A stretch of 64,000 nucleotides of DNA, taken from assembly GCA_951812955.1 (NCBI GenBank), contig OX638340.1, positions 1,792,001-1,856,000 on the forward strand. Reading direction: 5' to 3'. Shown one piece after another: positions 1 through 64,000 of this stretch. The translations under genes and the position numbers were made by a program. The notes beneath the pieces are model-generated. The model was given only the letters and a program-made list of their open reading frames with translations. It ran no database searches and was not told the origin of the DNA. Numbering within the stretch: the first letter of the stretch is position 1; each line of letters begins with the position of its first letter. This stretch comes from an uncultured Gemmatimonadota bacterium. Lineage in GTDB: Bacteria > JAAXHH01.

Positions 1-117
1 ACCGAAGCCCTGGTGACGGTGGGCATGCCGAAGTGGTGAAGCAGTCGAAGTAGATGCCCTGTTTTACTTAAATATTTGAACCTTAAGATAAAGTTAATCA
101 ATAGAAAGGGAACTTCC

Positions 118-1200
118 ATGATCGGACAGACCAGCCTGGCATCGCTGCCTTCGCTGCGATCCTATGAAAGTCACCGCATATCCAGCTGGAACCACTCCGG
201 CGAAAATGCCGACAGCTGGCGGATCGAGGCCGGTGAAAAACGCGTGATTGGCGAAATCAACGGCCCGGGCTGCATCAAGCACCTCTGGATGACGCTGGGT
301 CTCCAGGCGGAGGACTATTGCCGCCGTATCGTGCTGCGCATGTACTGGGACGGATGCGCCGAACCGAGCGTGGAATGTCCTATCGGCGATTTCTTCGGCC
401 TGGGGCACGGCATGCGGAAGGATTTCATCACCGCGCCTCTGCAGATGAGCCCGCAGGATGGGAAAGGCTTCAACTCGTGGTGGCCCATGCCCTTCAGGGA
501 GAAGGCCGTGCTGGAGGTGGAGAACCAGGGCGACGAAGGATACAATCACTATTTCTACATCGACTACGAGACCTATCCCACGGTAGAAGCAGTGGCGGAC
601 CAGGCGTATTTCCACGTGCAATGGCGCCGGGAAGTCAATACGAGGGGTTGGGCCTACGAGGAAGGGTTGAAGCCGGCCGAGTACCGGAACGATCCGCGCT
701 GGTATAATAAAAGCGACAGCGAAAACTACGTCATGTGCGACATCGAAGGAGACGGAATCTATTGCGGCGCACACCTGGACATCGACTGCTTCCAGCGCAA
801 TCCGAACGACTGGTACGGCGAGGGCGACGACATGATGTTCATCGACGGCGAGGCGTGGCCGCCTTCGCTCCACGGGACCGGTACGGAGGACTGGTACCAC
901 TGCGCCTACTGTCCGACTGAAGAGTACAACGCGCCCTATCACGGCATCATTCTATACAGCGGCACCGACGCATGGCGGTGGAAGGGCAAGAACACGGTCT
1001 ATCGCTACCACATCGAGGATCCGATCCGGTTTCGTGAGAGCTTCCGCATTTCCATCGAACACGGACATGCAAACAAGCTGAGCAACGACTACGCCAGCAC
1101 GGCCTATTACTACCTGTCCGAACCGCGGCGCGGTGGCCCAGCCCTTTTGCCGGTCGAAGCGAGGTTGCCTCGGCCGGACGAGGCGAAATACGGCGGGTGA
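118..1200 (+). CDS. DUF2961 (glycoside hydrolase family 172-like) protein, tandem paralog A
   Basis: ORF 76..1200 trimmed to the internal ATG at 118, which aligns with the paralog start MIGQTSLASLP. A purine-rich RBS (AGAAAGGGAA) lies upstream. Conserved motifs GPGCIKH(L/I)WMT and HGTGTEDWY are shared with the downstream copy. Confidence 0.6.
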   Translation: MIGQTSLASLPSLRSYESHRISSWNHSGENADSWRIEAGEKRVIGEINGPGCIKHLWMTLGLQAEDYCRRIVLRMYWDGCAEPSVECPIGDFFGLGHGMRKDFITAPLQMSPQDGKGFNSWWPMPFREKAVLEVENQGDEGYNHYFYIDYETYPTVEAVADQAYFHVQWRREVNTRGWAYEEGLKPAEYRNDPRWYNKSDSENYVMCDIEGDGIYCGAHLDIDCFQRNPNDWYGEGDDMMFIDGEAWPPSLHGTGTEDWYHCAYCPTEEYNAPYHGIILYSGTDAWRWKGKNTVYRYHIEDPIRFRESFRISIEHGHANKLSNDYASTAYYYLSEPRRGGPALLPVEARLPRPDEAKYGG

Positions 1201-1310
1201 CCGACAGTTCGCGGCAGTTTGCGCGTCCGAATAAAGTGAAATACGGAGAATGACCGGCGATCAGCACGGTAAAATCAAGGTCCGCCATTGCAGTCCACAA
1301 GGGAGGAATC

Positions 1311-2390
1311 ATGATCGGCCAGACCAGCCTGGCGTCGCTGCCAACGCTTCGCACCTACGAAAGCCACCGGATTTCAAGCTGGGAAGAGAACGGGGCCAAT
1401 ACCGACGCCTGGCGGATCGAGGCCGGCGAGAAACGCGTCATCGGGCAGATCGATGGGCCGGGGTGCATAAAGCATATCTGGATGACACTCGGTATTCCCG
1501 CGGAAGACTACTGCCGCCGTATCGTGCTGCGCGTTTACTGGGACGGGGCCGCGGAACCGAGCGTGGAATGTCCCATCGGCGATTTCTTCGGACTCGGCCA
1601 CGGCATGCGCAAGGATTTCATCACCGCGCCGCTCCAGATGAGTCCGCAGGACGGAAAGGGATTCAACTCCTGGTGGCCCATGCCGTTTATGGAAAAGGCC
1701 GTTATCGAGATAGAAAACCAGGGCGACGAAGGCTACTTTCACTACTTCTACATCGACTACGAAACGTATCCCACCGTTGACGCGGTGGCCGATCAGGCGT
1801 ATTTTCACGTGCAGTGGCGCAGGGAAGCCGATACGAAGGGATGGGCCTTCGAAGAAGAGCTCAATCCCGACGTATATCGCAACGACCCTCGCTGGCTGAA
1901 TACGAGCGACAGCGAGAACTATGTCATCTGCGACGTCGAGGGCGACGGTATATACTGCGGAGCCCACCTGGACATCGACTGCTTTCAGCGCAACCCGAAC
2001 GACTGGTACGGCGAAGGCGATGACATGATGTTCATCGACGGCGAGTCGTGGCCGCCCTCGTTGCACGGGACCGGCACCGAAGACTGGTATCACGGTGCAT
2101 ATGGCCCGACGACGGAATTCCAGGCGCCCTATCACGGGATCATTCTCTACAGCGGAAACCCCAACTGGAGGTTCAAAGGCAAGAACACCGTCTACCGGTA
2201 TCATATCGAAGATCCGATCCGGTTTAAAAAGAGTTTCCGCATGTCCATCGAACACGGGCACGCGAACAAGCTGAGTAACGATTACGCCAGCACGGCCTAC
2301 TACTACCTCTCCGCGCCACGGCAAGGCGGCCCGGTTCTCTTGCCGGTCGAAGAACGCCTCCCGCGGCCTGACGAACAGCAGTACGGTTGA
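1311..2390 (+). CDS. DUF2961 (GH172-like) protein, tandem paralog B
   Basis: 359-aa ORF roughly 85% identical to 118..1200 over its full length. A strong RBS (AGGGAGGAATC) sits before the ATG. Confidence 0.6.
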   Translation: MIGQTSLASLPTLRTYESHRISSWEENGANTDAWRIEAGEKRVIGQIDGPGCIKHIWMTLGIPAEDYCRRIVLRVYWDGAAEPSVECPIGDFFGLGHGMRKDFITAPLQMSPQDGKGFNSWWPMPFMEKAVIEIENQGDEGYFHYFYIDYETYPTVDAVADQAYFHVQWRREADTKGWAFEEELNPDVYRNDPRWLNTSDSENYVICDVEGDGIYCGAHLDIDCFQRNPNDWYGEGDDMMFIDGESWPPSLHGTGTEDWYHGAYGPTTEFQAPYHGIILYSGNPNWRFKGKNTVYRYHIEDPIRFKKSFRMSIEHGHANKLSNDYASTAYYYLSAPRQGGPVLLPVEERLPRPDEQQYG

Positions 2391-2467
2391 CGGTAAATCG
2401 ACACCAGGCCGAAAGGCTGGCCAATCAACACGGCTAACGGCAACCAGTACAATAAATGGAGGACCCC

Positions 2468-3322
2468 ATGCTACCCCAGGAGCAGGTTGAATTCTACCAT
2501 GAGAATGGTTACCTGACCGTTGATAAAGTGCTTTCGGACGCCGAGGTCGTGGATCTGCAACGGGTGACCGACGAATTCGTCGAAAAATCCGCCGCTTTCA
2601 CCGAACACACGGACTTGTACGATCTCGAGCCCAATCATACTCCGCACGATCCGAAGGTGCGCCGTTTGAAGAGCCCGATCGAGCACCACGACGTATACAT
2701 GCGCACGATCAAGCACGACGGGATCCTCGACATCGTGGCGCAGTTGGTCGGCGACGGTATTCGAACCAACGGCAACAAGCTGAACATGAAGTCCGCTGAT
2801 TACGGCAGCCCGGTGGAATGGCACCAGGACTGGGCCTTCTACCCCCATACCAACGACGATATCCTGGCCGTGGGCGTCTGCATCGACGAAATGAACGAAG
2901 CGAACGGTGCCCTGCTGGTCATACCCGGTTCGCACAAGGGTCCGACCTACGACCACCACCAGCACGGCCGGTTCTGCGGCGCCGTGACCGATTCGGATTT
3001 CATTCCCGAAAACGTCGTGGCCCTGGAAGTTCCGGCGGGCGGCATCTCGATCCACCACGTGCGGACCCTGCACGGCTCGGCGCCCAACTATTCCGGCGCG
3101 CCCCGACGCCTGCTCCTGTTTCAATACGCTGCCGCCGATGCCTGGCCATTGTCCGGCGCGGGCGACTGGGATGCCTTCAACGGAAACCTGCTCCGGGGAG
3201 AACCGACCAACGAACCGCGCATGGCCGACCTGCCCGTCCGCATGCCCTTGCCCGGGGCTGAACGCGGGGGTTCCATATACGAGAACCAGTCGGTCCTCGA
3301 GAACAAGACCTGGGCCCGGTAG
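2468..3322 (+). CDS. Phytanoyl-CoA dioxygenase (PhyH) family Fe(II)/2-oxoglutarate oxygenase
   Basis: The motif WHQDWAFYPHTNDD...GALLVIPGSHKG (HxD...H facial triad) is present. A GGAGGA RBS lies 5 nt before the ATG at 2468. Confidence 0.7.
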   Translation: MLPQEQVEFYHENGYLTVDKVLSDAEVVDLQRVTDEFVEKSAAFTEHTDLYDLEPNHTPHDPKVRRLKSPIEHHDVYMRTIKHDGILDIVAQLVGDGIRTNGNKLNMKSADYGSPVEWHQDWAFYPHTNDDILAVGVCIDEMNEANGALLVIPGSHKGPTYDHHQHGRFCGAVTDSDFIPENVVALEVPAGGISIHHVRTLHGSAPNYSGAPRRLLLFQYAAADAWPLSGAGDWDAFNGNLLRGEPTNEPRMADLPVRMPLPGAERGGSIYENQSVLENKTWAR

Positions 3323-3365
3323 AACCTGGGCATGGGGTACGCGGCCCAATAAAGGACGCTGAGCG

Positions 3366-3863
3366 GTGAACGACTCGGCCCAAAGTGACGCGGATCACGT
3401 GAAACACACGGATCGCACGGATCGAACCGATCGAGCGGATCGAATGGGCCAAAACGACCAGACCGGTCACCATCATCCCATCTTGTTCTTCGACGGCGTG
3501 TGCGGCCTGTGCAACGGTTTCGTAGATCTGTTACTGAAGGCAGATACCCAGGATCGGTTCAGATTCTCGCCATTACAGGGTGAAACCGCGCATCGCATGC
3601 TGGGGCCGCAGGATCATGCAGGCGGCCCCCATTCCTTCGTTTACCTGGAAAACGACCATATCCACGAGCAGTCTAACGCGGTTTTACTCGCCCTGAGCCG
3701 ATTGGGCGGAGCCTGGCGGCTGCTCGACCTGCTTTACATATTTCCTCGTCCATTTCGGGATTTCGTCTACCGCATCGTTGCGCGAAACCGGTACCGCTGG
3801 TTTGGCAGGCACGACGAGTGCCGCATACCCGCGCCGGAAGAGCGAGAACGGTTTCTGCTGTGA
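3366..3863 (+). CDS. DCC1-like thiol-disulfide oxidoreductase family protein (DUF393)
   Basis: Signature ILFFDGVCGLCNGFV...RFRF...LQ is present. The ORF opens with GTG at 3366; an alternative ATG at 3444 would give a roughly 139-aa product. Confidence 0.55.
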   Translation: MNDSAQSDADHVKHTDRTDRTDRADRMGQNDQTGHHHPILFFDGVCGLCNGFVDLLLKADTQDRFRFSPLQGETAHRMLGPQDHAGGPHSFVYLENDHIHEQSNAVLLALSRLGGAWRLLDLLYIFPRPFRDFVYRIVARNRYRWFGRHDECRIPAPEERERFLL

Positions 3864-3941
3864 CGAGTGGTATAGGTTTTTTAACCGAGAACAGCCGGCT
3901 CGGTCATCACACACCAGGCCATCCTACAAATCTATTTCACC

Positions 3942-4811
3942 ATGACGGCGAGATTCACGTCCGATAACCATCCCTTCATAACGCCCGATCTGGTCAACGC
4001 GCTACCGAGCAAGCCCGCTGACGTCCGTTCTTCGTACGGTCAGGCGCTATCTCAGTTCGGCGAACTGCGCTTACCGAAGGGTGACGGTCCCCATCCTGTG
4101 GCGACCGTCCTGCACGGCGGATGCTGGCTGTCGCTTTATGCCGACCTGCATAACGCGGACGCGCTGGCAGACGCGCTGAGAGACGAGGGCATAGCGACCT
4201 GGAACGTTGAGTACCGATGCGTGGACCAGGACGGCGGTGGATGGCCAGGGACATTTCTCGACGCAGGGCGGGCGACGGACCACCTTCGGACGCTTGCCGC
4301 CGACCACGACCTCGATCTGGACCGTGTGATCACGCTGGGCCACTCGGCGGGCGGTCACCTGGCGCTGTGGACGGCCGCGCGCCACAGGTTGCCGCGAAAC
4401 AGCCCGCTCTGGACCGCCGATCCTTTGCCGCTCCGAGGCGCCGTGGTCCTGGCGGGTCCTGGAGATCTTAAAAGTTTTACGCCCCATGCAGATGCGGAAT
4501 GCCGGCAGGGCGTCGTGTCGGAACTGCTTGGCGGATCGGGCGTATCACTGGACGAGATGGAAGAAAGGTATCTATGCGGATCACCTGCTGAATTGCTGCC
4601 TCTTGGCCTGCGGCAGATCCTGATCAGCGCGGAACACGACTGGGTCGTGCCGCCCGATCTGGGAGAAGCTTACGCGGAGACCGCGCGGGATGCTGGAGAC
4701 GATATCGAACACCTGGTCGTTCCGGACGCCGGTCACCATGAGTTCATGGTTCCGGGTTCTGTGACCTGGCCGGCCGTACTTGGGGCGGTACGGACATTGC
4801 TTGAAACCTGA
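3942..4811 (+). CDS. Alpha/beta hydrolase (esterase/lipase fold-3-like)
   Basis: HGGCW oxyanion motif and GHSAGG nucleophile elbow; 289 aa. Confidence 0.65.
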   Translation: MTARFTSDNHPFITPDLVNALPSKPADVRSSYGQALSQFGELRLPKGDGPHPVATVLHGGCWLSLYADLHNADALADALRDEGIATWNVEYRCVDQDGGGWPGTFLDAGRATDHLRTLAADHDLDLDRVITLGHSAGGHLALWTAARHRLPRNSPLWTADPLPLRGAVVLAGPGDLKSFTPHADAECRQGVVSELLGGSGVSLDEMEERYLCGSPAELLPLGLRQILISAEHDWVVPPDLGEAYAETARDAGDDIEHLVVPDAGHHEFMVPGSVTWPAVLGAVRTLLET

Positions 4812-5015
4812 GTAGGCGTGGCGCAAGATGGCGTGGTGCATGACGGACCAGCCGGAGGACTGCTGGAGAAAGCTGTGAGGGCCCGGCTGAAGGAGTTGGA
4901 GGCTTCGGCCGAATATCCTGGTCGCCCACGTCTTTACGAACGACCTCTACGAACGACCCGAATGACCCGAACCACCTCTTCGAACGTCACTACGAACTAC
5001 CTCAACGTACGAACC

Positions 5016-5468
5016 CTACTCATCCAGACTCAGCGTCCAGTTATTCCACTTGCGATCCGGAGATGCGCCCAGGGACCGGTAGAAGTACTCGGCGGCGGTG
5101 TTCCCGGTCATGACCGTCCAAATCACTTCGGCCGCATTCATGGATTTGGCATGCGCTGTGACCGCCTCCACCAAGGCCTTTCCGGCTCCCAGGCTTCGCG
5201 CGGTCTCATCGACATACAGCTCTTTGAGCACGAGCTTGGGCCGCAGGGTGTAGGTCCATTGAATCGGAAAGGTCACTACCATCCCGACAAGATTATCGTC
5301 GTGTTCGGCTACAAACGCGGTGAATAAGCGCTCGTCTCCAAAACCATGCTCGAGAATACTCTCCCGCGTCACGGCGAACTCATCGATGTATTCCTCGTAT
5401 TTCGCCAGACCGATCATGAGTTCGAGCAGTCGGTCGGTATCTTCAGGAACAGCCAGTCTTACGAGCAT
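5016..5468 (-). CDS. GNAT family N-acetyltransferase
   Basis: 150 aa with a typical GNAT core (LVGMVV...ARSLGAGKALVEAV). Confidence 0.65.
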   Translation of the reverse strand: MLVRLAVPEDTDRLLELMIGLAKYEEYIDEFAVTRESILEHGFGDERLFTAFVAEHDDNLVGMVVTFPIQWTYTLRPKLVLKELYVDETARSLGAGKALVEAVTAHAKSMNAAEVIWTVMTGNTAAEYFYRSLGASPDRKWNNWTLSLDE

Positions 5469-5548
5469 TTAGTAGAGTCCGTATTTGAGGTTTAGACCAT
5501 CCGACGCAGCGGGATCATACGCGGGCAGCCGCCAAGTCCATTCGATGA

Positions 5549-6667
5549 TCAATTCGCAGACTCACGCCCCTGATCGGCCAGCACGTCCCGCAGCGTAGTG
5601 AGAAAAGCGTCATTCTCTTCCGGCAGCCCGATGGTTACCCGCATGCCCCGTTCCAGCATAGGGTAACGGCTGACGTCACGGATGAGCACGCCCCGGTCGA
5701 TCAGTCCGTGGAAGATTTCGTCGACCGGCCGTTCCGCCTCGAACAAAACAAAGTTGGCATGGGAGGGATAGGGTCGGATGCCTGGAAGGTTCAGCAGAGC
5801 CTGGAAGACCCGTTGTCTTTCTGATTGGATTATCGCCGCCCGTTCTTCGATCAAAGTCTCCTGGGCGATCAGCTTGCGCGCGGCAATCAGGGAAATGATG
5901 TTGACGTTGTACGGAAGCTCGACCTTCTCGATTTCCCGTGTCAGCGCCTGATCGGCGACCAGGTATCCCAGGCGGAGTCCAGCGGCGCCGAGGGCTTTCG
6001 AAAAGGTGCGGGTAATGACAATGTTCGGATAATCTGAAATCAGTTCGACGCAGGATACGCCGCCGAATTCGTAGTAGGCCTCGTCCACGACGACCAGGCC
6101 ATCAGTTTCCTCCGCGATCCGCGCCGTGTCCGCCGGTGAAATCATGGATCCGGTCGGGTTGTTCGGAGAGCACAGCACGACCAGTCTGACTTCGGGATGG
6201 GCACTTTCTTCCACCAACCGGTCGACATCGAAGCTCATATCGGCCTTGAGGTATACGGTCCGGATATCTGCACCCGCAATCCTGCCCATGAGTGCGTAGA
6301 GCGTAAAGGTCGGCGCCGGCAGAACGACCCGATCACCCGTAGCAATCGTTGCCTGGAAAACTGCCTGGATCAGTTCGTTCGAACCATTGCCGATAAGGAC
6401 GTACCCGGGACCCAGCCCGTGCCGCTTGCCGATGGACTCCTTGACCTCGCCGGGAACGAATCCCGGATACCGACCCCAGTTTGCGGCCAGGGCCTCGTCC
6501 ACGATCTCCCGCTTGAGATCCTCGGGAACGTCGAAGGGGCATTCGTTCTGGTTGAGTTTGACCGGACAGTCGGGCTGGACCAGGGTGTAGCCGGACATGG
6601 CGCGGACCGCCGCCTTCACACTCCGGACAGCGGCATTGCGTGGCTTTTCATCCATCGGAGCGGCCAC
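5549..6667 (-). CDS. hisC: Histidinol-phosphate aminotransferase
   Basis: KLNQNECPF motif and FSKALGAAGLRLGY (PLP lysine). It lies 4 nt downstream of hisG on the same strand. Confidence 0.85.
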   Translation of the reverse strand: MAAPMDEKPRNAAVRSVKAAVRAMSGYTLVQPDCPVKLNQNECPFDVPEDLKREIVDEALAANWGRYPGFVPGEVKESIGKRHGLGPGYVLIGNGSNELIQAVFQATIATGDRVVLPAPTFTLYALMGRIAGADIRTVYLKADMSFDVDRLVEESAHPEVRLVVLCSPNNPTGSMISPADTARIAEETDGLVVVDEAYYEFGGVSCVELISDYPNIVITRTFSKALGAAGLRLGYLVADQALTREIEKVELPYNVNIISLIAARKLIAQETLIEERAAIIQSERQRVFQALLNLPGIRPYPSHANFVLFEAERPVDEIFHGLIDRGVLIRDVSRYPMLERGMRVTIGLPEENDAFLTTLRDVLADQGRESAN

Positions 6668-6671
6668 CCTT

Positions 6672-7541
6672 TTAGTAAATCACCTTGTTGAGCGGGTATT
6701 CCACCAGGCCATGAGCGCCGGCCCGTTTGAGCGCCGGAACCAACTGGCGTATGGTGTGTTCCTCGATCATCACTTCGATGGCGACCCACTCTTCATCGGC
6801 CAGGGGGGACACAGTGGGGTTCTGCAGGGCGGGCAACAGCGCCGTTACCGCGGCCAGATCCGCTCGTCTGACGTTCATTTTCAGGCCGACCATTTCCTCG
6901 GCGAGCATGGCACCCTTGAGCAACAGGGCGATGTTTTCGATCTTGCGCCGCTTGTCCGGGTCTTCCCAGCTCTTCTTGTTCGCTATGAGCCGGTTGGTGG
7001 ATATCAACAACGTGTCGAGGACGCGTAACTTGTTGGCTCTGATCGAACCGCCGGTCTCGGTGATTTCGACAATCGCATCCGCCAGTTCCGGGGCCTTGGC
7101 TTCCGTCGCGCCCCAGGAGAATTCCACTTTCGCGCTAACGCCGTGTTTTTGCAGGTAGCTCTCGGTGATATTGACGACTTCCGTGGCGACCCGCTTGCCT
7201 TCGAGGTCCTGGACACTACGTATATCCGAAGACTCCGGTACGGCCAGCACCCACCGCAGCGGCCGCCGAGTATGCTTGGCATAGACCAGTTCCGCCACCT
7301 CCACCACGTCCGCCCCGGTCTCCACGATCCAGTCCTTGCCTGTAAGACCCGCGTCGAAGACCTCATCCTCGACGTACCGGCCGATCTCCTGGGCCCGGAT
7401 CAACATGATCTCCAGTTCTTCGTCGTCCACCCAGGGTGAGTAGGACCGGCTGCTGACCGTGCAATGAAACCCCGCCTTGCGCATGAGTTCAAAGGTGGAT
7501 TCCTGCAGGCTTCCCTTGGGCAGCGCCAGTTTGATCAGCAT
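6672..7541 (-). CDS. hisG: ATP phosphoribosyltransferase, long form
   Basis: ORF 6672..7643 trimmed to the ATG at 7541 ([12 protein letters not shown], the typical HisG N-terminus). A GAGGAG RBS lies 9 nt upstream. The C-terminal regulatory domain is present, giving 289 aa. Confidence 0.85.
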
Positions 7542-7951
7542 TTTCTTATACTCCTCGTGACTCTTGTAGGGATCGAGGTCTTTTGTCACCTTAACGATTT
7601 TTACAGTGCATTCTCTTTCTGATCTAACTTGATACTCTAGCACACTCGACTAATTACCTTCGAGTTTCCCTCGAAGATCCTACCATCAGATAAACCGCCT
7701 GAAAATAACACGACCCTACAAAATTGTCCAATCCTATTGATAACCGCACCCCGAAGGCTTCGAAGAGCAAAGCAGCACGGCGTCGAGTTTTGTATTGATA
7801 AATCGACTACATAGTGAGTCAGCACCAGTATATGCACCGCGCCAGAGTAGACCAGGCACGGATATTATATCCCTTTCCGTTTAACGGCATTCGTTATATA
7901 TAGTATAGTGATACGTACTTTCGCAGATCGAGAAACCTGGGAGAGCTTACC

Positions 7952-8272
7952 ATGCGTAACCAGAAACTGGCTCCTGTGCATCCCGGTGAGATTTTGCTAG
8001 AGGAGTTTCTCAAGCCAATGAACCTGAGCCAGAACCGCCTTGCGCTTTCCATCGGTGTACCGCCACGACGCATCAACGAAATCGTACTGGGAAAACGAGG
8101 CATAACCGCGGATACGGCCCTCAGGCTGGCTCGCTACTTCGGCATGTCGCCACAGTTTTGGATGGGCATTCAGATGGATTATGCGCTCGACGTTGCCGAA
8201 GATGAACTCTCAGATCGTCTGACGACTGAGGTTCGGCCACATCCAGCAACTAAGCAAGCCGCATCCTCCTGA
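7952..8272 (+). CDS. higA: HigA-family antitoxin-like XRE HTH protein (orphan; no higB upstream)
   Basis: HPGEILLEEFLKPMNLSQNRLALSIGVPPRRINEIVLGKRGITADTALRLARYFGMSPQFWMGIQMDYAL is the classic HigA/VapI signature. It sits in an AT-rich intergenic patch; no HigB-like reading frame was found in the 400 nt upstream. Confidence 0.7.
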   Translation: MRNQKLAPVHPGEILLEEFLKPMNLSQNRLALSIGVPPRRINEIVLGKRGITADTALRLARYFGMSPQFWMGIQMDYALDVAEDELSDRLTTEVRPHPATKQAASS

Positions 8273-8362
8273 GTGCTTGTACCCGGGATGATTAATCTCG
8301 AAAACGGGAGCCATCCTTTATCTCGGAATCAAAATGGGACGATTATACAGACATGAAGATTC

Positions 8363-8935
8363 ATGGGACCTGAAAAGAACAACACCAATACGGGACGGTC
8401 ATCCTCCCGGCCTCCCCTCGGTTTAAAAAGGGGCAAACTTTGTCTCTCACCCTACCGCTCCGAATGGCCCGCACTGTTCGAATCTGAGAAGAAGTTCATC
8501 GCATCTGCAATAAGAGATCACGTTAAGGAAATTCAGCACGTCGGCAGCACGTCGATACCGGGCATGCCCGCCAAGCCCATACTGGACTTAGGGATCGCAG
8601 TTGACGAGTTTGAAAACGCGCGGACGTGCATCGAACCGCTTACGGATATCGGTTACTTATTTAGAGGCGAACACGGAATCCCCCGAAGGCATTATTTCAC
8701 CAGGGGCGATCCGACGACCCATCACATCCACCTGGTGGAGGAATCCAGTGACGAATGGACGAAGCTGATCCGTTTCAGGGACCTCCTGAGGGCAGATCCC
8801 AAAACGTCTGAAGATTACCGTAACCTGAAACTCGACCTGTGGGAGAGACTTCCAGGTGACCGCAAAGCCTACCAGGCCGCCAAGGCTGCCTTTATAGGGA
8901 AGGTCTTACAGCGGACAGACAAGAAAAAAGACTGA
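8363..8935 (+). CDS. GrpB family protein (UPF0157, nucleotidyltransferase-like)
   Basis: WPALFESEKK...HVGSTSIPGMPAKPILDL matches the GrpB signature. Confidence 0.55.
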   Translation: MGPEKNNTNTGRSSSRPPLGLKRGKLCLSPYRSEWPALFESEKKFIASAIRDHVKEIQHVGSTSIPGMPAKPILDLGIAVDEFENARTCIEPLTDIGYLFRGEHGIPRRHYFTRGDPTTHHIHLVEESSDEWTKLIRFRDLLRADPKTSEDYRNLKLDLWERLPGDRKAYQAAKAAFIGKVLQRTDKKKD

Positions 8936-8973
8936 ATATTCGGTCACGCTGGTACTGTATTGAGCGACACTGC

Positions 8974-9573
8974 ATGGACACGAATAAGAAGATTGCCACG
9001 ATATTCGATATCGACGGTACACTGGTCGAAACTGCTGGTTTCGAAGATGAGCTATACATTGCCATGGTCAGGGACGTTCTTGGTGATGTCCGGATCCGCG
9101 AAGACTGGAGTACTTACAGGCATGTAACCGATATCGGTGTTCTGCGACAGGTGATGGAAGAGAACCAGATCCATGACGAGAGCAGAATCCAGGAAGTTCG
9201 TGCGAAGTTTGGAAAAACCGTGAGTCAGTACCTTCATGACGGAGGTGAATGCCTTCCAATCAACGGAGCCATTGGTCTTGTCGATATGCTCCTCTCTTCA
9301 AACCAATATGCGATTGGCATCGCCACAGGAGGTTGGGGACATACCGCCAAAATGAAACTGAACCATGCGGGATTTAACCTGCAGGACGTAGCCATGACTT
9401 CCAGCGACGATAGTGAAGAGCGTGTTACGATCATGCGGAAGTGTATAGACGCGCTTGGGGAATCATACCGTCGAATCGTTTACGTAGGCGACGCCGAGTG
9501 GGATGTTATTGCGACGCGGAAACTCGGATGGCAATTCATTGGAGTCGGAACACGACTGAAGGGAAAACGTTAA
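8974..9573 (+). CDS. HAD family hydrolase
   Basis: Motif I FDIDGTL; motif IV GDAEWD. Confidence 0.7.
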   Translation: MDTNKKIATIFDIDGTLVETAGFEDELYIAMVRDVLGDVRIREDWSTYRHVTDIGVLRQVMEENQIHDESRIQEVRAKFGKTVSQYLHDGGECLPINGAIGLVDMLLSSNQYAIGIATGGWGHTAKMKLNHAGFNLQDVAMTSSDDSEERVTIMRKCIDALGESYRRIVYVGDAEWDVIATRKLGWQFIGVGTRLKGKR

Positions 9574-9695
9574 AACTGGGTCGAAGACCTTGCACATCAT
9601 GACACGTTTTTGAAAATGCTCCATGCTTAGAAGGGGTATATCTATCTCTTGTACCGGATCCAGTCTGAATCAAACTCTAAAGGGGCTGGAGAATA

Positions 9696-10667
9696 TCAAA
9701 GCAATCCAGCGCTACCGAGCCGTGTCCGCAGTCCTGCGATACCGTTCTCTACAAGTTCCGGTCTTCCTTCCTCCACCCCGTAGATAACCTCGTGACAGGA
9801 TGCCATCCAGGTGTAGGTCCGAAGCCTCCGCTCGTACTGTTCGTCCAAAGCTAGCCTGTAGCTGTCTCGAACCCTTTTAACGGCCTCCGTGCCATAAGTG
9901 ACATAGATACCGACGAAATCGATCGCGGGATCGCCGACCGTCGCGTCCTCGAAGTCAATCAGCCCATTCACAGTCACCCCGTCTTCATTCATCAGAATAT
10001 GCTCGCAACCCAGGTCGCAGTGCACCAGGGCGACATCCTTCAGTGTCGCGAGTTCGTAGTCGAGAAACCGGTCGAATCCGCGTTCTACCGCGTTGAGCGT
10101 GCTTTCTTCCGTGTCCCCGTCGGTGGATACAAGTAGTGGTAATACGTTGGTACGGACTTCTTCTCTCAGCGCGGAATAGCGTTGCCGCCACGTATCGACC
10201 GTGGGCTTCACGGCGCAGGCCTTGGCGACCAGCGATGTGGGTATGTCATGCAGCGAGGAAAGTGCCGCCCCTATGGACCCGGCTGTTTCCACGGATTGTT
10301 TATGACCGGGAGATGGTCGAGCAGACAGGGCCCGGCCGGGAATCCGCCGGTACCCCGCATAGGGCTGGCCGTTCCAACATCCTGCATGCTCGAAACGTGG
10401 TACGGCGAAGTCAACCCGGGAGGCAACAATGGGCAGTACCGCCCGCTCTTTTTGAAGGTTCTCAGCGACCACACTGTTCCTGGGAAAACGAAAGATCCAG
10501 CCGGGTTCGACAGCGGAGGACTCGACTTGCTCACCATGGTCATCCGGTTCGACTTCGAATGTCCAGTAAGACCAGCCTCCAGTGATGGGCTGGATTCGAC
10601 CCTGGTTTATGCTGAGATTGACGAGCAGATTTTCAACATCCCGGGTTGTCACAATAGGGTACTGCAA
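9696..10667 (-). CDS. Phosphotransferase enzyme family protein (APH/choline-kinase-like fold)
   Basis: Brenner motif LVHCDLGCEHILM and IDFEDATVGDPAIDF (metal-binding D). Confidence 0.6.
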   Translation of the reverse strand: MQYPIVTTRDVENLLVNLSINQGRIQPITGGWSYWTFEVEPDDHGEQVESSAVEPGWIFRFPRNSVVAENLQKERAVLPIVASRVDFAVPRFEHAGCWNGQPYAGYRRIPGRALSARPSPGHKQSVETAGSIGAALSSLHDIPTSLVAKACAVKPTVDTWRQRYSALREEVRTNVLPLLVSTDGDTEESTLNAVERGFDRFLDYELATLKDVALVHCDLGCEHILMNEDGVTVNGLIDFEDATVGDPAIDFVGIYVTYGTEAVKRVRDSYRLALDEQYERRLRTYTWMASCHEVIYGVEEGRPELVENGIAGLRTRLGSAGLL

Positions 10668-10786
10668 TGATTGATTCTCCTCACAAATGATCAGAGACGT
10701 ACCGGTAACTGTGTCAGTCGTGATCTTTGTGGACTGCGCAACGGACAGCCGCGGATCTCAAGCGATGAAGCGCTCATTCACGTCAG

Positions 10787-12049
10787 CTAGAGTTTGTAAC
10801 AGCCGGCATTGATTTGACGAGTACCGCCTATCGACCCTTCATCCTCTGCACCAGAATCTTCGTTATCAACTTCCTCCGCCGCGTTAACGTCAACTACGCC
10901 CTCATTCACCATCATCCTCGCTTCCACCGCGCCTTTCTGATCCGGGTTGCAACTTATCACGCCCCAGTTGTAAACTCCCGCGAGATGATCATACAGGACC
11001 TGGGCCTCGACATCTTCTTCGATGGTAACGACGCCGGTATTGTACAATGTGGCGGTCCCTTCGAGAAAGTCGAATCGAGACTTCTGGAGCGTAACCGTGG
11101 TTTGCACGACCCACAGCGTCCCATCATAGAACACCACCCTGGTTTTCAGTGTGTCGCATTTTCTGGACAGGACTTCACTCAGGCTATCCGGGCACAGGAC
11201 CGTACCGATGCATATGAGACCGGCGAGGGCTCTGTCCAGTGAATCCTGATCTACTTCCTCGTGTATGGTGACGTTTTCGGTTGCGAAGATGCTCCTGTCC
11301 TTCCATGTCCGTATGTTTGTGGAGTTCAGAGACAGCTCGTGTTCCACGATCACAAAGCCCTCAGGAATCGCCCAGGTCAGCGGTGTGCCGGCCCTGGGAT
11401 CGAACCTGGATGCCAGCGTGGACAGGTTTTTCTCGCAGCAGAAGACTTTTCCCCTGACGTTGAGTGTCTTGATTTTTTGATCGATCAGTTTATCCGGCAC
11501 GGCCTGCACGATCTGCAGATCACCCGTGATGACCATGTCCGAGTCGTTGGCCATCGAAGCAAGGTAGACTTCATCCAGCAGGAGGTCGCCGACTACCAGA
11601 CGGGCGGAAGACCGGTAAGATGAATGACTTCCCGGGTTTTCCGTCAACCTGTTCATGATCGCTCCGGCTACGTGTTCAGGATAGAGGATGCTCCCTGAAT
11701 TGAGGATTCCGAACCACGAACTTTCCACGTCTTCAGCCTTGACATCAGGTTCCAGGATTATGCTGCCCGAGTTCATGATGAATAGCGGGGCTCCTTCGCC
11801 AGAGAGCGCTTCCCGGCCCATGACCTCCCTCGAATGAACGGTCATCAGTCTGACCTCTGTAGGAACTTCGATAACACTTCCCATATTGATGGTAAACATG
11901 GTCATAAGAGGCCTGGTTGCAGCGGATACCAGTACGTTCCCGGCGTTGACCTGCTTGATCCTCGATGCCGTCTGTTCCGTTGTTTCACGCATGTCCAGTG
12001 TACCGCAATTGATGCTGACCGAACGGGGGGTGCTTTTTTCGAGATTCAT
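10787..12049 (-). CDS. Hypothetical repeat-containing protein (N-x-GS-I/V beta-strand repeats), located downstream of the ECF sigma factor
   Basis: 420 aa with reiterated INMGSVIEVP / IMNSGSIILEP / ILNSGSILYPE / INCGTL / INAGCY motifs suggesting a beta-helix or beta-solenoid. No TM segment, acidic C-terminus. It lies 95 nt downstream of the sigma gene on the same strand. Confidence 0.5.
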   Translation of the reverse strand: MNLEKSTPRSVSINCGTLDMRETTEQTASRIKQVNAGNVLVSAATRPLMTMFTINMGSVIEVPTEVRLMTVHSREVMGREALSGEGAPLFIMNSGSIILEPDVKAEDVESSWFGILNSGSILYPEHVAGAIMNRLTENPGSHSSYRSSARLVVGDLLLDEVYLASMANDSDMVITGDLQIVQAVPDKLIDQKIKTLNVRGKVFCCEKNLSTLASRFDPRAGTPLTWAIPEGFVIVEHELSLNSTNIRTWKDRSIFATENVTIHEEVDQDSLDRALAGLICIGTVLCPDSLSEVLSRKCDTLKTRVVFYDGTLWVVQTTVTLQKSRFDFLEGTATLYNTGVVTIEEDVEAQVLYDHLAGVYNWGVISCNPDQKGAVEARMMVNEGVVDVNAAEEVDNEDSGAEDEGSIGGTRQINAGCYKL

Positions 12050-12144
12050 GGTTTTTCTCCTGTCTTATGTAGTGCATCCAAAGTCGAGACTGGGTGATTG
12101 AGATCGTAAGACTATACATCCTGGTCCTATACTGGTTTATGTGA

Positions 12145-12654
12145 TTAAGTGAGAAGGGATATCCCCGTGCGCAGTTTTTTTATCGCGGCATGCAGCCTGA
12201 AGCGGACGGTCGCAGCCGGGACCCCCGTCAGTTCTGCGATTTCCCTGCTAGTGAGACCTAAAACGAAGCGCATATGAAAGAGATCGCGGTGTTTCTCCGG
12301 CACGTGCTTCATGATTTCCGGCATGTTGGCCATCACGCCGGAACGATCATCCGGTCCGGATTCCCATCCTACGGTATTGCTCGACTCTTCCTGTAAGAGT
12401 TGAAGCCACTTGTGGAGGAACACCGCTTCTCTCTGCCTTGCACGTGTCTTGTCGACGAACAGGTTGCCCATGGTCCGATACAACCAGGCACGCCTCTGGT
12501 GGGGCGAAAGGGATCCCAGCAGTCCAAGGTGCTTCATGGCACGAATGAACGTCTCCTGTAAGAGGTCGTTCGCGTGGTCATTGTCCCTGGTCAGATGACG
12601 GGCATGTGCCGAAAGCGATGATGCGTATGTCCCATATAGATCATCTACGGTCAT
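12145..12654 (-). CDS. RNA polymerase sigma-70 family, ECF subfamily sigma factor
   Basis: Region 2 (DLLQETFIRAMKHL) and region 4 (LTSREIAELTGVPAATVRFRLHAAIKKLR) are both present. Confidence 0.8.
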   Translation of the reverse strand: MTVDDLYGTYASSLSAHARHLTRDNDHANDLLQETFIRAMKHLGLLGSLSPHQRRAWLYRTMGNLFVDKTRARQREAVFLHKWLQLLQEESSNTVGWESGPDDRSGVMANMPEIMKHVPEKHRDLFHMRFVLGLTSREIAELTGVPAATVRFRLHAAIKKLRTGISLLT

Positions 12655-12804
12655 GCCTTGATCCGATCATTGTTTACCGGGATCTCGAATGAGCACCTGT
12701 TCATATGTAGGACGAATTAAGTAGGAGGGCTGTTTGAAAAAAGTCAGGGCACAAATACAATCTGGCATGTTGATATAGCATGGCTCCGGGGCTGGGATGC
12801 TATT

Positions 12805-13098
12805 ATGATAAGATCGTTCCGCAGAAACGGCACTGAGGATATCTTGAGTGGACGGGATACACGTGCGGCGCGCTCCACATGCCCGTCCTCACCGTGGTCC
12901 GTTGTAGTACGGAAACTCGAGCAGTTAGATTCGGTCGATAGACTACGCGACCTGAATAGCCCACCAGGCAATCGTCTCCAGGTCCTGCGGGGTGCGCGTT
13001 CAGGTCAATACAGCATTCGAATTAACATCCAATACCGCATTTGCTTCGTTTGGTTGGATGCTGGTCCTCGAGATGTCGAAATCATCGACTATCACTAA
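12805..13098 (+). CDS. higB: HigB toxin (RelE/ParE superfamily mRNA interferase)
   Basis: MIRSFRRNGTEDI...PGNRLQVLRGARSGQYSIRINIQYRICFVWLDAGPRDVEIIDYH is the canonical HigB architecture. It sits directly upstream of higA. Confidence 0.75.
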   Translation: MIRSFRRNGTEDILSGRDTRAARSTCPSSPWSVVVRKLEQLDSVDRLRDLNSPPGNRLQVLRGARSGQYSIRINIQYRICFVWLDAGPRDVEIIDYH

Positions 13099-13120
13099 AC
13101 TGAGTTGCGAGGTGTCCCCT

Positions 13121-13435
13121 ATGGTACTTGTTCCTACAGATCGTATTCCAACCCACCCGGGTGAGATGCTGCTGGAGGAGTTCCTGATTCCGATGAAGTT
13201 GACACAGCGCGAGTTGGCTGAAGCCCTTCACGTACCATACCAGCGCGTGAACGAATTGGTTAACGGCCGACGAGGTATTACACCAAGCACGGCGCTGCGG
13301 CTGGGCAAATACTTCGATGTAACGCCCTCGTTCTGGCTTAACCTTCAGCTCCGTTGGGATCTTTATCATGCCATGCGGTCAGAGGCCCGGGATTTGGAAG
13401 CGATCGAGCCTCGTGGCATTGGCGTCGAAGTATAA
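13121..13435 (+). CDS. higA: HigA antitoxin (XRE HTH)
   Basis: ORF 12992..13435 trimmed to the ATG at 13121. HPGEMLLEEFLIPMKLTQRELAEALHVPYQRVNELVNGRRGITPSTALRLGKYF matches the HigA signature. The gap to the higB stop is 22 nt. Confidence 0.8.
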   Translation: MVLVPTDRIPTHPGEMLLEEFLIPMKLTQRELAEALHVPYQRVNELVNGRRGITPSTALRLGKYFDVTPSFWLNLQLRWDLYHAMRSEARDLEAIEPRGIGVEV

Positions 13436-13548
13436 ACGACAGACGGGAAGTGGCGCATATGATTCGCTTGTCGGCGACGAAGGTATTGTAGTCTCCTCGT
13501 CTACAAACACCTTCTCGATCGGCATATTGAAAACTCTGGAGATCTTCA

Positions 13549-14259
13549 ATGCCAAGGACAGGCGACTTGAACATCTCCGCAATTTCCTTCGATGTGGACG
13601 CGACGCTGATCGACACGGATCGGGTCATCATGCGATCGATGCAGTCCGTTCGTGATGAGTTGATTCTGTGTGTACCTGGCGGGCGGGCTCAGGACCTTTC
13701 GGTAGAGCAGATGTGGTATATCCGTGACCAGGTGGAAAAGGGATTTACGGGTAACCTGAGAGACTACGACGAAATACGGAAAAGGTCTTTCATCAAGATG
13801 CTTGATCATGTCGGACACACCGGGCCTGATATCTCGACGCGTCTCAATGAAGTATACCTGAAACACCGTTACGAAGAAATCGAACCGTACGGGGATGTGG
13901 TACCCGCGCTCAATGCCCTTGGCCCGCATTTCAAACTGGGTCTACTTTCGAACGGTAACAACTACCCGGAGTACTTCGGACTCGCGGAACGTTTCGACTT
14001 TGCCATATTCGCTCAGGACATCGGTATAGAAAAGCCGGATCCGAGGACCTTTCAGATCGCGGCGCGTAGGGCGGGTTGTGATCTGGACCAGCTGTTACAC
14101 GTGGGAGATTCGCTTGAAACAGACGTCGAAGGCGCGCAGGCTGTCGGAGTACGCGCGGTATGGCTGAACAGGGAGGGGAAACCAAACGACTCTGGAATTA
14201 AGCCGGATTATGAAATCGCATTACTGACCGAACTGCCTGCGTTACTGGGGATAGACTGA
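13549..14259 (+). CDS. HAD family hydrolase (HAD-IA, dehalogenase/phosphatase-like)
   Basis: Motif I FDVDATL; LLSNGNN; motif IV GDSLETDVEGA. A GGAG RBS lies upstream. Confidence 0.7.
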   Translation: MPRTGDLNISAISFDVDATLIDTDRVIMRSMQSVRDELILCVPGGRAQDLSVEQMWYIRDQVEKGFTGNLRDYDEIRKRSFIKMLDHVGHTGPDISTRLNEVYLKHRYEEIEPYGDVVPALNALGPHFKLGLLSNGNNYPEYFGLAERFDFAIFAQDIGIEKPDPRTFQIAARRAGCDLDQLLHVGDSLETDVEGAQAVGVRAVWLNREGKPNDSGIKPDYEIALLTELPALLGID

Positions 14260-14302
14260 ATGACTGCACCCTCACTGAATGACTGTCCCCTCTTGGTATG
14301 AT

Positions 14303-14788
14303 CTACTCCAGTCTCCGAAACCCCAGCCGCTCTCCGGCGAATCCCTCCCGCCAGACGCTCGTACATGCCTCAACCATCTCATCCAGGTTTTCTGTTACTT
14401 CGCCGAAACGATTGCCCGGAACCAGTCCCATGTTGGGCGATAAGATCAAATTGTCCCGTCCGTAGAAGATCGCGAGATCGACCAGGCCCTTGCTATAGGA
14501 AACCTCGCGCAACGATGGAACATTCACCGCGCCAGGTGGAAAGTAGAAGTAGAGCAGATCGCCTGTGAACGGTGTAATCGTTGGATTTTCCATACCAGGC
14601 TCGCTTGGAGCGAAGGGTGGAACGAGAGCAAATACTTCGTTGCTCGCGTATTTGGCATGAAAGGCATCGCCCTCCTGCGGCAGCGCGTTCCACACCGCCT
14701 CGCACGTCTTCGGTGCAAGGTCGTCCAGCATCCGCGCGACACAGCTTACGCCGCGTTTTTTCAAGGTCACTTCAATAAACCGATCCAT
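14303..14788 (-). CDS. DUF3830-like (cyclophilin-like fold) protein
   Basis: The N-terminus IEVTLKKRGVSCVARMLDDLAPKTCEAVWNALP...HAKYASNEVF resembles the DUF3830 family. The assignment is from memory and tentative. Confidence 0.4.
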   Translation of the reverse strand: MDRFIEVTLKKRGVSCVARMLDDLAPKTCEAVWNALPQEGDAFHAKYASNEVFALVPPFAPSEPGMENPTITPFTGDLLYFYFPPGAVNVPSLREVSYSKGLVDLAIFYGRDNLILSPNMGLVPGNRFGEVTENLDEMVEACTSVWREGFAGERLGFRRLE

Positions 14789-14899
14789 GTTGAACTCCTT
14801 GATTCTCAGTCAGTTCCAAGTCAGAAAACGAGCCGGTTGTGAAATCCCGCGAGGTTTACCCCGCGGATAACGGTCCGGCCGAAACCGGCGGCATTCGCG

Positions 14900-15625
14900 T
14901 CAGGCAACAATCATCAAAAGTCGCCCCAAACCGGACTGCGGTGTCAATCGATCCGCAAGGCGCATGGCTTCCCACATGGTCACCTGGTTCGCCGTCAGCA
15001 CCGTTTTCCCGACTGCAGCCTCGAGTTCGGGCAGGAAACCAGCGGTATGCAACGCGGTGTCGGGAATGAGCACAGTCTCCGCGTCCGGATGATCGTTGGC
15101 GCGCGCAAAACGCAGCACCTTGTCACGTTCGATCAGCGCGACCTCGTCACCCGACCAGGCACCGAGGCACCCCATTTTTACTACTTCGATGCCACCTGTT
15201 TCCAAAAAAGCGAGGAAGGCGTTTGACAGGGCCTCGGGGTAGGTCGAGGCAACGGCAACCCGCTTCAGTCCGAGCGCCTTTCCGGCGCTGAGGAACGCCA
15301 GCGATGTGCTCGAAGCCGGTACGCCGAGCGCATCCTCCAGCTCCTGTGCCTGGCGGCGCGCTCCCTCCACGCCAAAGGCAAAACTCCCGCTTGTACATGC
15401 CCACAGGCATACGTCGATATTATGCGGACGTAATTCCTTCGCTCCTGCCAACAGGTACTCCCGGCTGCCGGTGACCCGGCTCTCGTCGATACGATGCAGG
15501 TTTGGACTGCCGGTATGAACAACCTGAACCTCGACCGCAGGCTTCAGCGCGGCAGCAAGACGAGGGTAGTCGTCCTCCGCGGAATGAAGGGGGTAGAGTA
15601 TACCGACTTTCAGCTTGTTATTCAT
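14900..15625 (-). CDS. Asp/Glu/hydantoin racemase superfamily protein (maleate isomerase / arylmalonate decarboxylase-like)
   Basis: WACTSGSF catalytic Cys motif and a two-domain racemase architecture; 241 aa. Confidence 0.6.
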   Translation of the reverse strand: MNNKLKVGILYPLHSAEDDYPRLAAALKPAVEVQVVHTGSPNLHRIDESRVTGSREYLLAGAKELRPHNIDVCLWACTSGSFAFGVEGARRQAQELEDALGVPASSTSLAFLSAGKALGLKRVAVASTYPEALSNAFLAFLETGGIEVVKMGCLGAWSGDEVALIERDKVLRFARANDHPDAETVLIPDTALHTAGFLPELEAAVGKTVLTANQVTMWEAMRLADRLTPQSGLGRLLMIVA

Positions 15626-15778
15626 CCGTCTCGGTACCTCGTGCGAACCATATACGCATACGCTCTCGGCTCAAACCATTGCGGTCCGTCGCACTAGCCT
15701 ATACAGTTCGAAGCATGAGCCGTTGTAGTTCGTCGCGCAGTCCGTTACGCCTCCGAGCACGATTCCCCGCGCACGCCG

Positions 15779-16522
15779 TTATGGTTCGTCGCTCAAATAG
15801 TCATAAACAATCCGCGCATACCCCTCGGAATAGCTGCTCTCCATGTGGTAGGCATCGCCGTATTCCAGCGGCGTGAGCGGAGCGAGGTCGCACCGCGGGG
15901 AAGCGCCAAGGTCGATCGTACCCCGCCCCTTCGCGACGGAGTGGACTTCAACATCCTGGGCTGTTTCGCTGCAATCGATCAGCTGTTTGACGGCCGGCCC
16001 CGGACCGTCTGCCCTTGGAATAACCTTTAACCGCCAGGCCGGGGTAAGAGAAGGCATCGCTTCGCCCGGTGCATCCTTTTCCATGCTGGTATTTATACGC
16101 AATACGGGTTCACCACCATATGTGGTCTCCGTCACCATGCACCGGTCAACTTGCGTCACCTGCAACCCCGCGTACACTTTCGGCGTCCCGTAAATCTCCC
16201 TGCCCGCGGCGATACCGGCGGGGCCGTTATGAAAAACATGGGAACAGTAGAACCCGGTCTGATTCCTGAAGTGGCACTTCATAACGATAAAAGATTCCTG
16301 GAAGGGGCCGTAATTCTCGCAAATCGGTATATCCAATCCAGAGGCCACGCACAGCCCATCCTCCGCTGCTACCAATGGTTCCGGGAGAAAGCCCTGAACC
16401 GCGGCGGGCGCTGCGTGGAAGAACACGAATTGAAACCGGACGTTTCGATAGACCGCCGGCAGCGGTGGATAAAATGGGTTGTCAGGTGGAATGTTCCAGC
16501 CTTCGTCGTGTTTGAGTCCCAT
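15779..16522 (-). CDS. Acetoacetate decarboxylase (ADC) family protein
   Basis: ORF trimmed to the ATG at 16522. PFYPPLPAVYRNVRFQFVFF plus a C-terminal lysine region (VAKGRGTIDLG) resemble the ADC-like fold. Moderately tentative. Confidence 0.45.
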   Translation of the reverse strand: MGLKHDEGWNIPPDNPFYPPLPAVYRNVRFQFVFFHAAPAAVQGFLPEPLVAAEDGLCVASGLDIPICENYGPFQESFIVMKCHFRNQTGFYCSHVFHNGPAGIAAGREIYGTPKVYAGLQVTQVDRCMVTETTYGGEPVLRINTSMEKDAPGEAMPSLTPAWRLKVIPRADGPGPAVKQLIDCSETAQDVEVHSVAKGRGTIDLGASPRCDLAPLTPLEYGDAYHMESSYSEGYARIVYDYLSDEP

Positions 16523-16775
16523 AATTAGATCTCTTGATTTCGGGGCCTGTGATGTACGCCTTAGACCAACGACGCTCTCGAGGGCCACGATTGAGGTGCG
16601 TCACTAAACAATTTCTGCCCGTCTGCTTTGTGTTTCATGATGCCAATCGGACCATGCATCTTGTCATTAACTTAATTGCCTCCCATATTAGGTAAAGGCT
16701 GGAATCACCATTATTCATATCGTAGATCCCGAATAGGAGATGCGGAGCAGGTTCCCTGACCGCAGAGACGCAACC

Positions 16776-18248
16776 ATGGCCAATTCAACGCCCAACATCA
16801 TCTACATCCTCGCGGACGACATGGGATACGGCGACATGGGGTGCAACAACCCCGATTCGAAGATCCCGACGCCCAACCTGGACCTGCTCGCCGAGGAAGG
16901 CATGCGGTTCACCGACGCCCACGCCCCGTCGAGCGTGTGCACGCCTAGCCGCTACGCCCTGCTGACCGGCCGCTACGCCTGGCGCACGCCTTTGAAGAAC
17001 AGCGTCCTTTGGCCCTACGATCCACCCCTGATCGAGCCCGGCCGGCTCACCGCGGCGGAGATGCTTCGCGGGCAGGGATACCGTACCGCCTGTATCGGAA
17101 AGTGGCATCTGGGCTGGGAGTGGACCACTCTGGACGGAAAGCCGGCTCACGAAGGCACGGCGGTGGGCAGGCCGGACCGTGAACTGCGGGAGGAACGGGA
17201 ACGTCAGGTCGATTTCGGCAAGCCCATGCGCGGAGGGCCAGTCGATTGCGGTTTCGACACGTATTTCGGCGTGGACGTCCCGAATTTCCCGCCCTACACC
17301 TGGTTTGAACAGGACCGCCTCGCCGGGGAGCCGACCGTACCCAAGCCCGATGAGATGTTCGGTTGGCCCGGAATCATGAAACAGGGCTGGACGCTCGAGG
17401 AGATGATTCCTGCATTCGTTCGCCGCGTGGTCAACTACATCCAAACATCCGGTCCCGATCCATTCTTTCTCTACTTTCCGCTCACTTCGCCCCACACGCC
17501 CATCGTGCCCAATACGCCGTTTAAAGGCCGCAGCGGCTCAGGACTTTACGGCGACTTCGTGTGCGAAGTGGACTGGGTCGTGGGCCAGGTCATGGCCGCG
17601 CTGGAACGCAAGGGCATTGCCGACGACACCTTGCTGGTCTTCACGAGCGATAATGGCCCGGAGTGCGCCCCCGCTGCGGACGGCGGAAGCTACGAACATG
17701 CACGGATCCACGGCCACTACAGCATGGGGGACCTGCGCGGCGTCAAGCGCGATACCTGGGAAGGCGGGCACCGCGTCCCCTTCCTCGCCCGGTGGCCGGA
17801 CGCGACACCCGCCGGCACGGTCTGCGACCAGCTTACCATCCTGGGAGATTTCATGGCGACCTGCGCGGAGTTGACCGGCGTCGATCTGCAGGAGGACGAA
17901 GGCGAAGACAGCGTGAGCATGCTTCCGCTGCTTCAGGGGGAAACCGGCGCTCCGGTGCGGGACTTCGCCATTCACCACAGTTGCCACGGGAAATTCGCCA
18001 TACGAAAAGGAAGTTGGGTATTTCTCGATTCCCAAAATGGGGACGACAACCGCGAACCCGATTGGTTCAAGGAAGAACGAGGCTACACCGCCCACGAATT
18101 CCCCGGCGAACTCTACAACCTCGAGGACGACATCTCGGAGCGGGTAAACAGGTATGGCGACCATCCGGATCTTGTCCGGGAGATGTCGCAGATGCTGGAA
18201 CGGGTGAAGTCGGAAGACATCTCGGAGAGGCCGTCGCCCACGGTGTGA
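16776..18248 (+). CDS. Arylsulfatase (sulfatase family, formylglycine-dependent)
   Basis: Sulfatase signatures CTPSRYALLTGRY and GKWHLG. No signal peptide. The start is chosen at the internal ATG (MANSTPNIIYILADD); an alternative ATG lies at 16740. Confidence 0.75.
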   Translation: MANSTPNIIYILADDMGYGDMGCNNPDSKIPTPNLDLLAEEGMRFTDAHAPSSVCTPSRYALLTGRYAWRTPLKNSVLWPYDPPLIEPGRLTAAEMLRGQGYRTACIGKWHLGWEWTTLDGKPAHEGTAVGRPDRELREERERQVDFGKPMRGGPVDCGFDTYFGVDVPNFPPYTWFEQDRLAGEPTVPKPDEMFGWPGIMKQGWTLEEMIPAFVRRVVNYIQTSGPDPFFLYFPLTSPHTPIVPNTPFKGRSGSGLYGDFVCEVDWVVGQVMAALERKGIADDTLLVFTSDNGPECAPAADGGSYEHARIHGHYSMGDLRGVKRDTWEGGHRVPFLARWPDATPAGTVCDQLTILGDFMATCAELTGVDLQEDEGEDSVSMLPLLQGETGAPVRDFAIHHSCHGKFAIRKGSWVFLDSQNGDDNREPDWFKEERGYTAHEFPGELYNLEDDISERVNRYGDHPDLVREMSQMLERVKSEDISERPSPTV

Positions 18249-18309
18249 TTAGTGATTCTGCCCCGAATGGCTGTGCAACGTATGTCGTACTTCCGGACTG
18301 AGTCAATCA

Positions 18310-18738
18310 TTGAGTGATTCAGGATACCCCGAGCCCACCGCCGGCGCACTGATTCAGGATCCGGAGGGCAGGATCCTGCTGCTCAAGTCCCACAAGTTCA
18401 AAGACCGGTACACCATACCCGGTGGGCATATCGAACTCGGGGAGACTGCGGAGGAGGCACTGCGAAGAGAGATTCGGGAAGAAACCGGGCTCGAGATCTA
18501 TGACGTGGAGTTCCTGCTCTATCAGGATTTTGTTTTTGACGACTCCTTCTGGAAGAAAAAGCACTTTATATTCCTGGATTTCGCCTGCAGGACCGACTGT
18601 ACTGAAGTAGAGCTAAACGAAGAAGCGCAGGATTACATCTGGTCGACCCCGGAAGACGCCCTGACGCTTCCGATTGACCGGTACACGGCCAGGGCTATCG
18701 AGGCCCTGGTGGCCAGGCGGAGTTCGAACGGGAAATGA
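18310..18738 (+). CDS. NUDIX hydrolase
   Basis: Nudix box GGHIELGETAEEALRREIREETGLEI. Confidence 0.75.
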   Translation: MSDSGYPEPTAGALIQDPEGRILLLKSHKFKDRYTIPGGHIELGETAEEALRREIREETGLEIYDVEFLLYQDFVFDDSFWKKKHFIFLDFACRTDCTEVELNEEAQDYIWSTPEDALTLPIDRYTARAIEALVARRSSNGK

Positions 18739-19385
18739 TTCGCTGTGTCCTCTTTGATCTGGATGGTACGCTGATCGATACCTGGAACCTCTACGTCCGG
18801 ACCATGGAGCGCACCCTCGAAGAGATCGACCACAAGAAAATCCCCGTTGACCAACTTGCGACGCTGCGGCTGAACTCCGAGCCACGGCTGCTGGGTCATT
18901 TCGTTCCACAGGACGAGGTGGGTAGCGCTCATCAGCGGTTTCTGGCGAACTACCATGCCCTTCATGCGTCTTGCTTCGGCGGAGTCTACCCGGGTGTTCA
19001 CGCGCTGTTGACATCCCTTCGAAATCGCGGTATCAGGACGGGGATCGTCACCGGAAAAAGCCGGGGTGCCTGGGAGATCACCCGACAGCACGTCCGGTTG
19101 GGTGACTTCGATACCCTGGTTTTCGATGACGATGTCTCTTTGCCCAAACCGGATTGCGAGGGGATCGTAAAAGCGATGGCCGACCTGGACGTCCCGCCAT
19201 CGGTGACGGTATACGTTGGTGATTCCCTGGATGACCTGAAAGCCGCGGACCGAGCGGGAGTCGGTTTTATTGGTGCAGGATGGTCGAAGACCGCTACGGA
19301 TATCGAGGCTTTCGAGCAGGCCGCCGCCGAGATCGGTCCGTATAACGGTTTGGACCATCCCGGCGAGGTTGAGCGGTTTTTGTAG
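18735..19385 (+). CDS. HAD family hydrolase (phosphoglycolate-phosphatase-like)
   Basis: FDLDGTLIDT, VTGKSR and YVGDSLDDLKAA motifs. A 4-nt ATGA overlap with the NUDIX stop suggests translational coupling. Confidence 0.75.
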   Translation: MIRCVLFDLDGTLIDTWNLYVRTMERTLEEIDHKKIPVDQLATLRLNSEPRLLGHFVPQDEVGSAHQRFLANYHALHASCFGGVYPGVHALLTSLRNRGIRTGIVTGKSRGAWEITRQHVRLGDFDTLVFDDDVSLPKPDCEGIVKAMADLDVPPSVTVYVGDSLDDLKAADRAGVGFIGAGWSKTATDIEAFEQAAAEIGPYNGLDHPGEVERFL

Positions 19386-19463
19386 ATTCTGTTAAGCGGC
19401 GCCATGGCAGAGGAGATCATCGTAGGAGGCGACCGCGACGGATCAGACCTTGGTGGAGGACCC

Positions 19464-20303
19464 ATGCCGGACTATAACTACCATTTCCATCGCGATGATC
19501 TCAAGGCGGCCCTTGCGTGCCTGGATGAATACGGATTCTGCGTCATCCGGCAACTGATCGACCGGGAAATGGTCGCCGCGCTGAAGGAATCCATCGATCG
19601 GCAGCTGGACCCGGAAGGCGATCTGGCGCCGGCTTCCAACCGGTATCACATGGCCTTCGCCGAAGACAGCGAGCCTGTCTGGGACCTGGTCGAGAACCCG
19701 GATTACAAGCGGTTCATTCACACCGTGCACGGCACAACCGACCTTTGCCTGCATCGCTCCGCGGCCATACTGCGCACGCCGGGCGAGGGAATGGGCCGCT
19801 GGCACCAGGATCACCGGGGGCACATCGCCAGGCCGCAGCACGCCAACGACGTGCTGAACCGGTTTCCCATTCCGAGCGGCGCCTGGCTCTATCTCAATGG
19901 AAGCCATCCCGATCGCAGCGGCATCGCGGTCATCGAGAAATCCCACCATTTGGAGTGGGAAGGCCCCGAGGGTTACATCATGGGACCGAATCGCAGTGGT
20001 ATATATCCGGAGGGCGGTACCCCGGAAACTCCCTACGACGGCATGGCCGTGCCCGGGTGCGTCCCGGTCGTGGCAGATCCCGGGGACCTGATCTGCTTCG
20101 CCGCACTCACCTGGCACGCCAACATGGCCACTCGCGAACGGCGATACTCCTGCGGAATCGGGTTCCGCCCCAAGACCTGGCGCATTGACGCGCCCTGGCC
20201 ATTGCCCGATTCGGCCTTGGCCCTGGCTGAAAGACTCCCCGATCACCTCAAGCATTTTACCGAAGGTTACACGGGGTTTGACGGGGAGTGGAGGGCGGAG
20301 TGA
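19464..20303 (+). CDS. Phytanoyl-CoA dioxygenase (PhyH) family protein
   Basis: ORF trimmed to the ATG at 19464, with a GGTGGAGGA RBS. WHQDHRG...LNGSHPD...TWHAN. Confidence 0.7.
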   Translation: MPDYNYHFHRDDLKAALACLDEYGFCVIRQLIDREMVAALKESIDRQLDPEGDLAPASNRYHMAFAEDSEPVWDLVENPDYKRFIHTVHGTTDLCLHRSAAILRTPGEGMGRWHQDHRGHIARPQHANDVLNRFPIPSGAWLYLNGSHPDRSGIAVIEKSHHLEWEGPEGYIMGPNRSGIYPEGGTPETPYDGMAVPGCVPVVADPGDLICFAALTWHANMATRERRYSCGIGFRPKTWRIDAPWPLPDSALALAERLPDHLKHFTEGYTGFDGEWRAE

Positions 20304-20361
20304 CTCGGCGGAATGGCGTTATTACGTGTACACGCACAAACCAACCTGAGTAAGTCTACCG

Positions 20362-21057
20362 TTGATTTCAACTTTGTTCTTAGATGTCGGAGAGACCATT
20401 CTGGACGCCGAGGCGCAGCAAGACGCATTGACGGAAGTGCACAGAATGGTACTGAACGACTCTGGTTTTTCGTTGACGCAGGATGAATATAGACTGCTGT
20501 ACGAGGAGAAAATCCGGTCTTTCGTCCCCAGTGCAATGCACGCGATTACCTGGCACTTTGCTAGTCCGGACCATACCCTGCATAACGAGATCACCCGCGA
20601 GATTCGTGCGCACTATGGTGAAATCAGGAAAATAGGATGCCAACTCTATCCCGGAGTGGCCGAACTGCTTGAAAAGTTGGCGGATGGTTATTCGCTCGGA
20701 CTTGCCGCAAACGCTCCCGCTTCGGTCACGGACATCCTTGATGATTTAGGAGTGCTGTGCTGGTTCAGCCATACGGACGTATCCGGGAGTATCGGTATCA
20801 AGAAGCCGGACCATCGGTTCTTTGAAACCATCCTTACGCATGCAGACACGCGAGCGTCCGAAGCAATCATGATCGGCGACCGACTCGACAACGACATTAT
20901 ACCGGCCAGGCGTATCGGCATGAAGACGATCTGGGTACGATGGGGCCGCTATAGTATCTTGGAACCCCGCACTCCGGATGAAATCCCCGATAAGACCGTT
21001 ACCGACGTGCGGGAGGTACTGGACGCGGTAACCATGTTAAATTCGAGGTTATGGTAA
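20362..21057 (+). CDS. HAD-like hydrolase with atypical motif I (LDVGET)
   Basis: HAD motifs II-IV are recognisable (GLAANA...; GIKKPD; GDRLDNDI). Motif I reads FLDVGETIL, so the second Asp is replaced by Gly. The TTG start at 20362 is the first in-frame start after a stop. Confidence 0.5.
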   Translation: MISTLFLDVGETILDAEAQQDALTEVHRMVLNDSGFSLTQDEYRLLYEEKIRSFVPSAMHAITWHFASPDHTLHNEITREIRAHYGEIRKIGCQLYPGVAELLEKLADGYSLGLAANAPASVTDILDDLGVLCWFSHTDVSGSIGIKKPDHRFFETILTHADTRASEAIMIGDRLDNDIIPARRIGMKTIWVRWGRYSILEPRTPDEIPDKTVTDVREVLDAVTMLNSRLW

Positions 21058-21155
21058 CTATTCCGACATATAGAAATAGGAATTGAATTGATGTTTGGAA
21101 TCAGACAGTACAGTGGTTACTATAGATAAGGAAACTCTCGAAAGTTGGCGTATTT

Positions 21156-21356
21156 ATGAAGAAGACTGATACAGACAGATTCCGCCCTGAGTACTGCCGT
21201 GTAGATCTCGGTTCGGGCGTCCGGGGAAAGTACCTGAAGTCCTTCCAATCTGGAACTAACCTGGTATTGCTACATCCTGATGTAGCAAAGGCATTCCCCA
21301 CCGACGAGTCCGTAAACGCAGCTCTTCGTTCTTTAATGGACCAGGCGAAGGTATAG
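21156..21356 (+). CDS. Small RGKY-motif antitoxin-like protein (BrnA/COG3514-like), orphan
   Basis: 66 aa. EYCRVDLGSGVRGKYLKSFQSGTNLVLLHPDVAKAFPTDESVNAALRSLM resembles the widespread '...RGKY...TNVVxLDPDVAxxFPDSExVNxALRxL' antitoxin family. It lies in a low-GC patch, and no BrnT/RelE-like partner ORF is adjacent. Confidence 0.4.
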   Translation: MKKTDTDRFRPEYCRVDLGSGVRGKYLKSFQSGTNLVLLHPDVAKAFPTDESVNAALRSLMDQAKV

Positions 21357-21610
21357 GCAGACTCTAAAGAGTTTGTTGAAACCTCTAGCTGGTTGCGCTG
21401 TTCTTCCCCTCAACAACTCGCTTTGCTCTAACTGAACCCCGGTAATCGTCCTCTTGGGCTAGACCAGTACCGATTCTCCGGTCATAGACGCAGAATCCAC
21501 AGGTTCTTTCAGCGTGCGGTTCCTGTTGTTGCATATCTTGTTCAACGCGATATCTCGCGACTCGTGTTTAGGATACTGAAAGAACGAAAAGCGCAACGGA
21601 CTCTTAAGTA

Positions 21611-22333
21611 ATGAAAATCGCCATTTTGACTGATGTTCACGGAAACCTGCCGGCGCTAAAAGCAACTCTACGAGCCATCAGTCGAGAGGGTTGCGATGCA
21701 ATCTACCATACCGGAGACTGCATCGGAATTGGTCCGTATCCCGCGGAATGCCTGGATTTAATCCTGAACACACCACGTATGGTTCCGGTCATGGGCAATC
21801 ATGACGCCTGGTTCGCCTACGGCCTTCCCGATCCTCAACCCTCCTGGATGAGTGATGGCGAGGTGAGACATCAGCAATGGGTTCATTCCTGCCTCGATTC
21901 CTCGCTGCGAACCGTAGTCGGCGAATGGCCGTACCTGATACAGGAAGTATTCGAAGGCATCCGCGTGTCGTTCCTCCACTACGGCCTCAATGAATCAGGA
22001 CGGAACTTTGCGAAGTTCCACCAGGAACCCGAACCTGCCGATCTGGCTGAAATGTACGGTAGTCTGAATTCGGATTTGGTGTTTTACGGTCACCACCATT
22101 CAAATTCAGACATGGTGAGTAAAGCCAGGTATGTAAACCCGGGATCGCTGGGTTGTCATACCGAGGCAGTGGCGCGATTTGCAGTGCTTGTATGTCGAGC
22201 GTCGCGATATGAACTGGAAGTCCGCAGCATTTCATATGATGACAACGCTCTTTTTCGTGAATTCGAGAAACGCAAAGTTCCCGAGAGAGAGTTTTTAATC
22301 CGCGCCTTTTTCGGCGATAGATACCCGTTGTGA
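21611..22333 (+). CDS. Metallophosphoesterase (calcineurin-like)
   Basis: DVHGN, GDCIG, GNHD and GHHH motifs. Confidence 0.75.
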   Translation: MKIAILTDVHGNLPALKATLRAISREGCDAIYHTGDCIGIGPYPAECLDLILNTPRMVPVMGNHDAWFAYGLPDPQPSWMSDGEVRHQQWVHSCLDSSLRTVVGEWPYLIQEVFEGIRVSFLHYGLNESGRNFAKFHQEPEPADLAEMYGSLNSDLVFYGHHHSNSDMVSKARYVNPGSLGCHTEAVARFAVLVCRASRYELEVRSISYDDNALFREFEKRKVPEREFLIRAFFGDRYPL

Positions 22334-22341
22334 GATGACTG

Positions 22342-23145
22342 GTGAAAATCAGTGACCTACCAGATCCCGTACGCGCACGCCTGAGAGGCTACTCGTCCGA
22401 CGGCCAAAACCTCCGAACCGAATCCTGCTCGGACGTGAATCTCTACACGCACAGGTTGGGGCGGAGGCCAGGCCTTATCCTGAAGACGAGAGACGTCCGG
22501 GTAAGGCCACAGGAACCGGACCTGCTGGCGGAAACCGTGGCTCTGACCTGGTTGCGGGAAAAACTCCCCGTGCCTGAATGCCGGTGTTTTCACGTAGAAG
22601 GCGATAAGCAATACCTGCTCATGACGCTTATGGAAGGCGTCACGGGTATTCATCCGGAAGCACTCGAAGATCCAGCGCATCTCATTCGGGAATTCGCGGA
22701 AGGCCTGCAGGCAGTACATGCGCTGGATATCGCTTCCTCTCCCCTGGATTGGCGCATGTCGCGATTCATTCCCTGGGCGGAAGGGTTGATTGAAAGCGGC
22801 ACGTTGGACGAGGACATCCCTGAAGGAAAGACCCGAACCTTTCTTTTTGAAAAGTTATCTGATATAAAGGAGGCGGTGCCGGGGGAGGAAGATCTCGTCT
22901 TTACTCACGGCGATTACTGTCTGCCCAACGTCATGTTTCAGGATGGCGGGCTGAACGGCTACATCGACGTGGGTTACGCCGGGGTCGGCGACCGGTACCT
23001 GGATCTCGTGGCGGCCCGCGGAACGATCCATCGGAACCTGGGGGAAGAGTGGATCGAACCGTTCTTCCAGGCATATGGTCTCGAGGAACCTGACCCGGCA
23101 AAACTGCATGCGTATCAAAAAGTGCATGATTGGGGAGACTGGTAG
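22342..23145 (+). CDS. Aminoglycoside 3'-phosphotransferase APH(3') family protein
   Basis: The C-terminal half aligns closely with APH(3')-II (NPTII) as remembered: VFTHGDYCLPNVMFQDGGLNGYIDVGYAGVGDRYLDLVAARGTI...LGEEWIEPFFQAYGLEEPD versus [43 protein letters not shown]...LGGEWADRFLVLYGIAAPD. Confidence 0.8.
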   Translation: MKISDLPDPVRARLRGYSSDGQNLRTESCSDVNLYTHRLGRRPGLILKTRDVRVRPQEPDLLAETVALTWLREKLPVPECRCFHVEGDKQYLLMTLMEGVTGIHPEALEDPAHLIREFAEGLQAVHALDIASSPLDWRMSRFIPWAEGLIESGTLDEDIPEGKTRTFLFEKLSDIKEAVPGEEDLVFTHGDYCLPNVMFQDGGLNGYIDVGYAGVGDRYLDLVAARGTIHRNLGEEWIEPFFQAYGLEEPDPAKLHAYQKVHDWGDW

Positions 23146-23201
23146 CTTCGGCCGACTCGCTGATTGATTCACCAGTATCTGTAACCAACACGGAGTAGGG
23201 A

Positions 23202-24002
23202 TTGTACCGCAATCCACCCAGACTGTTGCAATATCAGGAAACATACGCAGCCCGCTTCAAGCAACGAAGCATGGCAGATTCGTATGAGCTCAGGCCTCCT
23301 TATCCGAATGAAACCTTCTCTATACTCCTGGGGTTGCTTGCGGAGCCGAAAGGTCGAGTACTTGACGTTGGGTGCGGTACCGGGAGAATAGCACGTTCAC
23401 TCGTCGATCACGTAGCGGGTGTGGACGCGGTCGACTTCTCCGGCGAGATGATCCGCGTGGGCAAATCGCTGGACAGGGGCGGCCACCCGAACCTGAACTG
23501 GCTCCATGGTCGAGTCGAAGAGGTTGAGCTGAAACCGGGTTACACTCTAGTGACCGCCGGAGCCAGCATCCATTGGATGGACTGGAACGTGGTTTTTCCG
23601 AGATTCGACGAGGTACTAAAGGCGGATGGATACGTCGCGATCATAGAAGGAGATCGTCCCTTTGATTCGCCGTGGGGTGAAGCAGAGCGCGAACTGATTC
23701 GACAGTATTCCACCAATCTACATTATCAGCAGATAGACCTGATCAAGGAACTTGTAGACCGAAACCACCTGCTTCCGGTTGGAGACCGGAGGACGGTGCC
23801 GGTCAACTTCTCCCAAACCGTGGCTGACTACGTTGAGTCCTTTCATTCGAGAGAGAGTATGTCCAGGGAACACATGGGTGACGGCAATGCGAAGGAATTC
23901 GACGCCGAGTTGTCCCGTATCCTGGCGGATTTCGCAGAAAATCAGGAGATGCTCCACTTCCAGTTGCAGACTAGAGTCGTCTGGGGCAGACCAATACCAT
24001 AG
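23202..24002 (+). CDS. Class I SAM-dependent methyltransferase
   Basis: Motif I VLDVGCGTGRIARSL. TTG start with a GGAG RBS; an alternative ATG lies at 23271. Confidence 0.65.
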   Translation: MYRNPPRLLQYQETYAARFKQRSMADSYELRPPYPNETFSILLGLLAEPKGRVLDVGCGTGRIARSLVDHVAGVDAVDFSGEMIRVGKSLDRGGHPNLNWLHGRVEEVELKPGYTLVTAGASIHWMDWNVVFPRFDEVLKADGYVAIIEGDRPFDSPWGEAERELIRQYSTNLHYQQIDLIKELVDRNHLLPVGDRRTVPVNFSQTVADYVESFHSRESMSREHMGDGNAKEFDAELSRILADFAENQEMLHFQLQTRVVWGRPIP

Positions 24003-24019
24003 AAAGATGAAAGACCCCC

Positions 24020-24853
24020 ATGAACATCCCCCACGCCGAAGTCGAGACCCTCCTTCGTGAGGCAGCCGATCAGATCGTCATGCCGCTGTGGAAAAACCTC
24101 GGCGAGGAGGATGTGACCGAGAAAAGTGAGGGTGATCTGGCGACGATCGCGGATACACGGTGCGAGGCGTTCCTGGCATCTCATCTGCCCGGGTTGATCG
24201 GCGGCTCGCTGGTGCTCGGAGAAGAGAGTGTCCACGAAGACCCGGGCCTGTTGTCCGCGCTGCATACGGATGCGCCTGTCTGGGTCATCGACCCCCTGGA
24301 TGGAACGCGATATTTCGCGGCAGGCCAATCGCAATTCGCCATCATGGTCTGCCTCATCCATTCGGGTGTGACCATCGGCGCATGGATTCTCAATCCGCTG
24401 GATGGCATCCTGACGAGCGCGGAGAGGGGGTGCGGAACCTACCAAGGAAGTAAGCGCCTGTCCGTGGATCCTTCTCGCCTTCCTCTGGAACGTGCTCGGG
24501 GCGTGGCGATGACGTGGTACCTCCCGGACTCCCTGAAGCCCACCGCCGATGCCGCGTCAGATACCTTTCTGTTCATCGAACGCACCCGGTGCGCCGGTTA
24601 TAATTATCCTTCGTTCGCGAAGAGCGAACTACATTTCCTTTTCTTCTATCGCACCCTGGTCTGGGATCATGCACCGGGCGTCCTGATCGCGCAGGAGGCG
24701 GGCGGCTTCGTTCGAAGACTTGACGGTACCGAATATTCACCGGCGGATGACCGCAAGGGCTACTGTGTGCTACGAACAGGGAAATGTGGGCGTTTATACA
24801 AAAGAGGCTGGTTCCGAGTATTTCGGTTGTCCGTTCAGATTAGTGCGTTGTGA
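24020..24853 (+). CDS. Inositol monophosphatase / CysQ family phosphatase
   Basis: WVIDPLDGT and LVLGEE metal-binding motifs. Confidence 0.7.
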   Translation: MNIPHAEVETLLREAADQIVMPLWKNLGEEDVTEKSEGDLATIADTRCEAFLASHLPGLIGGSLVLGEESVHEDPGLLSALHTDAPVWVIDPLDGTRYFAAGQSQFAIMVCLIHSGVTIGAWILNPLDGILTSAERGCGTYQGSKRLSVDPSRLPLERARGVAMTWYLPDSLKPTADAASDTFLFIERTRCAGYNYPSFAKSELHFLFFYRTLVWDHAPGVLIAQEAGGFVRRLDGTEYSPADDRKGYCVLRTGKCGRLYKRGWFRVFRLSVQISAL

Positions 24854-24969
24854 ACCAATATCCATGGGATTACGTGATGTTTTTGATTCCGGCGCGGGAG
24901 AACCGGCACAGGTGTCATAGGAACAGACCCTCGGTCTAGAATTGTCAGTCACGAATCGGGAGGCGCGGG

Positions 24970-25452
24970 ATGAACAACAGCGACACGTGCATAACATGCG
25001 AAATGACGGCGCGAAGAAGGCAGGGGCAGGCGCCGCTCTGGGATCACATCTATCAGACCGAGTTCTGGGACGTCGTGCATGCATACAACTCGGCTCTGCC
25101 CGGGTGGTTGGTGTTGGTGGTGCAGCGTCACATCGAATCGCTCGACGAACTTACTGAGCAGGAAGCCGCTGAATTGGGCCACCTGATTCGCCGTGTCTCG
25201 CTGTCAATGAAGAGCGTAATCGGATGTATGAAAACATACGTCATACAATTCTCCGAGGCCAGACAACACCCGCATGTGCATTTCCATATCGTACCACGAA
25301 TGGCTGATCAACCGCCCGAGCGGCGAAGTACTGGAATCATGGGCTATCGGGGGGTCTCTAGGGAGGAGCGAATCAGTGAAGGCCGAATGAATGAAATCGG
25401 TGCTGAGATCAGAAGCCATCTGTCTTCACAGAGCCATGAACTTCCATTCTAG
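24970..25452 (+). CDS. HIT (histidine triad) family protein
   Basis: HPHVHFHIVPR triad; 160 aa. Confidence 0.7.
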   Translation: MNNSDTCITCEMTARRRQGQAPLWDHIYQTEFWDVVHAYNSALPGWLVLVVQRHIESLDELTEQEAAELGHLIRRVSLSMKSVIGCMKTYVIQFSEARQHPHVHFHIVPRMADQPPERRSTGIMGYRGVSREERISEGRMNEIGAEIRSHLSSQSHELPF

Positions 25453-25824
25453 TTCTTCGAGATGTCACTCCAGCCTGACGTCGAAGCGCCCGATTCTCTG
25501 CGGTTCCGACTGCTGTGAGCCACCACTTCCGCGCTGCACGTTCATGCTCCAGACTGCCAGTTTCGTCATCGTTCACTTCCCTCAGCGTTAATCGGCGCAT
25601 CGAATTGACCCGGTGGGTTTCGCTGGGTACGCCCTAGCCGTCCTTGAGGCTGGCGACCAAAAGACCGAGGATCTTTCCCGGGACCGTGACTCGGCTACGA
25701 CCGGCCACGGAGCCGCGCCAACGCCCAACACGATGTCAATAATTCTTGACATGCAAGGTGATGTCTAGTAATTTTTACAACATGTCAACTATATTAGTCA
25801 TTTTATCAGAATTGGGAGACTCTC

Positions 25825-26244
25825 ATGGATATGTCCTTTGAAGAGAAGAGCGTCTGGATTCAACTCTTCAGTCTCGTCGTCGGCCTGGGCGGCTACCTGG
25901 TAGTCGCCGGCCTAATGCTGTCGAACGGAGTCAGTGCTTTGCCGCCCTTCGTGCCGGTCTTTGCCGTGGCGGTCGTCCTCATCGTGGCCGTCAATATCGC
26001 AGGACACGTCGTCGCGGCGATCACCAACCGGTCGGACGAGGCCGACGAGCGCGATCGGCTTATCGGCTGTCGCGCAGAGAGCGGGTCGTCGTGGATCCTG
26101 GGCGTCGGAGTCATTGGCGCGATCCTGTCGCTGATCCTGTCGGTCGGCGGCGTCTGGGTGGCGCACCTGCTCCTCATCTCGCTGTTCGGTTCCGAGGTGA
26201 CTAAGGATGTGTTGCAGATAGCCTACTACCGTCGGGGGATCTGA
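25825..26244 (+). CDS. Small integral membrane protein (DUF2975-like, 4 TM)
   Basis: Four hydrophobic helices. The gene pairs tightly (2-nt gap) with the downstream XRE regulator, as in the conserved DUF2975 + HTH cassette. Confidence 0.5.
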   Translation: MDMSFEEKSVWIQLFSLVVGLGGYLVVAGLMLSNGVSALPPFVPVFAVAVVLIVAVNIAGHVVAAITNRSDEADERDRLIGCRAESGSSWILGVGVIGAILSLILSVGGVWVAHLLLISLFGSEVTKDVLQIAYYRRGI

Positions 26245-26246
26245 AC

Positions 26247-26492
26247 GTGACTCAGTCGGGGATTAGCATCCGCAACCAGATCCGGACCCTGCGGTTCCAC
26301 CACGGCGAGATGACGCAGCAGAAACTCGCCGACCAGGTCGGCGTCACCCGGCAGACGGTAAACGCGATCGAGGGTGGCAAGTATTCGCCATCGCTCGAGG
26401 TCGCGTTTCGGATTGCCCACGTGTTCGGCAAGCCGCTCGAAGAAGTGTTTCAGTACGTCGCAGCGTCCCGGGTGACGGCGACAAACTCGTGA
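26247..26492 (+). CDS. XRE family HTH transcriptional regulator
   Basis: QQKLADQVGVTRQTVNAIEGGKYSPSLEVAFRIAHVF helix-turn-helix; 81 aa. Confidence 0.75.
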   Translation: MTQSGISIRNQIRTLRFHHGEMTQQKLADQVGVTRQTVNAIEGGKYSPSLEVAFRIAHVFGKPLEEVFQYVAASRVTATNS

Positions 26493-26641
26493 GGCCGCAG
26501 GGAGGGTACAGCGGACCTTTGTGCTGTCTGTCGATATAATCGAAACCATTTAGTCGTACCGGCTTCGGCCGATGGTGAAGCCAGACAGGATGCGCTGCCG
26601 CTTGCCGATTTAGAGTCAGGCTAAGCACTGGCGTGGTTTAC

Positions 26642-26668
26642 GCGGCCCCGCAACAACCACGGGGCCGC
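26642..26668. terminator. GC-rich hairpin (9-bp perfect stem GCGGCCCCG / CGGGGCCGC) between convergent genes
   Basis: The stem and its 9-nt loop (CAACAACCA) are read directly from the sequence. It lies between the XRE stop (26492) and the stop of the minus-strand gene at 26699. Confidence 0.45.
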
Positions 26669-26698
26669 GATGGACCTGTTCACGATCCGAGTCAATCC

Positions 26699-27475
26699 TT
26701 ACCTCGCAGTTTGGATCGTCCGGACCGTTCCTGTGAAAAGGGACGGCGGATCTAGCCGCCATACGCGGGACTCGTCCGCGACCTTTATCAGGTGGGTATA
26801 TGTTCCGTCCTCTGAATCCAATACCTCTTCAGACCGGTGAGCGGGATCGGGGGTTAGCCCAGGGTATTCTCCCATAGATTCGGACGGCGCTGAATGCCGG
26901 GTGGACGCATCATACACCAGCGTAAGGTTGAAGAACTCCGGTTTGCTTTCCGATTTACCGTCACTGGCGTAGATAACAGCCGGCAGTACGGGAACGGTAC
27001 CGGTGTTACCGTAGACGGATGCAAACTCGGACGGCGCTACGTTTCCGTGAGGCAGAATGAGGAATCGATTACCGTCCCGCGTAATCTGAAGCAGGGCTTC
27101 CTCGGGCGATCGAATGCCCAGCTTTCCGGGAATTGCTATGCCGAAACGGTAAGTTAGGAGGTCTTCCTCATAGTCTGTCGCCGGCTCTCCCTCAAATTCC
27201 AGGATAGCCCCGGGCCCTCCGGGGAACAGGACGACGCGGGAACGATCATCGAACGGACTGCTCACAACCGGAGGGTGGTTGGGGCCGTGATGCACCAGTT
27301 TAACCACTGATTTCGGGTTGAAATCGACCGGTACCGATTGCGCATGCTGCGCCGGTTCGGTCGACTGCTCAGGTGGTGTCGACTGCACTGGACTGGAGAA
27401 ACCGATCCAGACGATCACGAACGTCACCGCGAGTAACGGGGCAAAGAAGTAGTTAGTCAGGATAGACCGTGACAT
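26699..27475 (-). CDS. Secreted/membrane-anchored protein sharing a ~150-aa cadherin-like domain with the upstream large lipoprotein
   Basis: ORF trimmed to the ATG at 27475, with an AAGGAG RBS. The N-terminal hydrophobic segment is MSRSILTNYFFAPLLAVTFVIVW. The domain HHGPNHPPV...DLLTYRF...LPAVIYASDGKSES is paralogous to residues ~115-260 of 27513..29762. Confidence 0.55.
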   Translation of the reverse strand: MSRSILTNYFFAPLLAVTFVIVWIGFSSPVQSTPPEQSTEPAQHAQSVPVDFNPKSVVKLVHHGPNHPPVVSSPFDDRSRVVLFPGGPGAILEFEGEPATDYEEDLLTYRFGIAIPGKLGIRSPEEALLQITRDGNRFLILPHGNVAPSEFASVYGNTGTVPVLPAVIYASDGKSESKPEFFNLTLVYDASTRHSAPSESMGEYPGLTPDPAHRSEEVLDSEDGTYTHLIKVADESRVWRLDPPSLFTGTVRTIQTAR

Positions 27476-27512
27476 TGGTAGCTCCTTGTTGAATTGTGAG
27501 TGAGAATCGCCA

Positions 27513-29762
27513 TCACAAACATCCATCGATCCGGTGATCCAAATCATCCGGGAGTCCGTTCTGTTGCAGATCCGCTGCCATGCCGGTTGCAACGGCGTTG
27601 ATGGACCCCTCGGTCAACTGGATGTCACCGCCAGCAACTCCGACACCGTTTGTGTCAAGGTCGTGCAAGCGTACCCTGTACTGAAAGTAGAGCTTATTCG
27701 TACCCGTTCCGTGTGTGTACCGAGCTTCCTTCCGATCCGGGTAGTCCACCTCGAGCCACAAGTACAGTTCGGTTGATGCCATTACCTCGACCGGTTCACT
27801 GAATTCCACTTCAACCTCTATGGTTTCTCCCCTGTCATAGTAGACTTCGTGTAAGGGGGTGGAGGATATCCTCAGGCCTATGATATACGGGAACGTAGGC
27901 TGGTTCCTCAGAATCACCGTCGCGGAGGCCGGAGAATCGGCGGTTACGTTTGATGGGAGATCAGCAAACGTCAACCGGATGGATTCTCCCCTCCCTTCAC
28001 GCTCGTCTGATTCCGAAACCGATACGACCGTGAAGGTCTTTACGGATTCATGAGGCTGAAAGGTTATACCTGGTGGTACGCCGGAGTAGTCTTCGGGCCC
28101 GGCGCCGTTTTCCTCTGTGACGGAGACCGGGACGGTGACCGGCAGGTACAACGGTGGCGGATCCAAGCGCACCTCGATTTCCACGCGGTCTGCGTTTCCA
28201 TCAACGGCGGTGTACTGAGAAGTTCCAAAGTGCACGGTGTGCATGTACTTGCCCGTTTCAACGATCTCAGACCACTCACCGGGGCCCTCTCGATTGTTGC
28301 CGCGGACCTGTACCTCGTAAGCCGCTTCCGTTAGTCCCTCGACTGTTGCGGAATCATTCATCGGCAGGCCGGCTGTATTTTCCGTCCAGGCCGACGTACC
28401 GGCCTCACGGTAACGATAGTCGTAGCCGGTCACCTCGAATCCGGAAGGGAATGGCGCCAGCGTGTCGTTATCCATATAACCCTCTGGCTCTGTCCAGAAG
28501 ATTTTGAACACCGTGTCTCCCGTTTCAGGTGTCCCGTGATACGAAGCGTTTAAGATTCCAGGAGGCGCGGGTACGCCCACGTCCCTGACCCTTATGGCGA
28601 AGTCAAGCACCGATCCGTTGCACCCTGTCGGGTTTCCTTCATTCTCGATGTAATTGATGTTATGCGTGTTTACCGCGCGTAAGCGGTATATGTTGTCCCC
28701 ATCCTCGTCACCCGGCGCTTCGAAGTCCGGAGGCGAATTGAAGGACAATCGCACGGTTCCTGAAGTTGCCCCGGTCTCTGATGCAACGGCAAACAGGTTA
28801 TTGTCCTCGCCCCCTTCCTCGAAACTGTAAAAGCCTGTGAACGTCAGGATCTCGCATCGGATCGTACCAGGCGCGCGGACCAGCCTCCAGTCACGTTGCC
28901 CGGCCGTCACCCCTGTCCACGCGGGGAACGTCCCGCCGGCCGGCTCCGATGTCCCCTCGTACCAATCTATGGGTTCCGGGTACTCCCAGCGCTGATCGCC
29001 CACGTATTCTGCCGGTGCCGAGAACTGGGCTGAGCCGTCGTAGATTATGTCCAGGTTGTACACTTCCGGACTGCTTTCGGCGTTTCCGTCGCTGGCGTAA
29101 ACCGCGGCCGGTAGACCGGAGATGCTGGCGTGCGCACCGTATACCGCGCGGAACTCGGCCGGCGTGATGTCGCCATCCGGAAGGATTTCGAAGTTGTTGC
29201 CCGACCGGGTAATCCGCAACAGGGCCTCTTCCGGTGTCTGGAGGCCGGTCATGCCGAATAGCGCAAAAGCGACACGGTAGGTTAGCTCATCACCATCCGG
29301 GTCGCTCGCCGGTTCTCCCGAAAACTCAACCAGGGCCGCAGGCCCCCTGGGGAAGAGAAGGACCCGGGACTCGTTTGGAATGTGCGAATTCATCACCGGG
29401 GGATGGTTGGACCCGTGATGCCTGGGTTCGAGCGTGAATCGCGGATTGCTGGCGCCGGACGTAACTTCGCCACTCGCAAATCGTGCGGAACCGGCGGCTT
29501 CACCGCTAGCATCGGTAAGCACGCTTTGTACACGGGGATTTCGCGAGGCAAGATCAGGCTGATGCTCTGAAGTCACACCGATCGAATTACCAGCAGCAGT
29601 ATCAGCAGTAACTCTTTGAGTTGGCTGCGCAGGCGGTGTCGCCTTTGCCGACTGCGTTGGTTCCGTCGATCGCATCGGGTTGGAGGATTTCCCACAGGAA
29701 ACCGCGAGCGTGACTGCGAGCATCGTTACTAGTGCGAAGAAATATCTGGTAGGCCATAGCAT
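27513..29762 (-). CDS. Large surface lipoprotein with cadherin-like, FN3-like and Calx-beta-like domains
   Basis: 749 aa with a lipoprotein signal peptide (MLWPTRYFFALVTMLAVTLAVSC) followed by a Thr/Pro/Ala-rich linker. A DxDGDELTYRV cadherin-like motif and a Calx-beta-like segment (YTAVDGNADRVEIEV...EDYSG...TFQPHESVKTFTV) are present. A GGGAGCT RBS lies upstream. Confidence 0.6.
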   Translation of the reverse strand: MLWPTRYFFALVTMLAVTLAVSCGKSSNPMRSTEPTQSAKATPPAQPTQRVTADTAAGNSIGVTSEHQPDLASRNPRVQSVLTDASGEAAGSARFASGEVTSGASNPRFTLEPRHHGSNHPPVMNSHIPNESRVLLFPRGPAALVEFSGEPASDPDGDELTYRVAFALFGMTGLQTPEEALLRITRSGNNFEILPDGDITPAEFRAVYGAHASISGLPAAVYASDGNAESSPEVYNLDIIYDGSAQFSAPAEYVGDQRWEYPEPIDWYEGTSEPAGGTFPAWTGVTAGQRDWRLVRAPGTIRCEILTFTGFYSFEEGGEDNNLFAVASETGATSGTVRLSFNSPPDFEAPGDEDGDNIYRLRAVNTHNINYIENEGNPTGCNGSVLDFAIRVRDVGVPAPPGILNASYHGTPETGDTVFKIFWTEPEGYMDNDTLAPFPSGFEVTGYDYRYREAGTSAWTENTAGLPMNDSATVEGLTEAAYEVQVRGNNREGPGEWSEIVETGKYMHTVHFGTSQYTAVDGNADRVEIEVRLDPPPLYLPVTVPVSVTEENGAGPEDYSGVPPGITFQPHESVKTFTVVSVSESDEREGRGESIRLTFADLPSNVTADSPASATVILRNQPTFPYIIGLRISSTPLHEVYYDRGETIEVEVEFSEPVEVMASTELYLWLEVDYPDRKEARYTHGTGTNKLYFQYRVRLHDLDTNGVGVAGGDIQLTEGSINAVATGMAADLQQNGLPDDLDHRIDGCL

Positions 29763-30185
29763 AGGTAGCTCCCAAGTTGCTGAGTGAGGGAATTGGGAAG
29801 GAACTACGACTATGAAGGCCGGGAGGGGATCTTGACTGCCAACGTCGGGGAATTAGATCAGATGAAGCGATTTTGCCATGGGAGTCGTTTGTGGTATGTA
29901 TGAATTCAGGTAGGTATGGGAGTATCAGTGCGGTGCCGGGCAGTGAATTGAGGTGATGTCCACAAATTCGGATCAACCTGTCCAGCGACAGTTTGCCCTG
30001 CATGAACGAGAAGCATTTGCCCACCCAGTTACCGACCATGGCCTTTACCTCGCGGACGTGTCGTGACTGACGGCGTCTCTACCCCGTTTAACTAACGTGG
30101 TCGGTCGCGAGTTCCCATGAAACTGTTACATTTGTAAAAGAAACAGTTAACAATTGCAGACCGGGTCGGTAAAATCTGCTGCAAA

Positions 30186-31409
30186 TCAGGAATTTGAAAC
30201 ATTGGGCGGCCGCAACCCGACATATTTGGCCCGCGGCCGAATCAACTGGTCCCTTTCGTACTGCTCGATCGCGTGTCCGATCCAGCCGGCGGTGCGGCCC
30301 AGGGCGAACAGGGCCATGGCGCTTCCTTCGGGCATCTTAAGGACGCGAACCAGCGCCGTAAGGGCCAGGTCGATGTTGTACCTGTCCGGAATGAGCCGGT
30401 GGGTCGTATCGATGATTTCACGGGCAAGCTGCAGATCCTTCGAACCCGGAAATCGATCTTCCAGCTTGTGCAACAGCAGGCTCGCTCTCGGGTCCTCGCC
30501 GCGGTAAACGGCGTGCCCGAACCCTGGAATCTTCTCGCCAAGCCGCAGCCGGTGGGCGATCGCCAGTTCAGTGCTACCGGCCGATTCCACCTCTTGGAAC
30601 AGCGATTCGACGCGCTCGCTGGCCGCGCCGTGCTTATAGCCGCGCAGTGCGGCGAGTCCCGCGCAGACCGCGCTATAGGGCGTCGTACCTGCCGACGCGG
30701 CGCATCGCACCGTGAAGGTCGATACATTCAACTCGTGATCCGCGAACAGTACCAGCGTCGTATTGATCAACTCCGCCGCGCCATCTATATCCGCGGCCCA
30801 GGCCCTTCGCAAGGCCTGGGCGATCCCGCCCATCGGGTCTACGCCCGTGGCCACCCCCGTCATGAACCAGAGAATCCGCATGCCCGTAGCGGCGACCGCG
30901 TCCCTTCGCAGGTCCAGTGCGGCCAGGTCATCCGCCTCCGCAAGGGGCAGCAATGTTTGAAAGCGTTCGACGGGCTTCAGCGACTTCATTTTCAACCAGG
31001 ATTCCCGAAAATCTCTCTGGTAGGTATTTGAGAAAATCGGAAAGGAGAATCGTTTGTCTCCCGTCCAGATCAGTGCAGCGACGCGCTCAAACGATTCTTT
31101 CGCCGCAAGTATCGTCGCGTCGCGCCCTCTGTAAAACAACCTTTCGTCGGTGATCAGGGTAATGGCCGATTCAAGGATGGGATCTCCTGTATGCAAGGCG
31201 CGCTTGACCGCCCAGCCCGGATTCTGGCGGGCTTTCTTACGGGCCTTCAACCGCTCGATATCTTCACTGCGGTACAAACGCGTCCGCCGGCCGTCTCCGC
31301 TTTCTTCGGATCGGATCATGCCCCGGCTGACGTACGCATATAGTGTCGACGGATTGATGTTCAGTACGGAAGCCGCCTCGGTGGATGTCATGTATCTTCG
31401 GCTGTTCAT
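30186..31409 (-). CDS. Excisionase-type HTH domain fused to a citrate synthase-like domain (putative enzyme-derived regulator or divergent citrate synthase)
   Basis: The N-terminus MTSTEAASVLNINPSTLYAYVSRGMIRSEE...RLYRSEDIERL resembles HTH_17/Xis-like. The rest carries a citrate synthase fold with GFGHAVYRGEDPRA and the HELNVSTFTVR motif. Confidence 0.7.
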   Translation of the reverse strand: MNSRRYMTSTEAASVLNINPSTLYAYVSRGMIRSEESGDGRRTRLYRSEDIERLKARKKARQNPGWAVKRALHTGDPILESAITLITDERLFYRGRDATILAAKESFERVAALIWTGDKRFSFPIFSNTYQRDFRESWLKMKSLKPVERFQTLLPLAEADDLAALDLRRDAVAATGMRILWFMTGVATGVDPMGGIAQALRRAWAADIDGAAELINTTLVLFADHELNVSTFTVRCAASAGTTPYSAVCAGLAALRGYKHGAASERVESLFQEVESAGSTELAIAHRLRLGEKIPGFGHAVYRGEDPRASLLLHKLEDRFPGSKDLQLAREIIDTTHRLIPDRYNIDLALTALVRVLKMPEGSAMALFALGRTAGWIGHAIEQYERDQLIRPRAKYVGLRPPNVSNS

Positions 31410-31450
31410 GAATTAGTCCTCTCGAAAATGAGCTGTTTGGCGGACTGGGC

Positions 31451-31519
31451 CCGTGGCGTCACGGACGGGCCTGAGGTGTCAATGGCGGGCGCGTGGCGTC
31501 AATGGCGGGCCCGTGGTGG
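31451..31519. repeat. Three tandem ~20-bp direct repeats (consensus GCGTGGCGTCAATGGCGGGC) in the divergent promoter region
   Basis: Copies CCGTGGCGTCACGGACGGGC, TGAGGTGTCAATGGCGGGC and GCGTGGCGTCAATGGCGGGC plus a partial 4th copy are read directly. The same intergenic region holds an AT-rich imperfect palindrome TTGATAT...ATATCAA at 31598-31640. Confidence 0.6.
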
Positions 31520-31706
31520 TTCCGGCCGCGGACGGTATGTAAGGTGCGCCGGATTTGCGAGGTGCGCCTTCTATTTATCCCAATTCGAAAATAGATGTTG
31601 ATTGATATTTTAATCAATATTGACAATATATCAAAACGCTTTTTTGTTATATACTGACCGGCCAGAGACGCGCAACGTTCAATCTGACTAGAACAGGAGC
31701 ATTGCT

Positions 31707-32785
31707 TTGCATCATATCGCGGTATTGCCCGGTGACGGGATAGGTCCGGAAATTACTCGAGAAGCGGTAAAAGTACTGAAGGTTGTCGGCAGGTACCACC
31801 ACCTGGATCTTGCCTTCTCCCATCATCTCATAGGAGGAGCTTCGATAGACGCCCGTGGCGATGCGCTTTCTAAAGAGGTAGTTTTACATGCAAGCAAAGT
31901 GACGCGGTCCTTTTCGGCGCGGTGGGCGGCCCCAAATGGGACCACCTCGACATGGCAGACCGGGCGGATCAATCCCTTATTCGTTTAAGGCAGGAACTGG
32001 CCGTGTATGCGAATCTAAGGAAATTCAGTTCGTACGCGGGTTTGGAAGACGCGTCGGCGGTCAAAGCCGATCGCATGGACGGGGGCATTGATTTCATCAT
32101 AGTGCGCGAACTTTCCAGTGGCGCGTACTATGGTCGACCGAAATTCATGGAAAAAACGCCCAGGGGTAGAAGGGCCGTCGACACCATCGAGTACTTCGAT
32201 TTTCAGGTTGAACGACTGGCGCGTTACGGATTCGAACTGGCGCGACACAGGCGATGCAAATTGACCTCGATGTCCAAATGGAACGTTTTGGAAACCTCCA
32301 GGCTCTGGCGCGATGTGGTCGAGGAAGTGGCCAAGGATTATCCCGATGTGGATACACGGCACGAAATAATCGACGCTGGTGCGATGAACCTGATCCTGAG
32401 ACCCAGCGAGTACGACGTCATCATTATGCCCAACATGTTCGGCGATATCCTTGGAGATGAGGCAGCTGTCCTGGCCGGCTCGATCGGTATGGTCCCGTCC
32501 GCGGAGATATCCCTGGATAGCACGTCTTTGTACGAGCCCATACACGGGAGCGCCAATGATATCGAGGGGCGGGACATCGCCAATCCCCTGGGGATGATTC
32601 TAAGTGCCTCAATGCTTCTCAGGTATAGCCTCAATTGCCCGGAAGGTGCCGACAACATCGACCAGGCGGTCGAGACTGTGATCTCGAATGGATACAGGAC
32701 GGCCGATATCTGGTCTTCAGAAGATCAGAAGAAAGTATCAACAACGGAAATGGGGGACCTGGTGGCTGAAATTTTGGCCGCGTAG
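31707..32785 (+). pseudogene. 3-isopropylmalate/isocitrate dehydrogenase family gene (LeuB-like) interrupted by a +1 frameshift
   Basis: Two overlapping ORFs, 31707..31988 ([14 protein letters not shown]-terminus, TTG start, GGAG RBS) and 31922..32785 (GGPKWD...GSANDIEGRDIANPLGMILSASMLLRYSL), together give a ~360-aa IPMDH. The frames meet at a TTTT run at 31882-31885. Adding one T would restore ...[23 protein letters not shown], which matches the LeuB consensus. Confidence 0.6.
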
Positions 32786-32817
32786 CCGTATCAGCTTGAT
32801 TACGACAGGAGCCTATC

Positions 32818-33933
32818 ATGTCTTATTCACCCGGACTCAAGGACATCGTCGCGGCGGAAACTCGGCTGAGTCATGTAGATGGAGAAGCCGGCAAACTGGT
32901 CATCGGTGGATATCCGCTCGAAGGGATCGCGGAACGAGCGACGTACGAGGAGATGGCGCACCTACTCTGGCACGGGTCACTGCCTGACGCGGCCGCCCTG
33001 GATCGATTCGCTGGCGAACTGGCCGCCGGCCTCGCGCTATCCGGTACTTCGATCGACATCCTGCGGAACGCCGCGAAGGAACGCCGCCCCGTCATCGACG
33101 CCGTTCGCATGACCGTTGCCTCCCTTCCCTCCACCGACGATGCCGCGGACGCCCGGTCCCTGGTGACCGGATTGCCGATCGTCGTGGCAGCCTACTGGCG
33201 TCTTCTTCACGGGAAAGAACCTGTAGAACCCGACCCCGTCCTCGGTCACGTGGCCAACCTGCTGTACATGCTGCACGGCGAGATTCCCGGAGACGAACGT
33301 GTACGCGCACTCACGACATACCTCAACACCGTGATCGACCACGGCATGAACGCATCTACGTTCGCGGCACGCGTCATTGTGTCCACACGTTCCGACTTCA
33401 TCTCGGCTGTTACGGGCGCCATCGGCGCGCTTAAGGGTCCGTTGCACGGCGGGGCGCCGGGTCCGGTCATTTCCATGCTCGAAGCGATTGGCGACGCTGA
33501 CAACGCTGACGATGCAGAACGATACCTCCGCAAAAAACTTGAATCAGGTGAACGCCTCATGGGTTTCGGACATGCCGTGTATCGCGTTCGAGACCCGCGG
33601 GCCGATGTACTCTCGCGCGCCGCCAGATCCTTTTTCGCCGATGAAGACGAGCTATACGCCCTGGCCCTGCACGTCGAGAAGACCGCTATCGAACTGCTCG
33701 AAGAATACAAGCCAGGTCGGCGTCTGCAGACCAACGTGGAGTTCTATACCGCCCTGCTCCTCCGAGGGCTGGGCCTCCACCCGGACCTGTTCACCCCCAT
33801 GTTCGCCACGGGACGTGTCGCAGGTTGGGTTGCCCATTGCATGGAACAACGGTCCGTTGACCGCATCTTCCGGCCCGAGTCCCGGTATACGGGCATTGAA
33901 TCAAATCGCTGGACGCCGGTCGAAGATCGATGA
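32818..33933 (+). CDS. Citrate synthase / 2-methylcitrate synthase family enzyme
   Basis: GFGHAVYRVRDPRA, GPLHGGA and the HGMNASTFAARV motif; 371 aa. Confidence 0.8.
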   Translation: MSYSPGLKDIVAAETRLSHVDGEAGKLVIGGYPLEGIAERATYEEMAHLLWHGSLPDAAALDRFAGELAAGLALSGTSIDILRNAAKERRPVIDAVRMTVASLPSTDDAADARSLVTGLPIVVAAYWRLLHGKEPVEPDPVLGHVANLLYMLHGEIPGDERVRALTTYLNTVIDHGMNASTFAARVIVSTRSDFISAVTGAIGALKGPLHGGAPGPVISMLEAIGDADNADDAERYLRKKLESGERLMGFGHAVYRVRDPRADVLSRAARSFFADEDELYALALHVEKTAIELLEEYKPGRRLQTNVEFYTALLLRGLGLHPDLFTPMFATGRVAGWVAHCMEQRSVDRIFRPESRYTGIESNRWTPVEDR

Positions 33934-34029
33934 GCGACGGCAGTTTCTCAGTAGGGAATCGACTTTATCCTAATGGGGCCTTGTCAGTACTTCGGGGTTT
34001 TCTATAGTGCTAGCTATACGGTGCAATCC

Positions 34030-34049
34030 TATTGTACAATTGTACAATA
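34030..34049. promoter_or_regulatory. Perfect 20-bp palindrome TATTGTACAATTGTACAATA (two tandem TTGTACAA boxes)
   Basis: Read directly from the sequence, in the AT-rich intergenic region upstream of the PhyH gene at 34295. The TTGTACAA core recurs at 50788 and 56745. Confidence 0.5.
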
Positions 34050-34152
34050 CAAATCCGAATTGTCAGGTTTGATTCAAGTCCTTGATCGGTCCGAACGGAA
34101 TATACTGGCATTTAGCATTTCATGTTTTCATTTTAGTTGACGTCTGAGCGAC

Positions 34153-34247
34153 TGGCGCATCGGTCGACGGCTGACAAATTGGTCGGCGACTGGCGCAATG
34201 GTCGGCGGCATGCGCAATGGTCGGCGGCATGCGCAATGGTCGGCGGC
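34153..34247. repeat. Five tandem 19-bp direct repeats (TGGCGCAATGGTCGGCGGC-like), ending about 50 nt upstream of the PhyH start
   Basis: Units at 34153, 34172, 34191, 34210 and 34229; the last three are near-identical (A/TGCGCAATGGTCGGCGGC). They share a CAATGG...CGGC core with the 31451-31519 array. Confidence 0.65.
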
Positions 34248-34294
34248 TGGCACTTTCGAAAATCCCAGTATCGATTCCAGGAAAGGAATCCCCC

Positions 34295-35185
34295 ATGGCG
34301 ATGGTCGACATGAAACAGATCCACGGTCTGGAAGATGTCACGGGGCTGCTGACGCGTCCCGACGAACTACGACAACGTGCCGTGGAGCAAGGTTGTCTGT
34401 TCTTTCGCGGACTTCTCGATCCGGGGAGCGTCCTTGAGGTCCGGCGGCAGGTGCTCGGCGTGTGCCGGGACCACGGGTGGCTCGCGGATGAATCGGACCT
34501 GATGGATGGCGTCGCGAATCCCGGAATCCGCGTAGGTGAAAGCGGCATCCCTAGCTGGCAGGCCTTTTACGATGACGTGCAGCGGATCCGCGATTTTCAC
34601 GCGCTCGCACTGGACCCGTCGATGATCGGGATGCTGGAAGCGCTGTTCGGAGAAACGGTACTGGCCCACAGCCGGAATATCTGCAGGCTGGTGTTCCCGG
34701 ATATGAACGCCCACTCGACACCGCCCCACCAGGACAACTACTTCATCGGCGGATCGGACGAGACGTGGACGGCCTGGATTCCCCTGGGCGACTGTCCCGA
34801 GGAACTCGGCGGACTCGCCGTCAACCGGGGATCCCATCGCAGGGGCATGCTGGAGACGACCGAAGGCGTCGGACCCGGCGGGCGGCAGGTGTACGTCGAA
34901 GACGATTCCACCTGGGTCGGCGGCGACTATGAATGTGGCGACGTGATCATTCTCCACAGCCTGACGATCCACCAGGGCCGGGACAACGTGACATCTGACC
35001 GCCTCAGGATTTCGACCGACTACCGTTACCAGCCAAGAAGCCACCCGGTCCGGGAGGATTCACTCCAACCACACATGAACTGGTTGACCTGGGACGAGAT
35101 ATACGAACAGTGGGATGAGGAAGATCCGGTGAAGTACTACTGGAAGGGCTGGGACTTGGACGTGGTCACGCGGGAGCCTCGATAG
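34295..35185 (+). CDS. Phytanoyl-CoA dioxygenase (PhyH) family protein
   Basis: ORF 34217.. trimmed to the ATG at 34295 (AGGAAAGGAA RBS). The upstream part of the ORF is simply the translated repeat array. PPHQDNYF...GSHRRG motifs are present. Confidence 0.7.
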   Translation: MAMVDMKQIHGLEDVTGLLTRPDELRQRAVEQGCLFFRGLLDPGSVLEVRRQVLGVCRDHGWLADESDLMDGVANPGIRVGESGIPSWQAFYDDVQRIRDFHALALDPSMIGMLEALFGETVLAHSRNICRLVFPDMNAHSTPPHQDNYFIGGSDETWTAWIPLGDCPEELGGLAVNRGSHRRGMLETTEGVGPGGRQVYVEDDSTWVGGDYECGDVIILHSLTIHQGRDNVTSDRLRISTDYRYQPRSHPVREDSLQPHMNWLTWDEIYEQWDEEDPVKYYWKGWDLDVVTREPR

Positions 35186-35219
35186 GCGTCGCAGGGAGAG
35201 CAACCGGAGAAACGCCGCT

Positions 35220-36350
35220 GTGCGCATCGTGGGAGCCGCGCTGATCCGCTACTTGAACATGCCCAATTCCTTCTCCAAAACCGTCAAGCACCTGATTCGT
35301 CTCTTCCTCAGTAAACCGATGGCGGCACCGGTTGATATGACGGGACGCCACGTAATCGTAACCGGCGCGTCCCCTGGTTCGCTCGGGTACGAAACCGCGC
35401 GGGTCCTTGCGGGTTGGGGCGCGACGGTCGCAGCAACCTGCGTGCGCAATGTCCCTCTCATGGAAGCGACATTAAAAGACGACTTGCTTAAGCTAGGCGC
35501 CAGTGAGGACAACATCACGGCCCACAGGTTGGACCTCAGCGATCCGGACAGCGTAAACGACTTCGCCGCATGGTACCGCGACAGACACCAGGGTAAGCTC
35601 CACGTACTGGTCAACAACGCGGGCATCCACCGGAAGACCTTCGCACCACGCAAGCAGCCGCCGCTGGCCGAAGATGGCTTCGAAATACACTGGCGGACCA
35701 ACTACCTCGGCGCTTTTCACCTGACCTGGGTCCTGCTGCCCTTCCTGCAACGGACAGGACTCGAAAGCGGCGACGCACGCGTTGTCAACGTGTCCTCCGG
35801 CCTGCACGAACGGGTCGGGAACGAGGACCTTTTCGATGAGGGGACGCGCCACGGAGTGCCGCACCGCGAGGAGCCACGACAAGGAAGACCGCGCGACGGG
35901 GAGCCGCTCCAAGGGGAGCCGCGCTCCGATATGCCGCGCTACCACTCCTGGGACGCCTACGGAAAGTCGAAACTGGCGATGATCCACATGGCATTTGAGA
36001 TCGAAAGACGATTCGCCGAATCCCACAATCTGCACGCGGTGGCTGTGCATCCGGGTGTCGTGATGACCAACCTGACCCTTCCACAGGCGTTTCGTGGACT
36101 GTTGGGCAAGGCATTGCATCGAGTCAGTACCGCGCTGACCTCACTGGTCCTGCTGTCTCCGAATGCCGGGGCGCAGACCATTGTGATGTGTGCGAGCCAG
36201 CGGCAACTGCAAGGTGGGAAATACTACGAGCGCTGCGCCGTCGGCGAGCCGTCCGCGGACAGCCAGGACGAGACCGTGGCAAAACGCCTTTGGGACCTGT
36301 CGGAACTGTGGGCCGGGACGCTCGCACAGTCAGGTGGAGATGCCCGTTGA
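35220..36350 (+). CDS. Short-chain dehydrogenase/reductase (SDR) with an internal Pro/Arg/Glu-rich insertion
   Basis: VIVTGASPGSLGYETAR (TGxxxGxG), NNAG and YGKSK (YxxxK) motifs. There is an unusual insertion HREEPRQGRPRDGEPLQGEPRSD with a GGGGAGCCGC nucleotide repeat. The GTG start at 35220 is uncertain; alternative ATGs lie at 35259 and 35337. Confidence 0.65.
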   Translation: MRIVGAALIRYLNMPNSFSKTVKHLIRLFLSKPMAAPVDMTGRHVIVTGASPGSLGYETARVLAGWGATVAATCVRNVPLMEATLKDDLLKLGASEDNITAHRLDLSDPDSVNDFAAWYRDRHQGKLHVLVNNAGIHRKTFAPRKQPPLAEDGFEIHWRTNYLGAFHLTWVLLPFLQRTGLESGDARVVNVSSGLHERVGNEDLFDEGTRHGVPHREEPRQGRPRDGEPLQGEPRSDMPRYHSWDAYGKSKLAMIHMAFEIERRFAESHNLHAVAVHPGVVMTNLTLPQAFRGLLGKALHRVSTALTSLVLLSPNAGAQTIVMCASQRQLQGGKYYERCAVGEPSADSQDETVAKRLWDLSELWAGTLAQSGGDAR

Positions 36351-36495
36351 CGATTCATGAAGTCCGTACCGGTCCCATCATGTTCAGCTTGACTGCCAGG
36401 ATTCACAAACTGCACGGCATTCGCGGCTCACACGACTCTCACGGCACCCACGGCACGCAGAGTAAAACCGGAATCAATCCACAAGGACATGCAAT

Positions 36496-37257
36496 TTGGA
36501 CAGCGAACTACTGAAACGGGGATTCGCACCTCGGCCGCTGACGGACGCGCAACGCAGCGCGCTGGACACCGATGGCTTCATCGTGCTGGAGGAGGTCATC
36601 TCGCCAGACTGGCTCTCCGAACTGCGCCATGCATTCGATGAGATATTTGACAGCGAGGGCGATAGAGCCGGTGAGGAGGTCTCCCAGATGGAAGGGGTGC
36701 GCCGGCTTGCCGATCTGGTCAACAAGGGATCGGTATTCGATGCGGTTTACCTGCAGCCCGAGCTTTTGACGGCCGTCTACCATGTCCTGCAGAGGCCGTT
36801 CAAACTGCACTCGCTCAACGGGCACGACCCGCTTCCCAGCAACGGGTTACAGGTGCTGCACGCCGATTGGGGCCAACCTGCCGAGCCCGGCGGGCCGTAT
36901 CATGTCGTTAACTCTTTGTGGATGCTCGACGATTTCACCCTCGCCAACGGTGCGTCACGCTGCGTGCCGGGCAGCCACCTGAAACCCGGCAGGATCGGCG
37001 ACCTCGTAACGGACCGCCTGGCGGACCACCCCGACCAGGTACACCTGACGGGCCGTGCGGGATCGGTTGCCGTATTCAACGGCAGCCTCTGGCACAGCTC
37101 GTATGTCAACCTCAGCGGTGCCCCTCGCCGGACCCTGCACTGCGCCTTCATAGCCCGCGAACACCCGCAACAGACTAATCAGCGGGAGTATCTGCGGCCC
37201 GAGACCGCCCAACGGCTATCCCCACTGGCGCGCTACATCCTCGACGTCCCTCCGTAA
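36496..37257 (+). CDS. Phytanoyl-CoA dioxygenase (PhyH) family protein
   Basis: VLHADWG...PGSHLKPG...SLWHSS motifs. TTG start with an AAGGA RBS. Confidence 0.7.
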   Translation: MDSELLKRGFAPRPLTDAQRSALDTDGFIVLEEVISPDWLSELRHAFDEIFDSEGDRAGEEVSQMEGVRRLADLVNKGSVFDAVYLQPELLTAVYHVLQRPFKLHSLNGHDPLPSNGLQVLHADWGQPAEPGGPYHVVNSLWMLDDFTLANGASRCVPGSHLKPGRIGDLVTDRLADHPDQVHLTGRAGSVAVFNGSLWHSSYVNLSGAPRRTLHCAFIAREHPQQTNQREYLRPETAQRLSPLARYILDVPP

Positions 37258-37496
37258 CACGATTACACGGTAGTTTGTTAATTTTTGTAGGGGAATTAGT
37301 ATGTAAAAACAACAATACGGCAGGCAATAGAAGTTGGGTCTAGTTGTTCCCACCCGTATTGTCCCCAAGTGCTGTACTTTCAACGTACATTCAGTCAATT
37401 AAAAAAATCGTGACCCACCTCTTTAATTCTGATGTTCATTCTCCTTCGGGTGATGTTTGGTTTGATTTCAGTCGACATTGTATCCTTACGTGCATT

Positions 37497-39572
37497 CTAG
37501 TTCACTAACTCAAATACATGCTTAACACTACCGTCCGGTTTTAACACGAGCCCAAACCACTTTTCCAACTTATGTGGGTATACACTTTCTTTGGAATCCC
37601 GGTGAAATTTCTCCTCTAACACCTCCACGGTAGATCTACTACAGTAAATAAACAGTCCTATAGGTAAACCTGGGAACAAAGCACGAACTGTCTGGCTCTT
37701 CTTATTTAATAAATGCCGATTACAAATCCGATTGATATTTTTGTTTATAGTTTTACAAACATCGTCAGACAAGGTTATCAAGAAAAGCCCAAGGTCGATT
37801 TTCAATGGATCGGGGGAGGTTTCCAATTCCTTCAAGATGCTTCCCAAGGGCGTACCAACCAATCTTGTCAGTATGCCATCTGGAGTCGGTATTCCGTCTA
37901 TGCCGTCCCTCCTGACCGCCATTGCAGTATCGAGATGCACTGAGAAATCGTCATCAATTAACATCAAGTCAATATCGTCTCTAAGCCATAGGTTATGTCT
38001 TAGGTGATAGGACAGCAACATATGCTCATGACTCGCCATCAGACGCTCGCCAAATCGTGCCCGTAACTCAAGGTAACTTAAAAACCATAGAGGCGTAGAT
38101 AACATTTCTGATATCGCATCGAGTGAAAAAACGTCGGTGACAAGTGGAGGTAAAATCTGAGTAGTTGACTTGTATTCTAAAAACTGTCTCAACTGAAAAG
38201 CCAACGCCGGGTAATGGTCCGCGATGATTGCTACAGGAAAAATAACCTTCTGAGATTCTTCTATACGGATTACCTCGTTGTTCTTGGTATATAGACTTAC
38301 GGACTGATCTCCGAGGAGTTTAGCACACTCAAATGACTGCTCTACTGCATCTTGAATCGCCATCCTAAAGTCGGATCTTAACACTCGATCGTTCCCTCTT
38401 CGAGATTCCAGTGTTAGCCTTTTTGATTTCGATTGCACCAAAACAACCCGGTCGCCAAATATCACCAAGACATCAATCTCTCCAAGTGTGTGCCCTTTGG
38501 TCTTTCGTAACTCGACGTTTTTATACACTCGATCAGAACCAAAGACATGAACAAGTCTATCATATGTAAAGCTCTCCGTGAAATCCCCTCGATGTGTAAG
38601 TGCTGTTGGTGCATACAAACTATCAGTGCACATCCAATAGAACGGTGTTTCATAAAACGCTTCCGTTAATCCGTAATACTGCAAGAGTACGTATTTATCT
38701 ACATCTCTACGTATGAACGGGTAGATATAGGCTTTGTTAAAGTCATTGATAGTTGAGAAGCCAGCATTTCTTTCGCAAGAAGGTAAAGTAAATGCGTTTA
38801 CAAATGCTTGAACGTCTTCTGTAGGAAATCCTATATAGGAAGCAAGTTCAGTGCAGGAAAAGGTAAAGAAAGGTAAGACCGCCCGATCCTTAGCAGGCCC
38901 TTTTATTTGGTCGCTCAAGACTGTTTCTAAACTCCGGTTTAGGACGTAAGGAATCCCATCACACACCGCCTTTCCAACTACCAAATCAACTGATTTGTTC
39001 TGAGAAAGCCAGTCGGAATCGAGACTGTATTTTGTCAATGCTAGATCACGGTATTGAAAGGGATATGCAGACTCGCCTGCGTAGAAAATGGGTTCCCTAA
39101 GGGATTCCCCGGTAGAGAATGGATTTGCATTAGGGACAGACCCGCCGACTACTCTCCGCTGCATCAACTTCAACGTAGGTTGCACCATAGTTAAGTGCAA
39201 TTCATCCAACAGTTCCGCGGACTTCTTGATGTAATCATTAAGAACTGTAGGTGTTGGCATGGAAAAGTCGATAGGGCCTCGCATCATGAGACCGATTAGC
39301 GTGGTGATTTCGGTACGGATTAGCTGCGAATGGGATCGCCATTGAAGAAGTTCGTCGGAATTTAGTTCATCCTTGAAACCGACGACATTGTCCCGCAGTG
39401 AAATAAAAGCGATTGCGTGAATAAAACCTACGGAGAGGCACAATGCAGCCAGGTCATCAAACACAGACTGTTCTGAGCGCATATAAACGATCCTGGGCTG
39501 TAGCAGACAATTCCAAATTGCGTCTATTGGATTCGAAAGCCAAGAGTTGGATTCTGAATCCGAACCGTTCAT
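37497..39572 (-). CDS. Large (691 aa) protein with a central NERD-like PD-(D/E)xK nuclease motif; N- and C-terminal regions unassigned
   Basis: FGSDRVYKNVELRKTKGHTLGEIDVLVIFGDRVVLVQSKSK at residues ~343-384 fits the NERD / PD-(D/E)xK pattern (GE..hh...E-h-D-hhhh...hhhh-Q/E-x-K). No Walker A motif. AT-rich codon usage. Confidence 0.55.
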   Translation of the reverse strand: MNGSDSESNSWLSNPIDAIWNCLLQPRIVYMRSEQSVFDDLAALCLSVGFIHAIAFISLRDNVVGFKDELNSDELLQWRSHSQLIRTEITTLIGLMMRGPIDFSMPTPTVLNDYIKKSAELLDELHLTMVQPTLKLMQRRVVGGSVPNANPFSTGESLREPIFYAGESAYPFQYRDLALTKYSLDSDWLSQNKSVDLVVGKAVCDGIPYVLNRSLETVLSDQIKGPAKDRAVLPFFTFSCTELASYIGFPTEDVQAFVNAFTLPSCERNAGFSTINDFNKAYIYPFIRRDVDKYVLLQYYGLTEAFYETPFYWMCTDSLYAPTALTHRGDFTESFTYDRLVHVFGSDRVYKNVELRKTKGHTLGEIDVLVIFGDRVVLVQSKSKRLTLESRRGNDRVLRSDFRMAIQDAVEQSFECAKLLGDQSVSLYTKNNEVIRIEESQKVIFPVAIIADHYPALAFQLRQFLEYKSTTQILPPLVTDVFSLDAISEMLSTPLWFLSYLELRARFGERLMASHEHMLLSYHLRHNLWLRDDIDLMLIDDDFSVHLDTAMAVRRDGIDGIPTPDGILTRLVGTPLGSILKELETSPDPLKIDLGLFLITLSDDVCKTINKNINRICNRHLLNKKSQTVRALFPGLPIGLFIYCSRSTVEVLEEKFHRDSKESVYPHKLEKWFGLVLKPDGSVKHVFELVN

Positions 39573-39708
39573 CCATGGCTTTTAACTTTAGATTCTCCAG
39601 ATAGCTGTTTCGGATAATTAAACAAGTCAGTTCGCCGGAAACATCTCGTGCAACCCGCGCTGATACACCGTTGGTGACTACAGCTTCACCGTCGGTGTGA
39701 ACGCACCT

Positions 39709-39957
39709 TTACCGGTTGTTGTGATTATCCACGGGTTTGTTTTCTTCTGAAGCGTGGTGGTCATCGCCTAACGGGATTAAATCCTTCGATATAGCCAGCG
39801 AACCGCCTATTAGAGCCATGAGTGGAGACTTTACGACTTCGTAAGCGTCCTCCGCTGTCATTCCTCCGCTCCAACACATCGCAACGAAGATGATTATAAG
39901 CGAAGAGTAACCTAAACCCACAAGGACCAGTACATTCTTCCGCCACGGAACCTTCAT
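39709..39957 (-). CDS. Small 2-TM membrane protein preceding the NERD-like gene
   Basis: ORF 39709..39990 trimmed to the second of two adjacent ATGs (GGAGGA RBS). It carries the hydrophobic helices VLVLVGLGYSSLIIIFVAMCW and LMALIGGSLAI. Same strand and same low-GC composition as the NERD gene. Confidence 0.45.
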   Translation of the reverse strand: MKVPWRKNVLVLVGLGYSSLIIIFVAMCWSGGMTAEDAYEVVKSPLMALIGGSLAISKDLIPLGDDHHASEENKPVDNHNNR

Positions 39958-40029
39958 CATATCCTCCTTTTGGGTATTCTCCCAATTCACATAATATGTT
40001 TGACAATCGCTTTATAATGCTCCGAGCAA

Positions 40030-41445
40030 CTAACCAAACAACTCCTGCACCATTCCCCGCGCCCGATCGATCACGGTTTCGAGACAGCCGGGTGCTAGCT
40101 TGGCCCAGTAGGTGACATCTTCGTTGGCCTCGTGTCCACCGCGGGCATATGCCTCCCTCGTCGGCAGGTAACCGACATAGTGCGTCGTGAGGTGTGCCGG
40201 AAACAGATAGGAAGCTGGCGAGTTTACTTTAAGCGACAGTTGTCCTTCCACAAAGGGCTCACCGGGGAGGCCTACAATACAAAGATTACCGATGCGCAAG
40301 GCCTGTATCTCATAGCTGAACTCGCCGTCCCTCTGCCTGCATAGTTCGACGCTGCGGGTCGATGCCGCCCGAAACCAGCGCGGCTCCACTTGACCGTTCT
40401 CTTCGCGCGGCGGTTCCGGATGCTCAGTGAGAATCGCATCGACTTCGCGCAGTCGTTCGTCCGATATCTCGCGAAAGGGCAGTCTGATCTTTTCTATCCT
40501 TGTATCTAGCGCAGCATCGCCGGCGAACGTCATGTTGCGCATGATACGTTCGCTCAGACCGGATAATCCTCGCCCCATACGCCGGTGGTCCGGCTTAAAA
40601 TCGGGGTCGAAGGGGTGCCAGGGGTTGATGTTGCCGCAACATCCGTTGACGACCAACGGCACGGAATCCGGATCGAAAATCTGCTGCATCTCCCGGGACC
40701 AGGCGCCGGGCCAATCCGCCGACGCGGCCATGAAGGTCTCCTCGTTTCCGTATGCATTGACCGGATGACACGTGTAGTGCAGGAGAAAGGCCAGCGGTTT
40801 CGAATTCATATCCTGGACGCAGCACACGCCTACCTCCGGGTCCATCGGCCCTTCCAGGTAGCACACATCCGAGATCCCGAAGGGCTGCCGCTCCCGACCA
40901 AGGGGTCTGGGCATAACTATGGTACCGTCCCTTCGAACGCCGCGGCGGTTAAAAGCCAGGTCGCCCAACACGCCGCGGCCCAGACCGATGCGTGCCGGTT
41001 GTAGCCTGCCGGCTGCCTCGACCGCGGCCTCAACGGCAGCGGCTGCGGCCCGGTCGCCATAGGCGCGTTCGGCCCCCCGCAGATACTCCGTTTCCTCGCT
41101 AGTCTCCATTGGAAAATCCGAATCCAGCATGAAGTAACCGAGGCTCGGGGCGGAATGCGTCTGCGTCGCCTGGACCATGATGGCGTCTCGTTCTATGCCC
41201 GTCTGCTCGCTGATGGCCGCACGGATCCGGTCTGTGTATTCACCGGTGACAATGGTGAGATCCAGGATCACGATGCAGACGCGCCGCCCATCCGCTTCGA
41301 AAACGATGGCCTTGGCAAAGAGCGGATCCAAAACGGCCTGGGTCGGACGGTGGTCACCGGCTCCGCTGCCCGCCAGATGCGTCCCCTCCGAAGGGGATAT
41401 GTCGATCATTGCCGCACCGGCGCTCAGCTGGTTCGACTCGTTCAT
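40030..41445 (-). CDS. Neutral/alkaline ceramidase family protein
   Basis: ORF trimmed to the ATG at 41445 (AAAGGAAAG RBS). AIMVQATQTHSAPSLGY and LLHYTCHPVNAYG resemble neutral-ceramidase catalytic-domain motifs (THTHSGP / AIHPVS) as remembered. Confidence 0.55.
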   Translation of the reverse strand: MNESNQLSAGAAMIDISPSEGTHLAGSGAGDHRPTQAVLDPLFAKAIVFEADGRRVCIVILDLTIVTGEYTDRIRAAISEQTGIERDAIMVQATQTHSAPSLGYFMLDSDFPMETSEETEYLRGAERAYGDRAAAAAVEAAVEAAGRLQPARIGLGRGVLGDLAFNRRGVRRDGTIVMPRPLGRERQPFGISDVCYLEGPMDPEVGVCCVQDMNSKPLAFLLHYTCHPVNAYGNEETFMAASADWPGAWSREMQQIFDPDSVPLVVNGCCGNINPWHPFDPDFKPDHRRMGRGLSGLSERIMRNMTFAGDAALDTRIEKIRLPFREISDERLREVDAILTEHPEPPREENGQVEPRWFRAASTRSVELCRQRDGEFSYEIQALRIGNLCIVGLPGEPFVEGQLSLKVNSPASYLFPAHLTTHYVGYLPTREAYARGGHEANEDVTYWAKLAPGCLETVIDRARGMVQELFG

Positions 41446-41796
41446 GGCTTTCCTTTCGCAGTCTGAAGAGTAACCCGTGGGGCGTAACCCAGGGACCCGC
41501 GCGGGGATTATCCCGTGTGGGGAGGATCCCAGTCCATGTGGGGAGTAACTCGTAACGTACAGACTATGGCACCAGTACCGTTTCGTCAACGCCGTTCAGC
41601 CTTGACAGACGCGTGTATCTTACTTGTATCACAGTGTACGAAGATATGGGTTAAACGGCGCGGTCCAGTGGAGTACTCGAGCAACAGGCGAACGGAGCGC
41701 CGCGTATTAGCCGCCGGCCAGTTGATGAAGACCGACATGCATGATGAAGACTAACGCACAGAATGGTCACACCATCTGAGAAAGGACTGGTCAATC

Positions 41797-42936
41797 ATGA
41801 TTGAATTGCTCGGCATCGGCCACTTTTTTGAACTTACACGGTCGGAAGCTATTATGGGGTTTTTCACCCCGCTGATCGTCTATGCCGTGTTTTTCCTGGT
41901 GCAGCTCATCCTGCCCGGGCGGAGGGTTCCCGGTTACGTCATCAATCCGGAGACGGGTAAACCGCGCAATTACCGGCTCAACGGCATGCTCGTGTTCCTG
42001 ATCATGCTGATCGTCTGGGCGTTCGAACTCACCGGGATGCCCCACGACTGGTTCTTCCGGTCCTCGATCTACGCTGTGGCCGGCGGAACGGTTTTCGCCA
42101 TTATCTTTACCATAATCGCGACATTTACCCAGCCTGAAGGCAAGGTGAAGAGCCGGTTCCTGGCATGTTGGTTCGGCCGGGCCCAGGAGATTTCGTTCTT
42201 CAACGAGCGTATCGACGTTAAGATGTACATGTACGTTGTCGGCGGGTCGATGCTGTCGCTAAACGCCCTATCCGGGGCCGTGTACCACTACCAGGTATTT
42301 GGAGAGAACGCCAACCCAGGCGTTTTCATCTATGCGGGTTTCTTCACGTTCTACATCCTCGATTACTTCGTCTTTGAGCGCGTGCAACTCTACACCTACG
42401 ACCTGATCCACGAGAATGTGGGCTTCAAGCTGATCTGGGGCTGTCTCGTGGTCTACGGATGGCTATTCATCCTCCCGCTTTGGGGCATGGCCGCCTACCC
42501 GAACCCAGGCTTCTCACCGGCATGGACGAACTTCTGGCTGATTGGCACCTCAGCACTGTTCCTGTTGGGATGGAGCATTTCCCGCGGCGCCAACCTGCAG
42601 AAGTATACGTTTAAAAGGTGGCCCGAACGAAAGTTCCTGGGGCTCATCGAACCGAAATACATTCAGGCTGGCGACCGCAAGATACTCTACAGCGGCCTGT
42701 GGGGCGTCGCCCGCCATCTCAACTACATGGGCGAGGGCTTCCTTTCCCTGTCCATCGCCCTGATATTCGGCTATTTCACCAATTTCTGGGCCTGGACCTA
42801 CCTCCTCTTCATCGTCTCGATGTTCTCCTACCGTCAACTCGATGACGACAGGCACTGCGCCGAGAAATACGGTACCAAAAAGTGGGCGGAATACCAGGAG
42901 AAGGTGAAGTACCGGATCGTGCCGGGGATTTATTGA
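41797..42936 (+). CDS. ERG4/ERG24 family sterol reductase-like integral membrane protein
   Basis: GLWGVARHLNYMGEGFLSLSIAL matches the sterol-reductase signature (RHPNYxGE), and roughly 8 TM helices are predicted; 379 aa. A GAAAGGA RBS lies upstream. Confidence 0.6.
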   Translation: MIELLGIGHFFELTRSEAIMGFFTPLIVYAVFFLVQLILPGRRVPGYVINPETGKPRNYRLNGMLVFLIMLIVWAFELTGMPHDWFFRSSIYAVAGGTVFAIIFTIIATFTQPEGKVKSRFLACWFGRAQEISFFNERIDVKMYMYVVGGSMLSLNALSGAVYHYQVFGENANPGVFIYAGFFTFYILDYFVFERVQLYTYDLIHENVGFKLIWGCLVVYGWLFILPLWGMAAYPNPGFSPAWTNFWLIGTSALFLLGWSISRGANLQKYTFKRWPERKFLGLIEPKYIQAGDRKILYSGLWGVARHLNYMGEGFLSLSIALIFGYFTNFWAWTYLLFIVSMFSYRQLDDDRHCAEKYGTKKWAEYQEKVKYRIVPGIY

Positions 42937-43400
42937 GCGAGGTTATGAGAAACGCTAGTTCAGATTGCTTCCAAATCGTAGCGATATAGATCAGCGGACC
43001 AGGGAAGAGGGCATACCCTCTCAAGCGCTGCCGTCTAGCGCCATCCAAAGGCACCTGTCCGGCCGCCTTACAGAGAAGAAGTAAAATGACCCTGTGTCCG
43101 CCTCTGCATGGGCACCGGGGTTGTATTAAACCGGTTTGTCGACGAGCTTTTTATCCTCCTCGCCCGGTTGGTACTCCTTACATATCCTGGTGACCGGTTT
43201 TACCCGAACCTGACCAGACTCATCTTCCTCTGTTTATCACATGAAGCATACTGATCTACGGTTGCGCTGCTGTCTGCGAATGCTATATTGCCTCGTCGAC
43301 AACGTAAACGCACGCGACCCAAATGCACCCGAACCAAACGCACCTGAAGAAAATACACTCATAGCAAATGCACGCACCGAACAGGAAACGTTAGGATAGT

Positions 43401-45713
43401 TTGAACATGACAAAGGCTAGTTTGATTTTTACGGCAGTGGCGCGCTGTTGTATGGCAGCGGGCGCAATTTACTTCGCGAGCGCGATTCATTCCACTCCGA
43501 CCGCCGACGCCCAGGTTACCGAGCATCGGCTCACCATTCTCCACACCAACGATCTACAGGGCGGTATCTACTCCGAGGACGGTTTCGACGATGGGGACCA
43601 GGCTGGGAACCAGGATCCGGAAGATGCGGCGGACCGGGGCGGCCTGGCCACGCTCGCGTCGATGATCCAAGCCCATGGCCGCGCCGGTGCAGACTCGATC
43701 TTGGTACTGGACGGCGGAAATGCCATGGGCGCGACGCCTGCCTGCGACGTGGACGGCTGCCGCACGCTGTTTCAACTCATGAGTATGGCGGGGTACGATG
43801 CCATGGCCGTAGGCAGCCACGAGTTCACATATGGTATCGACACCCTCACCACCCGTGCGGGGCAGGCGGATTTCCCCATACTGGGCGCTAATCTGGGACT
43901 TGGCGACACGGTCCATGGGGCCACCACGCCATTCCTCCTGACCGAAAGGAGCGGATTGCGGATCGCCGTCATGGGGCTCGTTTCCTCCCGAACGGCCGAC
44001 GACCTTTCATCGGTGAACCCCGCGGACTTGGAATTCCACGATCCGCGGGCGACGCTCGAGTCACTTCTGGCTGGGCCCGCGGGCCTCGCAGACTTGCGAA
44101 TCGCACTCGTCAACATGAGCATGGACGAGGCAAGGGACCTCGCGCTGGCCTTTCCCCAGGTACAGCTGTTCATCGCGGGAGGCACGGCTGCCGGTCCCGA
44201 ACCGCGCCCTGCGGAACATGTGGTCCGCTTCGTCGGTGGTCGATACCTGGTTACCACGCCGGGACGGGGTACCCACCTGGGTAGACTCGAAATCACTTTC
44301 CGCCGGGACGGTGCCAAGACGGTTGTTTCCAATCTGATTCCCGTCCTGGTACCTGCCGGTTCGTCCCTGCTTCCATACCTCGCGACCGCAACAGGTTCGT
44401 CCGATACATCCGGTGCCGCGACACCAAATCCTGCGCCCGTGCCTATGGATCCCGCGGTATCGGCTCTCGTCGCCGGGCACAGAGAAACCGTGCGCAGAAT
44501 CTATGACGTCCGCATTGGCAGGACCCGGGAACCCATCGAGGATACCGGATCCTGGATCGCCGACCTGGCGCGCACGAAACTGGCGGCCGACGTCGCGGTG
44601 ATCGATCGGCACGCGCTTCGGCCGTTACGATTGGACGGGGAGGTTCGACTGCGTTCGGTTACACGGCTGGTGCGCGACAACGATGTGCTGGTCCGCGTTT
44701 CCATGTCTGGACGGCAGTTGCGGACATGGGCCGGCGGGCTGCCGCGGGAACACGAAGTGGTCTTTGCGGGGTACGATGGGGATTCCGGCGAGGTCGACGG
44801 GCGGCCGCTGAATCGGGACAGGACGTACGTGGTGGCAGTCCCGTTGGTCCTGGCGGATCAGAATCTGACCCGGCAGGTCAGGAATTCTCGCTTATCGAAC
44901 GTTCCCGGTGCACGCATTGGACTGAGGGAAATGGTGGCAGCCCACGTGCGGATTCACGGTACCGTGGACCGCTGGCAGGGAATTCGGCGGGGGCCGCGCA
45001 GTGCAACGGAGGGCAGCACACGGTTAAACGGCTCCTTGTCGCAGACTACGCTGGAAGGGCCCGTCGACCAGTACAGCCGCGATCCGTTCCTGAGTGGAGA
45101 GGAAGCCCTGGCCTGGATCGTCAACGTAGAGCACAATTCAACCCGGTACACCCCGGCGGGAACGTTTTCGGCTCTGTTGAGGACAGGCTACGGCAGGTTG
45201 AACAACAACGGGAGCCAACGGGAGGCCTTGGACCGGATCGACGGCGAACTGCTCTATTCACTGCCGCATTCGCAACTGTCCCAGTTCCTCGGGTTCGACG
45301 TCAACACGGTGTGGACGGGTGACGAAGGTCGGAAACACCCTGTTGTGCTTCGGTTCAAGGGAGGTCTCCAGTCGGAGCTCGGTTCCCAGGCGATCGTTCG
45401 TGTCGGTCTGGCCCTGGAGAGAGACCGGATCACCGCGATGAATGTCGTGGGCATCGAGGTGGCGCCCGAGTACCGGACGACACTTCTTCCAGGCAATACG
45501 CTATCGTCTCAGGCCCGCGTTTTCTGGGGAACCGGTCAGCACCAGACCATGTCTGTACAGCACTTCAACCACCTGCGTTTCCGCCTGCTGGACGATCTTG
45601 CCGCCACGCTCGACGCGAACATCTTCCTCCACCGGGACAGCGACATCGACCGGTCGGCCGTCAAGTTCGAACTGCAGGTCGGCCTCGGATACGACTGGCG
45701 TTACTACAGGTGA
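43401..45713 (+). CDS. Secreted bifunctional metallophosphatase/5'-nucleotidase family protein with a ~250-aa C-terminal extension
   Basis: Signal peptide, then LTILHTNDLQGG, GNAMG and GSHEF metallophosphatase motifs and a 5'-nucleotidase C-domain. The extra C-terminal domain has alternating hydrophobic residues (possible beta-barrel) and ends in ...GYDWRYYR. Confidence 0.6.
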   Translation: MNMTKASLIFTAVARCCMAAGAIYFASAIHSTPTADAQVTEHRLTILHTNDLQGGIYSEDGFDDGDQAGNQDPEDAADRGGLATLASMIQAHGRAGADSILVLDGGNAMGATPACDVDGCRTLFQLMSMAGYDAMAVGSHEFTYGIDTLTTRAGQADFPILGANLGLGDTVHGATTPFLLTERSGLRIAVMGLVSSRTADDLSSVNPADLEFHDPRATLESLLAGPAGLADLRIALVNMSMDEARDLALAFPQVQLFIAGGTAAGPEPRPAEHVVRFVGGRYLVTTPGRGTHLGRLEITFRRDGAKTVVSNLIPVLVPAGSSLLPYLATATGSSDTSGAATPNPAPVPMDPAVSALVAGHRETVRRIYDVRIGRTREPIEDTGSWIADLARTKLAADVAVIDRHALRPLRLDGEVRLRSVTRLVRDNDVLVRVSMSGRQLRTWAGGLPREHEVVFAGYDGDSGEVDGRPLNRDRTYVVAVPLVLADQNLTRQVRNSRLSNVPGARIGLREMVAAHVRIHGTVDRWQGIRRGPRSATEGSTRLNGSLSQTTLEGPVDQYSRDPFLSGEEALAWIVNVEHNSTRYTPAGTFSALLRTGYGRLNNNGSQREALDRIDGELLYSLPHSQLSQFLGFDVNTVWTGDEGRKHPVVLRFKGGLQSELGSQAIVRVGLALERDRITAMNVVGIEVAPEYRTTLLPGNTLSSQARVFWGTGQHQTMSVQHFNHLRFRLLDDLAATLDANIFLHRDSDIDRSAVKFELQVGLGYDWRYYR

Positions 45714-45771
45714 CCGCGGAAGCGCCTGAGCTTGCTGGTCCATTTACCGAAACAGGGCCACTTCGGCGCAC

Positions 45772-46509
45772 TCAGTTCTTCCTCGCCACATGCCGATCTT
45801 CATACACACCCTTCAGAAACTTCTTCGGATTGAATTCTTCGGGCATGTAATGCCATGCTGTACTGTAGCGCGTGCGATGGCTGTGATTATCATAGGCGCC
45901 GTGCAGCAGATTTGCGGAAAACAGCACGACCGTCCCCGCGGGGATGACCAGGTCCACCGCCTGCGCTTCATCGACCTTCGTCCAGCTGCCATGGCGGCTT
46001 AATTCGCTGCAGTGCTCGACAATCTCGCCTATCCGGTGGCTGCCGGGCACTACCCGCAGACAACCATTCTCCACGTCTGCATCTTCCAGGTAAATTCCGC
46101 AGCTGACAATACGATCCGTGTCGGTCCCAAAATAGAAATTGTCCTGGTGCCAGCCCGTCGACGTGCCGCCATTGGGCAGCTTCGGGAAGAACTTGGTACC
46201 GAACACGTCGATATCTCCACCAATCAGATCGGCCACACGGTCCACAATCGCCGGCTCGCGCGCCAGTTCCAGCACACGGTCGTCGACCACGCAAACCCCC
46301 TGGACTTTGTGCAACAAACCCGCCCGAGGTTCGCCTCGCTCGTCCAACTCGAGCGCCCAGTGGGGTGTCTGCTCTTTCAATTTGCTTCCCTCGGCGACCA
46401 TTTCATCGAACACCTGCTTGTACCAGTCCAGTCGCTCACCTTGAATGAGGGCTTCAAAAACGAGATAGCCATCTTCTCGAAACTGCAGTATCTGTTCGCT
46501 AGTCAACAT
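45772..46509 (-). CDS. Phytanoyl-CoA dioxygenase (PhyH) family protein
   Basis: ORF trimmed to the ATG at 46509 (GAGG RBS). GWHQDNFYF...PGSHR...LLHGA motifs. Confidence 0.7.
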   Translation of the reverse strand: MLTSEQILQFREDGYLVFEALIQGERLDWYKQVFDEMVAEGSKLKEQTPHWALELDERGEPRAGLLHKVQGVCVVDDRVLELAREPAIVDRVADLIGGDIDVFGTKFFPKLPNGGTSTGWHQDNFYFGTDTDRIVSCGIYLEDADVENGCLRVVPGSHRIGEIVEHCSELSRHGSWTKVDEAQAVDLVIPAGTVVLFSANLLHGAYDNHSHRTRYSTAWHYMPEEFNPKKFLKGVYEDRHVARKN

Positions 46510-46636
46510 GAGAACCTCATTAGAATCCGCGTCCTTCGCCAACTAGCGCTCCAGCAGTCGGCGACCGGCGGCGGCCATCTTCCCCGCAATCCGCTTATCT
46601 TCCTCGCGCTCCGACAAGTAGCAACAGGCCGCGGGA

Positions 46637-47479
46637 TCATTCGCCTGGCATTTCTTCAAGCGTCTCCAGCCAGCGATAGCCATATTCCGGAACAGTTGGC
46701 GAGCCGGTCATACCATCGGGAAACATGCTGAATTTTTCGACGCGCAGGCGATAGTTGTATTCGTGCCTGGGATTGAAACCCACGATCTCGCCGCGGTAGG
46801 GGTCGCCGTTATAGACCTTGCAGAAACCGGGATGGCCGTCGCCGCACTCGACCCTGCCCCAATCGACGGTGATCTCCTCTTCCGTGCCTTCCGCCCTGGT
46901 TTTCGAGACGATTTCATCCAACAAGTACCGGCCGTCTGCATACCTGTTGACTTCGAGGACATAGTGATAGCCGGCCTCATAATCGAAGCCCGTGATCAAG
47001 TCTTCGTACGGCACGCCGTCCAACACCAGGCAGAAGTCGTCGCTTTGAGCGCACACCACACGCGCCGAACCCACCGCCAGGGTTGTGTGGGTGGAAGGCG
47101 CCGGGGTCTTCTCCAGCTGCTCCAGCAAGCGATAGGCATACTGGCCTGCGTCCTGCGGCGGCTCTCTCCCGCCCCAGGGATCGTACTTGCCGATTCGCAG
47201 GCGATAGTTATAACCTGCTTCGTATTCGAATCCTTCGATCGCATCGTAGAACAAACCGCCGTCGACGATCATGCACGACTGCTCGCCCACGCCGTAGCAC
47301 CTGACCAGGGTGGGGCCGACGGTAACGACCCGTGTCTCGATATACTCCGGTCCGGCCGGCCCGGGCCCTACCGGATCCGTGGAATCGTCACAGCCGGTGA
47401 ATACCAGGGCCGTCAGGGTAATCAACAACGAGAGAACGGAGCTTTGGCGGCGATAGGTCGAAGTAAGCTCAGGTTGCAT
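46637..47479 (-). CDS. Lipoprotein with three DUF4377-like repeats
   Basis: Signal peptide plus a lipobox (LVFTGC). Three repeats follow the pattern V.C.G.G...C..VDG.......I.GF.YE.GY.Y.L. Confidence 0.5.
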   Translation of the reverse strand: MQPELTSTYRRQSSVLSLLITLTALVFTGCDDSTDPVGPGPAGPEYIETRVVTVGPTLVRCYGVGEQSCMIVDGGLFYDAIEGFEYEAGYNYRLRIGKYDPWGGREPPQDAGQYAYRLLEQLEKTPAPSTHTTLAVGSARVVCAQSDDFCLVLDGVPYEDLITGFDYEAGYHYVLEVNRYADGRYLLDEIVSKTRAEGTEEEITVDWGRVECGDGHPGFCKVYNGDPYRGEIVGFNPRHEYNYRLRVEKFSMFPDGMTGSPTVPEYGYRWLETLEEMPGE

Positions 47480-47660
47480 GCTGGCGTATCTCGGATGGGA
47501 CAGCAGGAACAGTATTCTAACTTACTTCTAAACTTACCAAAACTTCCTATGAAGCATCAAGACCAATTTGAGGGAGCTGTGGTTCTCGCACGCGTGCAAT
47601 TCGCCCCATATTCCTCTTGCCTGGACAAGGGTAAGATCGGTATTTTTCCTAACCGAATGA

Positions 47661-49862
<2,202 letters not shown>

Positions 49863-49969
49863 TCGCGGCATATGCCGGGCGCGACTTCGTGAGCGCGCGG
49901 ACCAAGCATCAGGAGGAGGGCGAATCGTTCGCGTGATTCGCGATTTCGAGCGCCAGTTGAAGGTGGCGA

Positions 49970-50641
49970 TCAGTGCCCCAGAACACGGTAGCTGTCGTCC
50001 AGGATCAGACGAACCGACACGTAGCATCCTAATAGCGCGAAGAGCACCCAGGGCGCATTCATAGCGCCGATATAGATGTACAATTCGCTCCTGGTGATGA
50101 GACGATGCCGGCCGGCCAAGAAGAAGCTGATCCAATAGACCGACGTGACGTAGGCCCACTGCCAGGAGAGCACGAGCCCGAGTATGCCAGCCAGGACAGC
50201 CGGCATGAAATCGATGGTAAAAGCCGCGTAGAGAAACACGGTCGGTAGCGGCGTAAAGAATCCGTTTGCCACGTCTACGTTGAAGCCCAATGTACGGCGG
50301 TCCGAGAAGGATTCGTCGATTTGGGAGTACGTAGCCCAGACATCCGCCCATACGACCGGGTTCAATATCCGCCTCAGCGGTACCCTGGTTAAAAGAAACT
50401 CAACAGCCGGCGTCCGGCCGGTTTCGCGTTTCCGAGTGCGCCAATACTCGGTGCGCGTCTCGACATAATCCCGTTTGAGGAAAAGACACACTTCCCAATA
50501 GCACACCACCAGGTTGGTCGAGAAAAAAAGACTCAGCAGCCCGTGGATGGCGTTGAAATCCCCTGAGATATAGATTCGGGTACCGATTCCGAGCAGTGCC
50601 AGCAGCATGACCGCCAGCGCTGCGAACAGTCCGGGTGCCAT
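49970..50641 (-). CDS. Integral membrane protein of unknown function (4-5 TM)
   Basis: Hydrophobicity pattern only; no confident family assignment. Confidence 0.45.
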   Translation of the reverse strand: MAPGLFAALAVMLLALLGIGTRIYISGDFNAIHGLLSLFFSTNLVVCYWEVCLFLKRDYVETRTEYWRTRKRETGRTPAVEFLLTRVPLRRILNPVVWADVWATYSQIDESFSDRRTLGFNVDVANGFFTPLPTVFLYAAFTIDFMPAVLAGILGLVLSWQWAYVTSVYWISFFLAGRHRLITRSELYIYIGAMNAPWVLFALLGCYVSVRLILDDSYRVLGH

Positions 50642-50900
50642 CTCAACACTCCTTCTGCTTCTGCTGTGCGCGCCTGATCATTGCCTCTACCGGGCCAACC
50701 TGACTTTGCGAACTTCGTTCATGGTTGATCTTTATGGACAGACATTCCCCTAAGCGTGCCGATAATTCAAGTTAAAGCGCCGGCTTAACGTTGTACAAGT
50801 TCCTTTCATCGACTTATTTTACCTTTTCATTCCTCAGGTCCGGACAATGCTTCGACGCCGGTAAGACCCGCACTGATCGTCTGATTACAGGAGGACTTCG

Positions 50901-51893
50901 ATGCTGATCGTCGATTCTCACCTCGATATCGCCTTCAACGCCCTAGAATGGGACCGGGACCTGTTCCAGCCCATCGCCAGGATCCGCGAAGCCGAGGCCG
51001 GCATGGGTCAGAAAGGACGCGGTCTGGGCGTAGTGAATTTCGAGGAACTGCGGCGCGGCGGGATCGGACTCATATTCGTCACGGTGAACTGCCGGATCGC
51101 TTCGATGGGGAAGCGTTTTGTCGGGGTGCGCACCCAGGACATCGCCTACGCCAAGTGCATGGGAGAACTGGCGTATTATCGCCTGATGGAATCTAAGGGT
51201 GCCTTTCGGCAGGTGCGTAACCGAACCGAACTCGACGCCCACTTGGCCGAGTGGGAAGCCGATCCCGAGACGACTCCGCTCGGGTTTGTCCTCAGCATGG
51301 AAGGGGCGGACGGCATCGTGGCGCCGGAGCAGGTGTCTGAGTGGTGGGATGAAGGGCTGAGAGTAGTCAGCCTGTGCCACTACGGGGTCAGCTCCTACGC
51401 CCATGGGACCCAGGCCCCCGGAGGCCTGACTGACAGGGGCCGCCCCATGCTCGAAGCCCTGGAAGCAGCCGGGGTGATCCTCGACGTGAGCCACCTGGCC
51501 GAGCAGGCGTTCTGGGAATCGATGGACGTCTTCAACGGCCCCGTGCTGGCCACCCACAACTGTTGCCGGGCGCTGTGCGACCACGATCGGCAGCTCGACG
51601 ATCGACAGATCAAGGCCCTGGCCGAGCGCGGAGGCGTCATCGGCACGGCGATGGATATCTGGATGATCTCCCCCCTGTGGGACCCGGTCGCGATGGACAA
51701 CAAGGCCATCACCTTTGAAACCGTGGTGGACCACATCGACCATGTCTGCCAGTTGACTGGGAGTGCGCGCCACGCCGCCATCGGGACCGACCTGGACGGC
51801 GGCTACGGCAAGGAACAAAGTCCCGCCGATATGGAGACCATCGCCGATCTTCGGAAAATACCCGCCATCCTCGAACGTCGCGGCTATTCATAG
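50901..51893 (+). CDS. Membrane dipeptidase (peptidase family M19)
   Basis: MLIVDSHLD N-terminus, HNCCRAL, and the VIGTAMD / GTDLDGG region typical of renal-dipeptidase homologues. Confidence 0.7.
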   Translation: MLIVDSHLDIAFNALEWDRDLFQPIARIREAEAGMGQKGRGLGVVNFEELRRGGIGLIFVTVNCRIASMGKRFVGVRTQDIAYAKCMGELAYYRLMESKGAFRQVRNRTELDAHLAEWEADPETTPLGFVLSMEGADGIVAPEQVSEWWDEGLRVVSLCHYGVSSYAHGTQAPGGLTDRGRPMLEALEAAGVILDVSHLAEQAFWESMDVFNGPVLATHNCCRALCDHDRQLDDRQIKALAERGGVIGTAMDIWMISPLWDPVAMDNKAITFETVVDHIDHVCQLTGSARHAAIGTDLDGGYGKEQSPADMETIADLRKIPAILERRGYS

Positions 51894-52083
51894 ACCGACA
51901 TTGCGGACATAATGCATGGCAATTGGGTACGGACGTTGCGCGCGGCGTGGAGTTGATTTAAACGGAATCGTACATTGATCTATGGCGGTTCCTGCTTCGC
52001 GCATCGGGGACGAAGTTGCCGAGTGGTCCCACATATGCCACGCAGCCAATACATGCAGTCGAATGAATCCGGAGGCCCGACTG

Positions 52084-53196
52084 ATGCCTGAAACACCCGT
52101 GTTCCAACGACACACGATCTACGAAGGAACGCCCGCCGAACGCATGTCGTGCATCGTGGGCGACCTCGACAACGATGGCGTTCCCGAGTTCATCATCCCC
52201 ACCCGCAATCCGGATGAACTCGTCTGGTTCGGGAGAACGGGCCAGGGCGAATGGGAACCGCACCTGATGGACGATACTTTTCCAAGCATCAGCGTTGGCG
52301 CCGCCATGGTGGACCTGACCGGTAGCGGCAAGCTCGATTTGATTTCCGGCACCAGTGACCGCGGTAATTTCATCTACTGGTGGGAATGCCCCGACGATCC
52401 CACCCAGCGGTGGACGCGGCGCGTGGTCTTCGAGCTTCCCCACAACCGGATCCACGACATGATCCTGGCGGACATCGACGGGGACGGAAGACAGGAATTA
52501 TACGTCTGGAACCCGGACGAGGAATTGATTCTTACGGTCCCGGTGCCCGACGATCCATACGTGACCCCCTGGCCCGGCGTCCGCAAGATAGACACCGGTG
52601 TAAACGAACAGGCGCTCGACGTTGCCGACGTCGACGGGGACGGACGGCTCGAGCTCATCGCCGGGACTTCCTGGTACCGCCTGCTGGAGAACGGCGAATG
52701 GGAAAGACATGTTTTCGCCGAGGGCTATGGCGGCGTACGGGTTGGAGCCGCAGACTTCGACGGGGACGGCCGTATCGAGATCGCCCTCTGCGAGGTGGCC
52801 CTCGACATCGGCCAGACCTATGGCCGACTCGCGATATTCAGACCGGGGGCGGACGTGGAGAAACCATGGGAAGCCAAAATCCTGCACGACCGGTTGCTCG
52901 ATGCGCACACGCTCCAGGTGGCGGACTTCGACGGCGACGGACGGCCCGACATCTACGTGGGAGAGATGGGCCGTGGGGACTGGACTCTTCCGCATCCACC
53001 CCAGCAGATACTCTTCCTGAGCCGTGGGGACCGGATGGAGCAGCACGTCATCGATACGGGGATCGGAACGCACGAGGCCCAGGTCATCGAACTGGACGGG
53101 AAGGTCGGCATCATCAGCAAGCCCTACCGCTGGCTCCAGGACACCGCGCCGAGACCGCAGTTGGTGGACAACCTCTACCTGTACCTGCCGGAATAA
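52084..53196 (+). CDS. FG-GAP / VCBS repeat beta-propeller protein
   Basis: ORF trimmed to the ATG at 52084 (GGAGG RBS). Repeated DxDGDGR motifs (DIDGDGRQEL, DVDGDGRLEL, DFDGDGRIEI, DFDGDGRPDI). Confidence 0.55.
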   Translation: MPETPVFQRHTIYEGTPAERMSCIVGDLDNDGVPEFIIPTRNPDELVWFGRTGQGEWEPHLMDDTFPSISVGAAMVDLTGSGKLDLISGTSDRGNFIYWWECPDDPTQRWTRRVVFELPHNRIHDMILADIDGDGRQELYVWNPDEELILTVPVPDDPYVTPWPGVRKIDTGVNEQALDVADVDGDGRLELIAGTSWYRLLENGEWERHVFAEGYGGVRVGAADFDGDGRIEIALCEVALDIGQTYGRLAIFRPGADVEKPWEAKILHDRLLDAHTLQVADFDGDGRPDIYVGEMGRGDWTLPHPPQQILFLSRGDRMEQHVIDTGIGTHEAQVIELDGKVGIISKPYRWLQDTAPRPQLVDNLYLYLPE

Positions 53197-53266
53197 CGTC
53201 GCGGTAATCTCCAATCATTCGACTCCTGACGAACATAACACGCATTTTACATCCTGTGGCAATGAC

Positions 53267-54007
53267 ATGACCAGCATCCGACACGACAGGCCATCCTGGG
53301 CGGGCAGGGTTCCGCGCCACAAGATTGCCGAGTTGTACAGGAAGGACGCGCTCGGAATTTGTGACGAAGAGTTGATCGACGAAGTGGGAATAGGCCTGCT
53401 TGTGAGAATCAGGGAGATATTCCGGGCGAGGGAAGCGAACAGTGGTCTCGCAAGATGTCCGCTTTGCAGGCGTGGGATCGCGCACGACTTCGACCCGGCA
53501 TTCCTGCTGCGATGTGAAACCTGCAACTGGGAACTGGCGTGGTCGGAATTCCAGAAGTCGTTTCAGGGCAAACACCTCATCGCATCCGGCATGACCGCTT
53601 TCCTGAAGGAATACCTGGAGAAATACCAGGTCGCGAAGTCACCCCAGAATAAGATGATCCTGATCGACACGCTGATTCATAGATACCACTGGGAACTCGA
53701 AGGCGGGTTGACCGGGCCGGGCGCCCGTGATCTAATCGGCGGGAAACCGCAGGATGTTATCGATTTCCTGAACGAACTGAGCTATGGGACCAAAAGCAAT
53801 CCGGATATCCTGGCTACCCGCCAGGAGTGGCTGGATAAAGTGCGGGCAAGCCGAGCACAGCATGCGGAAGCGGCCCAGGAGCGACAGCGAAAGGCTGAGG
53901 ACAAGAGACAAAAGGCGGAAGAGAAAACGAGGCGGGGAATATTGAAGAAGCAAGCGCGCGAGACTGGGCTTGCAGGTCAGGATCAGGAAGGAGCGATCCA
54001 TGACTGA
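53267..54007 (+). CDS. Hypothetical protein with a CxxC...CxxC zinc-ribbon-like motif and a K/E/R-rich C-terminal tail
   Basis: ORF 53024.. trimmed to the first ATG after the FG-GAP stop. CPLCRRG...CETCNW. Its stop overlaps the HIT gene start by 8 nt. Confidence 0.45.
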   Translation: MTSIRHDRPSWAGRVPRHKIAELYRKDALGICDEELIDEVGIGLLVRIREIFRAREANSGLARCPLCRRGIAHDFDPAFLLRCETCNWELAWSEFQKSFQGKHLIASGMTAFLKEYLEKYQVAKSPQNKMILIDTLIHRYHWELEGGLTGPGARDLIGGKPQDVIDFLNELSYGTKSNPDILATRQEWLDKVRASRAQHAEAAQERQRKAEDKRQKAEEKTRRGILKKQARETGLAGQDQEGAIHD

Positions 54008-54458
54008 GAGCGCCCGCGACTGCGTCTTCTGTCGCATAATCCAGGGCGAACTGGACTCTGCGATCATTTACGAGGATGACTCTACCCTGGCATTCCTCAA
54101 TCTGCGCCAGAGCAACGAAGGACATGTCCTGGTGGTCCCCAAACGCCATTTCGAACAGATCTACGACCTTGACGAGGACACGGCCTGCGCGCTCGCCGGC
54201 ACGGTCTGTAAAGTGTCCCGAGCAGTGCGTAGAGTATACGCACCGGAAGGGTTATCGATCTGGCAATCCAATGGTCCGGCGGCGTTTCAGGAAGTGCCGC
54301 ATGTCCACTGGCATGTCTTCCCACGGTACACTGACGATGGGCTCTTGGTCGTATATCCCAGGGATATCGCTGACCGTGCACGTCTGATAAAGTCGGTGGA
54401 CTCCCTAAAGACGATTGCAGGACCCTTGATAGAGGCGCTTGAGGAAGACATCGAATAG
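54000..54458 (+). CDS. HIT (histidine triad) family protein
   Basis: Trimmed to the ATG at 54000 (AGGAAGGAG RBS). HVHWHVFPR triad. Confidence 0.7.
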   Translation: MTESARDCVFCRIIQGELDSAIIYEDDSTLAFLNLRQSNEGHVLVVPKRHFEQIYDLDEDTACALAGTVCKVSRAVRRVYAPEGLSIWQSNGPAAFQEVPHVHWHVFPRYTDDGLLVVYPRDIADRARLIKSVDSLKTIAGPLIEALEEDIE

Positions 54459-54521
54459 GAGTATCCGCATCAGAACGGTGCCAGTTCGAACGGCATCTGA
54501 GGGACCACCTGGTAAATACCT

Positions 54522-55400
54522 ATGCCGTACGCATCCATTAACGGATTCAAGATGTTCTACGAAGTTCAAGGGGAAGGCGAGACCGTCGTATTCATACACG
54601 GCGGATTCCCTTCCTTAGATATGCACCTCCGCGCACAATCGATTGGCAAGTGGACCTGGGAGATGGATTTCACTTCGAGTCACCGTTTCATGACGTACGA
54701 TCGCCGAGGCTGCTGGCGGTCCTCTTGTCCTGAAGGTGGGTATGACCTTGAGAATCAAGTACGGGACCTGAATGAGTTGCTGGAACTTCTTGAAGTGGAA
54801 GAAGCGCATGTGATCGGTTCGTCTGCGGGTGGTCCCATCGCAATGCTGTTCGCGTCCATCTACCCGAATAGAGTCAATACGCTTGTACTGGCTGGTACCG
54901 CTGCAGATCTCTGGCCGAAGTACGACCCGGTTACCCGTATCGTAGAAGAACAGTTTGAATGCCTGAAAAAACAAGGCGCGAACGTAATCTGGAAGAACCG
55001 GCCGTCTGGAGTTGAGCTTTCATTTGACGTACTGTGGGAACGGGAGGAGATGAAGGAGCGGGGAGTTCTGGCAGAATACGAAGATCGCATAGCGCAGTCT
55101 CTGAAGAAGTGCAGTGTGCAAGACCGTGTGCAATGGTACGAAATCCAGCTTCGGGCCATCGGTGCTTACCTTGACAGGGATCTGACGAAGGAATGTGCTC
55201 GGATATCGGTTCCCACCCTTGTGGTTCACGGAGCGAATGACAGAGAAGTGCCCGTAGATTGGGGCCGAGATCTCTCCACGAAGATTCCAGGCGCCACATT
55301 CAGGATGTATAAGAGTGAATCACACGGCCTCGTCCACCGGTATGGCGTCGTTCGGCAGGATCTCATCGCGTTTTACGACCAGAATGGAACCACCTCATGA
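54522..55400 (+). CDS. Alpha/beta hydrolase
   Basis: HGGFPS and GSSAGG nucleophile elbow. Confidence 0.7.
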   Translation: MPYASINGFKMFYEVQGEGETVVFIHGGFPSLDMHLRAQSIGKWTWEMDFTSSHRFMTYDRRGCWRSSCPEGGYDLENQVRDLNELLELLEVEEAHVIGSSAGGPIAMLFASIYPNRVNTLVLAGTAADLWPKYDPVTRIVEEQFECLKKQGANVIWKNRPSGVELSFDVLWEREEMKERGVLAEYEDRIAQSLKKCSVQDRVQWYEIQLRAIGAYLDRDLTKECARISVPTLVVHGANDREVPVDWGRDLSTKIPGATFRMYKSESHGLVHRYGVVRQDLIAFYDQNGTTS

Positions 55401-56635
55401 AAATCACCGAGATCGAGGTACACGAAATCACCCTCGAATACGAGGACTGGATCGCGTACCAGCTGAACCATTTCTACGGACCGGCAAAGCGGACCGTCTA
55501 CGTCGCCCACACCGACGACGGGCTCATCGGCCTGGGCGAAGGGCACGATACGGAGCCGGAAGAAGTGATCGACCAGTACGTGGGCACGAACCCCTTCGAA
55601 TGGATTGGAGACGAAACCTCCCTCGCGCTGGGCACGGCGATGTACGACCTGATGGGCAAGGCAGCAGGCGTACCGGTGTACAAGCTTTTCGGACAGAAGG
55701 TCCGTTCCTGGGTGCCGGTGGGAAGCTGGACAGTATCTACGCATCCGGACCGCATGGCCGAAGCGGTGCGTAAATACGCAGCCCAGGGCTACACCTGGAT
55801 GAAATACCACCTTTCGCCCTTCGAGAATGTCATCGACCAGACCGAGGCGATGCAGGAGGTGGCGCCTGAAGGTTTCCGGATCCACTACGACTTCACAATG
55901 CACGGCACCGACGACCACATGCCCGAACTCCTGGACAAACTGGAGCAATTCCCGGTAGCGGGATGCTTCGAGGATCCGCTACCTCCGGGCGATATCCAGG
56001 GTTACATCGAATTGCGGAAGCGGTCCCGGTTGCCCGTCGTGCTGCACCATTTTCCAACGAATGCGACGTACGAAGTGTTCATGAAGCCCGCCGATGCGTA
56101 CATGCTGGGACATCAACTGATCGGGGAATCGGTACGGCGAGCCGGCCTGTTCGCCGCGGACAACAGCCCCTTCATGCTCCAGAACGTGGGCGGGAACATC
56201 ACCCGGGCCATGACCTCCCACATGATGGCGGCCTTCCCCTCGGCGAACTTCCACTTCGTCAGCACGACGGAGACCTGGAAATCCGACGTGGTCGAGGAAC
56301 GGTTGGAACCGGTCAACGGTTTCGTGCGGGTACCGGAAGCGCCGGGGTTGGGCGTCACGCTGGATCGGGATGAACTGGAACAGCTGAAACAAATCGAAGT
56401 GCCTCGCCAGGAGAAATGGATCATCAGGTCGCGATTCGAGAACGGCGCACGCATGTACAACATCGCCGATCCGGAGGATTCCATTTTCATGGTGCGGCCG
56501 GACCGGCGGCGCGGGATGGTGCCCATGCGATACGACGCACCGATCACCACCGACTACTGGGACGACAACGGCACGGAGGCATACCGGGAGATGTTCGCCC
56601 GGATCGAACGGGAAGGCGTCGTGCTCGAGAGATGA
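55397..56635 (+). CDS. Enolase superfamily enzyme (mandelate racemase / muconate lactonizing enzyme-like)
   Basis: The N-terminal capping domain (KITEIEVHEITLEY...GLGEG) and a barrel domain with acidic metal ligands are present. A 4-nt ATGA overlap with the upstream hydrolase gene suggests coupling. Confidence 0.65.
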   Translation: MKITEIEVHEITLEYEDWIAYQLNHFYGPAKRTVYVAHTDDGLIGLGEGHDTEPEEVIDQYVGTNPFEWIGDETSLALGTAMYDLMGKAAGVPVYKLFGQKVRSWVPVGSWTVSTHPDRMAEAVRKYAAQGYTWMKYHLSPFENVIDQTEAMQEVAPEGFRIHYDFTMHGTDDHMPELLDKLEQFPVAGCFEDPLPPGDIQGYIELRKRSRLPVVLHHFPTNATYEVFMKPADAYMLGHQLIGESVRRAGLFAADNSPFMLQNVGGNITRAMTSHMMAAFPSANFHFVSTTETWKSDVVEERLEPVNGFVRVPEAPGLGVTLDRDELEQLKQIEVPRQEKWIIRSRFENGARMYNIADPEDSIFMVRPDRRRGMVPMRYDAPITTDYWDDNGTEAYREMFARIEREGVVLER

Positions 56636-56666
56636 TATAAGACCTCACGCGGTGATGGGAAGGCCG

Positions 56667-56732
56667 CACGCCGGAAACGCCAGTCGGGTCGACTTTACGA
56701 CATAAAGCACGCCGGAAACGCCAGTCGGGTCG
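56667..56732. repeat. Perfect 25-bp direct repeat CACGCCGGAAACGCCAGTCGGGTCG x2 (copies at 56667 and 56708)
   Basis: Read directly from the sequence, in the intergenic region between the enolase-superfamily gene and the gene at 56835. Confidence 0.65.
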
Positions 56733-56744
56733 GCCTGACATTCT

Positions 56745-56764
56745 AATGTACAATTGTACATTAG
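56745..56764. promoter_or_regulatory. Perfect 20-bp palindrome TAATGTACAATTGTACATTA
   Basis: Read directly. It shares the TGTACAATTGTACA core with 34030-34049 and lies ~70 nt upstream of the ATG at 56835. Confidence 0.5.
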
Positions 56765-56834
56765 CCAGTTGGCCGCGACGTTGATTGACTGATACAACCC
56801 AAAGTGAGATGGCCACTCGGCCACCGAGGTAGCC

Positions 56835-58382
56835 ATGCAGAAACCGAAACTGATCCACTACAACGACGCCCGGCACTACAGTATTTACCGGTACGAACCG
56901 CCCATGAGCTTGCATCAGTGGCGTCAGCCCGTGGACGAGATCCTGGGGACCGACGTGGATACCCTGGTCTATGGCCTGGGATCGGGCGAGACCTTTCTGC
57001 ACGGTACGCAGGCGGGGCTGAAGTGGGGCGAGGACGTCGAAAAGCACAACATGAGCATGATGTGGTGGACTGCGACGGAGAATTTGAACCTGGCACTCGA
57101 AGCGGGGATCGATCCGCTCGCTGTGGCGGTGGAGAGAGCGCACGAAAAAGGACGGCGCATCCTGGGAAGCCTGCGGATGACAGAACCCACCTCTCCGGAC
57201 GACGACAATCCCTACATGCTGGGCCGCCTCAAGCGCGAACATCCGGAAGTCATGATCGGCGGGAACCATCCCGACTACCCCCGAGCTGCTGGATGCGCGG
57301 ATTACACCCACGAGAGCGTGCGCTCGGAGCGGCTAAGCGTCATCGAGGAGGTGTGCGGCCGGTACGGAATGGATGGGTTGGAATTTGATCCCTATGTGGG
57401 CGTGTTCTTTAATCCCACCGAAGCCCGGGAGAAAACGCCCGTACTCACGGAGTTCGTCAGGGAAGTGCGCAGGCTGCTCGATCGTGTCGGCGCTGCCCGC
57501 GGTCAATCGCTGTGTCTGGCCGTGAGAGTGCGTAGTACCGAGGAGGCGAATCTCGCGTTGGGCATGGACGTGCGCGGGTGGCTGAACGAGGGTCTGTTGG
57601 ATATCGTCGCCCTGTGGACCGAAAGTTTCCTCTTCGACCAAGAGATGCCGATTGGTTGGCTGGTCGAAGCGGCGTCCGGCTCGCAGACGCCGGTCTACCC
57701 CATGCTGGGACGAACACCGTACGACGACCGCCACCACCTGCCAACGATCGAGATGTACCGGGCCGCGGCGGCAAACTACAGCGCCATGGGGACGGACGGG
57801 CTGTACCTGCTGGACCTGCCCTGGCCGCACACGGAACGCGAATACCAGATCTTCCGCGAGATGAGCGACCCGGACATCCATCTCAGGAAGAAGAAGCATT
57901 ACTTTCCTGCGCAAAGGGAACCGAACGCCGAGCCTCACTCTCCGGAGCGGAATCTCCCTATGGATCTGGAGGAAGGAGCGCCCGTCCAGGTGCCGTTCCT
58001 GGTTGGCGACGATTTGGACGCTGCCCGGGACGACGGCGAACTCAAGGCGGCAAGGCTTGGGGTACGCATCCTGAGGACCTGCCCCGAAGACCTGTACATG
58101 TTCCGGTTCAACGATGCGGTGATCGGACCAGCGGAGATCACCCACATCTATGGCGGTGTGGTGTCATATACAGCCCACAGATCCGGTCTCCCGGAACGCA
58201 TCGACACCCACTACTGGTTCGACTTCGATCTTCCCATCGAACTGGTCCGGGAGGGCCAGAACGAGTTGGAAGTCGTCCTCGAACAACGCCATGCGCCTTT
58301 AGGCAAGGACCGCGAACTACAACAGGTCGAGTTGATCGTGGAATACAGGGAGCCCCATGTACCGGTGGGCGGGCAGATGTGA
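56835..58382 (+). CDS. Hypothetical protein (515 aa), possibly a TIM-barrel glycosyl-hydrolase-like fold
   Basis: Long ORF with protein-like composition and no confident family assignment. The GHL10/DUF-type resemblance is weak. Confidence 0.45.
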   Translation: MQKPKLIHYNDARHYSIYRYEPPMSLHQWRQPVDEILGTDVDTLVYGLGSGETFLHGTQAGLKWGEDVEKHNMSMMWWTATENLNLALEAGIDPLAVAVERAHEKGRRILGSLRMTEPTSPDDDNPYMLGRLKREHPEVMIGGNHPDYPRAAGCADYTHESVRSERLSVIEEVCGRYGMDGLEFDPYVGVFFNPTEAREKTPVLTEFVREVRRLLDRVGAARGQSLCLAVRVRSTEEANLALGMDVRGWLNEGLLDIVALWTESFLFDQEMPIGWLVEAASGSQTPVYPMLGRTPYDDRHHLPTIEMYRAAAANYSAMGTDGLYLLDLPWPHTEREYQIFREMSDPDIHLRKKKHYFPAQREPNAEPHSPERNLPMDLEEGAPVQVPFLVGDDLDAARDDGELKAARLGVRILRTCPEDLYMFRFNDAVIGPAEITHIYGGVVSYTAHRSGLPERIDTHYWFDFDLPIELVREGQNELEVVLEQRHAPLGKDRELQQVELIVEYREPHVPVGGQM

Positions 58383-58496
58383 TCGAAGGACCGGGGTGCT
58401 TGATTTGCATGGCCGGACGCCATAAACACATTAATTAAATCGAAACTGCGATTTGGTTTCAAATCTATCAAGTAGTTATCAGCAGGGATCGACGCC

Positions 58497-59345
58497 ATGA
58501 AGCTTTGCACAGTACAACCTCACATGTCGGACTCGATTTCCGAGAACGTGATTGAAATCACCAGGTGGGTTCAAAGGGCCGCCGGTGAAGGCGCAGATGT
58601 GGTGCTGTTTCCTGAAATGATGCTGACTGGTTACGACCATCAACTACATGATCTGTTTAAGGATACCCGTTGGCATAGGCAGGTTGATGAAGCGCTGTCT
58701 GAACTAAGTGACGTGGTCGACGCATCTGGAACTAGCGCATTCGTAGGAATGCCATATCCTTATGGCGGTGGTCATCTCAACGCGCTTGTACTGCTTCAAC
58801 CGGAAAGCGACGCTGTTCTCGCTGGTGCCAGGTCCCATTTGCCGGTGGGGGATAGAAACCGATGGGGATTCGTAGAACCTGAAAACCGCGTTCCCACGGA
58901 CTTCCATGGCATTTCATTCGGATCGATATTCTGCGCCGAAGCGCATCATCTCGACTACACACAGGGAAAGGGTCTGGAGAAAAGCGATGTAATACTCTGG
59001 CCCGGCGTTGTCGGGAGCGATCATAACGAAAAGAGTGAGGTCACCACGGATTGGAACGTTGAGCTGGCAAGGAAAATCGCCATTTTCTACAATGTCCCAG
59101 TGCTCCAGTCAAACTATCTTACCTATGCCACTGACATTTCCACCCAGTCAATGCTGGAAAGTAACCGAATGCTGGGTGGCTCCATTGCCTGTGATGCATC
59201 TGGACAGGTTCTCGATCAAGCCTCTCGGAAAGACGAAGAAATACGGTGGTTCGAGTTGAGTCGTGTAAACGGAACTGTCAAAGTAACCGCATTGGATACG
59301 ACGCATCAGGCCGAATGTTCTGGTGAGGCCCGTTCAATTGAATAG
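58497..59345 (+). CDS. Carbon-nitrogen hydrolase (nitrilase superfamily)
   Basis: VVLFPEM (Glu), K, and FCAE (Cys) catalytic triad context. GC is lower than the flanks. Confidence 0.65.
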   Translation: MKLCTVQPHMSDSISENVIEITRWVQRAAGEGADVVLFPEMMLTGYDHQLHDLFKDTRWHRQVDEALSELSDVVDASGTSAFVGMPYPYGGGHLNALVLLQPESDAVLAGARSHLPVGDRNRWGFVEPENRVPTDFHGISFGSIFCAEAHHLDYTQGKGLEKSDVILWPGVVGSDHNEKSEVTTDWNVELARKIAIFYNVPVLQSNYLTYATDISTQSMLESNRMLGGSIACDASGQVLDQASRKDEEIRWFELSRVNGTVKVTALDTTHQAECSGEARSIE

Positions 59346-60207
59346 TGTTTCCGACTTCGACGAATTGTGGGACTACAACGATCTGGTGAAGACCGAAAAG
59401 GACTTCCGTGAACTGCTGCCCGAATCACGGGCCTCCGGAGACCCCGAATACCACACCCAACTTCTCACCCAAATTGCGCGCACCCACAGCCTTCGACGGC
59501 AATTCGACGAAGCTCACAGCATCCTAGATGATGCCGAGGCGCTGCTCAGCGACAAGATCCCGGTCGCGCGTGTCCGATACCTCCTCGAGCGCGGCCGCAC
59601 CTTCAATTCAGCGGGCGAAATTGATGCTGCCCGTCCGCTCTTCGAGGAAGCCTGTGATCTGGCGCGCGGGATCGGTGCGGACTACCACGCCGTGGACGCG
59701 GCGCACATGATTGGGATCTGCGAGACAGGCGATAAAGCACTGCGGTGGAACGAAACTGCGATGGATATGGCGGAAGCTTCCCCCGATGCCCGCGCGAAGG
59801 AATGGCTCGGTGCGCTCTACAACAACACGGGGTGGACGTACCACGACGCGGGGGAGTACCATTGTGCGCTGGAACGCTTCGAAAAAGGCCTGGCGTGGCG
59901 CGTCGAACGGAACGATCCTGTTACCATACGGATCGCAAAATGGTCCGTTGCCAGGGCATTGCGCTCACTGGGTCGTGCAGTCGAGGCCCTGGATATGCAA
60001 CGGTCTCTGCTCGCGGAGCACGAATCGGAGGGCACGAAGGACGGCTACGTTTACGAAGAACTCGCCGAGTGCCTTCTAATCCTTGGAAAGGCAGACGATG
60101 CGCGGCCTTTCTTCAACCTCGCGTACCATGAATTGTCGAAGGACGCCTGGCTGAAGGAAAATGAAAGGGGTCGTCTCGACCGGCTTCAGCGGTTTGGTAA
60201 ACTGTAG
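59323..60207 (+). CDS. TPR repeat-containing protein
   Basis: Helical-repeat composition (W-LG-Y, A-F-A patterns). The start is uncertain because it overlaps the upstream gene by 23 nt. Confidence 0.5.
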   Translation: MRPVQLNSVSDFDELWDYNDLVKTEKDFRELLPESRASGDPEYHTQLLTQIARTHSLRRQFDEAHSILDDAEALLSDKIPVARVRYLLERGRTFNSAGEIDAARPLFEEACDLARGIGADYHAVDAAHMIGICETGDKALRWNETAMDMAEASPDARAKEWLGALYNNTGWTYHDAGEYHCALERFEKGLAWRVERNDPVTIRIAKWSVARALRSLGRAVEALDMQRSLLAEHESEGTKDGYVYEELAECLLILGKADDARPFFNLAYHELSKDAWLKENERGRLDRLQRFGKL

Positions 60208-60266
60208 TCAGCGTTAGTCAGCTTGAGTCAGCGTTAGTCGGCGTGAGACAGCTCGAGTCAACGTGG
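60207..60266. repeat. Six tandem 10-bp repeats (GTCAGCGTTA-like) overlapping the TPR gene stop
   Basis: The units GTCAGCGTTA, GTCAGCTTGA, GTCAGCGTTA, GTCGGCGTGA, GACAGCTCGA and GTCAACGTGG are read directly. Confidence 0.6.
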
Positions 60267-60386
60267 CACATTTCTCGGGGTTTCAGCAGCAAAGATGGTG
60301 TTTTTTGTGAATCCGTTTGTGCATCCTATATTGTATAAAACGTAACTAAAAACCAACCATTTACCATCACCCCACCTAAGGCGCGT

Positions 60387-62783
60387 ATGTTCCAGAATTA
60401 CTTCGTCGTGGCCATACGCAATCTCCTCCGGCATCCCGCCTACTCGTTAATCAACATCGCCGGCCTCGCCATCGGTTTGACCGCGTGCATCCTGATCCTG
60501 TTGTACGTCCAGGACGAGCTCAGCTACGATCGTCATCACGAGAAAGCCAATCGCATTTACCGGATCGTCGATGATATTGAAAGCGGTGGGCAGACCATAG
60601 AGACTGCGGGTACGCCCCCTGGATGGGCTGCCGCGCTGAAGCGGGACTACCCGGAAGTCGAGCAGTTCGTCCGCATGAGGGGCACGATGTCCGCATGGCT
60701 GATTACCCATGGTGAATCCCGGTTTTACGAAAAGAAAGTCATCTGGGCGGAGCCAACCCTGTTCGAGTTGTTTTCTATCCCTCTGGTTTCCGGCAATCCC
60801 CGGACCGCACTGAGAGATCCAAAATCGATGGTGGTTTCGGAGGAAATGGCGTTCAAGTACTTCGGCGAGGAAGAAGCATTGGGAAAGATCATCAACGTGG
60901 ATCAAAGCTGGGACTTCGTCGTGACCGGCGTCATGCGGAACATGCCCGCCAATTCCCACATGCGTGCGGACATGTTCGCTTCCTTCAGAGAATTCAGAGC
61001 CATGGGTCTGGATCAGGACTGGGAAAACCATGACAACAACTACACCTATCTTCTGTTGCGTGAAGGCGCCTCTCCCGAAGCACTCGAAGCGCGGTTGCCG
61101 TCCTTCCTGGAACGCTACGCTGGGGACATGTACAGCGAAGCGGGCGTCACCTTGAACCCGTCGCTGCAATCTCTGGTAGATATCCATCTGCATTCGCACC
61201 GGGAGAGCGAACTCGAGCCCAATGGAGATATCCGTTACGTGGCGCTCTTCATGATCATCTCGTTCCTGATTCCGCTGATCGCGTGCATCAACTTCGTCAA
61301 CATGGCTACGGCACGGGCGGCCATGCGCGCAAGGGAAGTAGGCGTACGCAAGGTGATGGGCGCAGATCGACCCCAGTTGATCAGGCAATTCCTGGGAGAA
61401 GCAGTCTTGATCGCGGCATTCGCCATGATCCTTGCGGTGGTCCTGGTACATCTCGCCCTGCCTTCTGTCAATGCGCTCGCGGGCAAGCAACTGGCGTTCC
61501 CCCTGTCGAATGGCTTTGTATTGGCCGTATTGGCCGGTGGCACATTGGCCACAGGATTAGCCGCTGGCTGCTATCCGGCATTCTATCTGTCGCGTTTCCT
61601 GCCTACCGAAGTTTTGAAGGGCAACCCAATATCGGGAACACAAGGATTGGGGTTGCGCAAAGTGCTGGTCGTTACTCAGTTCGCCATGTCCATATTCCTG
61701 CTCGTCAGCACGGCCATCATCTTCGACCAACTCGAGTACATCCAGACCAAACGCCTCGGATTCGATAAGGAACAGGTAATGGTCGTGCCCATAACGGGAT
61801 TCCTGCAGCGGCAGAATACGCCCGTACTGAAAGATCGATTGTCCCAGTTACCGGGCGTTATGAGCATGGCGACGTCAACCGCCGTACCGGGCATGCGGGT
61901 GTTACCGATTATGCCGGTCCGTCCGGAGGGGATGCGGCCCGAGGATCACCTGATGATGGCCACACTGCAGGTGGACGATCATTTCCTGGACGTCATGGAG
62001 ATCGGACTGGTGACCGGGCGGAACTTTTCAACAGACTGGGGAACGGATTCGACCACGGGGTTCCTGCTGAACGAGACTGCAGTGCGGTACCTGGGGTGGG
62101 GAGCGCCTGCCGACGCGATTGGCAAGCGATTCGAGTGGATCCCATTCGGCGGGAAGAAAGGGGACGTAATCGGTGTGGTAGAGGATTTTCACCTGCGAAC
62201 GATTCACGAGGAGATCGAACCGGTCGTTATACTAACGAGTTCGTACCAGGAATATGTCCTTATCCGTATCGCACCGGACGGGATCCCCGAGACCGTCTCG
62301 CGCATTGAGAAAGTATGGCGGGACGTCGATCCCAGGTACCCGCTTGAATACACGTTCCTGGAAGAGGATTTTGACCGGCTGTACCGTGCCGACCGCCAGC
62401 TTGGCGAGGTCTTCGCGTCCTTTGCGTTTCTCGCGGTCTTCGTGGCCTGCCTGGGCCTCCTGGGGCTGTCTTCGTTCTCGATACAGCAGCGTACGAAAGA
62501 GATCGGCATTCGCAAGGTACTCGGCTCTACGGTTTCAGGAATCGTGGTATTGCTGTCCAGGGATTTCATGAAGTACGTCCTGCTGGCCAATGTCATCGCC
62601 TGGCCGCTGGCGTACTACGCCATGACGATTTGGCTACAAAATTACGCCTATTCATCGGAGATCAGGTTGGCGTGGTTTGTCTCGGGCGGCGTCACCGCGC
62701 TGGTCATCGCCTGGCTGACGATCGGCGCCCACGCGATGGCCGCTTCGCGGCGAAATCCGGTTAACGCCTTGAGGCAGGGGTGA
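60387..62783 (+). CDS. ABC transporter permease, FtsX/MacB-like (two FtsX domains)
   Basis: N-terminus MFQNYFVVAIRNLLRHPAYSLINIAGLAIGL, two 4-TM FtsX modules and a large periplasmic domain; 798 aa. Confidence 0.8.
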   Translation: MFQNYFVVAIRNLLRHPAYSLINIAGLAIGLTACILILLYVQDELSYDRHHEKANRIYRIVDDIESGGQTIETAGTPPGWAAALKRDYPEVEQFVRMRGTMSAWLITHGESRFYEKKVIWAEPTLFELFSIPLVSGNPRTALRDPKSMVVSEEMAFKYFGEEEALGKIINVDQSWDFVVTGVMRNMPANSHMRADMFASFREFRAMGLDQDWENHDNNYTYLLLREGASPEALEARLPSFLERYAGDMYSEAGVTLNPSLQSLVDIHLHSHRESELEPNGDIRYVALFMIISFLIPLIACINFVNMATARAAMRAREVGVRKVMGADRPQLIRQFLGEAVLIAAFAMILAVVLVHLALPSVNALAGKQLAFPLSNGFVLAVLAGGTLATGLAAGCYPAFYLSRFLPTEVLKGNPISGTQGLGLRKVLVVTQFAMSIFLLVSTAIIFDQLEYIQTKRLGFDKEQVMVVPITGFLQRQNTPVLKDRLSQLPGVMSMATSTAVPGMRVLPIMPVRPEGMRPEDHLMMATLQVDDHFLDVMEIGLVTGRNFSTDWGTDSTTGFLLNETAVRYLGWGAPADAIGKRFEWIPFGGKKGDVIGVVEDFHLRTIHEEIEPVVILTSSYQEYVLIRIAPDGIPETVSRIEKVWRDVDPRYPLEYTFLEEDFDRLYRADRQLGEVFASFAFLAVFVACLGLLGLSSFSIQQRTKEIGIRKVLGSTVSGIVVLLSRDFMKYVLLANVIAWPLAYYAMTIWLQNYAYSSEIRLAWFVSGGVTALVIAWLTIGAHAMAASRRNPVNALRQG

Positions 62784-62941
62784 CAGAGTGGTTGCGGCAC
62801 TGGTTCGCATGGTAGACTATGGATGCTCGATTGCCGTGCAAATCGACATAGTCTAAGTGCAACGGAGTGGGGCATGAATTGCCAATTGCCAAGTCCCGAA
62901 TGGCTCTGTCAGAAGTACGGGATTGAGTTTATGGAACAGCC

Positions 62942-63736
62942 ATGTTGACCGCCCATCAGAGATCCGAATTCGATGAGCATGGCTGGGTTCGCGTGCCCGG
63001 CATGATTCCGATCGAGGACGTCCGGCAGGTGCTGGATCGCATCTGGGACGATCTGGAGCAAAGGTGCGGGATCCCGCGCGATGATCCTGAGACCTGGCCT
63101 GTGACCAGGCCCAAGGGGTTCAATACGTTAATGCGGTCCGGAGCCTTCGAACCCACGTGCAGCCAAGCCGTGCAGGATGCGATTGACGATCTCCTGGGAC
63201 CTGGCCAATGGGAGAAACCATCCCCCTGGGGAGCACTCCTCCTTACCTTTCCTTCTAGCGAGCCGTGGGTTCTGCCCAATCATTCATGGCACATGGACCT
63301 GCTCAAAGCCGTGCATGACGGGGCCGAAACAACCCCGGGCGTACAGGTCTTCGCGATGCTGGAACCGCTGACCGCACAGGGCGGTGCAACGATTGGCCTT
63401 GCCGGGTCCCATCGGCTCGTTCGCCACCTTGCTCGGCAACCGGAGCTAATCGGTGAGGGCCGGTCTAAAGATATCAGTAAAGCAGTCAGGAGAGCGGCGC
63501 CAAATCTACGAGATCTGTGGTCCCGCGACCCTGGCGGTGACCGCGAGGAGCGTTACCTTATGAAACCAGTCGATGTTTTCGGCATCCCGGTGCAGGCCGT
63601 CGAATTCACCGGCGATCCAGGCGATGTGATCTTTATGCATCCGTGGATTTTGCATACAGCTTCTGCCAACTGCGGAAAGCGGCCTCGCATCGTGATTACA
63701 GAACGCAATTACAGAATCGAAAGAGAAGAGGCATAG
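62942..63736 (+). CDS. Phytanoyl-CoA dioxygenase (PhyH)-like protein
   Basis: VLPNHSWHMD...GSHRL...FMHPWILHTASANCGKRPR. More divergent than the other five paralogs. Confidence 0.55.
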   Translation: MLTAHQRSEFDEHGWVRVPGMIPIEDVRQVLDRIWDDLEQRCGIPRDDPETWPVTRPKGFNTLMRSGAFEPTCSQAVQDAIDDLLGPGQWEKPSPWGALLLTFPSSEPWVLPNHSWHMDLLKAVHDGAETTPGVQVFAMLEPLTAQGGATIGLAGSHRLVRHLARQPELIGEGRSKDISKAVRRAAPNLRDLWSRDPGGDREERYLMKPVDVFGIPVQAVEFTGDPGDVIFMHPWILHTASANCGKRPRIVITERNYRIEREEA

Positions 63737-64000
63737 GTGTTCCAGAACTACCTCAGTGTAGCCTTACGCAACCTCCGCAGGCATCCCGCCTACTCGCTCA
63801 TCAACATCGCAGGGCTTGCAATCGGCATGGCCACCTGCGTCCTGATCCTCCTGTATATCCAGGATGAGCTCAGCTACGACCGATATCATCCTCATGCCGA
63901 CCGCGTATACCGGATCGTCGACGACATCGAAAGCGGGGGACAGACCGTCCAGACCGCCGGGACTCCCACTGCCTGGGGACCTGCCCTGAAGCGCGACTTC
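63737..64000 (+). CDS. ABC transporter permease FtsX/MacB-like, second paralog (5' partial, runs off the window)
   Basis: GTG start with a GAGAAGAGG RBS. VFQNYLSVALRNLRRHPAYSLINIAGLAIGMATCVLILLYIQDELSYDR... is about 75% identical to the N-terminus of 60387..62783. Confidence 0.65.
   Translation, partial: MFQNYLSVALRNLRRHPAYSLINIAGLAIGMATCVLILLYIQDELSYDRYHPHADRVYRIVDDIESGGQTVQTAGTPTAWGPALKRDF

What the first reader, a model, noticed from the sequence alone, without database searches (positions are those of the whole stretch)
34030..34049. Recurring TTGTACAA / TGTACAATTGTACA palindromic boxes in three intergenic regions
Perfect 20-bp palindromes built on the same core occur twice:
- TATTGTACAATTGTACAATA at 34030-34049, upstream of PhyH 34295;
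- TAATGTACAATTGTACATTA at 56745-56764, upstream of the gene at 56835.

A single TTGTACAA box also lies at 50788-50795 upstream of the M19 dipeptidase gene (50901).

An AT-rich 8-mer palindrome is expected less than once by chance in 64 kb of 60% GC DNA, and all three instances are promoter-proximal on the plus-strand side of plus-strand genes. This is likely the operator of a dimeric regulator (the GT-AC core is reminiscent of GntR-family sites) controlling several accessory enzyme genes. No cognate regulator gene is obvious in the window.
Basis: seen in the sequence. Interest (0 to 1): 0.55.

Follow-up and report, generated by a model that had tools for sequence, protein, structure and literature searches.

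The report
Orphan antitoxin (YefM/Phd-type) operator palindromes
The recurring TGTACAATTGTACA palindromes are real and conserved, and they match the DNA site that a toxin-antitoxin module uses to switch itself off; here, with no such module within 64 kb, they sit in front of ordinary enzyme genes, which suggests the antitoxin also controls those genes.

Summary
The window's two longest perfect palindromes (20 bp at 34030-34049, 22 bp at 56743-56764) share the 14-mer TGTACAATTGTACA. A single TTGTACAA box lies upstream of the M19 dipeptidase gene.

The GntR idea is not supported. A scan of 185,579 genomes with the 20-bp consensus gave 47 loci. In 21 of them, from at least seven phylum-level groups, the palindrome overlaps the promoter of a conserved PIN(VapC-like)-Phd/YefM toxin-antitoxin operon. 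E. coli YefM binds TGTACA-core palindromes (L repeat TCATTGTACAATGA). These antitoxins keep YefM's SEARQ motif and the arginines aligned with its DNA-binding R10 and R31.

The window comes from a Gemmatimonadota lineage. Its closest relative (94-96% protein identity) carries this operon elsewhere, with the identical 14-mer in its promoter. The same palindrome is kept upstream of the GHL10-like gene in at least seven other assemblies, while the flanks diverge. In related genomes it precedes PhyH, aldehyde dehydrogenase and M24 peptidase genes.

Best reading (about 0.55): orphan antitoxin operators that tie a small, evolutionarily labile set of enzyme genes to a toxin-antitoxin repressor. Binding and regulation are inferred, not shown. 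Site 1 is a recent acquisition.

The parts
34030..34049 (.). Site 1: 20-bp perfect palindrome TATTGTACAATTGTACAATA (two abutting TTGTACAA boxes), 97 bp after the citrate synthase stop and 245 bp before the PhyH start
   Evidence: Kept in L180 (96% identical PhyH). Absent in L181 (88%) and L182 (83%).
56743..56764 (.). Site 2: 22-bp perfect palindrome CTAATGTACAATTGTACATTAG, 70 bp before the start of the GHL10-like gene
   Evidence: It is the only invariant block in an 8-genome alignment of this intergenic region. Also seen.
50791..50798 (.). Site 3: single TTGTACAA box, 102 bp upstream of the M19 dipeptidase gene (possibly one antitoxin-dimer site)
   Evidence: TTGTACAAGT is conserved in L123 within otherwise diverged sequence. 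L124/L125 carry TTGTAAAGTTGTACAG (13 of 16) upstream of the same gene. No TGTACA occurs anywhere in L182, including the DNA upstream of its M19 gene.
11040..11047 (.). Fourth TTGTACAA, inside ORF 10787-12049(-); probably a chance occurrence
56735..56762 (+). Sigma-70-like promoter match CTGACA-16 nt-TACATT; the palindrome fills its spacer and -10 box, the same layout as the TA-operon promoters of relatives (TTGACA-N6-TGTACAATTG-TACAAT)
   Evidence: 9 of 12 matches. Compare. This is a consensus match only.
33981..34008 (+). Sigma-70-like promoter match TTGTCA-16 nt-TATAGT, 22 bp upstream of site 1; this would place the palindrome just downstream of the transcription start (roadblock position)
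   Evidence: 10 of 12 matches. This is a consensus match only.
34295..37257 (+). Putative target operon of site 1: PhyH dioxygenase (34295-35185), short-chain dehydrogenase (35220-36350), PhyH (36496-37257)
   Evidence: Pfam. Same gene order in L180 and L181.
56835..60207 (+). Putative target operon of site 2: GHL10/DUF187-like 515-aa protein (56835-58382), carbon-nitrogen hydrolase (58497-59345), TPR protein (59323-60207)
   Evidence: (homologues carry PF02638).
50901..53196 (+). Putative target of site 3: M19 dipeptidase (50901-51893) and FG-GAP repeat protein (51982-53196)
34148..34251 (.). 19-bp tandem repeat (5.5 copies) between site 1 and PhyH; copy number differs in L180. Probably not part of the operator
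56666..56733 (.). Two 26-bp direct repeats (GCACGCCGGAAACGCCAGTCGGGTCG, period 42) just upstream of site 2. Relatives have other repeats at this position

Best explanation
The palindromes are operators of the Phd/YefM-antitoxin type (TGTACA boxes). The likely binder is the Phd-family antitoxin, alone or in complex with its PIN/VapC-like toxin, of a chromosomal toxin-antitoxin operon. That operon lies outside this window in the same Gemmatimonadota genome.

In the operon's own promoter, the palindrome covers the spacer and -10 box (TTGACA-N6-TGTACAATTG-TACAAT), which gives classical autorepression. In the window, the same 14-bp core with the same A/T flanks sits in or just after predicted promoters of two enzyme operons: PhyH-SDR-PhyH, and GHL10-like with CN-hydrolase and TPR. 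A half-length box precedes the M19 dipeptidase gene.

Inferred mechanism: while antitoxin is abundant it occupies these orphan operators and holds the enzyme genes down. When the labile antitoxin is degraded, or the toxin:antitoxin ratio rises, the TA operon and the orphan-operator genes are derepressed together.

Shown:
- The motif is non-random and confined to intergenic DNA.
- Site 2 is conserved across species.
- The motif is tightly associated with PIN-Phd operons across phyla.
- That operon, with the identical core, is present in the closest relative.
- The antitoxin is homologous to YefM, including the arginines aligned with its DNA-binding residues.

Inferred:
- The window's own genome carries the operon.
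- The antitoxin binds the orphan sites.
- That binding changes transcription.
For: 1. Statistics. The two sites are the longest palindromes in the window and share an identical 14-mer.

2. Genome-wide scan. The pattern TANTGTACAATTGTACANTA gave 47 loci. Of these, 28 are in DNA of at least 57% GC, where I estimate fewer than 1 by chance even if all 596 Gb had that composition.

3. Association with the TA operon. In 21 of the 47 loci a ~130-aa PIN gene followed by a 72-107-aa Phd/YefM gene lies next to the palindrome, which starts 8-25 bp before the start codon. They come from Gemmatimonadota, Chlorobi, Ignavibacteria, Spirochaetes, Bacteroidota, Chloroflexi and Thermotogae (Pfam; local HMMs; layout).

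4. Published operator. The E. coli YefM operator has TGTACA cores, an L repeat TCATTGTACAATGA, and a footprint covering the -10 box (PMC1802561). R10 and R31 are essential for its DNA binding (PMC4803016).

5. Protein homology. The antitoxin family has invariant A9-R10-Q11 and nearly invariant R30. Its profile hits the E. coli YefM structure 2a6q (E=1.4e-4) and aligns SEARQ and the I-x-R-x-x-G stretch with YefM (hhalign 94.8%).

6. Closest relative. OY762445.1 (94-96% aa identity) has PIN-Phd in conserved synteny (iPGM-ROK-...-PIN-Phd-efflux), with TTGACAtaatgaTGTACAATTGTACAATA, then GGGAGG and GTG. The same module occurs in other species of the clade. That genome also has orphan sites before GHL10 (L147) and an aldehyde dehydrogenase (L172).

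7. Footprint. The palindrome is the only invariant block upstream of GHL10 orthologues in 8 genomes, down to 81% protein identity. Two of these (L121, L123) were retrieved by protein, not by motif.

8. Promoter layout. Site 2 overlaps a promoter match with the same architecture as the TA promoter.

9. Other orphan sites. They precede PhyH (L140, L143, L164), ALDH (L134, L172) and M24 peptidase (L152). All 16 GC-rich sites not next to a TA module are intergenic.
Against: - No PIN or Phd gene or remnant exists in the window (hmmsearch, tblastn). The window's exact genome could not be retrieved, so presence of the operon there is inferred from relatives.
- Box spacing is 8 bp centre-to-centre, not the 12 bp of characterised yefM-yoeB operators. 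Stoichiometry and geometry of binding are therefore unknown.
- Site 1 is found only in a 96%-identical relative and lies in an expanded, repeat-rich spacer. It may be a recent and possibly neutral acquisition.
- Site 2 is missing in relatives at 80% (L124/L125) and 71% (L189) identity, although L124's genome has the TA operon.
- Five of the eight genomes in the footprint alignment were found through the motif itself (ascertainment bias).
- Promoter calls are consensus matches in a phylum whose promoters are uncharacterised.
- Regulation of non-TA genes by antitoxins has few experimentally documented cases, and none of them involves a Phd/YefM-type antitoxin.
Confidence: 0.55

Rival explanations
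1. An unrelated dedicated transcription factor encoded elsewhere recognises the palindrome at the enzyme-gene promoters, and the resemblance to the TA operator is coincidental or convergent. Candidates are GntR/HutC; PadR (ATGT-N8-ACAT); CopY/BlaI (TACAnnTGTA); LexA-like (TGT-N8-ACA); or one of the XRE or MarR proteins.
For: The sequence formally fits several published half-site rules (my own knowledge of those consensus sequences). The window has three small XRE-HTH genes and an ECF sigma factor. OY762445 has two MarR genes beside its PIN-Phd operon. No regulator is adjacent to any orphan site, so the binder is not directly identified.
Against: None of these families was found next to the palindrome in any of the 47 scan loci or the loci later fetched by protein. 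By contrast, PIN-Phd is adjacent in 21 of the 47, plus the 13 loci fetched through Phd proteins, which carry PIN-Phd by construction. The MarR genes are missing from the TA loci of sister species, which keep the palindrome. An exact 14-bp match plus matching flanks to the operator of a repressor present in the same genome makes independent recognition by a second factor unnecessary.
Confidence: 0.17
2. The sites are relics or captured copies of the TA-operon promoter. In this view they act simply as promoter elements (the palindrome contains TACAAT in both directions) or are neutral leftovers, with no trans-regulatory meaning.
For: The palindrome itself supplies a good -10 hexamer, and at site 2 it forms a 9-of-12 promoter match. 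Site 1 is young, sits in a spacer 208 bp longer than in L181 (361 vs 153 bp), and is flanked by unstable tandem repeats. Sites are gained and lost between close species.
Against: Both halves of the palindrome, not just one -10 hexamer, are perfectly kept upstream of GHL10 while the flanks diverge to about 50% column identity. No PIN/Phd remnant flanks either site, and the flanks of the two sites share nothing else. If the cognate repressor is present, an intact operator will be bound whatever its origin, so this rival largely merges with the main explanation.
Confidence: 0.18
3. The palindrome works at the RNA level, as a hairpin that terminates or stabilises the upstream transcript (citrate synthase, or the MR_MLE enzyme).
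For: Both sites lie about 100 nt downstream of a same-strand gene. They can fold into 8-9-bp hairpins of -7.9 and -12.8 kcal/mol (z = -2.5 and -3.9).
Against: The stems are A/U-rich and no T-run follows. No terminator-like site was found and there is no Rfam match. In TA loci the palindrome sits between a -35 box and a Shine-Dalgarno sequence, not after a gene. Sequence, not merely pairing, is invariant, with no compensatory changes.
Confidence: 0.03
4. The MerR-type HTH::citrate-synthase fusion protein encoded at 30186-31409(-) binds the palindrome. The motif contains GTAC-N4-GTAC, reminiscent of the MerR operator.
For: It is the only sizeable regulator-like gene near site 1, 2.6 kb away. The resemblance to the MerR dyad rests on my own knowledge.
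Against: Relative L181 keeps the fusion gene and its synteny but has no palindrome. The gene is absent from all TA-type loci. The predicted promoter spacers are 16 nt, not the 19-20 nt typical of MerR promoters. No inverted repeat was found in the fusion gene's own divergent promoter region.
Confidence: 0.03

Closest known systems
E. coli yefM-yoeB operator (paired TGTACA palindromes; Kedzierska et al. 2007, PMC1802561)
   Same: Same core hexamer, and the same 8-mer TTGTACAA as in the L repeat TCATTGTACAATGA. Two boxes overlap the -10 region of the TA promoter. The binder is a Phd/YefM-fold antitoxin with the SEARQ motif and arginines aligned with R10 and R31.
   Different: The boxes are 8 bp apart centre-to-centre and fuse into one 14-22-bp perfect palindrome, not 12 bp apart. 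The partner toxin is a PIN/VapC-like protein, not YoeB. The toxin gene comes first. In the window the operator is not next to any TA gene.
MqsA and similar antitoxins reported to regulate non-TA genes (MqsA at rpoS/csgD, PMC4894380; SavRS at virulence genes, PMC5913840)
   Same: Operator-like palindromes identical to the TA operon's own operator occur at promoters of unrelated genes, which implies an antitoxin-controlled regulon.
   Different: The antitoxin fold differs (Phd/YefM rather than HTH-Xre). The evidence here is purely comparative: conservation of orphan sites across species. The targets are accessory catabolic enzymes rather than stress or virulence regulators. The phylum is uncultivated-clade Gemmatimonadota.
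VapBC (PIN-domain) type II toxin-antitoxin modules
   Same: PIN-domain toxin paired with a small DNA-binding antitoxin, with autoregulation through a promoter-overlapping palindrome.
   Different: Canonical vapBC has the antitoxin gene first. Here the order is operator-PIN-Phd in every locus examined.
GntR/HutC-family operators
   Same: Short A/T-rich palindrome with a GT...AC core.
   Different: No GntR gene is associated with the motif in any locus. The association is with Phd/YefM antitoxins.

Membership tests
Phd/YefM-antitoxin operator (TGTACA box) | One or more 5'-TGTACA-3' core palindromes, often extended (TTGTACAA) | tested here: met
   Definition taken from PMC1802561.
Phd/YefM-antitoxin operator (TGTACA box) | Paired boxes at 12 bp centre-to-centre, as in characterised yefM-yoeB operators | tested here: not met
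   The boxes are 8 bp centre-to-centre in every site, both TA-linked and orphan.
Phd/YefM-antitoxin operator (TGTACA box) | Lies in the promoter of, and next to, the TA operon it autoregulates | tested here: not met
   No PIN or Phd gene or remnant in the 64-kb window. The feature is met for the identical motif in 21 of 47 genome loci and in the TA locus of the closest relative.
Phd/YefM-antitoxin operator (TGTACA box) | A cognate antitoxin with a YefM-like N-terminal DNA-binding domain (equivalents of R10 and R31) is present in the genome | tested here: inconclusive
   Present in OY762445.1 (94-96% aa identity to the window) and in sister species. The window's own genome was not retrievable.
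Phd/YefM-antitoxin operator (TGTACA box) | Direct binding by the antitoxin or TA complex | not testable with these tools
   Needs EMSA, footprinting or ChIP.
Antitoxin-controlled regulon beyond the TA operon (MqsA-like) | Operator copies at promoters of non-TA genes, kept by selection | tested here: met
   The site upstream of GHL10 is invariant in 8 genomes. All 16 GC-rich orphan sites are intergenic. However, sites turn over: they are absent in L124/L125 and L189, and site 1 is young.
Antitoxin-controlled regulon beyond the TA operon (MqsA-like) | Expression of the target genes depends on the antitoxin | not testable with these tools
   Needs reporter fusions or transcriptomics.
GntR-family operator | A cognate GntR-family regulator associated with the site (adjacent or co-occurring) | tested here: not met
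   No protein reached the Pfam GntR threshold among the 50 window ORFs scanned; the only hit, 19.3 bits against a cut-off of 27, is in an XRE-type HTH protein. No GntR domain was found among the neighbours scanned in other loci.
MerR-type operator | Dyad inside an over-long (19-20 bp) -35/-10 spacer, with co-occurrence of the MerR-family gene | tested here: not met
   Predicted spacers are 16 nt. L181 keeps the MerR-HTH::citrate-synthase gene but lacks the palindrome.
Intrinsic terminator or structured RNA | G+C-rich stem followed by a T-run, or a match to an RNA family with covariation | tested here: not met
   No terminator-like site. No Rfam match. Sequence is invariant, with no compensatory changes.

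The most novel reading that the evidence does not exclude
In an uncultivated marine Gemmatimonadota clade (some of the closest MAGs carry isolate labels that may point to a sponge origin; this was not checked), a vertically inherited, toxin-first PIN-Phd module has been domesticated. Its YefM-like antitoxin acts as a true transcription factor for a small, fast-turning-over regulon of accessory enzymes: GHL10-like hydrolase, PhyH dioxygenases, aldehyde dehydrogenase and peptidases. Their expression is thereby coupled to antitoxin stability, which acts as a stress signal. If so, this would be comparative-genomic evidence, from orphan operators conserved across species, that antitoxins can own regulons, a claim that has few documented experimental cases.
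Probability: 0.4. Interest if true: 0.65.

Novelty: new variant of a known kind. Interest (0 to 1): 0.5.

Why it matters
Whether toxin-antitoxin repressors control anything beyond their own operon rests on a few experimental cases, such as MqsA and SavRS. Here the evidence is independent of any experiment. An operator identical to that of a conserved PIN-Phd module is held perfectly constant in front of an unrelated enzyme gene across several species, while the surrounding DNA drifts. That makes a concrete, testable prediction: one protein, three short DNA targets, and a handful of target genes in a phylum with almost no known regulation.

It also documents two other things. The first is a widespread toxin-first PIN-Phd family found in at least seven phylum-level groups. 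The second is a compact 8-bp-spaced double TGTACA operator, which differs from the 12-bp arrangement studied in E. coli.

On the cautious reading, the finding is simply a known type of operator seen out of its usual context.

Tried and rejected
- Cognate regulator in the window. Pfam was run on 50 ORFs. It found three XRE-HTH proteins, an ECF sigma factor and a MerR-HTH::citrate-synthase fusion. None is adjacent to a site, and none recurs at the motif elsewhere.
- BlaI/CopY idea. The ~130-aa neighbour genes looked like BlaI by size, and the motif contains TACAnnTGTA. I rejected this when Pfam showed they are PIN domains.
- Idea that the small genes downstream of PIN would be MerR/excisionase-type (HTH_17) antitoxins. 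Rejected: the small genes are Phd/YefM.
- Exact-protein look-ups of window proteins. These failed, so the source genome is not on record and relatives had to be used.
- Mobile-element idea. The flanks of sites 1 and 2 share nothing but the palindrome, and they match no other locus.
- TA pseudogene next to the sites. tblastn found nothing better than E=0.006, in unrelated places.
- RNA explanations. There is no Rfam hit, no terminator, and only weak A/U hairpins.
- Viral contigs.
- Literature. No paper contains the 14-mer string.
- Single-sequence search of the antitoxin against PDB. This was negative; only the family profile reached YefM.
- Metagenome scan. Not used, because the genome scan had already given enough.

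Full report
**Observation**

- TATTGTACAATTGTACAATA is at 34030-34049.
- TAATGTACAATTGTACATTA is at 56744-56763 and extends to a 22-bp perfect palindrome at 56743-56764.
- A single TTGTACAA is at 50791-50798.

The two long sites are the longest perfect palindromes in the window; the next longest is 14 bp. They share the 14-mer TGTACAATTGTACA. TTGTACAA occurs 4 times against 0.39 expected, and none of 100 shuffles reaches 4. No further site within three mismatches of the 14-mer is intergenic. Of the 19 TGTACA hexamers in the window, the five in intergenic DNA all belong to these three sites.

**Context in the window**

- Site 1 lies between a citrate synthase gene (32818-33933) and a PhyH / short-chain dehydrogenase / PhyH cluster (34295-37257).
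- Site 2 lies between an enolase-superfamily gene (55397-56635) and a 515-aa protein whose homologues carry the GHL10/DUF187 domain (56835-58382). A carbon-nitrogen hydrolase and a TPR protein follow.
- Site 3 precedes an M19 dipeptidase gene.

Pfam scans of 50 ORFs found no regulator next to any site. The window holds only three small XRE-type HTH proteins, an ECF sigma factor and a MerR-HTH::citrate-synthase fusion, all located elsewhere.

**Relatives and conservation**

The window's exact proteins are not on record. Homologues of the GHL10-like protein led to syntenic contigs.
- The palindrome is present upstream of that gene in L121/L122 (95% identity) and L123 (83%).
- It is degenerate or absent in L124/L125 (80%) and absent in L189 (71%).
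- The TTGTACAAGT box upstream of M19 is kept in L123 within otherwise diverged DNA. L124/L125 have a 13-of-16 double box, TTGTAAAGTTGTACAG, upstream of the same gene.
- Site 1 is kept in L180 (96%) but absent in L181 (88%, intergenic spacer 153 bp instead of 361 bp) and in L182 (83%).

So site 2 is old, site 1 is recent, and sites turn over between species.

**The decisive scan**

I searched one genome per species (185,579 species) for TANTGTACAATTGTACANTA. This returned 47 loci. Twenty-eight are in DNA of at least 57% GC, where I estimate fewer than one chance match. Gemmatimonadota (11 loci), Latescibacterota (4) and unnamed 3.5-3.9-Mb MAG chromosomes (7) dominate.

In locus after locus, the palindrome lies 8-25 bp before the start codon of a ~130-aa gene that is followed by a 72-107-aa gene. 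Pfam shows these are a PIN domain protein and a Phd/YefM antitoxin. HMMs built from them find the pair next to the palindrome in 21 of the 47 loci. These come from Gemmatimonadota, Chlorobi, Ignavibacteria, Spirochaetes, Bacteroidota, Chloroflexi and Thermotogae, and there is none in the window.

Oriented on the PIN gene, the loci show a sigma-70-like promoter that the palindrome overlaps. Examples include:
- TTGACA-N6-TGTACAATTG-TACAAT, followed by GGAGG and the start codon.
- TTGACN-17 nt-TAnTGT, where the -10 box is the left edge of the palindrome.

**Link to known biology**

The E. coli YefM antitoxin represses yefM-yoeB by binding two palindromes with TGTACA cores. The stronger one is TCATTGTACAATGA, and the footprint covers the -10 box (PMC1802561). 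Arginines R10 and R31 are essential for its DNA binding (PMC4803016).

The antitoxins found here have an invariant A9-R10-Q11 within a conserved Y-T-Y-S-E-A-R-Q stretch, and a nearly invariant R30 in I-R-R-K-D-G. Their profile reaches the E. coli YefM structure 2a6q (E=1.4e-4).

The motif is therefore best described as a YefM/Phd-type operator. Two TTGTACAA boxes are fused at 8-bp spacing instead of the 12 bp seen in E. coli.

**Who is the window organism, and does it have the module?**

Proteins flanking site 2 are 94-96% identical to those of OY762445.1 (a 3.91-Mb MAG chromosome) and of 'Gemmatimonadetes bacterium APA_bin_41'.

A search with the antitoxin found 75-97% identical copies in many Gemmatimonadota contigs. 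One is on OY762445.1, in conserved synteny (iPGM-ROK-[MarR-MarR]-PIN-Phd-efflux pump). Its promoter reads cgTTGACAtaatgaTGTACAATTGTACAATAttagaaGGGAGGtatcagcGTG.

Sister species carry the same module at the same place, with the same or a one-mismatch core. The module therefore looks vertically inherited in this clade. The window's genome very probably has it too, outside these 64 kb; this is an inference.

**Orphan sites**

Sixteen GC-rich loci have the palindrome without a TA module. All are intergenic and lie upstream of a gene:
- GHL10 orthologues: L127, L147, L161, L162, L170.
- A PhyH dioxygenase followed by creatininase: L140, with the same PhyH ortholog downstream in L143 and L164.
- Aldehyde dehydrogenases: L134, L172.
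- An M24 peptidase: L152.
- Others.

OY762445.1 and IRC1_bin_16 each have both a TA-linked site and orphan sites.

An alignment of the GHL10 upstream region from eight genomes has 50% mean column identity. Its one invariant block is A-n-TGTACAATTGTACA-n-TA. Five of the eight genomes were found through the motif, so this alignment cannot say how often the site is absent. The protein-based sample gives presence in two of four lineages.

At site 2, a promoter match (CTGACA-16-TACATT) has the same layout as the TA promoter. At site 1, a match (TTGTCA-16-TATAGT) ends 22 bp upstream of the palindrome.

**Mechanism proposed**

The Phd antitoxin, probably with PIN as co-repressor as in other type II systems, binds its own promoter and the orphan operators. 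The enzyme operons are then expressed when antitoxin levels fall. The binding and its transcriptional effect at the window sites are inferred. I put the whole chain at about 0.55.

**Rivals**

- An unrelated regulator (0.17).
- Promoter relics with no trans-regulation (0.18). This applies most to site 1, which is young and sits beside an unstable 19-bp tandem repeat.
- An RNA hairpin (0.03). There is no T-run, no Rfam hit and no covariation.
- The nearby MerR-HTH::citrate-synthase fusion (0.03). L181 keeps the gene but lacks the palindrome.

**Novelty and verdict**

The kind of element is known: an antitoxin operator with a TGTACA core. Three things are unusual:
- The operator stands alone in front of enzyme genes and is conserved there.
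- The two boxes are 8 bp apart.
- The associated module is toxin-first PIN-Phd.

I rate this as a new variant of a known kind, with interest 0.5. Its interpretation is partly right (operator of a dimeric repressor, no regulator in the window) and partly wrong (not GntR).

Noticed in passing
window 30186-31409 (-): A 407-aa protein with an N-terminal MerR/HTH_17 DNA-binding domain fused to a citrate-synthase-like domain. It is divergent from an isocitrate/isopropylmalate dehydrogenase gene and a citrate synthase gene, and is conserved with the same synteny in L180 and L181. It may be a metabolite-sensing regulator built on an enzyme fold.
   Followed up: partly
window 31447-31516, 34148-34251, 43306-43373, 60205-60264; also 56666-56733: Intergenic tandem or direct repeats of 10-20 bp (period 42 at 56666) are frequent upstream of genes in this genome. 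The 19-bp array at 34148 differs in copy number from the 96%-identical relative L180. Relatives have unrelated 17-bp arrays just upstream of the palindrome at the GHL10 gene (L127, L161, L162).
   Followed up: partly
L126-L188 (e.g. L176 5586-6249; L155 989-1601): A widespread type II module with the toxin gene first (operator-PIN-Phd/YefM), found in at least seven phylum-level groups with a nearly identical 20-bp operator. In the Gemmatimonadota clade it sits at a fixed syntenic position (ROK kinase upstream, metal-efflux genes downstream).
   Followed up: partly
L031 1221-1518 (IMGVR_UViG_3300022668_000017): An A/T-rich viral contig (28% GC) carries 13 GTGTACAA/TTGTACAC boxes within about 300 bp of non-coding DNA, including four exact TGTACAATTGTACA copies. 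No PIN or Phd gene is nearby. It may be an origin or a repressor-binding array.
   Followed up: partly
window 19404-20303, 34295-35185, 36496-37257, 45772-46542, 62942-63736: Five PhyH-family (phytanoyl-CoA dioxygenase-like) genes lie in 64 kb, alongside several HAD hydrolases, two HIT proteins and ADOP-type MacB/FtsX permeases. This is an unusually dense set of accessory enzymes.
   Followed up: no
window 7952-8272, 12992-13435, 26247-26492; 12145-12654 (-): Three small XRE-family HTH proteins, and an ECF sigma factor followed by a 420-aa ORF with no Pfam match (10787-12049). That ORF contains the fourth TTGTACAA.
   Followed up: no
L129 7051-7070 and L157 2954-2973 (Pirellulales MAGs): The same palindrome, with extended symmetric flanks (CGGATAnTGTACAATTGTACAnTAT(T)CGG), occurs in two Planctomycetota genomes. 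It lies next to radical-SAM and Na/Ca-exchanger genes in one, and a MetE-like gene in the other, with no TA genes in the 8-kb loci.
   Followed up: partly

Follow-up and report, generated by a model that had tools for sequence, protein, structure and literature searches.

What is carried by a short stretch of foreign composition lodged between two conserved genes, and could it serve the defence of its host? This question is raised by a locus in a window of 64 kb, which is the whole stretch of DNA analysed here (64,000 nucleotides). A sequence-only reading of this DNA had proposed a recent horizontal insertion, which would encode a defence module consisting of a small membrane protein and a large nuclease-domain protein. 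The features of the locus are listed in Table 1.

Table 1. Features of the islet and their coordinates in the window. Residues of the large protein are counted from the first ATG (691-aa frame), so its first domain opens at residue 31.
Feature	Position	Strand	Basis
Acquired low-GC islet, 2,772 bp	37258..40029	.	Composition, empty sites, junction alignments
661-aa stand-alone NERD / PD-(D/E)xK nuclease-family protein	37497..39482	-	ORF; homologue start alignment
All-helical N-terminal domain, residues 31-230	38883..39482	-	Predicted structure, conservation
Winged-helix-like domain (predicted), residues ~231-298	38679..38882	-	Predicted structure
NERD / PD-(D/E)xK nuclease domain, residues ~299-480	38133..38678	-	
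Catalytic core motif GEID(367)...Q(380)-S-K(382)-SK, residues 365-384	38421..38480	-	Conservation, predicted structure
C-terminal domain, residues 481-691	37500..38132	-	
82-aa small membrane protein, function unassigned	39709..39957	-	ORF; 131 homologues
Shine-Dalgarno sequence (AAGGAGG) preceding the ATG of the small gene by 5 nt	39963..39969	-	Sequence reading

The GC content of the islet is 0.436 versus 0.575 in the remainder of the window. Between about 37.2 and 40.0 kb it drops to 0.39-0.48, compared with 0.59-0.65 in the adjoining flanks, and this is the lowest-GC segment of the window, in agreement with the earlier description. GC3 values are 0.45 and 0.54 in the two islet genes versus 0.76 and 0.70 in the flanking ones. 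The latter, identified as PhyH and a ceramidase-like gene, are convergent and conserved, and the islet occupies the gap between their stop codons (37255-37257 and 40030-40032, respectively). The same site is empty in all four sampled relatives, in which PhyH is 94, 90, 86 and 85% identical to the window copy and is separated from the ceramidase-like gene by a spacer of 5-45 bp. Both islet borders are fixed exactly by alignment to these empty sites and by junction alignments. Deviant composition and an unoccupied site in close relatives, by which genomic islands are recognized, are thus both observed here, and the proposed recent horizontal insertion is borne out by the four empty sites and the aligned junctions. 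This 2.8-kb islet was acquired recently, and its two accessory genes are unrelated to each other.

Target-site duplications, terminal inverted repeats, tRNA genes, promoters and terminators were not detected at the borders beyond chance, and neither flanking repeats nor a tRNA or recombinase gene were found at the islet. An Rfam scan of the islet returned no RNA family. The PhyH/ceramidase junction was also considered as an integration hotspot and rejected, all four sampled relatives being empty at this position.

That the small gene is real and translated well is indicated by its strong Shine-Dalgarno sequence and conserved family. Its frame spans 39709..39990 on the minus strand, and PLMALIGGSLAISKDLI is invariant among the homologues. 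It had been described as a two-helix membrane protein. One strong transmembrane segment is clear, but the second helix is ambiguous, being represented by a shorter invariant hydrophobic segment.

Together with the nuclease gene, the small gene could form a two-gene abortive-infection or defence module, in which the membrane protein would act as a sensor or effector. The two genes are co-directional, both are of foreign composition, and one 2.8-kb insertion contains them. However, they are separated by 226 bp, and they do not co-occur elsewhere. None of 83 nuclease-family loci carries the small protein (tblastn, best E = 2.5), and the nuclease is absent from all seven small-protein loci, where the neighbours are HNH, SNF2, IS21, rve or hypothetical genes. 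No neighbour recurs on either side of the nuclease gene; the largest clusters of adjacent ORFs comprise 4-7 members and come from close relatives only. The conservation of the pair across genomes, suggested earlier as a check of the module, was therefore not found at any of these 83 and 7 loci. The two-gene module is largely refuted by this non-co-occurrence and must be regarded as very improbable. The small gene, which belongs to a separate family, was transferred along as a passenger and is not a partner of the nuclease, and the shared location of two genes in one small islet is no evidence of functional pairing.

Upstream, the frame of the large gene extends without a stop as far as an ATG at 39572 (37497..39572), and translation from this first ATG gives the 691 residues reported previously. 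The ORF is confirmed, but not its length. Every homologue starts at the MRSEQ position, and the database copy of the protein consists of 661 aa; therefore, the true start is almost certainly M31 (MRSEQ...), which yields a product of 661 aa. The N-terminal domain contains two motifs, the near-invariant RE.IFY..ESAY.FQYRD (159-176) and LIRTE (84-88), and has no match in Pfam, PDB or PADLOC. With a pI of 4.7, the predicted winged-helix segment is acidic, an unusual property for a DNA reader. In the C-terminal domain, a helical part precedes a small subdomain of the order strand-strand-helix-strand-strand. Neither terminal domain has informative structural relatives, and searches of PDB sequences, whether run with the protein alone or with a profile of its family, matched only seipin and FAM96A, at chance level. 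Two observations of the sequence-only reading are supported: the terminal regions have no recognizable relatives in the Pfam and PDB searches, and the large protein contains no Walker A or other NTPase motif.

In the central domain, Pfam NERD (PF08378) scores 25.0 bits over residues 329-421 against a gathering cut-off of 22.1, and 28 of 29 aligned family members match the profile (best E 1.6e-7). The central motif, FGSDRVYKNVEL...GEIDVLVIFGDRVVLVQSKSK in the translation, which had been attributed to the NERD / PD-(D/E)xK type by eye, thus does align to the profile. In the predicted structure, the core has an alpha-beta-beta-beta-alpha-beta topology; the catalytic residues lie on its first helix (321-344) and on its second and third strands (362-372 and 375-382), which is the canonical PD-(D/E)xK layout. 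The partner acidic residue, E333, is located in the helix preceding the core motif. Across 29 sequences drawn from several phyla, no substitution occurs at E333, D367, Q380, K382, S383 or K384. With respect to the NERD pattern E...D...E-x-K, the third acid is replaced by an invariant Gln (Q380-S-K382), and QxK is retained even in relatives at 26-31% identity. Catalytic activity is known for the QxK variants in TnsA and HinP1I. The nearest structural relatives of the domain are DNA endonucleases. The large protein is probably an active nuclease, and DNA is more likely than RNA to be its substrate.

The nuclease family is large and uniform and has no functional name. Clustered at 50% identity, the homologues found at E<=1e-30 form no fewer than 770 clusters, which share one full-length architecture; in total there are roughly 2,800 homologues. 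The members are self-contained proteins of about 660-720 aa. A generic NERD label is the most that Pfam, PADLOC (2023) and NCBIfam (2026) provide. The last two have no significant match to the window protein, and family-wide PADLOC matches are at the domain level only. In PHROGs the nuclease is unmatched, and the sole match of a homologue corresponds to its SEC-C tail. No homologue was detected at the DNA level in complete E. coli genomes, and no match was obtained in the INPHARED phage set. In the literature searched on NERD, SEC-C, defence and single-gene systems, no paper naming the family was found. Many members are labelled 'prepilin peptidase' in GenBank, which is a mislabel.

The distribution of the family is patchy. 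Members occur in 391 of about 185,000 species genomes (~0.2%) from many phyla; the hosts include Acidobacteriota, Pseudomonadota, Nitrospirota, Cyanobacteria, Bacteroidota and Firmicutes, and the genes are also found on haloarchaeal plasmids and Agrobacterium pAt plasmids. Altogether 34 plasmids (22 of them conjugative) and 14 viral or prophage-like contigs carry the family, one member being located directly upstream of a tape-measure gene. Other members reside in integrase-bounded islands. Identity across phyla is about 50%, with approximately 95 invariant columns, which is unusually high for an immune gene. Such conservation over the full length is more housekeeping-like, and together with Gln in place of an acidic residue of the (D/E)xK triad it could indicate that the NERD fold is retained in a catalytically inactive protein, or in one that serves DNA binding, repair or regulation instead of immunity. 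This possibility appears quite improbable in view of the rare occurrence in scattered phyla, the absence from close relatives of the host, the plasmid and prophage carriage, the invariance of E333, D367 and K382, and the activity of the QxK variants mentioned above.

The same mobility allows another explanation, namely that the nuclease gene is mainly selfish and, as a homing-like or addiction-type element, promotes its own spread or retention. The minimal and precise insertion lacking a recombinase, repeats and tRNA resembles free-standing homing endonuclease genes and mobile restriction-modification units, and family members are often found on conjugative plasmids or beside integrases and transposases. 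On the other hand, insertion sites vary from genome to genome, and the genes are mostly ordinary cargo of larger islands possessing their own integrases. The target site occupied here is empty in the four relatives, and therefore there is no sign of recurrent homing at this position. No antitoxin or methylase partner able to create addiction was found. A selfish element is thus rather unlikely.

Functional hints are provided by the genomic neighbourhood of the homologues, which is enriched in BrxL, PglZ, Hhe, Mokosh, GajB, Iet, restriction-modification and mobile-element genes. At least 90 PADLOC models were matched among 96 nearest neighbours and at least 33 among 94 second neighbours, as compared with 2 generic models among 52 control genes; at E<=1e-50, at least 17 of 190 neighbours and none of the 52 controls were matched. 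These neighbour counts are lower bounds from crude ORF calling. The enrichment corresponds to a binomial p of 6e-9 against a baseline of 1.5%, which is a quoted figure, and to a Fisher p of 0.014-0.04 against the small set of 52 control genes. Single loci carry Iet, UvrD, MTase, AAA_13, BrxR, Lit protease, nSTAND, HsdR or RelE. The GajB-like genes are sporadic and the methyltransferases occur near few of 48 loci, and both belong to other systems. About 9-13% of near neighbours are recognizable as defence proteins, and many loci, including the one in the window, are flanked by housekeeping genes. The association of the family with defence is statistical and moderate. The link of the large protein to defence islands and mobile elements, assumed in the sequence-only reading, holds for the family with its defence-enriched neighbours, plasmids and prophages. 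It fails at the locus itself, as the islet is surrounded in the window by metabolic genes and not by a defence island.

The large protein is a plausible new immune nuclease because it is acquired and belongs to a large, widespread and uncharacterized family found mostly among anti-phage and mobile-element genes. With a probability of about 0.6, it acts on its own as an immune nuclease directed at phages or other mobile DNA, the small gene being a passenger. It would plausibly represent a new architecture of stand-alone defence nuclease. Precedents in its favour are ZwsA, the winged-helix/nuclease fusions that serve as type IV restriction enzymes, and a homologue with an additional HNH nuclease. 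The moderate strength of the defence association, the strong conservation, Gln in place of an acid, the acidic winged helix and the lack of an INPHARED match were counted against an immune role.

In the family, the predicted domains follow one another as helical N-domain, winged-helix-like domain, NERD-type PD-(D/E)xK nuclease and C-terminal domain, and roughly half of the members also bear a SEC-C zinc tail. In the proposed immune nuclease, the non-catalytic domains would detect either an infection cue or some feature of the invading nucleic acid. Judged from winged-helix/nuclease fusions that lack a methylase, the feature in question might be a modified base or an unusual DNA structure, and its recognition, or that of the cue, would enable cleavage by the E333/D367/Q380-x-K382 site. 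Both the trigger and the defence role are proposals. If defence is confirmed, the catalogue gains a large single-gene system, and a function is obtained for two domains without structural relatives and for a SEC-C tail recurring on conflict proteins.

The SEC-C zinc tail, absent from the window copy, is present in 64 of the 120 closest homologues and in a prophage homologue of 26% identity. Plasmid-borne examples with the tail are WP_099086648.1 (Agrobacterium pAt) and WP_166312380.1 (Diaphorobacter). One homologue has an extra N-terminal HNH nuclease. Nine SEC-C-bearing members match the PADLOC models PDC-S12 and CBASS E2, probably via the tail. Metal-binding domains of the SEC-C type are reported to bind both SecB and ribosomes. 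The target could be RNA or the translation apparatus instead of DNA; SEC-C would then dock the protein on SecB or ribosomes, and phage or host RNA would be cut at the NERD site. The existence of ZwsA, a NERD RNA endonuclease within a stand-alone defence protein, and of Rugutis, a validated SEC-C antiphage protein, is in line with this suggestion, as are the nine PADLOC matches. However, the window copy and about half of the family have no tail and are otherwise fully conserved, the structural relatives of the nuclease domain point to DNA, and no RNA-binding domain such as S4 was detected. An RNA target is thus unlikely. A further variant, in which the family would constitute an unrecognized class of self-contained sensor-nuclease proteins, is improbable. 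Here, the two novel-fold domains with their invariant motifs (IFY..ESAY.FQYRD and VRRDG..G..TP.GILT) would sense infection, the SEC-C tail would reside on ribosomes or SecB, and the QxK NERD would cut phage nucleic acid co-translationally. If true, this would be a ribosome-tethered nuclease defence without a known counterpart.

Shedu, Hachiman, Gabija, Nhi, Mokosh, Can2/Card1, GapS1 and classical restriction-modification were all rejected as families to which the large protein might be assigned. The sequence-only reading had set the protein apart from Shedu, Hachiman and Gabija, and the PADLOC comparison agrees. The DUF4263 domain of Shedu (SduA) was not recognized by Pfam or PADLOC models, there is no HamA-type nuclease next to a HamB helicase as in Hachiman, and Gabija, in which the ATPase-TOPRIM nuclease GajA is paired with the UvrD-like GajB, is rejected by the missing Walker A and GajA matches. 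Classical restriction-modification does not fit either: no methyltransferase recurs among the neighbours, and none is encoded in the islet. Type IIS FokI and N.BspD6I / R.BspD6I were rejected at about 10% identity and with no conserved methyltransferase neighbour; these enzymes have no counterpart to the extra C-terminal domain and SEC-C tail of the family. Can2/Card1 were rejected as well, since no CARF or Rossmann-like sensor is present and the N-terminal 230 residues are predicted to be all-helical. The PADLOC CARF_PDDEXK matches (E 0.06, profile positions 238-304) cover the nuclease part alone, and no type III CRISPR context was seen. The sole NCBIfam model touched is GapS1 (NF047931, a single-protein antiphage family) at residues 361-426; the match has E = 0.07 and 11.9 bits versus a cut-off of 320, and the protein is therefore not a GapS1 member.

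Nhi, Nhi-like and Mokosh type I systems combine NERD with helicase/ATPase modules, either in one fusion protein, as with the SF1 helicase of Nhi, or as separate partners (PMC10952713). The Pfam NERD domain and the defence-island setting are shared with the family studied here, but the window protein has neither Walker A nor a helicase domain, and no PADLOC Nhi or Mko match. Rugutis is a lactococcal single-gene antiphage protein of 359 aa with an N-terminal SEC-C motif and an otherwise unmatched fold (PMC11381338). The SEC-C tail borne by roughly half of the family is reminiscent of this combination; however, no nuclease domain is reported for Rugutis, and the window copy has no SEC-C motif.

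DpnI, FcyTI and Psp4BI are winged-helix fusion endonucleases that act as type IV modification-dependent restriction enzymes (PMC11037411). The window protein could resemble them because a predicted winged-helix-like segment precedes the nuclease and there is no conserved methyltransferase; both would thus combine PD-(D/E)xK and a winged helix in one polypeptide without a cognate methyltransferase. The known enzymes are, however, small two-domain proteins, whereas the putative winged helix of the window protein is N-terminal to the nuclease, acidic, and situated between two further large, conserved domains.

ZwsA (Zowangsin) of P. aeruginosa is a stand-alone NERD RNA endonuclease active against RNA phages (bioRxiv 10.64898/2026.04.06.716636). 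Its architecture is described as VHS-DUF647-NERD-S4, which sets it apart from the window protein, where only NERD was detected; its NERD is located about 200 residues further from the N-terminus, ExK is present instead of QxK, and its substrate, RNA, is known. Like the window protein, ZwsA is one large multidomain protein with a central NERD and no partner gene, and the spacing of its E535/D567/E580/K582 is nearly identical to that of E333/D367/Q380/K382.

The low-GC segment that the sequence-only reading had placed between the PhyH and ceramidase-like genes is evident in the composition profile, where GC falls to 0.39-0.48 at ~37.2-40.0 kb vs 0.59-0.65 in the immediate flanks. Nowhere else in the 64-kb window is GC lower than in this islet (0.436 for the exact island vs 0.575 for the rest), and GC3 is 0.45 in its large gene and 0.54 in its small gene, compared with 0.76 in the flanking PhyH gene and 0.70 in the ceramidase-like gene. 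Both minus-strand ORFs and the peptide motifs quoted from them were found in translation. Homologues of the flanking PhyH with 94, 90, 86 and 85% identity are located on long metagenomic contigs, and the gene order of these four relatives is that of the window: citrate synthase, isocitrate-dehydrogenase-like, PhyH, short-chain dehydrogenase, PhyH, ceramidase-like, ERG4/ERG24-like, PhyH, DUF4377, peroxidase. Their gap between the convergent PhyH and ceramidase-like genes measures 13, 5, 44 and 45 bp, respectively. According to junction alignments, the 2,772 bp of the islet stand where the closest relative has a 13-bp spacer, and homology restarts precisely at both stop codons. The islet is a real, recent insertion; the horizontal acquisition proposed earlier is borne out by low GC and GC3 and by the same site being empty in four of four relatives. 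Target-site duplications, terminal inverted repeats, tRNA genes and recombinase genes were sought at the islet, without success.

Features of the islet, its large protein and the surrounding window (residues in the numbering of the 691-aa ORF)
Feature	Window position (strand)	Residues	Basis
Islet	37258-40029		junction alignment
Large gene	37497..39482 (-)		start at M31
N-terminal all-helical domain		31-230	AlphaFold2 model
Region with motif RE.IFY..ESAY.FQYRD	~39045-39143 (-)	144-176	
Long low-confidence loop (pLDDT <50)		144-169	AlphaFold2 model
Strand-helix-helix-helix-strand-strand segment (winged-helix-like)		~231-298	AlphaFold2 model
Alpha/beta nuclease core		~299-480	AlphaFold2 model
NERD (PF08378)		329-421	Pfam
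C-terminal domain, final unit strand-strand-helix-strand-strand		481-691	AlphaFold2 model
Small gene	39709-39957 (-)		
Metabolic cluster	30-46 kb		
Moderately lowered GC	7-14 kb and 21-22 kb		

The remainder of the window encodes ordinary metabolism (Pfam: PhyH, HAD, citrate synthase and similar families), and the 52 proteins scanned matched only two generic PADLOC models. Such non-defence surroundings count against a defence role of the large protein. The metabolic cluster comprises five PhyH-family dioxygenases, two citrate-synthase-like genes, an isocitrate/isopropylmalate-dehydrogenase-like gene, and ceramidase-like, ERG4/ERG24 sterol-reductase-like, DUF4377 and peroxidase genes. It is conserved and syntenic in the relatives' contigs (L084, L085, L117, L118), additionally containing a steroid-dehydrogenase-like gene and a methyltransferase in L085, and could represent a lipid or sterol/sphingolipid-type pathway. 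GC is moderately down in two other segments of the window (0.50-0.54 vs 0.57-0.64 elsewhere).

The small gene is real; its ATG is preceded, at a distance of 5 nt, by the Shine-Dalgarno sequence AAGGAGG. Its 82-aa product belongs to an unannotated family; its 131 homologues (including P0121-P0240) are 75-95 aa long and 50-77% identical, and all have a basic N-terminus and one strong transmembrane segment, together with PLMALIGGSLAISKDLI as an invariant stretch and an acidic tail that varies. This family occurs in MAGs source-labelled Acidobacteria, Deltaproteobacteria and Rhodobacter, where it sits in variable regions with many IS elements and hypothetical genes. Conservation of the gene pair across genomes, on which the proposal of a two-gene module of membrane protein and nuclease depended, was examined and is lacking. 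A tblastn search of 83 nuclease-encoding loci gave no trace of the small protein, and no ORF family recurs on either side of the nuclease gene. Conversely, the small-protein homologues (loci L087-L093) are accompanied by a small HNH gene, SNF2 helicase, IS21 and other transposases and hypothetical genes, and never by the nuclease. Since the pairing is absent from the other loci scanned for both families, it is specific to this islet and is explained most simply by co-transfer. Of the earlier interpretation, the nuclease and the horizontal transfer are supported; the module is not.

The 691-aa ORF of the large protein is present, but its length requires correction: all homologues start at the M31 position (MRSEQ...) and the database copy (P0001) is 661 aa, which defines the gene coordinates. 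The assignment of the central motif to NERD / PD-(D/E)xK is upheld by Pfam, which detects NERD as the single domain (25.0 bits, with gathering at 22.1; 28 of the 29 homologues in the alignment have it too), and by the canonical positions of the key residues in a confident AlphaFold2 model built from the family alignment (pLDDT 78, pTM 0.80). These are the invariant E333 (helix 321-344), D367 (strand 362-372) and Q380-x-K382 (strand 375-382). The Gln at the usual acid position is retained even in relatives of 26-31% identity ('VVQAKSKRIT', 'FQIKSKRIT'). It counts against a defence reading, and an inactive DNA-binding protein is a minor alternative; TnsA and HinP1I are active with a QxK variant of the site. 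PADLOC and NCBIfam gave sub-threshold nuclease-core matches only (CARF_PDDEXK, E 0.06; GapS1, E 0.07, 11.9 bits vs a cut-off of 320). As stated earlier, there is no ATPase motif, Walker A being absent. Outside the nuclease core, conservation is highest in RE.IFY..ESAY.FQYRD, a motif most of which falls in the model's single long loop of low confidence.

Homology searches returned more than 1,473 homologues, the best with 47-57% identity across 95% of the length. When 1.84 billion cluster representatives were searched exhaustively with a profile, 770 matched at E<=1e-30 and, at the looser E<=1e-10, 1,744. The architecture is fixed, because nearly all of the best 150 representatives are full-length matches of ~660-750 aa; those that are shorter (465-650 aa) are few and resemble truncated gene calls. 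About 95 columns, spread along the entire protein, are invariant among 29 sequences from several phyla, and this unusually high conservation, like the acidic winged-helix-like segment (pI 4.7), is a further point against a defence role. A SEC-C-type CxC...C[CH] zinc motif forms the C-terminal end in 64 of the 120 best matches; the window's protein is devoid of this tail. In P0076 (914 aa), an N-terminal HNH_5 endonuclease domain is fused ahead of the complete protein, giving a dual-nuclease variant. RefSeq labels include 'SEC-C metal-binding domain-containing protein', 'nuclease-related domain-containing protein' and 'prepilin peptidase'. The last name, carried by many members in GenBank/RefSeq (P0060, P0062; plasmid matches H4, H5, H7), looks like a propagated annotation error, since domain evidence gives it no support.

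Relatives of the nuclease occur in 391 of ~185,000 species-representative genomes with scattered hosts (Acidobacteriota, Alpha-, Beta- and Gammaproteobacteria, Nitrospirota, Desulfobacterota, Planctomycetota, Cyanobacteria, Bacteroidota, Firmicutes), on 34 plasmids, 22 of them conjugative (including 19 Agrobacterium pAt and two Halobaculum plasmids), and on 14 IMG/VR contigs; none was found in deposited phage genomes. A selfish, homing-like nuclease is a minor alternative for this family. One shorter homologue (26% identity, SEC-C end kept; L116, ~8000-9647 (+)) lies inside a predicted prophage, in a moron-like position directly upstream of a ~1,480-aa gene resembling tail tape-measure proteins. 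In L095 (Agrobacterium tumefaciens pAt, NZ_CP042276.1 17753-37684), the homologue has a 1,143-aa AAA protein and a PLD-like protein to one side, a His-Xaa-Ser (HxsABC radical-SAM) cluster to the other, and a tyrosine recombinase close by, which gives it the look of a conflict island carried on a plasmid.

Viewed one by one, the neighbourhoods have the usual make-up of a defence island or an integrative element. One locus contains IetA/IetS, UvrD helicase, N6/N4 methyltransferase, DUF4145 and AAA_13; another BrxR, Lit-type Peptidase_U49, nSTAND and HATPase; a third P4-type integrase, RelE/MqsA and HsdR beside housekeeping genes; in a fourth a tyrosine recombinase directly adjoins the nuclease gene. 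Around 48 homologues, ORFs were called (crudely), and the nearest and second-nearest ORF of >=150 aa on each side were scanned. The 96 nearest neighbours matched 90 PADLOC models at E<=1e-15, including BrxL, Hhe, MkoA/C, SoFic, GajB, IetS, type II REase and PDC-S05/06/26/37, with Pfam families AAA_13, Abi_alpha, HipA, Fic, RhuM, rve and TrwC. The 94 second neighbours matched 33 models (including type I REase, PglZ, type II MTase, IetA, GajB and SAVED-HNH), and Pfam gave four phage integrases, two resolvases and two T4SS coupling proteins. At E<=1e-50, at least 17 of 190 neighbours matched PADLOC vs 0 of 52 proteins of the small window control (Fisher p 0.014); the same count gives a binomial p of 6e-9 vs a 1.5% baseline, the estimated antiphage share of bacterial genes. 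The neighbour counts are minima, drawn from listings of 25 families. Many neighbours are housekeeping genes as well, and the moderate strength of this signal is likewise reckoned against defence.

The results support a self-contained nuclease that has neither an NTPase nor a partner, is horizontally mobile and tends to sit among immune genes. We consider a single-protein immune nuclease the leading reading, with a probability of roughly 0.6. Target recognition or autoinhibition would be provided by the helical, winged-helix-like and C-terminal domains. A DNA substrate is favoured from structural neighbours of the modelled nuclease; by analogy, ZwsA and the SEC-C tail suggest that the action could be on RNA or ribosome-linked. 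The SEC-C motif of SecA is described as binding SecB and ribosomes. In the PADLOC scan of the family alignment A1, the nine SEC-C-bearing members, and no others, matched PDC-S12 and CBASS E1-E2/E2 models; these matches probably run through the tail, suggesting that it recurs on several defence-associated proteins.

The large protein does not belong to Shedu, Hachiman, Gabija (as the sequence-only reading had also held for these three), Nhi, Mokosh, Can2/Card1, GapS1 or classical R-M. No dedicated model for it was found in PADLOC 2.0 (2023), NCBIfam 20 (2026) or PHROGs, and no name for the family in the literature searched. The defence-system reviews consulted assign NERD to Mokosh type I and Nhi-like systems alone and enter its function as 'N/A' (PMC10952713). 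The candidate is solid and widespread, yet nuclease-type candidates are numerous, and current ideas are left standing by these results. It probably represents a new architecture among stand-alone PD-(D/E)xK defence nucleases, its defence role being a candidate one. Rugutis, a validated antiphage protein, carries a SEC-C motif (PMC11381338), as do the tail-bearing members of the family. The closest functional analogies are the methylase-less, type IV-kind sensor-nuclease fusions, including wH-PD-(D/E)xK enzymes (PMC11037411), and ZwsA, likewise a stand-alone multidomain NERD effector, whose mutationally validated E535/D567/E580/K582 (bioRxiv 10.64898/2026.04.06.716636) are spaced by 32, 13 and 2 residues, compared with 34, 13 and 2 for E333/D367/Q380/K382.

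What the first reader, a model, noticed from the sequence alone, without database searches (positions are those of the whole stretch)
40030..42936. Divergently arranged eukaryote-like lipid enzymes: neutral-ceramidase family and ERG4/ERG24 sterol-reductase family
The gene at 40030..41445 has ceramidase catalytic-domain signatures (QTHSAPS..., HPVN). The divergent gene at 41797..42936 has the RHxNYxGE sterol-reductase signature with multiple TM helices.

Both families are rare in bacteria and are associated with sphingolipid and sterol-like lipid metabolism. Their pairing across a shared promoter region hints at coordinated membrane-lipid remodelling. The ceramidase-family gene's 3' end abuts the low-GC island.
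Basis: partly seen in the sequence, partly recalled or inferred. Interest (0 to 1): 0.5.

Follow-up and report, generated by a model that had tools for sequence, protein, structure and literature searches.

The report
Ceramidase-fold and sterol-reductase genes: chance neighbours
Two back-to-back genes in a sponge-associated bacterium do belong to the ceramidase-fold and ERG4/ERG24 sterol-reductase families, but they are not a working pair: the reductase is an accessory gene already known in kind from sponge symbionts, and the "ceramidase" is a soluble enzyme with an altered active site that probably does not cut ceramide.

Summary
Both ORFs and the quoted motifs are real. Gene B (41797..42936, +, 379 aa) is a clear ERG4/ERG24 member: Pfam 125 bits against a cut-off of 27, and E=5e-34 to the Δ14-sterol reductase structure 4QUV. 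Gene A (40030..41445, -, 471 aa) scores below the Pfam and NCBIfam ceramidase cut-offs, but its predicted fold matches only neutral ceramidases (Foldseek E~1e-23). It has no C-terminal ceramidase domain and no signal peptide. One zinc-ligand His is an invariant Gln, and one catalytic Tyr is an invariant His.

The window comes from a sponge-associated Gemmatimonadota/Latescibacterota lineage. The divergent pairing occurs only in the clade with at least 85% identity, in 12 of 17 genome loci. It is missing from the closest relative and from all 33 distant loci. Gene B sits in a variable slot. In relatives its co-directional partners are an SRD5A-like reductase and a methyltransferase. Gene A is the constant flank.

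The gene B subfamily was recovered only from sponge metagenomes, at 62-88% identity across hosts of 49-72% GC. ERG24-type genes spread among sponge symbionts are already published.

No sterol or sphingolipid synthesis genes were found in the window. Verdict: new members of known kinds. Coordinated lipid remodelling is not supported.

The parts
40030..41445 (-). Gene A: a 471-aa soluble protein with the neutral-ceramidase catalytic-domain fold. It has no C-terminal ceramidase domain and no signal peptide, and its metal site is altered.
   Evidence: The ORF is. Pfam PF04734 gives 27.5 bits, below the gathering score of 32.1, over aa 35-168 only. NCBIfam neutral ceramidase gives 27 bits against a cut-off of 1200. 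The AF2 model has pLDDT 78.5 and pTM 0.85. The only significant Foldseek PDB hits are 2zws, 2zxc and 4wgk, at E 1e-22 to 1e-23 and TM 0.64-0.66. No transmembrane or signal segment was found; the maximum Kyte-Doolittle 19-residue score is 1.3.
41446..41796 (.). A 351-nt divergent intergenic spacer. It is longer than the 76-340 nt between the matched parts of the two genes in relatives that have the pair.
   Evidence: The sequence is. One weak sigma-70-like match lies in the spacer (- strand, towards gene A) and one just inside gene B, and the count does not exceed the shuffled expectation (3 found, 2.5 expected). Only the ends of the spacer are shared with relatives.
41797..42936 (+). Gene B: a 379-aa polytopic membrane protein of the ERG4/ERG24 sterol-reductase family. 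It belongs to a subfamily recovered here only from sponge metagenomes.
   Evidence: PF01222 gives 125 bits against a gathering score of 27. 4quv (MaSR1) matches at E=5e-34 over aa 28-379. The equivalents of MaSR1 Y241, D257, N359 and R395 are retained as Y186, D202, N309 and R346; D363 is replaced by E313. There are at least 5 strong hydrophobic segments. All 57 metagenome loci come from sponge metagenomes.
42937..43400 (.). Spacer between gene B and the next gene. About 42945-43250 has no counterpart in any relative and marks the junction of the variable slot.
   Evidence: One search gives the sequence. Searches show that blastn matches relatives only at the two ends. No remnant of the SRD5A-like or methyltransferase genes was found.
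43401..45713 (+). A 770-aa UshA/5'-nucleotidase-like ORF with a hydrophobic N-terminus. It is a second occupant of the variable slot, shared only with the closest relative L011.
   Evidence: Searches give the family matches (5_nucleotid_C; UshA-like, 95 bits). Searches show it is present in the window and L011 only.
45772..46542 (-). PhyH-family dioxygenase. It is the conserved far boundary of the variable slot.
   Evidence: PF05721 gives 118 bits. It is syntenic in all close relatives.
37257..40029 (.). Low-GC island next to gene A's 3' end, specific to this strain. It holds a 691-aa NERD-domain ORF (37497..39572, -) and a 93-aa hydrophobic ORF (39709..39990, -). It is not part of the gene pair.
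   Evidence: GC is 0.42-0.47. NERD scores 25 bits. The island is absent from L009, L011, L012, L014, L015, L020, L023 and L024. PADLOC gave no hit.

Best explanation
The two genes are unrelated neighbours at the edge of a variable genomic slot in a sponge-associated Gemmatimonadota/Latescibacterota bacterium.

Gene A is a core gene of the lineage. It is a soluble, probably cytoplasmic, metal-dependent amidohydrolase built on the neutral-ceramidase catalytic fold. It keeps the equivalents of His196, Arg257, His303, Glu540 and Tyr579 of human neutral ceramidase. Throughout its family, however, it has Gln in place of the zinc ligand His194 and His in place of Tyr591. It lacks the C-terminal domain and any export signal. 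I infer that it hydrolyses a soluble amide, possibly an N-acylated amino-sugar or similar catabolite, rather than membrane ceramide.

Gene B is an accessory gene. It is a membrane-embedded, NADPH-dependent C=C reductase of the ERG4/ERG24 family, and its closest characterised relatives are Δ14-sterol reductases. It belongs to a tight subfamily found in many phyla of sponge symbionts. In relatives it heads a co-directional cassette of ERG24-like, SRD5A-like reductase and class-I methyltransferase genes, and different strains have lost different members. In this window only the reductase remains.

I infer that gene B reduces a double bond in a sterol or steroid-like lipid that is obtained from the host or the community rather than made de novo.

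Shown here: the families, the fold, the residue conservation, the synteny and the distribution. Inferred: the substrates, the NADPH use and the exogenous origin of the substrate.
For: Family and fold.

Active-site mapping of gene A onto PaCD (2zws) and human nCDase (4wgk):
- Q95 aligns with H97/H194.
- H97 aligns with H99/H196.
- R167 aligns with R160/R257.
- H227 aligns with H204/H303.
- E396 aligns with E411/E540.
- Y426 aligns with Y448/Y579.
- H438 aligns with Y460/Y591.
All seven are invariant in a 17-sequence alignment that goes down to 57% identity. The catalytic roles of H196, R257, Y579 and Y591 are taken from PMC6952831. Gene A has no hydrophobic segment.

Gene B keeps the MaSR1 NADPH and catalytic residues.

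Synteny:
- ERG is adjacent to gene A in 12 of 17 loci with at least 85% identity.
- ERG lies within 10 kb in 6 of 35 loci at 73-80% identity, in different arrangements.
- ERG is absent from all 33 loci below 73% identity.
- The closest relative, L011 (92-95% nt identity), has gene A but no ERG.

Slot contents in the close clade:
- ERG + SRD5A-like + MT in L009, L019 and L021.
- ERG + SRD5A-like in L048.
- ERG + MT in L017, L018, L022, L053 and L091.
- ERG alone in L012, L014, L016 and L023.
- MT alone in L013, L015, L020 and L024.
- NT5 alone in L011.

Distribution of gene B:
- All 57 metagenome loci are from sponge metagenomes.
- Only one full-length 50%-identity cluster exists, and the next relative is at 48%.
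- Gene GC tracks host GC, r=0.86.
- Neighbours are not conserved, and no OSC or CYP51 was seen among the recurrent neighbour families that were scanned.
- In Dadabacteria the gene lies next to a sterol methyltransferase and a sterol-sensing RND transporter.

Published background: ERG24-type genes are enriched in sponge symbionts of 10 phyla including Gemmatimonadetes, are under purifying selection and show horizontal transfer (PMC9531527).
Against: No biochemical data exist for either subfamily.
- Gene B lacks the first roughly 75 residues (TM1) of MaSR1 and has Glu instead of the proposed catalytic Asp363, so its substrate and regiospecificity cannot be read from homology.
- The rest of the genome could not be searched, so de novo sterol synthesis elsewhere is not excluded.
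- Gene A and ERG lie within 10 kb of each other in three different arrangements across the wider lineage: divergent; tandem in L045; about 6 kb apart in L042, L043, L050 and L070. This could reflect weak selection for linkage rather than inherited synteny.
- The AF2 model of gene A is poor in several loops (pLDDT below 50 at 163-201 and 272-279).
Confidence: 0.6

Rival explanations
1. A neutral ceramidase and a sterol reductase share a divergent promoter and jointly remodel sphingolipid and sterol-like membrane lipids.
For: The divergent arrangement is retained in 12 of 17 close genome loci. In the wider lineage the two genes stay within 10 kb in other arrangements, including tandem in L045. 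Both folds come from lipid-enzyme families.
Against: - The pairing is absent from the closest relative and from four other close relatives, from 29 of 35 loci at 73-80% identity, and from all 33 distant loci.
- Only 2 of 57 loci with gene B homologues carry gene A.
- Gene A is soluble, lacks the C-terminal domain and has an altered metal site.
- Gene A's contexts elsewhere are glycoside hydrolases, sulfatases, amidohydrolases and sugar-isomerase-like genes.
- Gene B's co-directional partners are SRD5A-like and MT genes.
- Promoter-like sites are not enriched.
- No spt or sterol synthesis genes were found in the window.
Confidence: 0.07
2. Gene B is the C-14 (or another nuclear) reductase step of a complete de novo sterol pathway. 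The other genes of that pathway lie elsewhere in the genome.
For: The best solved relative is the Δ14-sterol reductase MaSR1. Automated JGI names for relatives are 'delta14-sterol reductase'. Kelly et al. report ERG24-CYP51-LSS clusters in sponge symbionts, including Gemmatimonadetes.
Against: - No OSC or CYP51 neighbour turned up among the recurrent neighbour families scanned around gene B homologues in 57 metagenome loci, or in the genome loci.
- The gene is dispensable among near-identical relatives.
- None of the window ORFs scanned belongs to a sterol-pathway family.
- The subfamily is only 33-42% identical to canonical reductases, lacks TM1 and has Asp363 replaced by Glu.
Confidence: 0.18
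3. Gene B reduces a non-steroid lipid, for example a polyprenoid, carotenoid-like or other unsaturated isoprenoid or fatty chain. The sterol label comes only from family naming.
For: Many homologues are labelled DUF1295 by NCBI. The Glu at the Asp363 position is, from memory, the residue typical of DUF1295/SRD5A-type relatives. Genomic contexts are highly variable, with FMO-like, P450, alpha/beta-hydrolase and CoA-transferase neighbours.
Against: The PF01222 score (125 bits) far exceeds the DUF1295 score (30 bits). In Dadabacteria the gene is linked to a sterol methyltransferase and a sterol-sensing RND transporter, and in the window's own clade to an SRD5A-like steroid reductase. The subfamily was recovered only from sterol-rich sponge hosts.
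Confidence: 0.17
4. Gene A is a genuine ceramidase that degrades host sponge sphingolipids taken up into the cell.
For: It has the neutral-ceramidase fold, with five of seven mapped active-site positions kept. In one Kiritimatiellota locus it lies next to a gene with GH123_N matches; from memory, GH123 includes glycosphingolipid beta-N-acetylgalactosaminidases.
Against: It is below threshold for both curated ceramidase models. It has no export signal and no C-terminal domain. The substitutions at the Zn-ligand His and at Tyr591 are invariant. Neighbours in other phyla point to soluble sugar and amide catabolism.
Confidence: 0.1

Closest known systems
Neutral ceramidase (Pseudomonas aeruginosa PaCD, PDB 2ZWS/2ZXC; human ASAH2, PDB 4WGK)
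   Same: The catalytic-domain fold is the same and is the only significant structural match. The equivalents of His99/196, Arg160/257, His204/303, Glu411/540 and Tyr448/579 are conserved.
   Different: - Sequence identity is 15-18%.
- Gene A is below the Pfam and NCBIfam thresholds.
- It is 471 aa against 630-780 aa and has no C-terminal domain.
- It has no signal peptide or membrane anchor.
- The Zn ligand His97/194 is an invariant Gln, and Tyr460/591 is an invariant His.
- It carries a family-specific NGCCGNINP motif.
- Its genomic contexts are carbohydrate and amide catabolism, not lipid.
MaSR1 Δ14-sterol reductase of Methylotuvimicrobium alcaliphilum (PDB 4QUV) and eukaryotic ERG24/TM7SF2/LBR
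   Same: Both are PF01222 members aligned over aa 28-379 at E=5e-34. The NADPH-pocket residues Asn359 and Arg395, the proposed catalytic Tyr241 and the universally conserved Asp257 are all retained.
   Different: Gene B lacks the N-terminal roughly 75 residues (TM1). Asp363 is Glu in 124 of 126 subfamily members. It is only 33-42% identical to canonical reductases in the phmmer matches. It is not clustered with OSC or CYP51. Its regiospecificity is unknown.
Steroid-gene clusters and scattered ERG24 genes of sponge symbionts (Kelly et al. 2022, PMC9531527; Brown et al. 2023, PMC10070321)
   Same: The habitat is the same (sponge microbiomes) and so is the KEGG-level family (TM7SF2/ERG24). The multi-phylum distribution with purifying selection and horizontal transfer matches, and Gemmatimonadetes are among the carriers. 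In Dadabacteria gene B's homologue lies beside an SMT.
   Different: The published core cluster is ERG24-CYP51-LSS. Gene B's subfamily was not found next to an OSC or CYP51 in any locus examined. In this lineage its partners are an SRD5A-like reductase and a generic methyltransferase.
Steroid 5α-reductase / DUF1295 membrane reductases (PF02544, PF06966)
   Same: They are distantly related polytopic NADPH-dependent reductases. Gene B has a secondary DUF1295 match of 30 bits, and a PF02544 gene follows it in relatives.
   Different: Gene B's primary and much stronger match is PF01222. PF02544 proteins are about 250 aa.

Membership tests
Neutral/alkaline ceramidase (PF04734 + C-terminal domain; NCBIfam NF041649) | Score above the curated profile thresholds | tested here: not met
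   PF04734 gives 27.5 bits against a gathering score of 32.1, covering aa 35-168 only. NF041649 gives 27 bits against 1200. phmmer against 4wgk gives E=0.12. The profile of the family against 2zws gives E=5e-6.
Neutral/alkaline ceramidase (PF04734 + C-terminal domain; NCBIfam NF041649) | Catalytic-domain fold | tested here: met
   The AF2 model (pTM 0.85) matches 2zws, 2zxc and 4wgk at E 1e-22 to 1e-23 and TMq 0.64-0.66. The next hit has E 1.5e-3 and TM 0.11.
Neutral/alkaline ceramidase (PF04734 + C-terminal domain; NCBIfam NF041649) | Zn2+ site His/His/Glu/Tyr (PaCD H97, H204, E411, Y448; human H194, H303, E540, Y579; the ligand list is recalled from the structure papers) | tested here: not met
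   Three of the four are kept (H227, E396, Y426). The first His is Gln95, invariant in 17 diverse family members.
Neutral/alkaline ceramidase (PF04734 + C-terminal domain; NCBIfam NF041649) | Catalytic residues His196, Arg257, Tyr579 and Tyr591 (PMC6952831) | tested here: inconclusive
   H97, R167 and Y426 are kept. The Tyr591 equivalent is an invariant His438.
Neutral/alkaline ceramidase (PF04734 + C-terminal domain; NCBIfam NF041649) | C-terminal immunoglobulin-like ceramidase domain | tested here: not met
   The protein ends at 471 aa, about 33 residues after the segment that aligns to PaCD residues 395-462. No Pfam hit lies beyond aa 168. The solved ceramidase chains are 630-690 aa.
Neutral/alkaline ceramidase (PF04734 + C-terminal domain; NCBIfam NF041649) | Secreted or membrane-anchored location | tested here: not met
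   There is no hydrophobic N-terminus or TM segment. The maximum 19-residue hydropathy is 1.3.
Neutral/alkaline ceramidase (PF04734 + C-terminal domain; NCBIfam NF041649) | Hydrolysis of ceramide | not testable with these tools
   This needs an enzyme assay.
ERG4/ERG24 sterol reductase (PF01222) | Score above the Pfam gathering threshold over the whole domain | tested here: met
   125.1 bits against 27, with aa 27-379 aligned to profile positions 76-432 of 432.
ERG4/ERG24 sterol reductase (PF01222) | NADPH-pocket residues (MaSR1 Asn359 and Arg395, equivalent to LBR N547 and R583) | tested here: met
   N309 is conserved in 125 of 126 subfamily members and R346 in 126 of 126.
ERG4/ERG24 sterol reductase (PF01222) | Proposed catalytic Tyr241 and Asp363, and the universally conserved Asp257 (MaSR1 numbering, PMC12489058) | tested here: inconclusive
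   Y186 and D202 are kept. Asp363 is Glu313 in 124 of 126 subfamily members, a conservative but systematic change.
ERG4/ERG24 sterol reductase (PF01222) | Ten-TM architecture | tested here: inconclusive
   The alignment starts at MaSR1 residue 76, and gene B has only about 27 residues before that point, so TM1 appears to be missing. The hydropathy scan resolves only 5-7 segments. No structure was predicted.
ERG4/ERG24 sterol reductase (PF01222) | Genomic association with sterol synthesis or modification genes | tested here: inconclusive
   None was found among the window ORFs scanned. No OSC or CYP51 appeared among the recurrent neighbour families scanned around gene B homologues. There are, however, an SMT and a sterol-sensing RND transporter in the Dadabacteria loci and an SRD5A-like gene in the window's own clade.
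ERG4/ERG24 sterol reductase (PF01222) | NADPH-dependent reduction of a defined sterol double bond | not testable with these tools
   This needs heterologous expression and sterol analysis.
Functionally coupled divergent gene pair | Adjacency conserved beyond close relatives | tested here: not met
   Adjacency holds in 12 of 17 loci at 85% identity or more, in none of 35 loci at 73-80% identity (ERG lies within 10 kb in 6 of these), and in none of 33 loci below 73% identity. Only 2 of 57 gene B loci carry gene A. The closest relative lacks gene B.

The most novel reading that the evidence does not exclude
The 379-aa ERG24-like subfamily has no TM1 and has Glu for the catalytic Asp. Together with the SRD5A-like reductase and the methyltransferase that follow it in relatives, it could be a horizontally spread cassette specific to sponge symbionts. 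Such a cassette would convert host sterols, for example saturating nuclear or side-chain double bonds on the way to stanols or alkylated sterols, and so contribute to the unusual sterol inventories of sponges and to sterane biomarker signals. Independently, the 471-aa soluble ceramidase-fold family with a Gln-substituted metal site could be an uncharacterised class of cytoplasmic amidohydrolase with a non-lipid substrate.
Probability: 0.2. Interest if true: 0.6.

Novelty: new member of a known kind. Interest (0 to 1): 0.27.

Why it matters
If gene B's subfamily acts on host sterols, it bears on who makes or edits sponge sterols. That question underlies the use of sterane fossils as animal biomarkers, and bacterial sterol methyltransferases have already complicated it (PMC10070321). 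The finding adds little beyond published surveys, which already report ERG24-type genes spread across sponge-symbiont phyla (PMC9531527). Its useful residue is practical. It defines a tight, easily cloned reductase subfamily with a candidate three-gene cassette. It also flags a widespread soluble family that automated pipelines label 'ceramidase' although its active site and gene contexts argue against that label.

Tried and rejected
- NCBIfam gave no hit for gene B.
- The exact gene B protein is not on record in the contig index.
- The AFDB50 fold library was unavailable, so no annotated AlphaFold neighbours of gene A could be listed.
- Naming of distant gene B relatives through cluster look-ups returned only automated 'delta14-sterol reductase' labels, 'hypothetical' and one 'Ste14'. 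No characterised ERG4 or DHCR7 reference came back, so a subfamily phylogeny against characterised enzymes could not be built.
- A literature search for the short soluble ceramidase-like family found nothing relevant.
- Clustering the neighbours of gene A across 85 loci found no neighbour conserved across phyla; only PhyH and KatG recur.
- Clustering the neighbours of gene B across 59 loci likewise found none. One apparent 12-locus cluster was an antisense-ORF artefact of my own ORF caller.
- Compositional evidence for recent transfer of gene B was sought and rejected. Its GC is 0.552 against 0.569 in the flanks, and across 62 gene copies in the fetched loci and the window gene GC tracks host GC (r=0.86).
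- No remnant of the SRD5A-like or methyltransferase genes exists in the window spacer.
- PADLOC and the repeat scan did not explain the low-GC island.


Full report
**Observation.** The two ORFs are at the stated coordinates. Gene A runs 40030..41445 on the - strand. Starting at the ATG at 41445 it encodes 471 aa, the length of nearly all its homologues. Gene B runs 41797..42936 on the + strand and encodes 379 aa, as do almost all of its homologues. The quoted motifs (QTHSAPS, HPVN, RHLNYMGE) are present. The genes are divergent across 351 nt. The low-GC stretch next to gene A's 3' end is real (GC 0.42-0.47).

**Source organism.** The best genome match to gene A is 94% identical, in a Gemmatimonadetes MAG labelled APA_bin_41. 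The other close matches are MAGs labelled Gemmatimonadota or Latescibacterota whose isolate and bin names look like those used for sponge samples (IRC, RHO, SB06xx). The window therefore comes from a sponge-associated member of that lineage. The surrounding genes fit such an organism: several PhyH dioxygenases, sulfatase, KatG, and FG-GAP and Calx-beta proteins.

**Gene A: family and fold.**
- It scores below the curated ceramidase thresholds. PF04734 gives 27.5 bits against 32.1, over residues 35-168 only. NF041649 gives 27 bits against 1200.
- An AlphaFold model built on 17 homologues (pLDDT 78.5, pTM 0.85) matches only the neutral ceramidases 2ZWS/2ZXC and 4WGK (E 1e-22 to 1e-23, TM 0.64-0.66, 15-18% identity). 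Nothing else is significant. The fold assignment is therefore sound.

**Gene A: active site.** Sequence and profile alignments to both solved enzymes let the active site be read.
- Kept and invariant in the family are the equivalents of human His196, Arg257, His303, Glu540 and Tyr579. These are H97, R167, H227, E396 and Y426.
- Zn-ligand His194 (PaCD His97) is an invariant Gln95.
- Tyr591 (PaCD Tyr460) is an invariant His438.
- The catalytic roles of H196, R257, Y579 and Y591 come from PMC6952831. The Zn-ligand list is from my recollection of the structure papers.

**Gene A: other features.** The protein has no signal peptide or TM segment. It ends about 33 residues after the catalytic-domain segment that aligns to the solved ceramidases, so the C-terminal ceramidase domain is absent.

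**Gene A: distribution and context.** The family is widespread. Pattern scanning found 166 loci in species-representative genomes. The 80 kept include Latescibacterota, Gemmatimonadota, Lentisphaerota, Verrucomicrobiota, Armatimonadota, Poribacteria, Bacillota, Actinomycetota, Hydrogenedentota and a Bathyarchaeia MAG. Outside the window's lineage its neighbours are:
- GH123-N, GH2, GH106 and GH28-like hydrolases;
- sulfatases;
- xylose-isomerase-like TIM barrels;
- Amidohydro_2 proteins;
- a DegT aminotransferase;
- a PIG-L deacetylase;
- PhyH and hydantoinases.

Tandem paralogues occur in a Bacillota locus and a Lentisphaerae locus. No lipid genes appear. I infer a cytoplasmic metallo-amidohydrolase acting on a soluble amide. 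A genuine ceramidase is possible but unlikely, about 0.1.

**Gene B: family and residues.**
- It is a solid ERG4/ERG24 member: PF01222 gives 125 bits against 27, and E=5e-34 to MaSR1 (4QUV) over residues 28-379.
- Residues were mapped from the literature (PMC4951196; PMC12489058). NADPH-pocket Asn359 and Arg395 are N309 and R346. Proposed catalytic Tyr241 is Y186. Universally conserved Asp257 is D202.
- Proposed catalytic Asp363 is Glu313, and it is Glu in 124 of 126 subfamily members.
- The protein lacks the first roughly 75 residues of MaSR1, so TM1 is probably missing.

**Gene B: subfamily and distribution.**
- In a library clustered at 50% identity the subfamily forms a single full-length cluster. 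The next relatives are at 48% and 41%, followed by canonical reductases at 33-42%. Where those relatives carry a name, it is an automated 'delta14-sterol reductase' label.
- All 57 metagenome loci found are from sponge metagenomes. They are 62-88% identical, in host contigs of 49-72% GC.
- Named homologues come from Gemmatimonadota, Dadabacteria, Chloroflexota, Acidimicrobiia, Actinomycetia and Acidobacteriota MAGs.
- Gene GC tracks host GC (r=0.86). The spread is therefore not recent, or the gene is old and strongly constrained.
- This matches the published picture of ERG24-type genes in sponge symbionts: 10 phyla, purifying selection, horizontal transfer, often scattered (PMC9531527).

**Is the pair a unit?** The pairing was tested across 85 genome-derived loci that carry gene A homologues.
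- Divergent adjacency is present in 12 of 17 loci where gene A is at least 85% identical.
- It is present in none of 35 loci at 73-80% identity. Gene B is within 10 kb in six of these, in other arrangements: tandem downstream in L045, and about 6 kb away beyond KatG in L042, L043, L050 and L070.
- It is present in none of 33 more distant loci.

The closest relative, L011 (92-95% nucleotide identity), has gene A next to the 5'-nucleotidase-like gene and no gene B. Conversely, only 2 of the 57 sponge-metagenome loci with gene B carry gene A, and both belong to the same clade.

**The variable slot.** The interval between the PhyH gene (45772..46542) and gene A differs between relatives:

| Slot contents | Loci |
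|---|---|
| ERG24-like + SRD5A-like (PF02544, 252 aa) + class-I methyltransferase | L009, L019, L021 |
| ERG24-like + SRD5A-like | L048 |
| ERG24-like + methyltransferase | L017, L018, L022, L053, L091 |
| ERG24-like alone | L012, L014, L016, L023 |
| Methyltransferase alone | L013, L015, L020, L024 |
| Nucleotidase-like alone | L011 |
| ERG24-like + nucleotidase-like | window |

Gene B's co-directional partners are therefore the SRD5A-like reductase and the methyltransferase. This looks like an operon-like cassette that different strains have lost in different parts. Gene A is simply the constant flank. Promoter-like matches in the region do not exceed the shuffled expectation.

**Context of gene B elsewhere.**
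- In Dadabacteria it lies beside a sterol methyltransferase, two GPP34-P450 fusions, an amine-oxidase-like gene, and an MMPL/sterol-sensing RND transporter with a DUF1329 partner. GPP34-P450 is an architecture reported as exclusive to sponge symbionts (PMC11706023).
- In Chloroflexota it lies among CoA-transferases.
- Other loci have FMO-like monooxygenases, P450s, alpha/beta-hydrolases or KatG nearby.
- No OSC or CYP51 was seen among the recurrent neighbour families that were scanned.
- None of the roughly 50 larger ORFs of the 64-kb window scanned with Pfam belongs to a sterol, hopanoid or sphingolipid synthesis family. The class-I/II aminotransferase at 5549..6667 sits beside hisG and is most simply HisC.

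**Mechanism proposed.**
- Gene B is an NADPH-dependent membrane C=C reductase acting on a sterol or steroid-like lipid. The substrate is probably acquired from the host or the community, because the gene stands alone, is dispensable among near-identical strains, and is confined to sterol-rich sponge hosts. Its regiospecificity is unknown.
- Gene A is an unrelated soluble amidohydrolase.
- Confidence in this overall picture is about 0.6.

**Novelty and verdict.** Both genes are new members of known kinds. Automated pipelines already label homologues 'neutral/alkaline non-lysosomal ceramidase N-terminal domain-containing protein' and 'DUF1295 / ergosterol biosynthesis protein / delta14-sterol reductase'. 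The sponge-symbiont ERG24 phenomenon is published. Three points are modestly new. The first is the ERG24-like/SRD5A-like/methyltransferase cassette and its strain-level erosion. The second is the systematic Asp-to-Glu change and loss of TM1 in the subfamily. The third is the Gln and His substitutions that argue against the 'ceramidase' label for gene A's family. Interest is 0.27.

Noticed in passing
window 37257-40029: A low-GC island (GC 0.42-0.47) holds a 691-aa ORF with a weak NERD nuclease-related domain (37497..39572, -) and a 93-aa hydrophobic ORF (39709..39990, -). It is absent from all 8 close relatives compared. PADLOC gave no hit and there are no clear flanking repeats.
   Followed up: partly
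window 43401-45713: A 770-aa UshA/5'-nucleotidase-like ORF with a hydrophobic N-terminus and a long C-terminal extension that matches no family. It is shared only with the closest relative L011, so it is a second variable occupant of the slot.
   Followed up: partly
L009 11253-12827; also L019, L021, L048: An SRD5A-like (PF02544, 252 aa) membrane reductase and a class-I methyltransferase follow the ERG24-like gene on the same strand. This is a candidate three-gene steroid-modifying cassette, and different strains have lost different members.
   Followed up: yes
L001-L004, L100, L101 (Dadabacteria-type sponge contigs): Here the ERG24-like gene is flanked by a sterol methyltransferase, two 672-aa GPP34-P450 fusions, an amine-oxidase-like gene, a 448-aa unknown, a DUF1329/TP_0789-like protein and an MMPL/sterol-sensing RND transporter. 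This looks like a sterol modification and transport cluster without an OSC.
   Followed up: partly
window 30186-31409 (-): A MerR-type HTH is fused to a citrate-synthase domain in a 407-aa ORF, next to an isocitrate/isopropylmalate dehydrogenase and a second, ordinary citrate synthase. The fusion is conserved in relatives L009 and L012.
   Followed up: no
window 19404-20303, 34217-35185, 36496-37257, 45772-46542, 62942-63736: Five PhyH-family (phytanoyl-CoA dioxygenase-like) paralogues lie within 64 kb. PhyH genes also recur next to gene A homologues in 31 of the 85 loci examined.
   Followed up: no
L074 8666-11413; L085 8511-12741: Gene A's family occurs as tandem paralogues. There are two copies in a Bacillota MAG, flanked by Amidohydro_2 and xylose-isomerase-like TIM-barrel genes. 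There are three copies in a Lentisphaerae MAG, after a DegT-type aminotransferase.
   Followed up: partly
L109, L126, L129, L138: A 530-770-aa FMO/Baeyer-Villiger-type flavin monooxygenase lies next to or within a few kb of the ERG24-like gene (directly adjacent and divergent in L126 and L138), and L126 and L138 also have paired P450 genes nearby. L129 carries two ERG24-like matches.
   Followed up: partly
L042, L043, L050, L070, L106, L111, L112: A KatG catalase-peroxidase lies within 0.6-7 kb of the ERG24-like gene, both in the window's wider lineage and in higher-GC contigs of unknown affiliation.
   Followed up: no
window 76-2390: A tandem pair of DUF2961 paralogues of 374 and 359 aa.
   Followed up: no
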